Shown piece after piece: positions 1 through 35,975 of a stretch of 35,975 bases of DNA. The stretch lies in contig JAFULE010000154.1 in the NCBI GenBank assembly GCA_017483235.1, forward strand, positions 1-35,975, written 5' to 3'. Numbering within the stretch: the stretch's first letter is position 1; each line of letters begins with the position of its first letter. This stretch comes from Faecalibacterium sp. Its GTDB lineage: Bacteria > Bacillota > Clostridia > Oscillospirales > Ruminococcaceae. The notes beneath the pieces are model-generated. The model did not search any database. It was given only the letters and a program-made list of their open reading frames with translations, and was not told the DNA's origin. The position numbers were made by a program, and so were the translations under genes.

Positions 1-41
1 ATTTGAACAGCCATATAGAATACAAGGTCAATGCCGAAGGA

Positions 42-149
42 ATTCGCCTACATATACATCATAAGTAGGCGGATTTTTCGCCTATCCGCTTGACATTCGC
101 CTAAAAACAGTCTATGATTAGGTTAAAGACAAGGGGGGTTAGGCGAATG
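42..149. repeat. Five copies of a (AT)TCGCCTA / TAGGCG(AAT) motif around the fic promoter
   Basis: ATTCGCCTA 42-50, TAGGCG 66-71, TTCGCCTA 77-84, CATTCGCCTAA 94-104 and its exact inverse TTAGGCGAATG 139-149. Confidence 0.7.
90..118 (+). promoter_or_regulatory. sigma-70/A promoter of the fic gene
   Basis: TTGACA (90-95), 17 bp spacer, TATGAT (113-118), 28 bp upstream of ATG 147. Confidence 0.75.
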
Positions 150-1202
150 AGAACCTTTGATTATTCTACGCTCCGGAACCAGCAGTGGGATTCGGAGATT
201 CTGGGCCTTGTTGCGCAGATCCATGAGTTTAAGGGGCGGCAGGAACTGTATCTGAAGCAGAAGCCTGCGGTGCTGGAGAAACTGATCGATATCGCGAAGG
301 TGCAAAGCACTGAGGCATCCAATAAAATCGAGGGCATTGTCACCACCAACACCCGTGTGCAGCAGCTTTGCGCGGAGAAAACAACGCCCCGGAATCGTGA
401 CGAAGAAGAGATCATGGGGTATCGGGATGTGCTGAACACTATCCACGAAAGCTATGAGTACATTCCCATCCGGGCGGCTTACATCCTGCAACTGCACCGG
501 GATCTGTACCAATACTCCGAGCGCGGCATCGGCGGCCGGTTCAAGAATACACAGAACTATGTCGCCGCCACCTATCCGGACGGCACACAGAAAGTCCTGT
601 TCACGCCGCTGGCACCCCATGAAACACCGGGTGCGGTCGATGCGATCTGCGAAAGCTTCAACCGGACGATCGACGCCTGTACCATCGATCCGTTGGTGTT
701 GATCCCCATTTTCATTAACGACTTTCTCTGCATCCATCCCTTTAACGACGGCAATGGACGAATGTCCCGCCTGCTGACCACGCTGCTGCTCTACCGCTGC
801 GGCTATGTGGTGGGGCGGTACATCAGCTTGGAGAGCAAGATCGAGAAAACCAAGGAAAAGTACTACGAGGTGCTCGATGTCTGCGGCAACGGCTGGCACG
901 AGGGCGGCAGCGATCCCACACCCTTTGTGAAGTACTTGCTGGGCATCATTCTCTCTGCTTACCGGGATTTCGAAAACCGCGTGGATCTGTTTGACGAAAA
1001 GCTGCCGGCGATCGATTTGGTACGCAGGGCGGTGGACAACAAGATCGGCAGGTTCACCAAGAGCGAGATCATGGAGCTGGTGCCCTCCATCGGTAAGGCG
1101 TCGGTTGAAAACGCCCTGAAGAAGCTGGTCGAGGATGGAATCATCCGGCGGCACGGCAAGGGCAAGGCGACATTCTATACCAGAGCGGATTGCTCTGACT
1201 GA
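147..1202 (+). CDS. Fic family AMPylase (class II, N-terminal inhibitory helix) with C-terminal winged HTH
   Basis: Canonical HPFNDGNGRMSR Fic motif; SNKIEG fits the (S/T)xxxE(G/N) inhibitory motif; C-terminal FTKSEIMELVPSIGKASVENALKKLVEDGIIRRHG is wHTH-like; ATG 147 follows a G-rich RBS and lies downstream of the promoter. Confidence 0.92.
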   Translation: MRTFDYSTLRNQQWDSEILGLVAQIHEFKGRQELYLKQKPAVLEKLIDIAKVQSTEASNKIEGIVTTNTRVQQLCAEKTTPRNRDEEEIMGYRDVLNTIHESYEYIPIRAAYILQLHRDLYQYSERGIGGRFKNTQNYVAATYPDGTQKVLFTPLAPHETPGAVDAICESFNRTIDACTIDPLVLIPIFINDFLCIHPFNDGNGRMSRLLTTLLLYRCGYVVGRYISLESKIEKTKEKYYEVLDVCGNGWHEGGSDPTPFVKYLLGIILSAYRDFENRVDLFDEKLPAIDLVRRAVDNKIGRFTKSEIMELVPSIGKASVENALKKLVEDGIIRRHGKGKATFYTRADCSD

Positions 1203-1222
1203 CAGTGGCTGAAAATGGAAAA

Positions 1223-1262
1223 CGGATTCCCTCTTTTGTGGAAAGGGAATCCGCTTTTTATT
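1223..1262 (+). terminator. Intrinsic terminator after fic
   Basis: CGGATTCCCT...AGGGAATCCG stem followed by CTTTTTATT. Confidence 0.75.
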
Positions 1263-1312
1263 ATGTACAATTTCCGATATACCACCGCAAAGAAGCACGA
1301 AGATATGCGCAA

Positions 1313-2299
1313 TCAGGAATGCGACAGCTCTATTCCACCAATCCACACTCGCAGAATGGAATTTCTCTCATCAATACAACGGTCGGGCCGGCCCTTCCAC
1401 AGCAATAGGTCTGCCCGCTTTCCCGGAGCGATACGGCCCACCGTCGACAGGTCAAATGCCCGTGCTGTGTTTGCGGTAGCCGCGGCCAGCACCTCGGTGG
1501 GGCAAAGCCCGGTTTTTGCCAGAAGAGACAGTTCGTGGTGCAGTGTGTCCCCGTAGCCGACTGCCGGCGCAAAAGAGCCGGAATTGGCATCGGTGCCCGC
1601 CAGAATGGTTGCCCCGTGTCGATGCAGTGTTCGTACAGCCTGTTCTGCGCTGGGATAATGGTGTTCAGCAAAGCCATTGCGGCCACTGCGTGCAAAGGCC
1701 TGCATCATCACAAGGGTTGGCGCAACTGCAATACCCCTTTGCGCAATAAGCTCCGCCAGTGCATCCGGGAAGGGTTCTTTCATTGGCACATGAAGCAGAA
1801 TGTCCGTCCCGGCCCGGACTGCCTGACGCACGGTGGCAACCTCAGTGGCGTGAACTGCCACCTTCAACCCTCGTGCATGGGCAGCCTTGACGATACCGCG
1901 CAGTGCAGGCTCCCCAATGGAAAGCGGATGAAACAGCAGCACCTTGATGTAGTTCGCCCTCCGGCTGACAGCCCGCTTTACAAAGCCCTTGGGATTGGGC
2001 ACGATACCCATCGCCATACCGCCGGAGGAAATGATCCGGAGCGGTCGAACCTGATCCGAAAGCCCGGCAGGGGCACTGACATCGCACACCGTGGTGATTC
2101 CATGCTGCAGCAAAGCTTGTGCCTGCGCGGCACTTTCCATGTGAACATGTGCATCGATCAGACCGGGCATTAGAAAACCTTCGCCGCATTCTGCCGGATC
2201 GCAAGCCTCAATTGAGGTAACAAACCCGTTTTCCATGGTAACGGCGGCACTGTCCCACACTCGTTCGCCATCGAAACAGGGATATTTCAGTACTGTCAT
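1313..2299 (-). CDS. Metal-dependent amidohydrolase (Amidohydro_1, TIM barrel)
   Basis: LMPGLIDAHVH, VAVHA, LLHV, AGTDA and GRIAPGKRADLLL motifs; ATG 2299 overlaps the upstream stop (ATGA). Confidence 0.85.
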   Translation of the reverse strand: MTVLKYPCFDGERVWDSAAVTMENGFVTSIEACDPAECGEGFLMPGLIDAHVHMESAAQAQALLQHGITTVCDVSAPAGLSDQVRPLRIISSGGMAMGIVPNPKGFVKRAVSRRANYIKVLLFHPLSIGEPALRGIVKAAHARGLKVAVHATEVATVRQAVRAGTDILLHVPMKEPFPDALAELIAQRGIAVAPTLVMMQAFARSGRNGFAEHHYPSAEQAVRTLHRHGATILAGTDANSGSFAPAVGYGDTLHHELSLLAKTGLCPTEVLAAATANTARAFDLSTVGRIAPGKRADLLLWKGRPDRCIDERNSILRVWIGGIELSHS

Positions 2300-2727
2300 T
2301 CCGGTTTCTCCACGTTCAGCAGTTCGCTGTATTTCATCACAACACCAAACAGATTGCACATGACCAGATAATTCGAACGGATGACCACCCGATCGCCCGC
2401 CTTTACCGTCTGCAGCACATCCGGGGTGGGAAAGATGCAGTGCACGCAGCACCGACCACCTGCAGCATCCGAAAGCTGAACGGTAGGCAGGTCGTGAATA
2501 TCCCGTCCGACCCAGATGACGATACCGGTTACATCGAACCGCTTGTCTTCGTAACGCCGCAGACTTTCGTCCAGGTGTTCCTCAAACTGCCGACAGAGCA
2601 CCGCCGCCTCGAACGGAGCAGTCTGACCCTCCAGCATGGGGCTTGGTCTGGTCTGAATGCGACGGGTCTTCATCGGAGAGGGATGGTGTGGATAAAATTG
2701 AATGTTGTCAGGAAAAGAACCGCTCAT
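2296..2727 (-). CDS. Small OB-fold protein (tRNA_anti-like), function unknown
   Basis: AAAGGA RBS before ATG 2727; RYEDKRFDVTGIV...VKAGDRVVIR pattern resembles tRNA_anti-like OB folds; coupled to the downstream gene. Confidence 0.6.
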   Translation of the reverse strand: MSGSFPDNIQFYPHHPSPMKTRRIQTRPSPMLEGQTAPFEAAVLCRQFEEHLDESLRRYEDKRFDVTGIVIWVGRDIHDLPTVQLSDAAGGRCCVHCIFPTPDVLQTVKAGDRVVIRSNYLVMCNLFGVVMKYSELLNVEKPE

Positions 2728-2794
2728 GAGAAATCGTCCTTTCTGCTGGAAAATGGTTGATTCAATGGGTCGCCGACAACGCACCTGTCTGTTG

Positions 2795-3775
2795 TTACAG
2801 TACCGTGTAGCGCACGATGCCGTTTTCCCGCAGAGCTTTCACCTGCCCCAGCGCAAGCAGATGTTCCAGATGGGCAACGGTTTCACCTACAGCAAACCAT
2901 TTTTGTGCGACCGGGAACTCCTCCCAGTTTCGTGCGCGGATCCTCCAGGTCATTTTTCCGGCCAGTTCGTAGGCGGTGAGGCCCGGCTGCTGACGCAAAA
3001 TACGCATTGTTTCGTCCAGTCGCCGCTCGTGATGCAGCAGCAGAGCGTCCACCCGGGCGTTCAGTTCGCCTCGTCCCCGATGAGCAGGCAGTGCCAGAGT
3101 CACCGGATATTCCCGGATTTTTTGAAGGCTTTGCAGATACGTCCCCAACGCGTCCGGAAACCCGTTCCATGCAGTGATGTTGGGGCTGATGTCGAACAGC
3201 ACATGGTCGCCCAGAAACATTACGCCTTCGTTTTCCATCCAGAAGCACATATGCCCCGGTGTGTGCCCCGGTGTCAGCACCGCACACAGTCGATAACCGC
3301 CTACTTCCAGAACATCACCGTCCTGCAGGCGGATGTGCGGGGTGTTGCGGGGTGGGGCCATGGCATAGGCGGCGTTTCCCTGCCATAGTCCATCCACCAG
3401 AGACCGCGGAAAGCCCTGCGCAGTCATGTTCGCCTTGGCGGTGCGCCAGTAATCGTCCCACACCTGCTGAGACTGGAACATATAGTTGTCCCGTCCGCTG
3501 ATGTAGATGGTACCGTGTTCCCCTGCCGCTTCGGCACACAGGCCGGTATGATCGGAATGCAGATGGGTCAGCAGAACGTCCACATCGCCGGGCTGCAGCC
3601 CCAGCTCGGCCAGCTGCGCAAACAATGCCTGCCGACAGTCTTCGCATCGGAAGCCGGTGTCGATCAGCAGGTTTCGTTCCTTGCCTTTGATCAGGTAGGT
3701 GTTCAGTTCTTTCAGTGGGTTTCCGGTCAGCGGTACCGGCAGACGGTAGATGTTTTTGAGGATCTCTTCAGGCAT
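2795..3775 (-). CDS. MBL-fold metallo-hydrolase with C-terminal winged-helix-like domain
   Basis: LLIDTG, THLHSDH (HxHxDH), TPGHTPGH, LGDH, LPAH motifs; AGAGGG RBS. Confidence 0.9.
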   Translation of the reverse strand: MPEEILKNIYRLPVPLTGNPLKELNTYLIKGKERNLLIDTGFRCEDCRQALFAQLAELGLQPGDVDVLLTHLHSDHTGLCAEAAGEHGTIYISGRDNYMFQSQQVWDDYWRTAKANMTAQGFPRSLVDGLWQGNAAYAMAPPRNTPHIRLQDGDVLEVGGYRLCAVLTPGHTPGHMCFWMENEGVMFLGDHVLFDISPNITAWNGFPDALGTYLQSLQKIREYPVTLALPAHRGRGELNARVDALLLHHERRLDETMRILRQQPGLTAYELAGKMTWRIRARNWEEFPVAQKWFAVGETVAHLEHLLALGQVKALRENGIVRYTVL

Positions 3776-3856
3776 TGTACCCCTCTTTTCGCAGAGAAAA
3801 GCATTTGAGCTCGTCCATACCGCAAGGCACAGAAAAAAACGCTGCGCTTTTTACTC

Positions 3857-3886
3857 AGTGTATCAAAACACTCGGCATGCGGTCAA
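3857..3886 (-). promoter_or_regulatory. Possible internal promoter for the MBL / OB-fold / amidohydrolase genes
   Basis: Minus strand TTGACC, 18 bp spacer, TG-A-TACACT (extended -10). Confidence 0.45.
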
Positions 3887-3910
3887 CAGAACCGGATCTT
3901 CGGACGACAT

Positions 3911-4903
3911 TTACAATCGGAACACCTTTTCCGCATTGCGGAAAGCGATCTTTTCCTTATCCTCCTGACGAAGCGGAGCATTTTCCAAAAAGGCGCGTGC
4001 GCCGGCGTTGGGGATGAACGGATAGTCCACCGAGAACATCACCCGGTCGGCCCCCAACAGTTCGATAATATACTTGAGCTGCGCGTTGGAGAACATGCCG
4101 CTTGGGGTAACATAGATGTTGCTCTGATAATATTCCGGAATTTCCTTCTGCAGTCCGGTGATCTGTTTGGGCATGGCTTCCTGCAGACGCTCCAGATACC
4201 AGGGCACCATCTCGCCCCAGTGGCCCGACACGATGGTCAGATCAGGGTGGCGATCGAACACGCCGCCCAGAATCATGCGCAGCACCTGTACGCCGCCGTC
4301 AGCATGCCAGCCCCAGCCGGCACAGGCAAACCGGGTGCTGACCATATCCGAAAAGCCCTCGTAGCACACATCAGCGACCTCTCGCGGAGGAAAGCCGGGG
4401 TGCAGATACAGCGGAACACCCAGCGCTTCGGCACGGGCCAGAAGCGGTTCGAAAACAGGATCGTCAAGAAACTTGCCGGCGGTGCGGCCGAACAGGTTAG
4501 CGCCCCGGAAGCCGTATTCTTTTACCGTGCGCTCCAGCTCATCAGCGGCGGCGGTCGGGTCGATGGTAGGCAGCGAAGCAAAGCCGTAAAACCGGCCCGG
4601 ATGCTGCGCAACAGCAGCTGCCAGCTTATCGTTTGCCGCCCGACAGATCGGCACCGCCTCGGGGGTGACGATCAACTGGGTAGAATTCGAGGACAAAATC
4701 TGCACATCAATGCCATTGGCATCCATGTCGGCAATGCGCCCTGCAGCGATATCCTGCATCGAACCGGGTACCGGCACATGAGGCAGCGGCCAGGCATTGG
4801 CATAAGAGGAATGAAAGTGCGGACAAAGAATGTCCTGCTCGGCTTTGCCGCCGGCACCAATTTCGGGGAAGCCAAAGTGTTCTTCTACAGCGATTATTTT
4901 CAT
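3911..4903 (-). CDS. Amidohydrolase-2 family protein (ACMSD / aromatic carboxylate decarboxylase-like)
   Basis: N-terminal IAVEEH, LYLHP, GHWGE, FSVDYPF motifs; AAGGAG RBS before ATG 4903. Confidence 0.88.
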   Translation of the reverse strand: MKIIAVEEHFGFPEIGAGGKAEQDILCPHFHSSYANAWPLPHVPVPGSMQDIAAGRIADMDANGIDVQILSSNSTQLIVTPEAVPICRAANDKLAAAVAQHPGRFYGFASLPTIDPTAAADELERTVKEYGFRGANLFGRTAGKFLDDPVFEPLLARAEALGVPLYLHPGFPPREVADVCYEGFSDMVSTRFACAGWGWHADGGVQVLRMILGGVFDRHPDLTIVSGHWGEMVPWYLERLQEAMPKQITGLQKEIPEYYQSNIYVTPSGMFSNAQLKYIIELLGADRVMFSVDYPFIPNAGARAFLENAPLRQEDKEKIAFRNAEKVFRL

Positions 4904-5001
4904 GGTTATCAACTCCTTACAGGTGGAAATCAAAGAGCGCCCCGGAGCGCTGTGCCCCGGGGCGTTCCGCGAAGAGAAAGGAGAATGGGAGAAAGAAAAT
5001 T

Positions 5002-6573
5002 TCAGCAATCCTTAAATGTTAACCCCATTTTTTCCGGGTTGAAGATTCGTGCATCCATCAACTTCAGCTCGGGCGAGATCAGCGGGCGGAACTCCATATT
5101 GGCAAGGATATCCTTTTCTACATCCACGCCCGGGGCAACCTCCACCAGCATCATGCCGTCCTTGGTCAGCTGGAACACTGCACGCTCGGTAATGTACAGC
5201 ACCTCCTGGCCGGATTCGACCGCGTAGCGACCGGAGAAGGTGATCTGCTCCACCTTTTTGCGGAACTTCTTCTGCCGGCCTTCCTGTACGATCTTCATCT
5301 TTCCGTCGCCAAACTCGCACTCCAGACCGCCTGCGGTAAAGGTAGCCATAAAGTACATCCGTTTGGTATTCTGAGAAATGTTCACAAAACCACCCGGGCC
5401 AACAATCTTGCCGCCAAACTTGGAAACATTGACGTTGCCCTCCTCGTCTACCTCGGCAAAGCTGAGGTACGAGCAATCCAGCAGGCCGCCGTCATACACA
5501 TCAAAGGTCGAAGACAGCTTGTAGGTCGCCTCGGCGTTGACACCGGTACCCATGCGCGGGCCGCTGAGCGGAATGCCGCCGAAGATGCCGGTTTCGATGG
5601 TCAGGGTAAAATCGGTCAGACCTTCTTCGTTGGCTACCAGCGAAACACCATCCGAGATGCCAAGGCCCAGATTGACCAGAGAGCCCTTGGCCAGCTCCAT
5701 TGCGCCACGGCGGGCAACGACCTTGCGGATGCCCATCTCCATCGGGGCAATGGCGCTTCCGGGCACCCTGACCCGGTTCAGCAGCTCGGGCCGGTACTGG
5801 TAATCGGCGTAGGTGAAGGGGTGCTCTTCGGGGGTGCCCACCACAATGTAGTCCACAAGACGGTTGTAGATGTCCACATCTTTGGGAGCAATGCTGCCGT
5901 TGGCCACGATCTTGGATACCTGAGCGATGACGATGCCGCCGTTGTTGTGTACGGCCTGCGCCATCTCGACCTGTTCGGCAGGCAGCACCTCGTTCTGCAT
6001 GGTAATGTTGCCGGACTCATCTGCATAGCTGCCGCGGATGATGCAGGCATCCATGTGCAGGGTGCGGTAGAACAGATACTCTTTGCCATCGATGGTGATG
6101 ACCGATACCAGCTCTTCAGGGTCCTCCTTGGCCTTGGGGTTCATCTTGCCGCCTTCGTTGCGGGGGTCCACAAAGGTGTACTTGCCCACATGGGTGATGA
6201 TGCCGGGCTTGTGGCCGGTCTGTGCACGGAACAGATGTCCGAAGATGCCCATGGGGAAGATGTAAACGCCTACCTTGTTGGCGGCGGCCAGCCGCTCGAT
6301 GCTGGGCGAGTTGCCCACGCGGGAGGTGTAGATCTTAGAGATCAGTCCCTCGATGCCAATGGCGGTCATGCCGTACCCATTTTCTTTTTTGTCGCCGCTG
6401 ATGGTGGGAGCGACGATGGAAAGATTTTTGGGGGTGTTGTTCTCGGTGTAACTTTTGCCGATGGCCCGCAGTACCGCATCGGCAGCACCGGAGGTGGAAA
6501 AGCCGCCGATGCCGATGCGCATATTGTCTTTGATGTGACTGGCAGCTTCAGCTGCGGTAACAAACTTAGGCAT
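5002..6573 (-). CDS. Family I acyl-CoA:carboxylate CoA-transferase (YdiF / propionate CoA-transferase type, fused alpha-beta)
   Basis: THVGKYTFVDPRNEGG, VNLGLGI, TIETG (catalytic Glu), GNVNVSKF, GPGGFVNISQ, YITERAVF motifs; AGGAGG RBS. Confidence 0.92.
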   Translation of the reverse strand: MPKFVTAAEAASHIKDNMRIGIGGFSTSGAADAVLRAIGKSYTENNTPKNLSIVAPTISGDKKENGYGMTAIGIEGLISKIYTSRVGNSPSIERLAAANKVGVYIFPMGIFGHLFRAQTGHKPGIITHVGKYTFVDPRNEGGKMNPKAKEDPEELVSVITIDGKEYLFYRTLHMDACIIRGSYADESGNITMQNEVLPAEQVEMAQAVHNNGGIVIAQVSKIVANGSIAPKDVDIYNRLVDYIVVGTPEEHPFTYADYQYRPELLNRVRVPGSAIAPMEMGIRKVVARRGAMELAKGSLVNLGLGISDGVSLVANEEGLTDFTLTIETGIFGGIPLSGPRMGTGVNAEATYKLSSTFDVYDGGLLDCSYLSFAEVDEEGNVNVSKFGGKIVGPGGFVNISQNTKRMYFMATFTAGGLECEFGDGKMKIVQEGRQKKFRKKVEQITFSGRYAVESGQEVLYITERAVFQLTKDGMMLVEVAPGVDVEKDILANMEFRPLISPELKLMDARIFNPEKMGLTFKDC

Positions 6574-6585
6574 AGGACCTCCTGA

Positions 6586-7782
6586 TTACTTGGTAGCGGC
6601 TTCCTTTTTGACGATGACGCTGTGGTTCTTCAGCCAGGGCTGCAGCAGCTTGTCGTTCAGCAGGTACAGCAGAATGGCCAGGATGGAGCTGACGATGACC
6701 AGAGCGATGAACACGACTTTCAGATCCTGGATGAAGCGGCCCAGCAGCATCATAGTGGGATAGTGGACGATGTAGAAGTACAGAGCCAGCTTGCCGGGGA
6801 ACTCCCAGATCTTCATGTTCATGAAATGGGTAAAACCATCTTTATTCAGCAGCAGCAGGAAGGTGAAAGGAATGGATAGCAGATAGATGGAGGAGAAGGA
6901 GATGTCCAGACCGATGCTGGCAGTGTAGGGAGTCCAGGTGCGGTAGACAAAGAAGATGCCCATCGCAGTCTGGATGATGGTCAAAAATACGGTAAATCCC
7001 TTGGTAAATTCCACATCCTTCAGTTTGTTGACCCCCTTCCACATCAGAGCACCAACAGACATCAGGCAGATCATCTTCAGCAGACCGCAGTTCAGCATAA
7101 AGCTGCCAACGGTATCGTAGTACAGCCACATGGGATCGGTGCCGCCCAGATGATGGGTCGCAAACAACACCGCAGTAGCCACCGGAGTGACCAGACCAAG
7201 GTACAGCTCCTCGTTCCAGGCAATGGCGTAGTATACGATGTAGCCGGCAATAAAGATGGCAGAGATAAACCACAGCGGGGCGTTCAGCATCAGCGAACCG
7301 GCGCTTCCGGTCACGCCCAGCTCAACATTGCCAACATAATTGTTTCCGATGCCGATACCGGTGATCTGGATACCAACCAGTTCCGGCAGGGTGTTCAGAA
7401 TAAACACGGGCAGCTCGGCCAGGGTGGTGCCAAAGCGCTTGCTCATCACGAACATACCCATCAGGGTGCCAATGATGTAAACGGGCCACAGCGCCTTGAC
7501 ACGGCTCCACAGGTAGGTGGCGGCCTGTACCGAGGGGGCGGGCATGGCCACGCCGGCAGCAGCAGCCTTCTTTTTCTTGGACTGATAGCCCTGCATCAAA
7601 AAGTAGCCGGAAAAGGCCATAAAGGGCAGCATGCAGTCCAGCGCCCACATATGAGCCGGCTTCTGACCGCGGGTCGTGGGCAGAACCTGCCATACGTGGA
7701 TGGCGGCAAAGCTCAGACAGAACATCATGCGATAAAACTCAACAGCATAATTGCGTTGTTTTGCAGGAGCAGCGGATTTCAC
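6586..7782 (-). CDS. Acyltransferase-3 (AT3/OafA-like) integral membrane protein
   Basis: Multiple hydrophobic segments; RNYAVEFYR followed by R-X10-H (RMMFCLSFAAIH), FMAFSGY, PLWFIS, LYFYIVHYP; GTG start 7782 after AAGGAGG. Confidence 0.75.
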   Translation of the reverse strand: MKSAAPAKQRNYAVEFYRMMFCLSFAAIHVWQVLPTTRGQKPAHMWALDCMLPFMAFSGYFLMQGYQSKKKKAAAAGVAMPAPSVQAATYLWSRVKALWPVYIIGTLMGMFVMSKRFGTTLAELPVFILNTLPELVGIQITGIGIGNNYVGNVELGVTGSAGSLMLNAPLWFISAIFIAGYIVYYAIAWNEELYLGLVTPVATAVLFATHHLGGTDPMWLYYDTVGSFMLNCGLLKMICLMSVGALMWKGVNKLKDVEFTKGFTVFLTIIQTAMGIFFVYRTWTPYTASIGLDISFSSIYLLSIPFTFLLLLNKDGFTHFMNMKIWEFPGKLALYFYIVHYPTMMLLGRFIQDLKVVFIALVIVSSILAILLYLLNDKLLQPWLKNHSVIVKKEAATK

Positions 7783-7812
7783 AACGAATTCCTCCTTTTT
7801 TCTCAGGATGAA

Positions 7813-7977
7813 GTTTCTTATTGAGAAACCGATGTGCACCTCGGTTTCTCTCTTGGTGCAAAAATACACCAAATCGCCTAGTTGTGTCAATTCTGTGTTT
7901 CTAAATTCGTTATATTTTACGAGAATGAAAGGCGGATTCCCAGCAATACGACGAAGGAAAATTTCTCTATCAGAAAC
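7813..7977. promoter_or_regulatory. Two candidate IclR operators, TTTCT-N5-AGAAA
   Basis: GTTTCTTATTGAGAAAC (7813-7829) and TTTCTCTATCAGAAA (7962-7976) in the divergent intergenic region. Confidence 0.55.
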
Positions 7978-7980
7978 TCG

Positions 7981-8009
7981 TTGCGGCAACTGCTTTTTTT
8001 TGATATACT
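7981..8009 (+). promoter_or_regulatory. Promoter of the IclR gene
   Basis: TTGCGG, 17 bp spacer, TG-A-TATACT. Confidence 0.6.
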
Positions 8010-8038
8010 GGCGTCAGAACACTTCCAAGGAGAATGTC

Positions 8039-8833
8039 ATGTCACAGAAAGAAAACGATAAAAAATATCTGCTCAAATCGCTGAACAAGGCGCTGAAGGT
8101 GCTGGATATCATCACGGTGCGAGAGGAGCTGACCCTGACCGAGATCTGTTCGATCACCGGGCTGGATAAAACCAGTGCATTCAAGATCCTTTACACGTTA
8201 GAGCGCCGCGGATTTGTTCTGAAGACACCGGATCTGCACTACCGGGTGGGTGACAAGATCGCTCACTATGACAATCGCCGGTCCGAGCGCAAAAACATCG
8301 TGGATGTGGCCACAGAACCGATCCGCTCACTTTGCGTTTCCACCAAAGAAACCGTCTCTCTGGCGATTCTGAACTCCAACGGCCGCAGCATCAACATTTA
8401 TGTTGAGGTAGGCAGTTCTGCAGATCATGTTCCCTCGCGGATCGGTATGGAGCTGGATGCCTATTCGGTTCCGGTAGGCAAAGTGCTTTTGGCCTATACC
8501 TCGCCGCAGATCGTTCAGACGATTCTGCAGAGCGCACCGCTGCGCGCTTACACCTCCTCCACCATCTCTACGGCTGCGCAGCTGTATCAGGTGCTGGACG
8601 AAGTGCGTACCCAGGGCTACTGTACCGACAGCAACCAGCGTTATGACGGCCGCAGCTCGCTGGCTGCTCCTATTTTCGATCACAACGGCGAGTGCATTGC
8701 TGCTGTAGCTTTGGTCTGCACCACCGAAACCTTTCTTCAGAAGCAGGAACTCTTTTTGGAAAAAATTCGCCGGACAGCTGCACGCATTTCAGCTGATATG
8801 GGCTATACCGACGCGCAGGAAAGTGAATACTGA
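8039..8833 (+). CDS. IclR family transcriptional regulator
   Basis: SLNKALKVLDII...LDKTSAFKILYTLERRGFV HTH; GKVLLAY, VRTQGY, LAAPIFD effector-domain motifs; AAGGAG RBS. Confidence 0.93.
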   Translation: MSQKENDKKYLLKSLNKALKVLDIITVREELTLTEICSITGLDKTSAFKILYTLERRGFVLKTPDLHYRVGDKIAHYDNRRSERKNIVDVATEPIRSLCVSTKETVSLAILNSNGRSINIYVEVGSSADHVPSRIGMELDAYSVPVGKVLLAYTSPQIVQTILQSAPLRAYTSSTISTAAQLYQVLDEVRTQGYCTDSNQRYDGRSSLAAPIFDHNGECIAAVALVCTTETFLQKQELFLEKIRRTAARISADMGYTDAQESEY

Positions 8834-8938
8834 CGTTCTGCGGCGAAGCTGTGATCTCTCGCTGCGTCGTACCACGTTCCATCTTTTTTTAGGATCGCCG
8901 GCAGCAACTCCTGAATAGGTGTGTAATTCTTATGCGAC

Positions 8939-8984
8939 ATAGCACCCCCTGTGTAGTTTGATTCTTCTGCACAGGGGGTACTAT
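8939..8984. terminator. Hairpin, likely terminator between convergent genes
   Basis: ATAGCACCCCCTGTG...CACAGGGGGTACTAT inverted repeat. Confidence 0.6.
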
Positions 8985-9126
8985 TATCCGTTTTTACTGA
9001 ATCTGTTTACCGCTGACCGTATAGGGACTTGTTCTGCAAACAGAAACGAATGAGAAAACCGCGTAAGAGGAAATGTAAACAGAAGGTGTTGGTGACCAAA
9101 GCTTTTTGAGAGATCGATCCGCTCGC

Positions 9127-9573
9127 TCAGATGACAAGATCGTTACCATAGATGATCTCGCGGTGCAGCACATCGAAAAAACCGTTGGCCATCATCAGGC
9201 CGGGATCGCCCGGATCGCTGTTCCGGAGATCGTGGTTCTTTTGGATTTCCAGAAAGTTGTCCGAAGTAATATTCAGTGCATACCGGTCCATCAGAGTCTG
9301 CATGGTAGGATAGTCGGCCAGCAGGATGTGCAGTTCCCGGTAAAGCATGACGGCGTGGCAATAGATGGCGTCAAGCGGCTTTTCAAGGCCTTCCCGGATG
9401 GTCCGGCGGTAAGGCGGCGGTTCCTCTTTGGGAGAGACCGGCTGTTCTTTTCGGTAGGTTCTCCAGTCGTATTCCTCAAACAGATTCGCGGAGATTTCCG
9501 GCTTCCACATTCCAAATCGCGTCAGAATGTATTCTGCCTCCTGCCACTTGGATCCTTCTGCTTTGGCCTTCAT
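9127..9573 (-). CDS. Hypothetical protein, possibly a 5'-truncated remnant
   Basis: 148-aa ORF with protein-like composition filling the gap; no clear RBS and no recognised motif. Confidence 0.45.
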   Translation of the reverse strand: MKAKAEGSKWQEAEYILTRFGMWKPEISANLFEEYDWRTYRKEQPVSPKEEPPPYRRTIREGLEKPLDAIYCHAVMLYRELHILLADYPTMQTLMDRYALNITSDNFLEIQKNHDLRNSDPGDPGLMMANGFFDVLHREIIYGNDLVI

Positions 9574-9665
9574 CTTAACGATACAGAAGCAAAAAATTAA
9601 CCATACAAAAACATTCCTCGTTTACAGTAAAAGAACGAAATTAACCTGGAATGGAGTGTGTTTTT

Positions 9666-10697
9666 ATGAAGGACGAGCGTATTTATCTTCTGACCGGCGC
9701 CGCGGGTTTTCTGGGGTCCAACATCTGCCTGCAGCTGCTGCAGGCCGGCTGCAAGGTTCGTGCTCTGGTTTTGCCCAACGACAAATCGGTAAAGTTTATC
9801 CCCAAAGAAGTGGAAGTTGTGCTGGGCGATTTGACCGACGCCGACTCGCTGGAGCCGTTCTTTGCGGTTCCGGAAGGCGCAACATCGGTTATGATCCACT
9901 GCGCATCCATGGTCACGGTAGACCCTGTTTTCTCTGATAAGCTGATGGCTGTCAACGTCAGCGGCACCCGCAACATCATCACCAAAGTGCTGGCCCACCC
10001 CGAGTGCGAAAAGATGGTTTATGTTTCCTCCACCGGCGCCATTCCCGAGCAGCCCCACGGCACCCCCATCAAGGAAGTGTCTCAGTTCACCCCTGTGGAC
10101 GACCGAAAGGTCGTGGGCGCCTATTCGCTGAGCAAGGCCATTGCCACCCAGATGGTTCTGGATGCGGTGCGTGTCATGGGGCTGAAGGCCTGTGTGGTGC
10201 ATCCGTCCGGTATTCTGGGCCCCAACGATCACGCTATGGGCGAAACCAGCTCTACCGTGCTGCAGATCATCAAGGGCGAAATGCCCATGGGCATGCAGGG
10301 CAGCTTCAATCTGTGTGACGTGCGCGATCTGGCCGCCGGCACCATTGCCGCCGTGGATAAAGGACGGATCGGCGAATGCTACATTCTGGCCAACGAGCCG
10401 GTCACCCTGAAGGAAATGTGCGATATGCTGCACGAGGAGTGCAATGCCAAAAAGATCAAGTTCTATCTGCCGCTTGATCTGGCCGACAAGATCGCACAGG
10501 GGCTGGAAAAGCAGGCGGCCAAAACCGGCAAAAAGCCGCTGATGACCACCTTCTCGGTGTACAATCTGGCCCGCAACAATGTATTTGACTATTCCAAAGC
10601 CCAGAAAGAACTGGGTTACATCACCCGCCCCTATCAGGAAACCATTCACGACGAAGTGCAGTGGTTTATGGAAGAGGGCCTGATCGAAAAGATTTGA
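9666..10697 (+). CDS. NAD-dependent epimerase/dehydratase, extended SDR (dihydroflavonol reductase / HpnA-like)
   Basis: TGAAGFLG, HCAS, YVSS, YSLSK, VHPSGILGP, CDVRDLA motifs; GGAG RBS before ATG 9666. Confidence 0.9.
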   Translation: MKDERIYLLTGAAGFLGSNICLQLLQAGCKVRALVLPNDKSVKFIPKEVEVVLGDLTDADSLEPFFAVPEGATSVMIHCASMVTVDPVFSDKLMAVNVSGTRNIITKVLAHPECEKMVYVSSTGAIPEQPHGTPIKEVSQFTPVDDRKVVGAYSLSKAIATQMVLDAVRVMGLKACVVHPSGILGPNDHAMGETSSTVLQIIKGEMPMGMQGSFNLCDVRDLAAGTIAAVDKGRIGECYILANEPVTLKEMCDMLHEECNAKKIKFYLPLDLADKIAQGLEKQAAKTGKKPLMTTFSVYNLARNNVFDYSKAQKELGYITRPYQETIHDEVQWFMEEGLIEKI

Positions 10698-10725
10698 TCA
10701 TTTCAACAGAAAAGGAACACTTGCA

Positions 10726-11547
10726 ATGAATCAGGTAAAAGAAGTATGCGTTATCACCGGCGGCGGCAGCGGCATGGGCCTTGCCGCTGCAAAGTTCATG
10801 CCCAAGGAAAAGATCATTCTGGTTACCGGGCGCACCATGTCCAAGCTGGAAAAAGCCGTTGGTGAGCTGGAGGCTGAAGGCTACGAAGCTTATGCCAAAA
10901 CCTGCGATACCTCGGTGCGCGAACAGGTAAAGGCTTTGGCCGAGTATGCGCTGAGCCTTGGCAAGATCAAAAACGTGATCCACTCGGCCGGCTTGTCCCC
11001 TGCCATGGCCGATCCGGAAAAGCTGATCCGGGTCAATGCTTTGGGCACGGTGTATGTCAACGAGGAATTCTCCCAGCGGATGGAGCCGGGCAGCGTGATC
11101 GTGGACATTTCCTCCAACTCGGCCTATATGATCCCCGGCTTCCTGGCCAGCAAAAAGGTTTTTGCCCTTGCCGACCAGGACGAAGCCCTGTTCCTGAAAA
11201 AAGTGCTTGCCCTGCCCGGCAAGCTGAAGGGCTATCAGGCTTCCGGCCTGGCATACGGCCTTTCGAAAAAATTTGTGATCTGGTACGCCGCCAAGTGTGC
11301 CTACGCCTATGGTGCAAAGGGTATCCGTGTTTGCTCGCTGAGCCCCGGCCTGATTGCCACCGATATGGGCAATCTGGAAGCGGAAGAGGGCGGCAGCCTG
11401 CTGGCCACCACCGCAGAAAAGCGCATGGGCAAGCCGGAAGAACTGGGCTTTGCCATTGCCTCTGTTGCCGACGAGCGCAACGGCTATCTGGCCGGCGTGG
11501 ATGTGCTGGTGGATGGCGGCAGTGTGAACGGGAAAAAGTACCAGTAA
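10726..11547 (+). CDS. Classical short-chain dehydrogenase/reductase
   Basis: TGGGSGMG, IHSAG, YGLSK, SPGLIAT, VDGG motifs; AAAGGA RBS. Confidence 0.92.
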   Translation: MNQVKEVCVITGGGSGMGLAAAKFMPKEKIILVTGRTMSKLEKAVGELEAEGYEAYAKTCDTSVREQVKALAEYALSLGKIKNVIHSAGLSPAMADPEKLIRVNALGTVYVNEEFSQRMEPGSVIVDISSNSAYMIPGFLASKKVFALADQDEALFLKKVLALPGKLKGYQASGLAYGLSKKFVIWYAAKCAYAYGAKGIRVCSLSPGLIATDMGNLEAEEGGSLLATTAEKRMGKPEELGFAIASVADERNGYLAGVDVLVDGGSVNGKKYQ

Positions 11548-11574
11548 TCCGAAAAAGCCTGACCCAAACAAAAA

Positions 11575-11616
11575 AGCCCCGCCGTTTTGAAGTGTGTGCT
11601 TCAAAACGGCGGGGCT
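11575..11616. terminator. Terminator between convergent SDR and kinase genes
   Basis: 18-bp stem AGCCCCGCCGTTTTGAAG / CTTCAAAACGGCGGGGCT with an A-tract on the left. Confidence 0.8.
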
Positions 11617-11647
11617 GATTATTTTATACACTGTTGTTTTGGGCGGG

Positions 11648-12913
11648 TCAAATCAGAACCTGCAGCACAAATGTCCCGTCCCGCACCAGAAAACGGCAGC
11701 TGCCGCCAAGCCGTTCGGTGAGATAGCGAATGCTTTGGCTGCCGTAGCCATGGCCGCTTTTTTCGGTTATCGGCATGCCATCCACCATCTGCGGCGGGGC
11801 GGCAACCGGGTTTTCGACCAGAAGATGGGTTTGGTCGGGGGTATTTTTTAACACCAAGCGTATGCTGCGGCGATCTGCGGGCAGCGCAGCCTGTGCGTTC
11901 AGGGCGTTTTCCAGCGCATTGGACAAAATGGCGCTGAACAACACCGCATCGGGGAATTCACCGCTCTGCTCTACCGTGGGCAGAAAGACGATCTGCTGCT
12001 GTTGGCACCGGGCCGCAAAGGCCGACAGCAGATAGTTGATGGTTTCGCTGCGGCAATAGCGGCTGACCACAGTGGCATCCACCTGTTCGACATAGCCCTG
12101 CAGCAGCTGGCGAGCGGCGGCAAGATCGTTGTTGTTCAGGCAAAGGGACAAATTGCCCAGAAAATGCCGCATATCGTGGCGCAGCAGCCGAATTTCGTAT
12201 TCGCTGCGGCGCATTGCCTCCAGCTCGCGGGCCTGCTGCTCGGCCGTCAGCCGCAGCAGCTGCTCTTTGTATTCCGCTTCCACCCGGCGGTCGTAGGCCA
12301 TTGCATGCAGAGTACAGAACACCAGATACACCGCACACAAAAAGAAGGACAAAAACTCGGTGACCAGCGGGCCGTTGCGCAGCCACAGATCGGTGTACAC
12401 CCCCATGCCGTAGTCAAAAAGGTAGTACACGATGGGCACAACACCAAAGTGCCATACATCCCGGCCGCTTTTGCTGTAGATGTGGGCGATAATCGCCGCC
12501 AGATACCGCAGCGCCACAAAGCCGGTAAGCAGCAGCACCAGAATGCTGACCAGCCGGGCCATTTCTGCACTGCCGCCCAGCGCCTGTACCAGCAGGCCAA
12601 ACCAGTTGGCCGGCTGGCAGCATAGATAGGCGGTAGCCACCGACGCCAGCACCGTGGTAAGGGGGCGGCGGTAATAGCCGCACAGCACTGCAACCAGCGG
12701 CAGATGGGTAAGCAGCGGGTACAGCTGCCACACCAGCGTTTCGCCCAAAACCAGATATGCGGCAATCTGCAGCAGGCCGCAGAACATCGCCAGCCCCCCG
12801 ATTACCCACACATTGCGGCCCGAAGGGCGGATATCCTCAAACGCCGCCGAAAGCACCAGACCAAACACCAGCAGCAGCGCATAATGTACAAAAAACAAGC
12901 CTGTTTCCAACAA
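11648..12913 (-). CDS. AgrC/VirS-like membrane sensor histidine kinase (GHKL, HATPase_c_5)
   Basis: Multi-TM N-terminus, RHDMRH H-box, SNALENA N-box, GHGYG G-box; TTG start after GAGGTGG. Confidence 0.85.
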   Translation of the reverse strand: MLETGLFFVHYALLLVFGLVLSAAFEDIRPSGRNVWVIGGLAMFCGLLQIAAYLVLGETLVWQLYPLLTHLPLVAVLCGYYRRPLTTVLASVATAYLCCQPANWFGLLVQALGGSAEMARLVSILVLLLTGFVALRYLAAIIAHIYSKSGRDVWHFGVVPIVYYLFDYGMGVYTDLWLRNGPLVTEFLSFFLCAVYLVFCTLHAMAYDRRVEAEYKEQLLRLTAEQQARELEAMRRSEYEIRLLRHDMRHFLGNLSLCLNNNDLAAARQLLQGYVEQVDATVVSRYCRSETINYLLSAFAARCQQQQIVFLPTVEQSGEFPDAVLFSAILSNALENALNAQAALPADRRSIRLVLKNTPDQTHLLVENPVAAPPQMVDGMPITEKSGHGYGSQSIRYLTERLGGSCRFLVRDGTFVLQVLI

Positions 12914-12948
12914 GGGGCAGCCACCTCTTTTTTCTGTTGACTGATTTT

Positions 12949-12977
12949 AGTATAACACGAAGCCCCCTGTCCGGCAA
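12949..12977 (-). promoter_or_regulatory. Promoter of the histidine kinase gene
   Basis: Minus strand TTGCCG, 17 bp spacer, TG-T-TATACT. Confidence 0.6.
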
Positions 12978-12983
12978 CGGCAG

Positions 12984-13014
12984 AAAAACGCCCCTGCCGG
13001 CAAGGGCAGGGGCG
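12984..13014 (-). terminator. Terminator after the M20 amidohydrolase gene
   Basis: CGCCCCTGCC / GGCAGGGGCG stem with a T5 tail on the minus strand. Confidence 0.7.
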
Positions 13015-13023
13015 CGCAGACCA

Positions 13024-14226
13024 TTACTTTTCTTTGTGCTGCTGCATCAGTTTGATGGCAGAAGCCGCCATAACCGACATGGTAACGGGCAAGGCATCCT
13101 CGTTCAGGTCAAACTTCGGATGATGGCCGCTGTACACCGGCCCTTCGGCCGGGCGGGCACCAAACATATAGAAGGCCGCCGGAATGCTGCGGGCATACCA
13201 GGCAAAGTCCTCGCTGCCGGTGCTGGGCTGGGGGATGACAAAGGTGTTCTGCTCGCCCACCACCTCGCGGGCGGCAGCCAGCACCACCTGCGCCACCTCT
13301 TCGTTGTTGGACAGGCTGGGGAACATGGGCTGACGGTCCAGTGTGCCGGTGCAGCCGTAGATGGCACACACGCTTTGCACGGTTTGCTCCATCAGGGCAA
13401 AGATTTCTTCGCGCACGGTTTCGTCAAAGGTGCGCACCGTGCCGGACAGGGTGGCCTTGGCGGGCAGCACGTTTTTGGTGCCTGGCTCGCCGGCCTGCAT
13501 GCTGCACACCGACAGCACCGCGGGCTGCATGGGGTCCAGCCGGCGGCTGACGATGCTTTGCAGCGCCACCACCGTCTGGCTGGCAGCCACCACCACGTCG
13601 GTGCCGCAGTGGGGGCTGGCGCCATGGGCACCGGTGCCCTCGATGACGATATCGAAGAAATCACCGCTGGCGGTTACCACGCCGCTGCGGGTCATGATCA
13701 CACCCGGCGGCACGCTGGTGGTCTGGTGAGCACCCAGCATATAGTTCACATCCGAAAGGATGCCGCTTTCCATGATCTTTTTGGCGCCGCCGGGGGCGGG
13801 GCCTTCTTCGGCGGGCTGGAACACAAACTTGACGGTGCCGCGCACCTTGTCGCGGTTTTGGCTGAACCACAGGGCGGTGCCCAGCAGCGCCGCCGTATGC
13901 GAGTCGTGCCCGCAGGCATGGCACACGCCGGGGTTCTGGCTGCGATAGGGCACACTTTCGTCCTTTTCATCCTGCATGGGCAAAGCGTCGATGTCGGCGC
14001 GCAGGCCGATGACAGGGCCGGGCTGCTTTCCTTTCAGCACACCGATCACCGCGGTGTCGGCCTCGCAGAAGTTGGTGATCACCTCAAGGCCCATGGCCCG
14101 CAGTTCCTTTTGGATCAGGGCGCTGGTGCGCACCTCGCGAAAGCCCAGCTCGGGGTGGGCATGGATATCGCGCCGCCAGGCAGACACCTGCGGCTGCAGC
14201 TCGGCCATACCGGGCAACAGATTCAT
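13024..14226 (-). CDS. M20D family amidohydrolase (hippurate hydrolase / N-acyl-amino acid amidohydrolase-like)
   Basis: RRDIHAHPELGF, LRADIDALP, HACGHD, FQPAEE, GSEDF, HHPKF motifs. Confidence 0.92.
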   Translation of the reverse strand: MNLLPGMAELQPQVSAWRRDIHAHPELGFREVRTSALIQKELRAMGLEVITNFCEADTAVIGVLKGKQPGPVIGLRADIDALPMQDEKDESVPYRSQNPGVCHACGHDSHTAALLGTALWFSQNRDKVRGTVKFVFQPAEEGPAPGGAKKIMESGILSDVNYMLGAHQTTSVPPGVIMTRSGVVTASGDFFDIVIEGTGAHGASPHCGTDVVVAASQTVVALQSIVSRRLDPMQPAVLSVCSMQAGEPGTKNVLPAKATLSGTVRTFDETVREEIFALMEQTVQSVCAIYGCTGTLDRQPMFPSLSNNEEVAQVVLAAAREVVGEQNTFVIPQPSTGSEDFAWYARSIPAAFYMFGARPAEGPVYSGHHPKFDLNEDALPVTMSVMAASAIKLMQQHKEK

Positions 14227-14256
14227 ACAGCATTTCTCCTTTTTGTTTAAGTCTGG

Positions 14257-15039
14257 TCAGGGTTCAAAATACAAAAACAGGTTCAGCTCGGCCGCCAGAT
14301 CCACCACAAGGCCGTCGCCTTTCGGGTGGAAGGGATAGCCCGATGCCTCCACCGCGGCCTTTACCTGTGCAAAATCGCGGCAGGAGAAGCGGATGCCGCA
14401 CACGCAGCTGCGGGCGGGGTCGGTTTTTACCCCAAACTCGGTCTGCCAGTCGGCGGCAATGCTGACCTTGTTGACGCAGTCGTGCACCGGCCACTGGCCG
14501 CGGATCAGCTCGCTGGCGCGCTCCAGTTCGTCACGGGCTGCCTGCGCCTTGTCGGCATCCGGCACGCAGAGATAGAACTCCTCCATCGAGTCCACCCCGT
14601 TGGGATGGATGTCGCCGCCGGGCAGATAGACCAGCTGCGGGGTAACCTGCCGCACCAGCGCGGTTTCGCCCAGAGGAAACAGCGGGGTTTTCAGGTAAGC
14701 GCCGCGGAAGGCTGCGGTATACGCTTTGCCATCCACGATGGCGGGGCGGGCAAAGTCGGTAACCGGCATGGCCATTTCGTAGCCGGCGTCCACAAGGGCC
14801 TGGTAGGAAGCATCAGGGTCATCGGCCCAGAAAATAAAGGAGTGCAGCCCCGCCGGCCCGGGGAAGAAATCGTAGGCTTCGCCTTCGCCGGGGGCATAGC
14901 CCTCGAGATAATTTTTGCGGAACATATAATGCTTGCCGTCGGCGGTAACAAAGCCCAGACGGGCAAAGGCATCGGTCAGCAGGGGCAGGGTTTTGCAGTA
15001 GATGGTAACGTGATCGATCACAACAGCGGCGTGCAGCAT
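14257..15039 (-). CDS. VOC / glyoxalase-like family protein
   Basis: IDHV at N-terminus, NYLE, FARP and HPNG elements typical of glyoxalase_3-like proteins; RBS overlaps the upstream stop. Confidence 0.65.
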   Translation of the reverse strand: MLHAAVVIDHVTIYCKTLPLLTDAFARLGFVTADGKHYMFRKNYLEGYAPGEGEAYDFFPGPAGLHSFIFWADDPDASYQALVDAGYEMAMPVTDFARPAIVDGKAYTAAFRGAYLKTPLFPLGETALVRQVTPQLVYLPGGDIHPNGVDSMEEFYLCVPDADKAQAARDELERASELIRGQWPVHDCVNKVSIAADWQTEFGVKTDPARSCVCGIRFSCRDFAQVKAAVEASGYPFHPKGDGLVVDLAAELNLFLYFEP

Positions 15040-15051
15040 AAAAGTTCCTCC

Positions 15052-16065
15052 TTATTTATTCTGTTTGCGGTAACGGGCAGCTTCGATAAAGGCGGCGCCT
15101 TCCCACATGGCATCGTACACCACATCCAGCATACGGCTGTAATGCAAAAAGGCGTGCATAATACCGGGGTAGGTGCGCAGTTTGGTCATGTGGCCCCGGT
15201 TTTGCAGCATGGTGTGCAGGGTAAGCGAACCGGTCAGGCAGGGGTCGGCCTCGCCGCAGCAGACAAAGGCGGGCGGGATGCCCCAGCCCAGATCGTTGTT
15301 CATGGTGCAGTCGTAATAGGGGCTGTCCAGCTGATCTTCACGGATGAAGCTGGCGGTGTAGTTGTTCATATACATTTTGGGCCGGTCGAGAATGATCTCG
15401 TCAAACTCGTTGCCCCACATGCGCACCGCCACGCCGTCGCGCATGCCGTAGTTGCCGTAGAACAGCAGCAGTGCGGTGATATAGCTGTTGTCGCCGTACT
15501 CATTGCGCAGATACAGGGCGGTGGCCATTGAGCTGTTGGCACCGGCCGAATCGCCGGCCAGCGAAATATCATTGCCGTCCAGGCCGTATTCCGCGCCGTG
15601 CTCATGGAAATAGCGCACGGTGTGCACCACCTCCAGCACCTGACTGGGGAACACCGCCTCGGGGGCCAGCTTATAATTTACGCCCACCACACAGCAGCCG
15701 GTAATATCGGCCAGCAGCCGCATGATGCGGCCATGGGTGTCGTTGTCGCCGCAGGTATCGCCGCCGCCGTGGGTAAACACCAGAATGGGCAGGTTGGCTT
15801 CGGTGCTGGGGTAGTGCAGCCGCACATTCACCTTGCCGTTGGGGCCGCCGGGAATGTCAAAATCCTCGGTTTTGGCCATCTGGGGGCCGCCTTGGTTCCA
15901 CCAGCTGCGCTCTTCCTTGTACCATTCGCGGTATTCTTGAATGCCCTGCAGCGAATCCCACGCGCCGCGCATGGGGTTTTCCTTTTTCCAGTTTTCCACC
16001 CGCTGCACCACTTTACGCATCTGCGGGGTGATCATAGCCAGATAATCGTATTTGTTTTCAACCAT
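15052..16065 (-). CDS. aes: Acetyl esterase Aes homolog, copy C (HSL family)
   Basis: HGGG, GDSAG nucleophile elbow, ADP and HAFLHYSRM triad motifs; THGRIMRLLA and ESPYY-like DSPYY as in E. coli Aes. Confidence 0.85.
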   Translation of the reverse strand: MVENKYDYLAMITPQMRKVVQRVENWKKENPMRGAWDSLQGIQEYREWYKEERSWWNQGGPQMAKTEDFDIPGGPNGKVNVRLHYPSTEANLPILVFTHGGGDTCGDNDTHGRIMRLLADITGCCVVGVNYKLAPEAVFPSQVLEVVHTVRYFHEHGAEYGLDGNDISLAGDSAGANSSMATALYLRNEYGDNSYITALLLFYGNYGMRDGVAVRMWGNEFDEIILDRPKMYMNNYTASFIREDQLDSPYYDCTMNNDLGWGIPPAFVCCGEADPCLTGSLTLHTMLQNRGHMTKLRTYPGIMHAFLHYSRMLDVVYDAMWEGAAFIEAARYRKQNK

Positions 16066-16149
16066 GGGGGTACTCCTTTGTGAAAAAAGGCGGCCGCCGG
16101 TTGAACCGCCAAAGGGCAGTTGCAGCGGCGGCCGCACAATAGCCTGATC

Positions 16150-17163
16150 TTACTTGTTCTTACGGATGTAACGGGCACGCTCCCAGAAGTCGACACACTC
16201 CTGAATGGAATCGTAAACCATATCCAGCATACGGCTGTAGTGCAGGAAGGCGTGCATGATGCCCTCGTACACGTGCAGCTCTACGGTGTGGCCATGCTCG
16301 TACAGCATTTCGTACAGGCAGACGCAGCCGTCCTTCAGGGGGTCGGCGCCGCCAACGGCGATGAAGGTGGGTGCAATGCCCCAGCTCAGGTCGTTGTTCA
16401 TGGTAACATCGTAGTAGGGGCTGGTCAGCTGATCCTCGCGGATGAAGCTCTTGTTGTAGTTGTTGTGGGCCATCACGGGCTTGTCGAACACCAGCTCGTC
16501 AAACTCGTTGCCCCACAGACGGGTGGAGGTGCCGTCGTTGATGCCGGGCACGGCGTAGTACAGCAGCGCCGCGCTGATGTAGTCGGTCTCGTTGTACTCG
16601 TTGCGCAGGTAGACCATGGTAGCCAGGCTGATGACCGAACCGCCCGAGTCGCCGCACAGGGCGATGTCGTTGCCGTCCAGGCCGTACTCGGCGCCATGCT
16701 CGTGGAAGTAACGGGTCACGGCCACGTTTTCCAGAATCTGGCTGGGGAAGCCGGCTTCGGGGGCCAGCTTATAGTTCACGCCGATGACGCAGGCGCCGGA
16801 CTTGTCGGCCAGAATGCGCATGATGCGGCTGTGGGTGTCGTTGTCACCGCAGACATAGCCGCCGCCGTGGTTGAAGATGATGATGGGCATGCCCTTCTGC
16901 ACCACGGGGTAGTGCAGGCGCACGTTGACCTGACCATGGGGGCCGCCGGGGATCCAGATGTCCTCGGTCTTTTCCATCTGGGGGCCGCCCTCGTTCCACC
17001 AGCTGCGCTCTTCCTTGTACCACTCGCGGTACTCTTCAATGCCTTCGGGGCTGGTCCATTCGCCGCGCATGGGGTTGGTCTTCTTCCACTCTTCCACGCG
17101 CTCGACGACCTTGCGCATCTGAGGGGTGATCTTGTGCATGTAGTTGTACTTATTTACCAGCAT
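16150..17163 (-). CDS. aes: Acetyl esterase Aes homolog, copy B
   Basis: HGGGY, GDSGG, ADPL, HAFLHYSRM. Confidence 0.85.
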   Translation of the reverse strand: MLVNKYNYMHKITPQMRKVVERVEEWKKTNPMRGEWTSPEGIEEYREWYKEERSWWNEGGPQMEKTEDIWIPGGPHGQVNVRLHYPVVQKGMPIIIFNHGGGYVCGDNDTHSRIMRILADKSGACVIGVNYKLAPEAGFPSQILENVAVTRYFHEHGAEYGLDGNDIALCGDSGGSVISLATMVYLRNEYNETDYISAALLYYAVPGINDGTSTRLWGNEFDELVFDKPVMAHNNYNKSFIREDQLTSPYYDVTMNNDLSWGIAPTFIAVGGADPLKDGCVCLYEMLYEHGHTVELHVYEGIMHAFLHYSRMLDMVYDSIQECVDFWERARYIRKNK

Positions 17164-17243
17164 AATAATATCCTCCTGCTGTTTTTTCTGCCCGGGCTTT
17201 TCCAGCGGCCCGGTACAGTTTGTTCCTTGATTGTGCGGGGCGG

Positions 17244-18260
17244 TTACTTGTTTTTCTTGATGTAGCGGGCGCGCTCGATAAAGTCGGCGGCCTCCTGCAG
17301 GGAATCATACACCACGTCCATCATGCGGCTGTAGTGGATGAAGGCGTGCATCACGCCCTCGTAGATGCTCATGCTGACGGTGTGGCCGTGCTCGTACAGC
17401 ATTTCGTACAGGGTCACGCAGCCGTCCTTCAGCGGGTCGGCGTCGCCCACTGCGATAAAGGTGGGTGCGATGCCCCAGCTCAGGTCGTTGTTCATCAGCT
17501 GGTCATAGTAGGGGCTGTCCAGCTGGTCCTCGCTGATCCAGCCGGGGTTGAAGTTTTTATGGGCCATCACCGGCTTGTCGAACACCAGCTCGTCAAACTC
17601 GTTGCCCCACAAACGCACCGAGGTACCGTCCTTCATGGCGCCGCAGCCGGCATAGTACAGCACAACAGCGGTCAGGTAGTCGGTTTCGTTGTACTCGTTG
17701 CGCAGATACAGCATGGTGCTCAGGCAGTGGATGGAACCGGCCGAGTCGCCGCACAGGCTGATGTCGTTGCCATTCAGGCCGTACTGGGCGCCGTTCTGGT
17801 GGAAGTAGCGCACGGTGTGCACCACCTCTTCGATCTGGCTGGGGAAGCGGGCCTCGGGCGACAGCTTATAGTTCACGCCGATGACACAGCAGCCGGTTTT
17901 GTCGGCCAGAATGCGCATGATGCGGCTGTGGGTGTCGTTGTTGCCGCACACATCGCCGCCGCCGTGGCTGTACACCAGAATGGGCATATTCTCCTGCACA
18001 ACGGGGTAATGCAGCCGCACGTTCACCTGCCCGTTGGGGCCGCCGGGGATCCAGATGTCCTCGGTTTTTTCCATCTGGGGGCCGCCCTCGTTCCACCAGC
18101 TGCGCTCTTCGATGTACCACTGGCGGTATTCTTCAATACCCTCCATCGAGTCCCAGCTGCCGCGCATGGGGTTGCCCTTCTTCCACTCCTCCACCCGCTC
18201 GACGACCTTGCGCATCTGAGGGGTGATCTTGTGCAGGTAGTTATACTTGTTGACGATCAT
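17244..18260 (-). CDS. aes: Acetyl esterase Aes homolog, copy A
   Basis: HGGGD, GDSAG, ADPL, HAFIHYSRM; AAGGAGG RBS before ATG 18260. Confidence 0.85.
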   Translation of the reverse strand: MIVNKYNYLHKITPQMRKVVERVEEWKKGNPMRGSWDSMEGIEEYRQWYIEERSWWNEGGPQMEKTEDIWIPGGPNGQVNVRLHYPVVQENMPILVYSHGGGDVCGNNDTHSRIMRILADKTGCCVIGVNYKLSPEARFPSQIEEVVHTVRYFHQNGAQYGLNGNDISLCGDSAGSIHCLSTMLYLRNEYNETDYLTAVVLYYAGCGAMKDGTSVRLWGNEFDELVFDKPVMAHKNFNPGWISEDQLDSPYYDQLMNNDLSWGIAPTFIAVGDADPLKDGCVTLYEMLYEHGHTVSMSIYEGVMHAFIHYSRMMDVVYDSLQEAADFIERARYIKKNK

Positions 18261-18391
18261 GGCAGAGTTTCCTCCTTTTATAATAAAGAAAGCAGTGTTT
18301 CTTTGGTTACCTGTTGTTTTTGATGCAGCGGGCACGCCGCATCCGTTTGGGCACTTGTGTGCACTTTAACGTGAAAACAGCCTTTGATGTT

Positions 18392-18420
18392 ATTGTAAAT
18401 CCTTGCTTTGCAAGCGTCAA
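18392..18420 (-). promoter_or_regulatory. Promoter of the aes operon
   Basis: Minus strand TTGACG, 17 bp spacer, TACAAT. Confidence 0.65.
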
Positions 18421-18482
18421 TGTGCCCAAAGCAAAATCGGCCTTTTCACGGTATTGTAAAGAAAATAACAAGCAATTTGCAC

Positions 18483-18522
18483 AAAACGCACCCGCGGCTT
18501 TTCGGGGCCGCGGATGCGTTTT
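18483..18522 (-). terminator. Terminator of the TRAP-DUF169 operon
   Basis: AAAACGCACCCGCGGC...GCCGCGGATGCGTTTT hairpin just past the DUF169 stop. Confidence 0.75.
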
Positions 18523-18543
18523 ACGTAAAAGCTTATTGCAATG

Positions 18544-19314
18544 TTACTTCAGGTCCACATGGCTGCCGACCTCGGCGGCCATCTCCTGCCAGTGGGCCAT
18601 GCGGCGGGCCAGCTCTGCTTTGCTTTCGGCATCGTCGCGGAAGGCGATCAGGGTCCAGTCCATATTCTCCAGCGCATAGAAGAACTCGGGGATCTTCTGG
18701 AACGGCACCGAGATCATGCGCAGGCCGGCCGGGTAGGCGTGGCGGCGCTTGAGGCCGTGGTAGAAGCCGGTGGTGATGTGATTGGCCTTGCCGGTGATGA
18801 TGGGGTAGGCATACATCCACGCGCAGCTGATGACCGGCGAGGACTTGGACTCCCACAGATCGCCCGACACCCAACTGGTGGCGCGCATGATGATGTCCGC
18901 CTGAGGCAGATCGGCCACAAAGAACAGCAGATCGGGGTCAAAATCGCAGGCGGAAACCGGGGCAAACTGCACATAGCGGATGGTGCCCGGCTCCAGAATG
19001 GGCAGCTGCTGGTACAGCTGGCGGCAGCCCATGGGGGTCTGGTAGCAGCCAAAGTCGTAGCCGGCCTGGCCGCTGGCGGTAACCGGGGGCTTGTCGATCA
19101 TGCCCATGGCCATTTTGCCGTAGCACTGGTCGTCTTCCACCTGCATGTAAAAATTCTTGCCGGTGTCCTGCGCGTATTTGACAAACTGGCAGAAGGCGCA
19201 GGACGGGCCGTCGTAATGGGGCACATCCGGCTTTTCGAAGCACATTTTTACTGCAACGGCGGGGTAAGTAAGGCCAAGCTTTTCGATCAGTTCTTTTGCT
19301 TTTGCAGACAGCAT
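18544..19314 (-). CDS. DUF169-like protein (Cys-containing, uncharacterised)
   Basis: PAVAVK, CAFCQ, DDQC, FDPDLL and VISCA patterns typical of DUF169/COG2043; AAGGAG RBS before ATG 19314. Confidence 0.72.
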   Translation of the reverse strand: MLSAKAKELIEKLGLTYPAVAVKMCFEKPDVPHYDGPSCAFCQFVKYAQDTGKNFYMQVEDDQCYGKMAMGMIDKPPVTASGQAGYDFGCYQTPMGCRQLYQQLPILEPGTIRYVQFAPVSACDFDPDLLFFVADLPQADIIMRATSWVSGDLWESKSSPVISCAWMYAYPIITGKANHITTGFYHGLKRRHAYPAGLRMISVPFQKIPEFFYALENMDWTLIAFRDDAESKAELARRMAHWQEMAAEVGSHVDLK

Positions 19315-19408
19315 AATACAGGGCTCCTTTCGTAAAAAAGCAGGGCGGGGCTGCCTGCCACACACAGGCAGCCCCGCCCCCGGCAAGGAATATTATACCA
19401 GAAAAAGA

Positions 19409-20701
19409 TCAGGCTTTCAGCGAATTTAGCAAATCGGGCAGGAACGTGGAGATTTCGGGCACAAAGCCAATGATGACCAGCGAGATGATCAGGCCCAGCA
19501 GGAAGGGCAGGGCCGCCTTGACGATTTTGTCCATCGAAAGGCCGGTCAGTGACGAAGCCACAAACAGGTTGGCGGCCACCGGCGGGGTGACGAAGGCGAT
19601 GGCCAGGGCAACCACCATGACGATGCCGAAGTGCAAGGGGTTCAGACCCACCTGTGCACCAACCGCCAGCAGAACCGGCGAGAAGATGACGATGGCGGGG
19701 GTGGTCTGGATGAACATGCCAATGATGAACAGGATCACATAGATGATGCTCATGATGACATAGTAGTTGGTGGAGATAGAGGCGAAGAACTCGCTGATGG
19801 CGGTGGTCACGTTCATGTAGGCAAACACGGTGCCCAGCGCGGTGGCGGGGGCCACGGTAAGCATCAGGCCGCCGTTGAAGGTCATGTTATCGGCAAAGAT
19901 CTTCCACAGGCTTTTCAGGGTAAAGGCCTTGTAGATGAAGCAGCCCACAAACAGGCCGTACACGGTGGCCACCACAGCAGCCTCGGTGGCGGTGAAGATA
20001 CCGCTGTAAATGCCGCCCAGAATGATGACCGGCATCAGAATGGCCCACTTGGCATCCCACAGGGCAGAAAGGAATTCCTTCATCGAGAACTTCTGGGTGC
20101 CCTTCCAGCCGTTTTTCTTGCTGATAAAGTAGTTAAACAGCATCAGGATCACGCCGATCAGCAGGGCGGGGATGAAACCAGCCATGAACAGATCGCCGAT
20201 GGACTCGTTGTTGGTAACAGCATAGATGACCATGGGGTAGCTGGGCGGCACGATGATGCCCAGACCGCCGGCGCAGGCCACCAGACCGGCTGCATAGTAC
20301 TTATTGTAGCCAGCACGGATCATTTCGGGGATCATGATGGCGCCAATGGCGGCACAGGTGGCAGGGGCCGAGCCAGACACCGCGCCAAAGAACATGCAGG
20401 CCAGAACGGTGACCATGCCCAGCGAGCCGGTAACGTTGCCCACGATGCTGTTGGCCAGACGAACCAGACGCTTGCTGAGGCCGCCCACGTCCATGATGGT
20501 GCCCGAGATCATAAAGAACGGAATGGCCAGCATGGTAAAGCTGCCGGCGCCGGAATACAGGCACTGCAGAATGGAGGCCATCGAGGTGGAAACACCGCCG
20601 CTGAGGATGACCAGCATGCAGGGGATGATCAGGCACAAGCCAATGGGCACGCCGATCATCATCAGAATTGCCAGAGAGCCAAACAAAATTGCAACATGCA
20701 T
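19409..20701 (-). CDS. dctM: TRAP transporter large permease (DctM)
   Basis: AIPFF, FGAVSGS, IVPPS, FTATEAA, TPPVAANL motifs. Confidence 0.95.
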   Translation of the reverse strand: MHVAILFGSLAILMMIGVPIGLCLIIPCMLVILSGGVSTSMASILQCLYSGAGSFTMLAIPFFMISGTIMDVGGLSKRLVRLANSIVGNVTGSLGMVTVLACMFFGAVSGSAPATCAAIGAIMIPEMIRAGYNKYYAAGLVACAGGLGIIVPPSYPMVIYAVTNNESIGDLFMAGFIPALLIGVILMLFNYFISKKNGWKGTQKFSMKEFLSALWDAKWAILMPVIILGGIYSGIFTATEAAVVATVYGLFVGCFIYKAFTLKSLWKIFADNMTFNGGLMLTVAPATALGTVFAYMNVTTAISEFFASISTNYYVIMSIIYVILFIIGMFIQTTPAIVIFSPVLLAVGAQVGLNPLHFGIVMVVALAIAFVTPPVAANLFVASSLTGLSMDKIVKAALPFLLGLIISLVIIGFVPEISTFLPDLLNSLKA

Positions 20702-21279
20702 CAGACTTTGCCCTCCTTTTCACGCAGCGCGGCAGCCTCGGCTTCCAGCGCTTCAATGTCGATGGCAGGCTTGGAGGCGCCCAGCTCTTTGGGGGATTCC
20801 TTGCTGAGGCGGATGATGTTGAACACCAAGCGCACGCAGGCCAGCACCAGCATGACCGGAACGATCATGTACAGCAGGTTGCGGGGGATGCGCAGCAGCG
20901 AGGTTTTGCTTTTGCCCAAAGAGGGGATCAGCTTATCGACATAAATATAAGCAACGTACAGGTTGAAGAGGATAAAGATCACATCGCTGATCATCAGCAT
21001 GACCTTTTTGGCCACAAAAGGCACCGCTTCCAGCAAAGCGTCGATGCGCAGATGCTTGCGCTTGGTAACTGCCGAAGATACGCCGCAGTACACCATGCCA
21101 ACGAACATGGCGCTGGACAGCTCTTCGGTCCAGGTAAAGGAGTGGTTCAGCACAAAGCGGCTGAACACCTGCAGGGTCAGCAGGATCATGATCAGGATAA
21201 ACAGCACCGTGCCGATGTACTCTTCAAAGTTGTTCAGCAGGTGGATCGCAAGTTCTTTCTTGCTTTTCTTCTCTTGCAT
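20701..21279 (-). CDS. dctQ: TRAP transporter small permease (DctQ)
   Basis: Four TM segments, QVFSRF, WTEEL, HLRID; stop/start overlap with dctM. Confidence 0.93.
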   Translation of the reverse strand: MQEKKSKKELAIHLLNNFEEYIGTVLFILIMILLTLQVFSRFVLNHSFTWTEELSSAMFVGMVYCGVSSAVTKRKHLRIDALLEAVPFVAKKVMLMISDVIFILFNLYVAYIYVDKLIPSLGKSKTSLLRIPRNLLYMIVPVMLVLACVRLVFNIIRLSKESPKELGASKPAIDIEALEAEAAALREKEGKV

Positions 21280-21314
21280 AGAAAGAGATCTCCTTTCTTA
21301 AGGAAGTAAAATCG

Positions 21315-21352
21315 GTCTGCCGCAAAGCAGGCATTCCCGCTTTGCGGCAGAC
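21315..21352. other. Intercistronic hairpin after dctP (likely mRNA stabiliser or attenuator)
   Basis: GTCTGCCGCAAAGC / GCTTTGCGGCAGAC 14-bp stem without a U-tract. Confidence 0.6.
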
Positions 21353-21366
21353 AGTGGGGAACGCTT

Positions 21367-22446
21367 TTACTTGGCGGCGTCAACGGTGGCCATCAGTTCG
21401 TTCCACTTGTCGTCGCCCATCGACTTCTTGATGGTTTCCCAGGTGGGGGCAACCGCATCCTGGAAGGCGGCCATTTCGGCGTCGCTCAGCTCGTAGAACT
21501 TCATGCCGGCAGCTTCCAGCGTAGCCTGGGCTTCCTTCTCGGCCTCGGCCAAACGGGCGCGGCTCTGCTCGGTGGCGGCCTTGTTGGCGGCTTCCACAGC
21601 GGCCTTCTGCTTGTCGCTCAGGCTGTTGTAGAAGTCCACATTCATAAAGAACAGGGTGGTGGTGTAGCTGTGGCGGGTCAGGGTGCAGTACTGCTGCACC
21701 TCGTAGTACTTCTGCGAGTTGATGGTGGTCAGGGGGTTCTCCTGTGCGTCGACCATCTTGGTCTGCAGGGCGCTGAACAGCTCGCTGATGGACATGGGGG
21801 TAACCGAGCAGCCCAGATCCTCGAAGCTGGCGATCTGCACCGCGTCGGTCATGGTGCGGATCTTCAGGCCCTTCATATCGGCGGGGCTCTTGATCTCGCC
21901 CTTGGAGTTGGTCACATGGCGGTAGCCGATGTCGGCGTAGCACAGGGGGATAACATTCACTTCGTCCAGCACCTGCTGCTTCATGCCGTCGCCGAACTCG
22001 CTGTCCATCACGGCGTGCACCAGGCTGAAGTCGGTGTACAGATAGGGCACGTTCAGGGCGGCGAAGGCGTCGGTGTAATCGCCCCAGGAGCCGGTGTTCA
22101 GCTGGGACATTTCAAACGAACCGGTCAGCAGGCCGGACAGGGTGGCTTCGGTGCCGCTGGCCAGGGTGCTGCCGGGGTAGATCTCGATGGTGATGCTGCC
22201 GCCGGATTCCTTTTCACAGGTTTCTTTCCAGGTGTTGATGGCGATGGACATGGGGGTGTTGTTGCCCTTGATCTCGGCCTCGCTGACCGAGCTGGCCCAC
22301 TTGATGGTTACGGGCTTTTCTTCCACGGTACCGCCGCCGGAGGCTGCGGGCGCAGAGGAGGAAGAGCCGCCGCAGGCGGCCAGAACACCGGTAGCGGCCA
22401 CAGCGCCTGCGGCCATCAGGAACGAACGACGAGAGATCTTCTTCAT
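21367..22446 (-). CDS. dctP: TRAP substrate-binding lipoprotein (DctP)
   Basis: MKKISRRSFL leader with LAAC lipobox; GYRH, GLKIRT (conserved carboxylate-binding Arg), DAQENP. Confidence 0.93.
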   Translation of the reverse strand: MKKISRRSFLMAAGAVAATGVLAACGGSSSSAPAASGGGTVEEKPVTIKWASSVSEAEIKGNNTPMSIAINTWKETCEKESGGSITIEIYPGSTLASGTEATLSGLLTGSFEMSQLNTGSWGDYTDAFAALNVPYLYTDFSLVHAVMDSEFGDGMKQQVLDEVNVIPLCYADIGYRHVTNSKGEIKSPADMKGLKIRTMTDAVQIASFEDLGCSVTPMSISELFSALQTKMVDAQENPLTTINSQKYYEVQQYCTLTRHSYTTTLFFMNVDFYNSLSDKQKAAVEAANKAATEQSRARLAEAEKEAQATLEAAGMKFYELSDAEMAAFQDAVAPTWETIKKSMGDDKWNELMATVDAAK

Positions 22447-22538
22447 AACAATTCTCCTTCTTACTTGCAAATGCGAGCTTTGCTTTGCATTGATTTGTTG
22501 AACCGTACTTAACCCGGCCGCTCGGTAACAGTTGCCTA

Positions 22539-22581
22539 CCTGTTATACAGGCATACTACCACACGCTTTTTTTGATTGCAA
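22539..22581 (-). promoter_or_regulatory. dctP promoter with FadR-type operator
   Basis: Minus strand TTGCAA, 17 bp spacer, TG-G-TAGTAT, then CCTGTATAACAGG (22551-22539). Confidence 0.7.
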
Positions 22582-22710
22582 TAGGATATGCTTTATTTTG
22601 TTAAATTTCCCAGAAAATTGTCGTTTTCGCTGTGTGAAATGAATAACAAGCAATCTTATCCCACACCGTATTTTTTGCCCCCCCGTTCATAAAAAAACTG
22701 CAAACAACCG

Positions 22711-22770
22711 TTGCAAAAGCTGTCATCTGCCTGTATAATAGGATAAAAAGATGTCCAGTTGTATTACAAC
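22711..22770 (+). promoter_or_regulatory. GntR gene promoter with two operator boxes
   Basis: TTGCAA, 17 bp spacer, TATAAT; CCTGTATAATAGG (22730-22742) overlaps the -10; GTTGTATTACAAC at 22758-22770. Confidence 0.7.
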
Positions 22771-22790
22771 TTGCCAGGAGGATGCATCCC

Positions 22791-23522
22791 GTGCCCAAAC
22801 TTCAACGTCAAAGCCTGACCGACCAGATCTTCGATTATGTACAGCAGAAGATCCTTTCCGGCGAATGGAAAGCCGGCGAAAAGATCCCGTCCGAAACCGA
22901 ACTGGCTGCCCAGCTGGGGGTAAGCCGCATGTCCATCCGCGCCGCGCTGCAGCGCTGCAATGCCATCGGCTTTACCGAAACAAGGGTGGGCGACGGCACC
23001 TATGTGCTGGATTTCAGCATGCAGACCTATTTTCGCACCCTGTTTGATTTTAACATTTTAGAGTCCAGCTACGAGCAGCTGAACGAATTCCGCATGATTC
23101 TGCAGATCGGCAGCATGCGGCTGGCGCTGCTGCGGGGCGATGACCTGACCGAGGACATTGCCGAGCTGGCCCGTATTACCGGCAAGATGGAGGCCTATCT
23201 GGCTGCCGGCAATTACGAGGCCTTTGCCGAAGAGGACTTCCAATTCCACCAGCGGGTGTGCAACCTTTCGCACAACACCTTTATCGCCTCGCTGTACGAA
23301 GCCATTTCCCAAAGCTTTTTCGATGCGGCCCGCGCCAACATGAACCACAGCATCAGCCACAATAAATCGTCGGATATGGTCATCCGGTTCCACCGCGACA
23401 TTCTGGACGGCCTGCGGGAAAAGGATCTGGACAAGTGCATTCGCACTGAGATCGCGGCTCTGCAGCGCAACTATCAGTATTACGGCAAGAAAGACCACGC
23501 CAACAAAATTCTGGTGCTGTGA
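22791..23522 (+). CDS. GntR family, FadR subfamily transcriptional regulator
   Basis: KIPSETELAAQLGVSRMSIRAAL HTH, GDGTYV, DFQFH FCD-domain motif; GTG 22791 is better spaced from AGGAGG than ATG 22782. Confidence 0.92.
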   Translation: MPKLQRQSLTDQIFDYVQQKILSGEWKAGEKIPSETELAAQLGVSRMSIRAALQRCNAIGFTETRVGDGTYVLDFSMQTYFRTLFDFNILESSYEQLNEFRMILQIGSMRLALLRGDDLTEDIAELARITGKMEAYLAAGNYEAFAEEDFQFHQRVCNLSHNTFIASLYEAISQSFFDAARANMNHSISHNKSSDMVIRFHRDILDGLREKDLDKCIRTEIAALQRNYQYYGKKDHANKILVL

Positions 23523-23544
23523 TCCCCCTATAAATACCCCAACA

Positions 23545-23589
23545 GCGGAAAGATTTGTAGCATCTGCCAAATCTTTCCGCCGTTTTTTT
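23545..23589 (+). terminator. Terminator after the GntR gene
   Basis: GCGGAAAGATTTG...CAAATCTTTCCGC followed by a T7 run. Confidence 0.75.
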
Positions 23590-23601
23590 ATTATTTGACC
23601 G

Positions 23602-23645
23602 TTGACAAAGGGCATTCGCATTTTGTAGTATACTTGTATAACAAC
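23602..23645 (+). promoter_or_regulatory. Dehydratase promoter with FadR-type operator
   Basis: TTGACA, 18 bp spacer, TAGTAT, then CTTGTATAACAAC (23633-23645). Confidence 0.7.
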
Positions 23646-23711
23646 CTGACAGCATCACTCGGATCAGTTTGCCTGCCTGACTTCGAATCTATGTTGAAAG
23701 GTGTGTTTTAA

Positions 23712-24902
23712 TTGAAGATCACGAGTGTAGACGTATTTGAATGCAAGCCTACCAAGATGAACGACCGCGTTGTAGTAATGCGTGTAAATACCGACGAAGG
23801 TATTTCCGGCTACGGCGAAGTTGGTCTTGCCTACGGCAAAGCGCATTACGCCGCCGTTGGCATTGCCCGTGACTATGGCGAAATTCTGATCGGCCGCGAC
23901 CCCATGCAGGTGGAGGCTACCTGGGAGCATATCTTCCGTTCCACCTTCTGGGGCATGGGCGGCGGCACCGTTATCAACGCCGGCATGTCTGCTGTGGATA
24001 CTGCCCTGTGGGACATCCGCGGCAAGGCCCTGAACAAGCCCGTGTACGAGCTGCTGGGCGGCAAAACCAATCCCGAGCTGCGCGCCTATGCCAGCCAGCT
24101 GCAGTTTGACTGGGCCGACGAGCACCGCTGCCTGACCGAGCCCGAGCAGTATGCCGAAGCCACCCGCAAGGCCATGGCCGAAGGCTACACCGCCATTAAG
24201 GTAGACCCCATCGGCGTGACCATGGAGGCCAAGTGGGCCCGCGAAGCCATGAACCCCAACTGGCGGATGCGCGGCGTGCTGAACGACAAGATGCTGAAGA
24301 TTTGCTACGATCGCGTGGCAGCCATGCGCGAAGCCGGCGGCCCCGATCTGGACATCATCATCGAGGTGCACTCTTACACCGACACCAACACCGCCATTCA
24401 GCTGGCACAGGTGCTGGAACCCCTGAACATCTACTATCTGGAAGAGCCTGTCCATCCGCTGAACGTCGAGTCCTTTGTTGAAATCCGCAAAAAGACCAAC
24501 ATTCCTCTGGCCACCGGCGAGCGTACCTACACCCGCTGGGGCTTCCGCGAATTCCTCGAAAAGCGTGCGCTGCAGGTCATTCAGCCCGACCTGTGCATCA
24601 CCGGCGGCATCAGCGAAACCAAGAAGATCTGCGACATGGCCAACATCTACGACTGCGGCGTGCAGCTGCATGTCTGCGGCGGCCCCATCTCCACTGCGGC
24701 AGCCCTGCAGGTGGAAGCGGTCATTCCCAACTTCCTGATCCACGAAGTGCACGAAGGCGCCATCAAGAAGGATATGCGCGCCATGGGTAAGTACGACATT
24801 ATGCCGGTAAGCGGTGAGTACATCGTGCCCGACCGCCCCGGTATCGGTCAGGAACTGAGCGAAAAGGCCATGGCCGAAGCCACCGTGTACACCATCAAGT
24901 AA
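23712..24902 (+). CDS. Enolase superfamily, mandelate racemase subgroup acid-sugar dehydratase (galactonate dehydratase-like)
   Basis: SAVDTALWDIRGK, KVD, IIEVH, EEP, TGER, QPD, LHVCGGP, PGIG motifs; TTG start after GAAAGG. Confidence 0.9.
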   Translation: MKITSVDVFECKPTKMNDRVVVMRVNTDEGISGYGEVGLAYGKAHYAAVGIARDYGEILIGRDPMQVEATWEHIFRSTFWGMGGGTVINAGMSAVDTALWDIRGKALNKPVYELLGGKTNPELRAYASQLQFDWADEHRCLTEPEQYAEATRKAMAEGYTAIKVDPIGVTMEAKWAREAMNPNWRMRGVLNDKMLKICYDRVAAMREAGGPDLDIIIEVHSYTDTNTAIQLAQVLEPLNIYYLEEPVHPLNVESFVEIRKKTNIPLATGERTYTRWGFREFLEKRALQVIQPDLCITGGISETKKICDMANIYDCGVQLHVCGGPISTAAALQVEAVIPNFLIHEVHEGAIKKDMRAMGKYDIMPVSGEYIVPDRPGIGQELSEKAMAEATVYTIK

Positions 24903-24924
24903 GGTTTTCTCCTTTCTTTTTCTC

Positions 24925-24962
24925 AAAAGCCGCCCCCGGTCCAGCGGACCGGGGGCGGTTTT
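24925..24962. terminator. Bidirectional terminator
   Basis: AAAAGCCGCCCCCGGTCC / GGACCGGGGGCGGTTTT. Confidence 0.8.
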
Positions 24963-24969
24963 GCTTGCT

Positions 24970-25896
24970 TCAGTTCAGTTCGGCCAGATATTCCTCGGCA
25001 CTGTGCACCGCCACGGCGCCGTCGGCCACCGCGGTGACCACCTGCCGCAGCTGCTTGGTGCGCACATCCCCCACCGCGTACACGCCGGGCAGGCTGGCGC
25101 GGGTGGTTTCGTCGGCCAGAATGTAACCGGCGTCGTCCAGCTGCAGCTGGCCCTTTACCAGCTCGGTGGCCGGCTGCCGGCCCACGCTGACAAACACACC
25201 GTCGCAGGGCAGCAGGCTTTCTTCGCCGGTCAGCCGGTCTTTCACCGTCACGCCGGTCAGCTTGCTTTCCGCCTGCAGGGCAACAACCTCGCTGTTCCAG
25301 CGGAATTCGATGTTTTGGGCCTTCATCAAGGGCTGGTGATACACCTTGGTGGCCCGCAGGGTGTCGCGCCGGTGCACAAGGATCACCTTTTCGGCCACCC
25401 GGCTCAGCAGCAGGGCGTCGGCCGCGGCCGAGTTGCCGCCGCCCACCACCACCACCGTTTTGCCCCGGTACTGCATGCCGTCGCAGGCAGCGCAGTAGTT
25501 TACGCCCCGGCCGGTCAGCTCCTGCTCGCGGGGCAGGCCCAGATGCCGGGGGTTGGCGCCGGTGGCAATGACCACCGTGCGGGCGTAAAAATCGCCCTCG
25601 CTGGTGTACACCACCTTGGGGCTGGCAGCCAGATCCACTGCCAGCACCTCGGCCAGCTCGGTCACGGCGCCGAACCGCTCGGCCCCCTGCTGCATCCTTT
25701 CGCCCAGGGTAAAGCCGTCCACCCCCTGCTCAAAGCCGGGGTAATTGTCGATCTGCTCGGTCAGGGCCATCTGGCCGCCGGCCGACAGCTTTTCCACCAC
25801 AAGGGTGCTCAGCCCGGCACGGGCCGCATACAGGGCGGCCGTATAACCGCCGGGGCCGCCGCCAATGATGATCATATCATAAATTTTGTTGGCCAT
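24970..25896 (-). CDS. trxB: Thioredoxin-disulfide reductase
   Basis: GGGPGG FAD motif, CAAC redox site, GGGNSA, HRRD, AVGDV. Confidence 0.95.
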   Translation of the reverse strand: MANKIYDMIIIGGGPGGYTAALYAARAGLSTLVVEKLSAGGQMALTEQIDNYPGFEQGVDGFTLGERMQQGAERFGAVTELAEVLAVDLAASPKVVYTSEGDFYARTVVIATGANPRHLGLPREQELTGRGVNYCAACDGMQYRGKTVVVVGGGNSAAADALLLSRVAEKVILVHRRDTLRATKVYHQPLMKAQNIEFRWNSEVVALQAESKLTGVTVKDRLTGEESLLPCDGVFVSVGRQPATELVKGQLQLDDAGYILADETTRASLPGVYAVGDVRTKQLRQVVTAVADGAVAVHSAEEYLAELN

Positions 25897-25924
25897 GGGG
25901 TGTCTCCTTTTCCCGGGAAATTGA

Positions 25925-26248
25925 TCACAGACCCAGCTTTTCCTGTAAAAAAGCGTCGATGGCAGCCTTCGAGCCGGGGGCTACGATGGAACCCAGAGCT
26001 TCGCCGCCGCGGTAGAGCACCAGCGTGGGCAGCACTTCGATCTTCTGCTGGGCGGCAAGGTCGGGCTCTTCGTCCACATTTACCTTGACCACCTCTACCC
26101 TGCCGGCGTATTGCTCGACCACCTTGTCGTAGGCGGGGCCTATGCGGCGGCAGTAGCCGCACCATGGGGCCCAGAAGTCCACCAGAACGGGAAGCTCACC
26201 CTTCATCAATTCTTCAAAACGGATCTTATCAATATTTACAGCAGCCAT
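25925..26248 (-). CDS. trxA: Thioredoxin (WCGYC active site)
   Basis: LVDFWAPWCGYC, VNVDE, LPT; AAGGAG RBS before ATG 26248. Confidence 0.9.
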   Translation of the reverse strand: MAAVNIDKIRFEELMKGELPVLVDFWAPWCGYCRRIGPAYDKVVEQYAGRVEVVKVNVDEEPDLAAQQKIEVLPTLVLYRGGEALGSIVAPGSKAAIDAFLQEKLGL

Positions 26249-26311
26249 TGTTTCTGCTCCTTTCATTTTATGGGGTTTTGTTTGAGTACAGTATATCCCT
26301 TTTCGTTCCGT

Positions 26312-26336
26312 TTTTTCGTGACCTTATCACCAAAAA
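26312..26336. promoter_or_regulatory. Candidate Crp/Fnr-family binding site
   Basis: TTTTTCGTGA-CCTTA-TCACCAAAAA palindrome between the divergent trxA and crp/fnr genes. Confidence 0.55.
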
Positions 26337-26352
26337 CGTTGCAGTGGCTGAA

Positions 26353-26381
26353 TTGACACCCGGCCAAAACCGTTCTATACT
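26353..26381 (+). promoter_or_regulatory. Promoter of crp/fnr-ZIP
   Basis: TTGACA, 17 bp spacer, TATACT. Confidence 0.75.
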
Positions 26382-26410
26382 GAAATCACCATTCCGGGGA
26401 GGTACCCATC

Positions 26411-27070
26411 ATGGATTTTGCCGAATATTTTCCGATTTGGAATAAGCTGACCGAAGCCCAGCAGCAGCACCTGCTTTCGGTCAGCCATCCCATGCAGGCC
26501 AAAGCCGGCACGGTGGTGCACCGGGGCGGGGCCGATTGTCTGGGGCTGCTGCTGATCAAATCTGGCCAGCTGCGGGTATTCACCCTTTCGGGCGAGGGGC
26601 GCGAGATCACCCTGTACCGCCTGTTCGAATACGACATCTGCCTGTTTTCGGCCAGCTGCGTGATGCCCAATGTGCAGTTTGATGTGATCGTGGAAGCCGA
26701 AAAGGACACCGAGCTGTGGGTGATCCCCAGCTGCCTGTTCAAAAACCTGATGGATGAATCGCTGCCGGTGGCAAAGTACGCCAACGAACTGATCAGCAGC
26801 CGTTTTTCCGAGGTGATGTGGCTGATGGATCAGATCATGTGGAAAAGCTTTGACAAGCGGCTGGCCGGCTTTTTGCTGGAAGAAAGCGCGCTGGAGGGCA
26901 CCACTGCCCTGCGGCTGACCCACGAAAAAATTGCCAACCACATGGGCACCGCCCGCGAGGTAGTGACCCGGATGCTGCGGTATTTCCAGAACGAGGGCAT
27001 GGTGCGGCTGACCCGCGGCGCGGTGGAGCTGACCGACCAACCCCGGCTGCGGCAGCTGGCCGGCGATTGA
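26411..27070 (+). CDS. Crp/Fnr family transcriptional regulator
   Basis: cNMP-like domain (SGQLRV...GREITL) and LTHEKIANHMGTAREVVTRML HTH; several Cys. Confidence 0.92.
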   Translation: MDFAEYFPIWNKLTEAQQQHLLSVSHPMQAKAGTVVHRGGADCLGLLLIKSGQLRVFTLSGEGREITLYRLFEYDICLFSASCVMPNVQFDVIVEAEKDTELWVIPSCLFKNLMDESLPVAKYANELISSRFSEVMWLMDQIMWKSFDKRLAGFLLEESALEGTTALRLTHEKIANHMGTAREVVTRMLRYFQNEGMVRLTRGAVELTDQPRLRQLAGD

Positions 27071-27095
27071 CAAATTGTAATTTTTAGAGGTTATT

Positions 27096-27851
27096 ATGCA
27101 GTTAGTATTGCTTACAGCCCTTGGGGTGGGCGGCGCCACCCTGTTGGGCGCGGTGATCGGTTTTGTGTTCAAAAACATCTCCCACCGCTTTTCCGACATT
27201 GTGCTGGCCTTTGCCGCCGGTGTGATGCTGGCCGCCGCAGTTCTGGGCCTGATTTTGCCGTCGGTGGAATACGGCGGCGGGGCCGCCGGCCTGCCCATGA
27301 CCATTGCGGGCATTTTTGCTGGCGCGCTTTGCCTGAATCTGATCGACAAACTGGTGCCCCATCTGCACAAGCTGGTGGGCCCCGACCTTGAACCCCATCA
27401 CAACGCCAACCTGAGCAAGGTGCTGCTGTTCGTTACCGCCATTGCCATCCACAATCTGCCCGAAGGCATTGCCGCCGGCGTGGGCTTTGGCGCCGACGAC
27501 CCCGGTCAGGCCCTGCTGATCGCAGGCGGCATTGCACTGCAGAACATCCCCGAGGGCATGGTGATCATCGGCCCCATGCTGGCGGCGGGGGTAAGCCCCA
27601 TGCGCACCTTTGTGTGCGCCATGATCACCGGCCTGGTGGAGGTGGCCGGCACCCTGATCGGCTACGGCGCGGTCAGCGTGGCAGCGGCGGTTTTGCCCTT
27701 TGCGCTGGCCTTTGCGGGCGGCACCATGCTGTATGTGATCAGCGACGAGATGATTCCCGAAACCCACGCCCACGGCAGCCAGCAGGGCGCCACCTATGCC
27801 CTTCTGGTGGGCTTCTGCATCATGCTGATCAGCGATGTGCTGCTGGGCTGA
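27096..27851 (+). CDS. ZIP family (GufA/ZupT-like) divalent metal transporter
   Basis: FAAGVML, IHNLPEG, QNIPEG, EMIPE motifs. Confidence 0.92.
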   Translation: MQLVLLTALGVGGATLLGAVIGFVFKNISHRFSDIVLAFAAGVMLAAAVLGLILPSVEYGGGAAGLPMTIAGIFAGALCLNLIDKLVPHLHKLVGPDLEPHHNANLSKVLLFVTAIAIHNLPEGIAAGVGFGADDPGQALLIAGGIALQNIPEGMVIIGPMLAAGVSPMRTFVCAMITGLVEVAGTLIGYGAVSVAAAVLPFALAFAGGTMLYVISDEMIPETHAHGSQQGATYALLVGFCIMLISDVLLG

Positions 27852-27880
27852 GCCTTTGCCTACATAAATAGTTGACACAA

Positions 27881-27919
27881 AACACCCCCGCCGCAGGCAA
27901 TGCCTGCGGCGGGGGTGTT
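27881..27919. terminator. Bidirectional terminator between ZIP and the glycyl radical enzyme
   Basis: AACACCCCCGCCGCAGGCA-A-TGCCTGCGGCGGGGGTGTT. Confidence 0.8.
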
Positions 27920-27954
27920 GTTATGAAAGGAATCGTCGGTCCATTCCCGGAAGA

Positions 27955-30363
27955 TTACAGGTTGTGGGTAGTGCGGTTGATGACCTCTTCCTGCATGGAG
28001 GCGTTCAGCTGTACAAAGTAGGCGCTGTAGCCGGCAATGCGGATGACCAGATCACGGTGCTCTTCGGGCTTTTCGCGGGCGGCCAGCAAGGTTTCGAGGC
28101 CAACCACGTTGAACTGCACATGCTTGCCGCCGTTGGTCAGGTAGGTGCGGATCATGGCAGCCAGCTTGCCCATATCCTCTTCGGTCTTGAGGGCCGAGGG
28201 ATGGAACTTCATGTTCAGCAGGGTAGCCTGGAAGGGATCCTGATCGATGCGCATGGCGCTCTGCATCACGGCCAGAGGGCCGTTGGTGTCCATGCCCTGC
28301 ATGGGGCTCATGGTGCCGTCGGCCAGCAGGGTGCCGGCCTTGCGGCCGTCGGGGGTAGCGCCGGTCAGCAGGCCGCCGGGCTGGTGGCTGGTGATCGAGA
28401 TGCCGCAGGGCACGGTGGTGCCGCCGGTGATGGTTTTGAGGGTGGGCACAAAGTCGGTAAATACCTTGTAGCAGCGGGCCACGATCTCGTCCACATAGGG
28501 GTCGTTGTTGCCAAACTTGGGGGCCGCCAGGAAGTCCTGACGCATCTCTTCATAGCCGACCCAGTCTGCTTCCAGTGCGTCGTACAGCTGCTTCAGGGTG
28601 TACTTCTGTTCGTCGAAGCACAGCTTCTTGATGGCGGCGAAGCTGTCGCCCACGTTCACCATACCGATGGTGCATACCGAAGCGGTGTTGTCGAAGGGGA
28701 TGTCGTGGCGGCACCAGATGTCCTTGCCGCTTTCGATGCCCTTGTACATCAGGGCGCTGCGCAGCGGGTCGGGCAGAACCTCCTGGGTTACCTTCAGCTC
28801 TACGTTATTGCGCTCGCCCACGATGGAAACACAGTACTTGAACTGCTTTTCCCATGCGGCAAACATCTCTTCGAAGGTCTTAAACTGGGTAAAGTCGCCG
28901 GTGGGCAGGCCTGCCTGCTCGCCGTTCTTGACGTTGATGCCGTTGTGGCGGAACAGGTCGAAGATGACGGTCATGATGGTCATGGGCACCGGGCCGGTAC
29001 GGCTCTTGCCGGGCAGGTTGGCGTCCAGACAGCCGGTGATGCCAAAGTCGCGGGCATCTTCCAGCGAAACACCGTGCATGGTGAAGAACTCGGTGTAGCT
29101 TTCATCACTGATAAAGGCGGGCATCGACAGGCCGGCCTTGATGCACTCTACGCCCTTCATCAGCAGATCGGCGGGGGTGCTGGGGGCCACACGCAGGGTG
29201 ATGGTGTGGTGCGGGGTACGGGTGATCAGGGCCGCATCCAGCATCATGTAGCTCAGATCGTTGGTGGCGTCGGTGCCGTCGGGCTTGACACCGCCAATGA
29301 TGAAGTTATGCCACTTGGCAAAACCGGCATTCTTTTTGCGGTTGTTCTTGCCGGAGGTGCGGTTCAGCTCCATGTCCTTCAGGCGCATGCAGCACAGCAG
29401 CTCCAAAGCTTCCTCGCGGGTGATGCGGCCGGCTTCCAGATCGGCCTTGTAGTAGGGGTACATGTACTGGTCGAAACGGCCGCCGGGCAAGGTGGTGCTG
29501 GGGCTGAGCATCAGGAACTGGAACCAGAAGCACTGGATGGCCTCGCGGAAGGTGCGGGGCTTGTTGCGGGGGATCCAGCGGCAGGTTTCGGCAATGGTTT
29601 CCAGCTCGGCCTTGCGGGTGGGGTCTGCTTCCTTTTCGGCCATTTCGGCAGCCAGAACCGCGTAACGGTCAGACAGGGTGTTGATGGCCTCAAACGCCAT
29701 GATCACAGCGCGATAATAACGGAACTTGTCCACGCCCTCGGGATCGTCGAAACGCACCTGGCGCTGGCACTCCTTGGCCTGCTCGATCAGGGCCAGGGTG
29801 CCGTTTTCAAGGATCTTGGTGTAGTCCACCATCAGCAGCACCAGGCTGGGGCCAAGGCCCAGACCGCTCTGGGCATAGCCGCCGCCCACGCCGCGGCCCT
29901 GGCTCTTGTCTTTCCAGGGGGGCAGCACCAGGCCGGCCTTCAGCAGCTTGAGGATGCGCTCGTCCTCTTCTTCGTAGAAGATGTCGCCCTGCATGCCGAT
30001 CTGGGTGGCGGGGTCATGGTTCTTGTTCAGCTCCTGCAGGTCAATCTGATCCTGCTCGTCCATCAAAAAGCCGTCCTCGATCAGGCTGTCGATCTCGTCC
30101 TGGCTCCACAGGCCGTAGTTGGGGTCAATTTCCAGACCCATCGGCTTGGACGCGCCCAGGCCAACGATCAGCTCGTCGTCGGCAATGGCAATGGGCATAC
30201 GCTCGGTGTAGGCCTTCAGCATTTTGCCACGCTGCACAATGGGGGCATCGTGCTTGTTTTTGGCCAGAACATCCGCCGTAATGCGGTACTTTTCGATGCA
30301 GATGGGGTAATGATCCACCACTACACGCTTCTTGATTCGTTCAATACGATCGTACATCGACAT
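27955..30363 (-). CDS. Glycyl radical enzyme (PFL2/dehydratase-like superfamily), unknown substrate, 802 aa
   Basis: C-terminal RIAGYSAYF Gly loop, HVQFNV, PKFGNND, ATPDGR, GRFDQ, DELIVG; single-Cys loop TGCLD; AAGGAG RBS before ATG 30363. Confidence 0.93.
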   Translation of the reverse strand: MSMYDRIERIKKRVVVDHYPICIEKYRITADVLAKNKHDAPIVQRGKMLKAYTERMPIAIADDELIVGLGASKPMGLEIDPNYGLWSQDEIDSLIEDGFLMDEQDQIDLQELNKNHDPATQIGMQGDIFYEEEDERILKLLKAGLVLPPWKDKSQGRGVGGGYAQSGLGLGPSLVLLMVDYTKILENGTLALIEQAKECQRQVRFDDPEGVDKFRYYRAVIMAFEAINTLSDRYAVLAAEMAEKEADPTRKAELETIAETCRWIPRNKPRTFREAIQCFWFQFLMLSPSTTLPGGRFDQYMYPYYKADLEAGRITREEALELLCCMRLKDMELNRTSGKNNRKKNAGFAKWHNFIIGGVKPDGTDATNDLSYMMLDAALITRTPHHTITLRVAPSTPADLLMKGVECIKAGLSMPAFISDESYTEFFTMHGVSLEDARDFGITGCLDANLPGKSRTGPVPMTIMTVIFDLFRHNGINVKNGEQAGLPTGDFTQFKTFEEMFAAWEKQFKYCVSIVGERNNVELKVTQEVLPDPLRSALMYKGIESGKDIWCRHDIPFDNTASVCTIGMVNVGDSFAAIKKLCFDEQKYTLKQLYDALEADWVGYEEMRQDFLAAPKFGNNDPYVDEIVARCYKVFTDFVPTLKTITGGTTVPCGISITSHQPGGLLTGATPDGRKAGTLLADGTMSPMQGMDTNGPLAVMQSAMRIDQDPFQATLLNMKFHPSALKTEEDMGKLAAMIRTYLTNGGKHVQFNVVGLETLLAAREKPEEHRDLVIRIAGYSAYFVQLNASMQEEVINRTTHNL

Positions 30364-30473
30364 AGAACAACACTCCTTTTTATAAAATAGAAATTTGATC
30401 CTGTATCTTTCAGCCGCCCTGCATTGCAGTTCGGGCAGCTTTGTTCCCATTTTTCTGGAAATACTGGAAATAT

Positions 30474-30502
30474 TTGAAAAAACAGCCGCATCGTGTTACA
30501 AT
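30474..30502 (+). promoter_or_regulatory. Promoter of the PucR-family gene
   Basis: TTGAAA, 17 bp spacer, TG-T-TACAAT. Confidence 0.6.
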
Positions 30503-30605
30503 TATTATACTGAAGTCAAGTTGGGATTGATACGGTCGAAATATACATATTCAGGTATCAGTTTGAATGTATTTTGCGGGCTGCGGCCCAAGAGAGGAAC
30601 GCTTT

Positions 30606-32222
30606 ATGGTCACACTGGCAATGCTGCTGAACGGTTTGCACGCCCGCATCGGGCAGGTATATCCCGGCAGCGACGAACATCATACCTATCAGGGCATCTA
30701 TCTGGTGGACGAACACATCGTCTGCGAGCCGGGCATGGTGTACGTCGGCGACGGCGAAAGCCTGTATCGGCTGCTGCTGCGGGGGCCTTTGCCCCAAGGC
30801 TGCGCTTTGTTTGCCGCCGGCGACCCGAAAGGTCTTTTGGCAAACGCCCCGCGGCAGGGGGTGCCGGTGGTGGTTACCACGCTGGATCTGATCCCCTTGT
30901 ACAACACGCTGTTCCGTACCCTGTCGCAATGCTACGGCTGGCACAGCCACCTGCAGGCCGAAAGCCAGCACAGCCTGCGCAATCTGCTGCTGGCGGCCAC
31001 CCGCGAATTTGATTTTTCGGTACGCCTTTTGTCGGCCGGCCTGCAGCACATGGGCCAAAGCGTGCTGGAGGGCGAGGATGATCTGCTGGCCCTGCCGCAG
31101 GAAAACCCCGACCGCAACAGTCAGGCCCAGCTGGAACAGCTGCTGCATCAGCTGCAAAACGACCCCAGCTTTCCTTCCATCGTCACCACACCCCGGGTAG
31201 ACGGCTACATCTACGCCCTTGCGCCGGTGCAGCAGCGGGGCACCGTGCTGGGCTATCTGTTTGCCTGCAGCCGCGGGCGCAACAGTCTTTTGCACAACAT
31301 GCTGCTGGTGCTGGCCGAAGCGGTAAAAGAGCTGATGCTGCAGGCGCAGGCCGAAACCGGCGAAGCCGACAGCTTTCAGCTGCTGGCGGTCAACTTTCTG
31401 GGCGATGCGCCCGAAGATCTGGACACCCTTGACCTGCGGCTGCGCCAGCTGGCCAAGCGCCCCAAGCGGTTTTTGCGCAGTCTGGTCATCCGGCAGCTGA
31501 GCGACGACGGCCATCCCCTGCCGGCACTGCCCAAGGCACTGCGCGCGCTGTATGGCGAAGTAAAGCAGATGTTCCCCTGTGACAACGTGGCCATGCTGCC
31601 CGACTGCGTGTATGTGATGCTGAGCGACACAGTGCCCAACGCCCCCATCACGGTGACCCACAATCAGGATTTTCACGCCCTGCTGGAGCGCCACCACGCC
31701 TACGCCATGGTGACCAACCCCAGCCAGTGGCTGCGCGGGGTACGGGTGCTGTACCGGCAGGCCTATCAGCTTTTGCCTGCGGCAGTGGCCATTCGCTATC
31801 AGAAGGAAAAAGAGCGCCGCTGCCTTCGGTTTGACCGCTATGCCCCCTACTACGCCATCCACCTGTGCGAGCAGGCCAGCCGCAAAGCCATGGGGGTAAA
31901 CGATATTTTGTACCTGTGCCACGCTTCGGTGCTGACCGTTACCCGGTACGACCGCGCCTTCAACAGCAACCTGCGGGATGTGCTGTTCACCTATCTGATG
32001 AACGACCGCAGCATCAGCGAAACCAGCCGCCAGATGTTCATGCACCGCAACACCACCATTTATAAGCTGAACAAGATTCAGGAGCTGATCGGCGATGACC
32101 TGACCAACCCCTACACCCGGCACCACATGGTGTTCAGCTGCATGATCATCCGCTATGTAGAGGAATATCTGCACCGCACGGTGGATCTGCCCCCGCTGGA
32201 AAACAATCTGCTGCGCAAATAA
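30606..32222 (+). CDS. PucR/CdaR family transcriptional activator
   Basis: C-terminal YDRAFNSNLRDVLFTYL...SISETSRQMFMHRNTTIYKLNKIQEL (HTH_30); GAGG RBS before ATG 30606. Confidence 0.88.
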   Translation: MVTLAMLLNGLHARIGQVYPGSDEHHTYQGIYLVDEHIVCEPGMVYVGDGESLYRLLLRGPLPQGCALFAAGDPKGLLANAPRQGVPVVVTTLDLIPLYNTLFRTLSQCYGWHSHLQAESQHSLRNLLLAATREFDFSVRLLSAGLQHMGQSVLEGEDDLLALPQENPDRNSQAQLEQLLHQLQNDPSFPSIVTTPRVDGYIYALAPVQQRGTVLGYLFACSRGRNSLLHNMLLVLAEAVKELMLQAQAETGEADSFQLLAVNFLGDAPEDLDTLDLRLRQLAKRPKRFLRSLVIRQLSDDGHPLPALPKALRALYGEVKQMFPCDNVAMLPDCVYVMLSDTVPNAPITVTHNQDFHALLERHHAYAMVTNPSQWLRGVRVLYRQAYQLLPAAVAIRYQKEKERRCLRFDRYAPYYAIHLCEQASRKAMGVNDILYLCHASVLTVTRYDRAFNSNLRDVLFTYLMNDRSISETSRQMFMHRNTTIYKLNKIQELIGDDLTNPYTRHHMVFSCMIIRYVEEYLHRTVDLPPLENNLLRK

Positions 32223-32227
32223 CCCCG

Positions 32228-32261
32228 AAAAAAGCCCCGGAGCAACCGCTCCGGGGCTTTT
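32228..32261. terminator. Bidirectional terminator
   Basis: AAAAGCCCCGGAGC-AACC-GCTCCGGGGCTTTT. Confidence 0.8.
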
Positions 32262-32275
32262 ACCATTTAATAAAC

Positions 32276-33394
32276 TCAGCCGATCACGACCTCGTCGCCA
32301 TCCACGGTGAATTTGGGCTCGATGCCCTGGTCCAGGGTGATCTCACGCATATACTCCACGATCTCGGTAAAACGGGGATCGTCCGGGGTAAGGGTGACGG
32401 GGGTGGCGTCCTTGCCGAGCTGCACCGGCACAAAGCTGACCTTCTGGATCTTTTTGTCGTCGATGACGCACTTGATGAACAGCGACTTGTAGCTGTCCTC
32501 GGGCATCTGGCGCTTTTTCTTCTTCATGTCGGGGTTCAGCGCGGCAATATCCTGATGAGACTTGGACTCGGTCAGATCGCCCTTGCCCTCGAAGAAGCGG
32601 CCGGGCTCTTCCAGCGCAAAGTTGGCCATGCTGTACACGATCACCTTGCCCTTGTACACTTCGATGGGCTTGAGGATGTGGGTGTGATGGCCCAGAATGA
32701 TGTCGGCACCGGCATCAATGGCAAATTTTGCGGCGTAACGCTGGTAATAGGCCAGGGTTTTGGGGATGAAATGGATGCCCCAGTGGAAGGACACCATCAG
32801 AATATCCACCTGCGGGCGCAGGGCGGCAATGTCGGCCAGCATGGCATCCAGATCGTCCGGATGAGGCCAGCTGAACAGACGCACCGGGGTTTCGGGCTGG
32901 TCGTGTTCTTTGGGCACCGCAGCGCTGATGCCGCGCAGCGGGGCGCAGCCGGGCCGTTCTTCGGTGGCCCAGTAGTCCTGCGGAAGAATGCTGTTGTAGC
33001 CAAGGAAGCCGATCTTGGTGCCGTCCAGATCCACGATCACCGGCTTGCGGGCTTCGAAGATATCGGCACCGGCGCCAATGGTCTGAATGCCCTGCTCGTG
33101 CAGCAGATCCAGCGTTTCAAAAAAGGCGGGGCGGCCCCAGTCCATGCAGTGGTTGGTGGCAAAGCTGATCACGTCGTAGCCTGCGCGGCGGATGGCGCCG
33201 GCGTTTTCAGGCTTGCAGCGCATGGGCAGGCGGCACTGGGCCGCGGGGGTACCGGTGGAGGCAATGCAGGGCTCCAGCTGGCCGAACAGCAGGTCGGCCT
33301 GTGCCAGCGAAGCGCGCACGCCGTCGAACATTTCGTCGGCATTGGGGCGGTTGGGGCCAACATCGCCGGTGGCGATAAAGATCTTTTTGCTCAT
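32276..33394 (-). CDS. CapA/PGA_cap family metallophosphoesterase-fold protein, no signal peptide
   Basis: ATGDV, GQLE, FATNHCMDWG, SFHWG, GHHTH, YSMANF motifs; AAAGGAG RBS before ATG 33394. Confidence 0.85.
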   Translation of the reverse strand: MSKKIFIATGDVGPNRPNADEMFDGVRASLAQADLLFGQLEPCIASTGTPAAQCRLPMRCKPENAGAIRRAGYDVISFATNHCMDWGRPAFFETLDLLHEQGIQTIGAGADIFEARKPVIVDLDGTKIGFLGYNSILPQDYWATEERPGCAPLRGISAAVPKEHDQPETPVRLFSWPHPDDLDAMLADIAALRPQVDILMVSFHWGIHFIPKTLAYYQRYAAKFAIDAGADIILGHHTHILKPIEVYKGKVIVYSMANFALEEPGRFFEGKGDLTESKSHQDIAALNPDMKKKKRQMPEDSYKSLFIKCVIDDKKIQKVSFVPVQLGKDATPVTLTPDDPRFTEIVEYMREITLDQGIEPKFTVDGDEVVIG

Positions 33395-33476
33395 AAGGCT
33401 GCTCCTTTCAGGTGTCAGTGGTAAAAGCGGCAAAGCCGCCCATCGCGGTGACGGGCGGCTTTGCACAAAAGTCAGA

Positions 33477-34772
33477 TCAGATAGCGAATACGCCCACCAG
33501 GGACAGAACTGCGCAGACGACAGCGCCCAGAATAGCCAGAACGATGCACTTGGTAAACAGACCTTCGGCGATCTTCTGGTCGGGGCAGTTGGCGATCATG
33601 ATCGCGCCGCCGGTGGAGAAGGGAGAGATGGCAGTGGCCGAAGCGCCAACCGCAACCGCAACCAGCAGAGGAACGGGGTCGATGCCGGCAGCAGCCGCGT
33701 AGGGAATGGCCAGAGCGCCCAGCATGGGGAATACGGCGTTGATGGCGCCGGAGAACAGGCTCATGAAGCCGCCCAGCAGGGCCATGATGGCGCCCATCAT
33801 CACGGGCGAGACATTCTCGCTCAGCAGGCCGCCCAGATAATCGGTAACGCCGGCAGCAGAGGCAACACCCATCAGGGTGCAAACGCCGCCAACCATGATG
33901 ATGGTGTTCCAGGGCACACCCTTAACGATGGCATCCTTTTCCTTGCCAAGGCCCAGCACGGTGCAGACAAACACGCCGATGATGGCCAGCATCTGGATGT
34001 CCAGCGCAGAGGAAGCCTTCTTCAGGATGGGGCTGCTGATGAACAGCTTGAGCAGGTTGGGGGCAAGGGCCAGCACGGCGATAACAGCGATGACGACCAG
34101 ATTCTTTTTCTGAACTGCGGTGAAGGGTTCGGGCTTTTCGATCTGGATCTCCTTGATCTTGTAGCCCTTGGTGAGGATCCAGAACAGCAGGAACAGCACC
34201 ATGGTGAAGACAAAGAAGCCCAGGCATACCTTGTAGGCAGCGGCTTCGCCCATGCCGGGCAGCCAGCCTTCGGTGGTAGCCTTAACAACCGAGCCCTGAA
34301 CAGCCCAGGGGAAGAAGGTGCCCACAGAGCCGCCGAAGCAGACCACAACGGCGCACAGCCAGGGGTTCATGCCGGCGGGAGCGGCAACGGTAAAGGTCAG
34401 AACAGCCAGAATGGTGTTGCAGGCCGGCGGGGGTGCACCCATGGCGCCGATGATGCCGCCGATGGCCAGCAGGGCAAAGGGAATGATGTAGGGCTTATGA
34501 CGCAGTGCGTACACCACGTTCTGTGCCACCTTGGGCAGGGTGCCGTTGAACACCGCAAACGAGAAGAACATGGTGATGGTCATCAGCTGGAAGACGGTGC
34601 TGGTGGGCCAGCAGGCAACCACCTCTTTCACCTTCATGCCCTGTACCCAAACGCCGATGATATAGGCAAAGATCATGGCGGGAATGCCCAGGTTGACCTT
34701 GAGCACATAGCTGAGCGCAACCGATACAAACACGGCTGCAAGAACGACCCACAGTAAGATTTCAACTGACAT
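33477..34772 (-). CDS. Ion-transporter superfamily permease (SLC13 / MatC dicarboxylate-carrier-like)
   Basis: Many TM segments, VNLGI, NGTL, VPWNTIIMVGGV, ISPFSTGGA; AAAGGAG RBS before ATG 34772. Confidence 0.82.
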   Translation of the reverse strand: MSVEILLWVVLAAVFVSVALSYVLKVNLGIPAMIFAYIIGVWVQGMKVKEVVACWPTSTVFQLMTITMFFSFAVFNGTLPKVAQNVVYALRHKPYIIPFALLAIGGIIGAMGAPPPACNTILAVLTFTVAAPAGMNPWLCAVVVCFGGSVGTFFPWAVQGSVVKATTEGWLPGMGEAAAYKVCLGFFVFTMVLFLLFWILTKGYKIKEIQIEKPEPFTAVQKKNLVVIAVIAVLALAPNLLKLFISSPILKKASSALDIQMLAIIGVFVCTVLGLGKEKDAIVKGVPWNTIIMVGGVCTLMGVASAAGVTDYLGGLLSENVSPVMMGAIMALLGGFMSLFSGAINAVFPMLGALAIPYAAAAGIDPVPLLVAVAVGASATAISPFSTGGAIMIANCPDQKIAEGLFTKCIVLAILGAVVCAVLSLVGVFAI

Positions 34773-34977
34773 AGTTTTCTTTCTCCTTTCAAATTTTGTG
34801 GGGTGGCCGGTTCCGTTTTTACCGGGCAACGCCCTGTATACAGGGCGGTCACGCGGCAGCAGCACGGCCCGGCCGGGCCGTCTGCTTTTTATCACAACAC
34901 AAATTTAACAAATTTCATTCATTCACAAAATGTTCATTCCAACCAATTCGACACTTTTTTTATGGACAGATTAAACG

Positions 34978-35011
34978 AAAAGCCCCCCGACGCGGCGGTC
35001 GGGGGGCTTTT
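34978..35011 (-). terminator. Terminator after the GH2 gene
   Basis: AAAAGCCCCCCGAC / GTCGGGGGGCTTTT. Confidence 0.8.
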
Positions 35012-35037
35012 GACAACATTCGTATCCGTTTCAGGGC

Positions 35038-35975
35038 TTACGGCAGGGGTACCTCGTTCAGTTTTGCATTCAATGCCATCAGCTGTTCTTTGGTAACCGG
35101 CACCCGCATCATGCCGGTGATCACGTTGATCATCCGCAGCACGGTCATAGCGTCCAGCATCTTCAGGGTTTCGGGGCGGGCGGCCATGCTCAGAATGGGG
35201 GCCAGCAGCTCAAGGGCCTTTTCCACACCGGCGCTGTCCACCACCAGCTTCAGCTTGGTGTTCAGCGAGCAATGGCCCGGCACCTCGATGATGTCCCACC
35301 AGTTGAGCACCGCGCCCTTTTCGGTCAGGCGATAGGCGGGGTTGGGCTCGGCTACCTTGCGGATAACGCCTTCATCCCTGTGATCACCGGCCACCACCGT
35401 CAGCTTGGTTTCGCCGGCATTGGGCACTTCAAAGTAGAAGAAATGGTCGGGTGCGGTCTGCTTGCCCAGGCTGATGCCGTTGGCAAACAGCTCTACCTCG
35501 GGCAGATTGGAGTAGACGGTCACCTTGGTCACATCCTCGACCCGGTCCACATACCGCTTGCCGCACAGGTGGACGAAGGGCTCGTCGCTCAGCCACGCCT
35601 TGTAGGCATAGAAGCTGTCCTTTTTATATTTGCGGTCGAAGGTGACAAGGCCCTTGTGGTTCTGGCCGGCTTCGCCGCCTTCGTTGCGGCTGTCGGCACC
35701 AAAGTCGAACATATTCCAGCAGTGGGTGGCCCACAGGTACTTGCGGGTGAACAGCTGTTTGATCAGGCTTTCGTGGTAGACAGCCTGATACTCCTCGGAA
35801 TAGTCGCCGGCTTCCGGTGCGGAATTGTGCCAGTTAAGCGCTTCGCAGCCGTACTCGCTGATGCCCACAGGCTGGGTGGGGTGGTCGGCATGGAACTTAT
35901 CAAACCAGGGGCCGTAGGTTTCGATGCTGCCGCCGTACCAGCCGAAGTAGTGGTTGTAGCTGACCGTATCGGGAA
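35038..35975 (-). CDS. Glycoside hydrolase family 2, 3' part only (beta-glucuronidase-like); 5' end outside the window
   Basis: Frame is open to the window edge: SYNHYFGWY, GISEYG (nucleophile Glu), WNMFDF, NHKG. Confidence 0.88.
   Translation of the reverse strand, partial: PDTVSYNHYFGWYGGSIETYGPWFDKFHADHPTQPVGISEYGCEALNWHNSAPEAGDYSEEYQAVYHESLIKQLFTRKYLWATHCWNMFDFGADSRNEGGEAGQNHKGLVTFDRKYKKDSFYAYKAWLSDEPFVHLCGKRYVDRVEDVTKVTVYSNLPEVELFANGISLGKQTAPDHFFYFEVPNAGETKLTVVAGDHRDEGVIRKVAEPNPAYRLTEKGAVLNWWDIIEVPGHCSLNTKLKLVVDSAGVEKALELLAPILSMAARPETLKMLDAMTVLRMINVITGMMRVPVTKEQLMALNAKLNEVPLP

Follow-up and report, generated by a model that had tools for sequence, protein, structure and literature searches.

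The window, a stretch of 35,975 nucleotides from Faecalibacterium sp., contains a gene for a glycyl radical enzyme (GRE) together with genes for a regulator, a CapA-family protein and a carrier. The features are as follows.

27881..27919, strand not assigned: 19-bp hairpin in the gap where the GRE and ZIP genes converge, read from the sequence and partly caught by prediction
27955..30363, minus strand: GRE gene, 802 amino acids with no internal stop, subclade A of the C-x-D clade
28027..28041, minus strand: Gly loop RIAGY, with Gly778 (28030-28032) the radical site by homology
28999..29001, minus strand: Arg455, within barrel strand 6, putatively equivalent to fumarate-binding Arg508 of benzylsuccinate synthase (BSS) and Arg492 of methylalkylsuccinate synthase (MASS)
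29023..29034, minus strand: Cys loop G444-C445-L446-D447 (GCLD), with Cys445 the thiyl residue by homology and Asp447 at the Glu position of C-x-E
29311..29340, minus strand: cap-helix and strand-3 segment Arg342-x-Lys344...Lys350-Trp351, where basic residues are best conserved in the clade
30373..30379, minus strand: ribosome-binding site (RBS) upstream of the GRE start codon, read directly from the sequence
30474..30567, both strands: two promoter-like sites in the divergent GRE/regulator gap, consensus matches only (plus 30474-30502, 10/12; minus 30567-30540, 9/12)
30606..32222, plus strand: PucR/CdaR-type regulator, divergent from the GRE gene; of the 53 clade loci that span at least 9 kb, 27 have this family
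32276..33394, minus strand: CapA (PGA_cap) family metalloenzyme, putative epimerase or hydrolase
33477..34772, minus strand: dicarboxylate carrier of the MatC type, sharing an operon with CapA

We found that homologues of the GRE start at about the same Met as the 802-residue open reading frame. A longer frame from 30450 was discarded since the homologues begin near 30363 and the RBS sits there. The hairpin is likely a bidirectional terminator of the GRE and ZIP genes, in which case the GRE gene would be monocistronic. Promoter-like sites are in weak excess in the region (5, versus 2.5 +/- 1.3 in shuffles).

The gene encodes an intact GRE, a radical enzyme sensitive to oxygen. Both Pfam models, PF02901 (PFL-like, 510 bits) and PF01228 (Gly_radical, 103 bits), match far over their cut-offs, and the AlphaFold2 model (mean pLDDT 95.1) gives TM scores of 0.87-0.92 against GRE structures. 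The Gly loop matches the full glycyl-radical fingerprint given in PMC13450708, with Ile in place of Val. The two domains, this fingerprint and the Cys-loop cysteine place the protein in the PFL-like GRE superfamily (IPR004184). An earlier note, made from the letters of this DNA, had reported an intact RIAGY Gly loop and a GCLD Cys loop, and both were read where it had placed them.

The C-x-D motif and its lineage

The same note had allowed that C-x-D might be a strain-specific or sequencing variant of C-x-E. Among the query and its 120 best homologues (57-90% identical) we found GCLD in 119 and GCMD in 2, so that all 121 carry Asp at Cys+2. C-x-D is also present in 47 of 52 diverse clade members under 70% identity, the set on which the conservation counts are based. 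Together these counts rule out such a variant. The Asp codon is GAC in 39 and GAT in 18 of 57 C-x-D open reading frames. Runs from two other studies, X3 and X5, gave contigs that span the Cys loop without gaps and differ by 10 and 9 letters, of which only some were located, and a contig from X2, possibly the source study, has no differences there.

All eliminases and isomerases in a 2026 review keep C-x-E (PMC13450708), a rule from which the C-x-D clade departs. Indoleacetate decarboxylase (IAD) is likewise C-x-E (Cys500/Glu502; PMC13598205); the C-x-Q listed for it as established in the earlier note was wrong.

None of the NCBIfam GRE models reaches its cut-off on the query. Bits against cut-off are 486/1050 for CutC, 458/1100 for HypD, 418/1000 for HpfG, 396/1150 for 4-hydroxyphenylacetate decarboxylase (HPAD) and 428/1100 for IAD. 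Pyruvate formate-lyase was set aside as an identity, with TIGR01255 at 103 bits versus a cut-off of 994 and a single Cys in place of the Cys-Cys pair. Among solved structures identity to the query reaches about 33% at most, and the best match among plasmid records (38% identity) is unannotated. In trees built without verified YbiW, PflD and HplG rows and without true IAD, PAD and AAD sequences, the clade stands apart from the eliminases, the aryl-acetate decarboxylases and BSS, and falls outside the eliminase branch with SH-aLRT support of 96-97. For an IAD reference, the NF033718 cut-off was passed in 0 of 251 genomes of the class. FastTree grouped the clade with the decarboxylases (0.984) but IQ-TREE did not reproduce the grouping (support 50 in one tree), thus decarboxylase ancestry was left out of the supporting evidence. 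P0252, a C-x-D protein unrelated to the clade, clusters with HPAD and with rows resembling IAD (SH-aLRT 97-99), which is counted for decarboxylation.

Profile scores, sequence matches and trees agree with the new GRE class that the earlier note had proposed, in that this C-x-D lineage clusters with no characterised GRE. By these comparisons the enzyme is a member of a large uncharacterised lineage on a separate deep branch, so neither objection raised in that note, a variant motif or high identity to a characterised GRE, applies. We consider it very probably an active GRE with an undescribed reaction. Our literature searches, which covered few subscription journals, found no paper on a C-x-D GRE clade, on GREs with MmgE/PrpD or on CapA hydrolases. 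The clade is large and widespread in animal guts and sediments, and its cultured carriers include Youngiibacter fragilis, Hominifimenecus microfluidus and Clostridium sp. chh4-2.

Activase, paralogues and catalytic residues

The window holds no radical-SAM GRE activase gene. The host genome (80% complete) contains one TIGR02494 activase gene over the cut-off, on contig C101 beside a GRE paralogue, and this activase is closest to activases found beside clade GREs. We infer that it serves the window GRE. There are three GREs to one activase in the host genome and 14 to one in a 1.9-Mb genome, and paralogues appear to share one activase. Known activase cross-reactions are between close homologues; one activase for 3 to 14 paralogues at 40-50% identity would be a strong case on activase specificity.

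The missing activase gene could also be taken as a sign that the protein is catalytically dead or a mere partner of its paralogues, with Asp marking lost function. In line with this, subclade A occurs alone in only one of the genomes picked for it (G359), and the copies L023, L029 and L049 are broken. We regard this reading as exceedingly improbable: Cys445 is present in 270 of 270 sequences and Gly778 in 269 of 270, Asp at Cys+2 occurs in all three subclades, and 9 of 37 genomes have a single clade match. The single-match genomes also make an obligate hetero-oligomer of paralogues unlikely.

Predicted active site, neighbouring genes and proposed reaction

The earlier note had predicted a basic active site from several unusual barrel segments. 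All of these segments are present, and only some are conserved across the clade. Arg342 is found in 52 of 52 members, Lys or Arg at 344 in 46, Lys or Arg at 350 in 49, Trp351 in 50 and His385 in 45. In contrast, Arg335 of the LNRT segment is subclade-specific (24/52) and TPHH occupies the position of the Q/E-P pair of other GREs, which leaves the proposed basic pocket to Arg342, Lys344, Lys350 and Arg455, all predicted from alignment to point inward. Lys350 aligns with an Asp of HypD that we take to be a substrate-binding residue. Arg455 likely matches Arg508 of BSS, with which it aligns without gaps from the downstream helix (numbering checked); this register depends on gap placement, as a larger alignment puts the gap elsewhere, and 8 of 52 members have no Arg there (44/52 do). 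BSS Arg508 and MASS Arg492 bind a fumarate carboxylate (PMC12358834).

Genes beside clade GREs also bear on the substrate. Copies of CapA next to subclade-A GREs in eight other loci share 71-82% identity with the window CapA, and those of MatC in five other subclade-A loci share 62-70% with the window MatC. MatC/Tct carboxylate carriers, CapA, MmgE/PrpD and a PrpF resembling methylitaconate isomerase recur beside clade GREs, and TctC/DctP binding proteins also occur there. In loci of at least 9 kb, MatC occurs in 25 of 53 clade loci versus 0 of 50 loci of other GREs, any carboxylate carrier in 28/53 versus 0/50, CapA in 19/53 versus 0/50 and MmgE/PrpD in 7/53 versus 0/50; the control zeros are inflated, as clade loci supplied the seeds of the neighbour profiles and many controls are near-duplicates. 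The nearest relative of the MmgE neighbour is iminodisuccinate epimerase (E 4e-39), and only 2 of 26 subclade-A loci have the gene. PrpF, nearest to 3-methylitaconate isomerase (E 2e-107), is found in 3 of 95 clade loci, only beside subclades other than A. CoA-transferase and acyl-CoA dehydrogenase/ETF genes are present in the host genome and some clade loci. The ESM Atlas gave family names only for CapA and a URO-D-like neighbour. TPR, DUF4037 and DUF4125 genes were dropped as a substrate clue; unrelated GREs are flanked by them too.

Arg455, Lys350 and these neighbours suggest an anionic substrate, and we think it fairly probable that the GRE acts on a di- or tricarboxylic acid, likely an imported, branched or unsaturated one. 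The polyanionic substrate of the earlier note stands in this form. Its sulfonate option is unsupported: IslA, IseG and HpsG anchor the sulfonate through two Arg and one Gln (PMC13450708), and these are replaced by Pro172, Leu176 and Cys653 in an alignment to L107, a reference that scores over the NF048011 cut-off. No positive evidence turned up for its phosphate-ester option. We rate a lyase for sulfonates or phosphate esters as very unlikely, the carriers nearby also being annotated as carboxylate families. Several conserved basic residues would suit such a lyase and a good leaving group needs no protonating His. CapA, which has the calcineurin-like metallophosphoesterase fold, counts on the same side.

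As for the reaction, we tentatively favour radical decarboxylation of a di- or tricarboxylate, by analogy with the known decarboxylases. An acid is kept at Cys+2, as in HPAD and IAD and unlike BSS, and strand-8 Ile655/Ile657 with strand-3 Trp351 form a hydrophobic set like the IAD pocket (mapped by spacing alone). These features, the replaced His164 and His281 of glycerol dehydratase, Arg455, the carboxylate carriers, MmgE, PrpF and the C101 activase are counted for decarboxylation. Counted against it are the best fold and sequence matches, which are eliminases, together with the gap-dependent register and incomplete conservation of Arg455 and the sparse distribution of PrpF and MmgE given above. 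The FastTree grouping that IQ-TREE did not reproduce, the aldehyde and alcohol dehydrogenases near a few paralogues and the restriction of all four known GRE decarboxylases to aryl-acetates count on that side too.

A 1,2-eliminase or isomerase could instead act on a hydroxylated (poly)carboxylic acid, with Asp447 deprotonating the hydroxyl to give an aldehyde- or keto-acid. The top matches (CutC, glycerol and propanediol dehydratases) and the acid retained at Cys+2 are consistent with this, as are nearby esterases, sugar-acid dehydratases and glycolate-oxidase-like FAD/CCG genes. Aldehyde dehydrogenase (2/95 clade loci) and Fe-alcohol dehydrogenase (3/95) genes beside a few paralogues would fit an aldehyde product better, although the latter is not commoner than beside other GREs (4/127). 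In the alignment His164 of glycerol dehydratase, its leaving-group acid (PMC13450708), becomes Leu176 and His281 becomes Thr290. With the C-x-E of all reviewed eliminases and isomerases and the position off the eliminase branch, this makes elimination somewhat unlikely.

Arg455 could also serve a C-C bond made or broken at a succinyl unit, as in BSS or its reverse, with MmgE/PrpD serving as the epimerase and CoA-transferases acting downstream. Where BSS has Asn615, 31 of 52 members also have Asn, and the MmgE neighbour is nearest to a substituted-succinate epimerase; an epimerase is also invoked for MASS (PMC12358834). However, BSS and MASS hold fumarate in a Cys-loop oxyanion hole with Ser at Cys+2 (PMC12358834), where the clade has Asp, and BSS Gln707 is Ile655 here. 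A survey of 419 short ORFs, all on the GRE strand and no more than 700 bp from one of 121 clade GRE ORFs, gave no conserved small-subunit gene, and the clade is off the BSS branch. We judge such chemistry quite unlikely.

Still more doubtful is decarboxylation or cleavage of plant aromatic acids (aryl-propionates, aryl-lactates or ferulate dimers) freed by neighbouring esterases. PadR regulators in three loci, PHB-depolymerase-like esterases in 7 of 95, a HadBC-like dehydratase accompanied by CoA-transferase III in the host genome and some loci, a benzaldehyde-dehydrogenase-like gene after one subclade-A GRE and the hydrophobic pocket positions point that way. Against it, the phenol-binding Glu637 of HPAD is Cys564 here, and the conserved basic residues and the MatC/Tct, MmgE and PrpF neighbours suggest more than one carboxylate.

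Decarboxylation of a di- or tricarboxylate might proceed as follows. The PucR-type regulator would induce the genes and the MatC carrier would import the acid, whose stereo- or double-bond isomer would be set by CapA, MmgE/PrpD or PrpF/Mii-type enzymes. Acting in trans, the single genomic activase would generate the radical on Gly778. A carboxylate bound at the Cys loop would then be oxidised by the thiyl radical of Cys445, while Arg455 and Lys350 would hold the second, and Asp447 would reprotonate the thiolate, as proposed for Glu505/Glu502 of HPAD/IAD. After loss of CO2 a stabilised (e.g. allylic) carbon radical would retake H from Cys445, and the shorter acid would be exported, or reduced via CoA-transferase and acyl-CoA dehydrogenase/ETF. 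Itaconate, aconitate and substituted-succinate types are candidate substrates; quinate, tartrate, tricarballylate and diferulate were set aside as named substrates, none being specifically indicated.

Every characterised GRE branch has so far yielded a new anaerobic reaction, and according to the 2026 review (PMC13450708) entire GRE clades are without experiments. Our analysis narrows the question for this clade to a candidate substrate class, three residues, one activase and cultured carriers. A bolder and unlikely extension is that the clade is a fourth deep PFL-like GRE lineage and the first whose radical decarboxylases act on di- and tricarboxylic acids that are not aromatic, of the itaconate, aconitate, tricarballylate or substituted-succinate types. 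With arrays of up to 14 paralogues sharing one activase, it would then underpin energy metabolism in uncultured, small-genome bacteria of rumen and gut living on plant organic acids.

Comparison with known systems

The enzyme resembles the isethionate and DHPS sulfolyases IslA (7KQ3), IseG (5YMR) and HpsG (6LON) in its predicted anionic substrate and a Trp at the strand-3 pocket position, and differs from them in the C-x-D loop and the loss of all three sulfonate anchors. Near the beginning of strand 6 it has an Arg, as BSS (5BWE/4PKC) and MASS (9O8U) do, and the register probably matches that of Arg508/Arg492. Unlike them it has C-L-D rather than C-M-S and Ile for Gln707, is 26-30% identical, lies on a separate branch and has no beta or gamma subunit genes found beside clade GREs.

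The closest overall likeness is to the B12-independent glycerol and propanediol dehydratases and the choline TMA-lyase CutC (1R8W, 5I2A, 5FAU, 9F3W), with 422-445 bits, TM of about 0.92 and, in the VIA comparison, Z of 47-49.5 and rmsd of 1.6-1.7 over about 768 residues. All are single-subunit GREs with one catalytic Cys. However, identity is 31-33%, Asp replaces Glu at Cys+2, the branch is separate, and the query has Leu for His164, Thr for His281 and Ile for Tyr640.

From HPAD (2YAJ) the query differs in being about 100 residues shorter and in having Cys/Asn at the Glu637 position. From HPAD and IAD together it differs in scores far under the NCBIfam cut-offs, no small subunit found, extra basic residues and a shared branch without support. 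The four known GRE decarboxylases all act on aryl-acetates. Nevertheless the query shares with HPAD and IAD (PMC13598205) the acid at Cys+2, the hydrophobic pocket positions and a similar strand-8 motif (I-S-x-S/T-x-H-x-P), and we propose these enzymes, with PAD and AAD, as the mechanistic model for the C-x-D GRE.

Integrity and class of the glycyl radical enzyme

The glycyl radical enzyme (GRE) gene of the window encodes a protein of 802 residues:

27955-30363, (-) strand, GRE gene, 802 aa, no internal stop

Translation of the window places the Gly loop RIAGY at 28027-28041 and the Cys loop GCLD at 29023-29034, as the earlier note had claimed. In a profile search both Pfam GRE domains scored well over cut-off. 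The AlphaFold2 model (119-sequence alignment as input) has a pLDDT of 95.1 and a pTM of 0.94, and structure comparison with solved GREs gave TM scores of 0.87-0.92 at 23-33% identity. A dead enzyme is scarcely credible.

The earlier note had allowed that C-x-D, the loop with Asp at Cys+2, might be a variant of one strain or of sequencing. Across the query and its 120 top-scoring homologues (57-90% identity), the loop reads GCLD in 119 sequences and GCMD in 2. The Asp codon is GAC in 39/57 and GAT in 18/57, and contigs of two further studies span the Cys loop without gaps. The Asp is therefore not accidental. Of the five best gene holders, three bear the label gut metagenome, one that of metagenome and one that of a coded organism.

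No NCBIfam GRE model reached its cut-off with the window GRE in the profile search (score/cut-off: PFL2-3 520/678, CutC 486/1050, NF048011 475/1000, HypD 458/1100, IAD 428/1100, HPAD 396/1150). A FastTree tree of 259 sequences, with 15 near-duplicate HypD rows left out, placed the query inside an 89-tip clade (support 1.0). Asp at Cys+2 and Arg at position 455 each occur in 83 of these tips, compared with 5 and 7 of the 170 tips outside. IQ-TREE runs on 36 rows also supported the C-x-D clade (SH-aLRT 99), which falls outside the eliminase (96-97), HPAD/PAD-like (99) and benzylsuccinate synthase (BSS; 100) branches. The order of the four branches was unresolved in one run and had a support of 50 in another, an incomplete search, so the FastTree grouping of the clade with decarboxylases (0.984) is not counted as support.

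Reference rows for HPAD, CutC, HypD and the sulfonate group were verified by NCBIfam cut-off and that for BSS by a PDB match (1009 bits). "PAD-like" rows were labelled solely by C-x-Q...W spacing, using a PAD Cys number that we assume, and "PD-like" rows by similarity; the trees are without true IAD, PAD and AAD sequences. The spacing label is based on PAD Gln484 and Trp495 (PMC13450708).

No paper on a C-x-D GRE was found in the literature searched, whose coverage was without most subscription journals, and C-x-D is not mentioned in sections 1-2.2, 2.5, 4.3, 5 and 7, the outline and selected further passages of the review PMC13450708. We conclude that the window GRE represents a conserved, uncharacterised lineage, a superfamily member in no described class, and that this lineage is a good lead for new anaerobic chemistry.

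Outside the clade, the C-x-D protein P0252 groups with HPAD and IAD-like proteins; Asp at Cys+2 thus occurs on two or more separate branches. Some basal relatives have altered loops: in P0150 Ala replaces the Cys and the Gly loop is unusual, and P0137 and a Novosphingobium plasmid protein read C-L-G; this set (P0150, P0137, L206:11926-14421) may comprise non-catalytic or unusual GREs. Among the genomes drawn from the Desulfobacula family, loci L128 and L129 carry tandem C-x-E GRE genes of ~990-1000 aa, exceeding the usual 800-900 aa.

Genes beside the clade GREs

The window GRE stands alone between a hairpin and a divergent regulator:

27881-27919, 19-bp hairpin
30606-32222, PucR-type regulator, divergent from the GRE
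34772-32276, MatC-CapA operon, converging on the PucR-type regulator

One contig of an independent run repeats the gene order over the stretch between the GRE 5' end and MatC. The window CapA has a weak NF038314 match and matches a single PDB protein, the 8GQ9 series, which we take to be the epimerase MslH.

Loci of at least 9 kb were compared, 53 from the clade and 50 with other GREs. MatC was found in 25/53 versus 0/50, any MatC/CitMHS/Tct carrier in 28/53 versus 0/50, PucR in 27/53 versus 0/50, CapA in 19/53 versus 0/50, MmgE/PrpD in 7/53 versus 0/50, CoA-transferase I in 5/53 versus 0/50 and an activase in 27/53 versus 48/50; these counts are an association and not a statistic, since clade loci supplied the seeds for the profiles, kin do not count as independent and the controls contain many near-duplicates. 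The 26 loci of subclade A, to which the window GRE belongs, hold PucR (14), activase (12), MatC (11), CapA (9) and MmgE (2). Widening the set to 95 clade loci gave URO-D-like proteins (8), PHB-depolymerase-like esterases (7), PrpF (3), Fe-ADH (3) and aldehyde dehydrogenase (2). The MmgE neighbour has iminodisuccinate epimerase as its nearest match (E 4e-39) and cis-aconitate decarboxylase as the next; for the PrpF neighbour the nearest is 3-methylitaconate isomerase (E 2e-107). Together with the carriers, these MmgE and PrpF relatives suggest substrates among the di/tricarboxylates, of succinate, itaconate or aconitate type.

The URO-D-fold protein (methyltransferase or decarboxylase family) occurs at 8/95 clade loci versus 0/127 others. 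A trio of TPR, DUF4037 and DUF4125 genes lies beside clade GREs in 8-11/74 loci, and also at two unrelated GREs, adjoining their activases. Examples are:

L014:8108-9235, L035:4317-5471, L220:18133-19188, L227:1330-2316, URO-D-fold protein
L054:4050-11388, L072:1806-13514, L001:6592-9095 (contig C128 of the window's genome), TPR/DUF4037/DUF4125 trio

An operon downstream of the GRE chaperone gene bssE begins with DUF4125 and DUF4037 genes (PMC12583861), and the trio may serve GREs generally as an accessory module.

Elsewhere in the window, all on the (-) strand, are three tandem Aes-like acetyl esterases (15052-18335), an M20 amidohydrolase (13024-14226), a TRAP transporter (19409-22470) and a FadX-like CoA-transferase (5002-6573) of a family seen beside clade GREs elsewhere. 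These could be part of the same acid-scavenging lifestyle. A mandelate-racemase-family (galactonate-dehydratase-like) gene lies at 23712-24902 (+); its homologue L018:1686-2882 adjoins a MatC-CapA-PucR-GRE module (2/95 loci).

Paralogues, activase and distribution

The window's genome holds two further C-x-D GREs of 46-47% identity (contigs C128 and C101), both accompanied by a MatC and a PucR of their own. At 80% completeness it has one activase over the TIGR02494 cut-off, whose 28 best matches among the activases compared (self excluded, repeats counted) all adjoin clade GREs. Among its other contigs, C243 encodes a HadBC-like dehydratase together with CoA-transferase III and PucR, and C113 a CoA-transferase alongside an AcrC-like acyl-CoA dehydrogenase and ETF.

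In 37 genomes picked for carrying a homologue (threshold E 1e-120), clade matches numbered at least two in 27, one in 9 and none in 1. Genome G370 (1.9 Mb) has 14 GRE matches, 13 C-x-D and one C-x-E, nine of them on one contig, and one activase was found. Four more genomes (G042-G044, G373) follow the same pattern: in each, 3-4 clade GREs accompany a single activase of the long type. We infer, from mostly incomplete metagenome-assembled genomes, that one activase serves several clade paralogues per genome.

Nine C-x-D genes of G370 lie in tandem on a 38-kb contig (C66:1-38491; L219/L220), interspersed with LysR regulators, aldehyde and alcohol dehydrogenases, MatC and a URO-D-like gene (L219/L220, L222). 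Glycolate-oxidase-like FAD/CCG genes form three sets, two in this array and one at L222. Genomes G364, G365 and G389 (those of L016, L017 and L048; 2.0-2.6 Mb) are possible GRE specialists, each with 24-32 first-look GRE candidates, many more than their 2-6 clade members. Subclade-A genes are broken or in pieces at L023:980-3005, L029:3088-4050 and L049:8007-9497, through assembly error or decay; two of the three adjoin an intact subclade-B gene.

A search of 40 genomes related to that of the window, of which 24 share its genus, gave no clade-level match (best identity 32-36% over long stretches). This suggests that the clade GRE is a patchy, probably mobile trait.

Active site and proposed chemistry

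Among 52 clade members of <70% identity, drawn from 270 chosen by the clade profile so that the counts are partly circular, we found Cys445 and Arg342 in 52/52, Trp351 in 50/52, Lys/Arg350 in 49/52, Asp447 in 47/52, Lys/Arg344 in 46/52, Arg455 and Ile655 in 44/52, Leu176 in 42/52 and Arg335 in 24/52. Pocket residues differ among clade paralogues, which suggests that these may act on a set of related substrates.

Glycerol dehydratase His164, His281, Glu435 and Tyr640 align with Leu176, Thr290, Asp447 and Ile655 (the roles of His281 and Tyr640 are our assumption). His164 serves as the acid, donating a proton to the leaving hydroxyl (its role and that of Glu435 are from PMC13450708), so its replacement by Leu176 removes this acid from the window GRE; elimination from a hydroxy-acid is unlikely. 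A sulfonate or phosphate lyase is very improbable; the sulfonate anchors of IslA/IseG/HpsG (same review) align with Pro172, Leu176 and Cys653.

When residues are counted back, without gaps, from the conserved helix that follows strand 6, Arg455 falls opposite an Arg of a BSS homologue; this Arg is Arg508 in 4PKC by a numbering check, and the strand-bulge-strand pattern of the model agrees with this register. A larger alignment puts the gap elsewhere and gives another register, so Arg455 may, at this level of alignment, be the counterpart of Arg508, which binds one fumarate carboxylate in BSS (PMC12358834). Arg455/Lys350 could hold one carboxylate of the substrate. No small-subunit genes were found beside clade GREs, and succinyl C-C chemistry is distinctly unlikely. 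We regard aryl-acid cleavage by the window GRE as quite improbable.

The best fit, tentatively, would be a Kolbe-type decarboxylation of a di/tricarboxylate, on the basis of the acid at Cys+2, the missing leaving-group acid and the lack of small subunits; we infer every catalytic step. The earlier note had wrongly counted IAD among C-x-Q enzymes: at Cys+2 it has Glu502, for which a role in returning a proton to the thiolate via water, as part of a Kolbe-type decarboxylation, is proposed (PMC13598205). The rest of the IAD pocket is hydrophobic (same source). IAD is a precedent for a Cys+2 acid without a substrate hydroxyl, at the position where the window GRE has Asp447.
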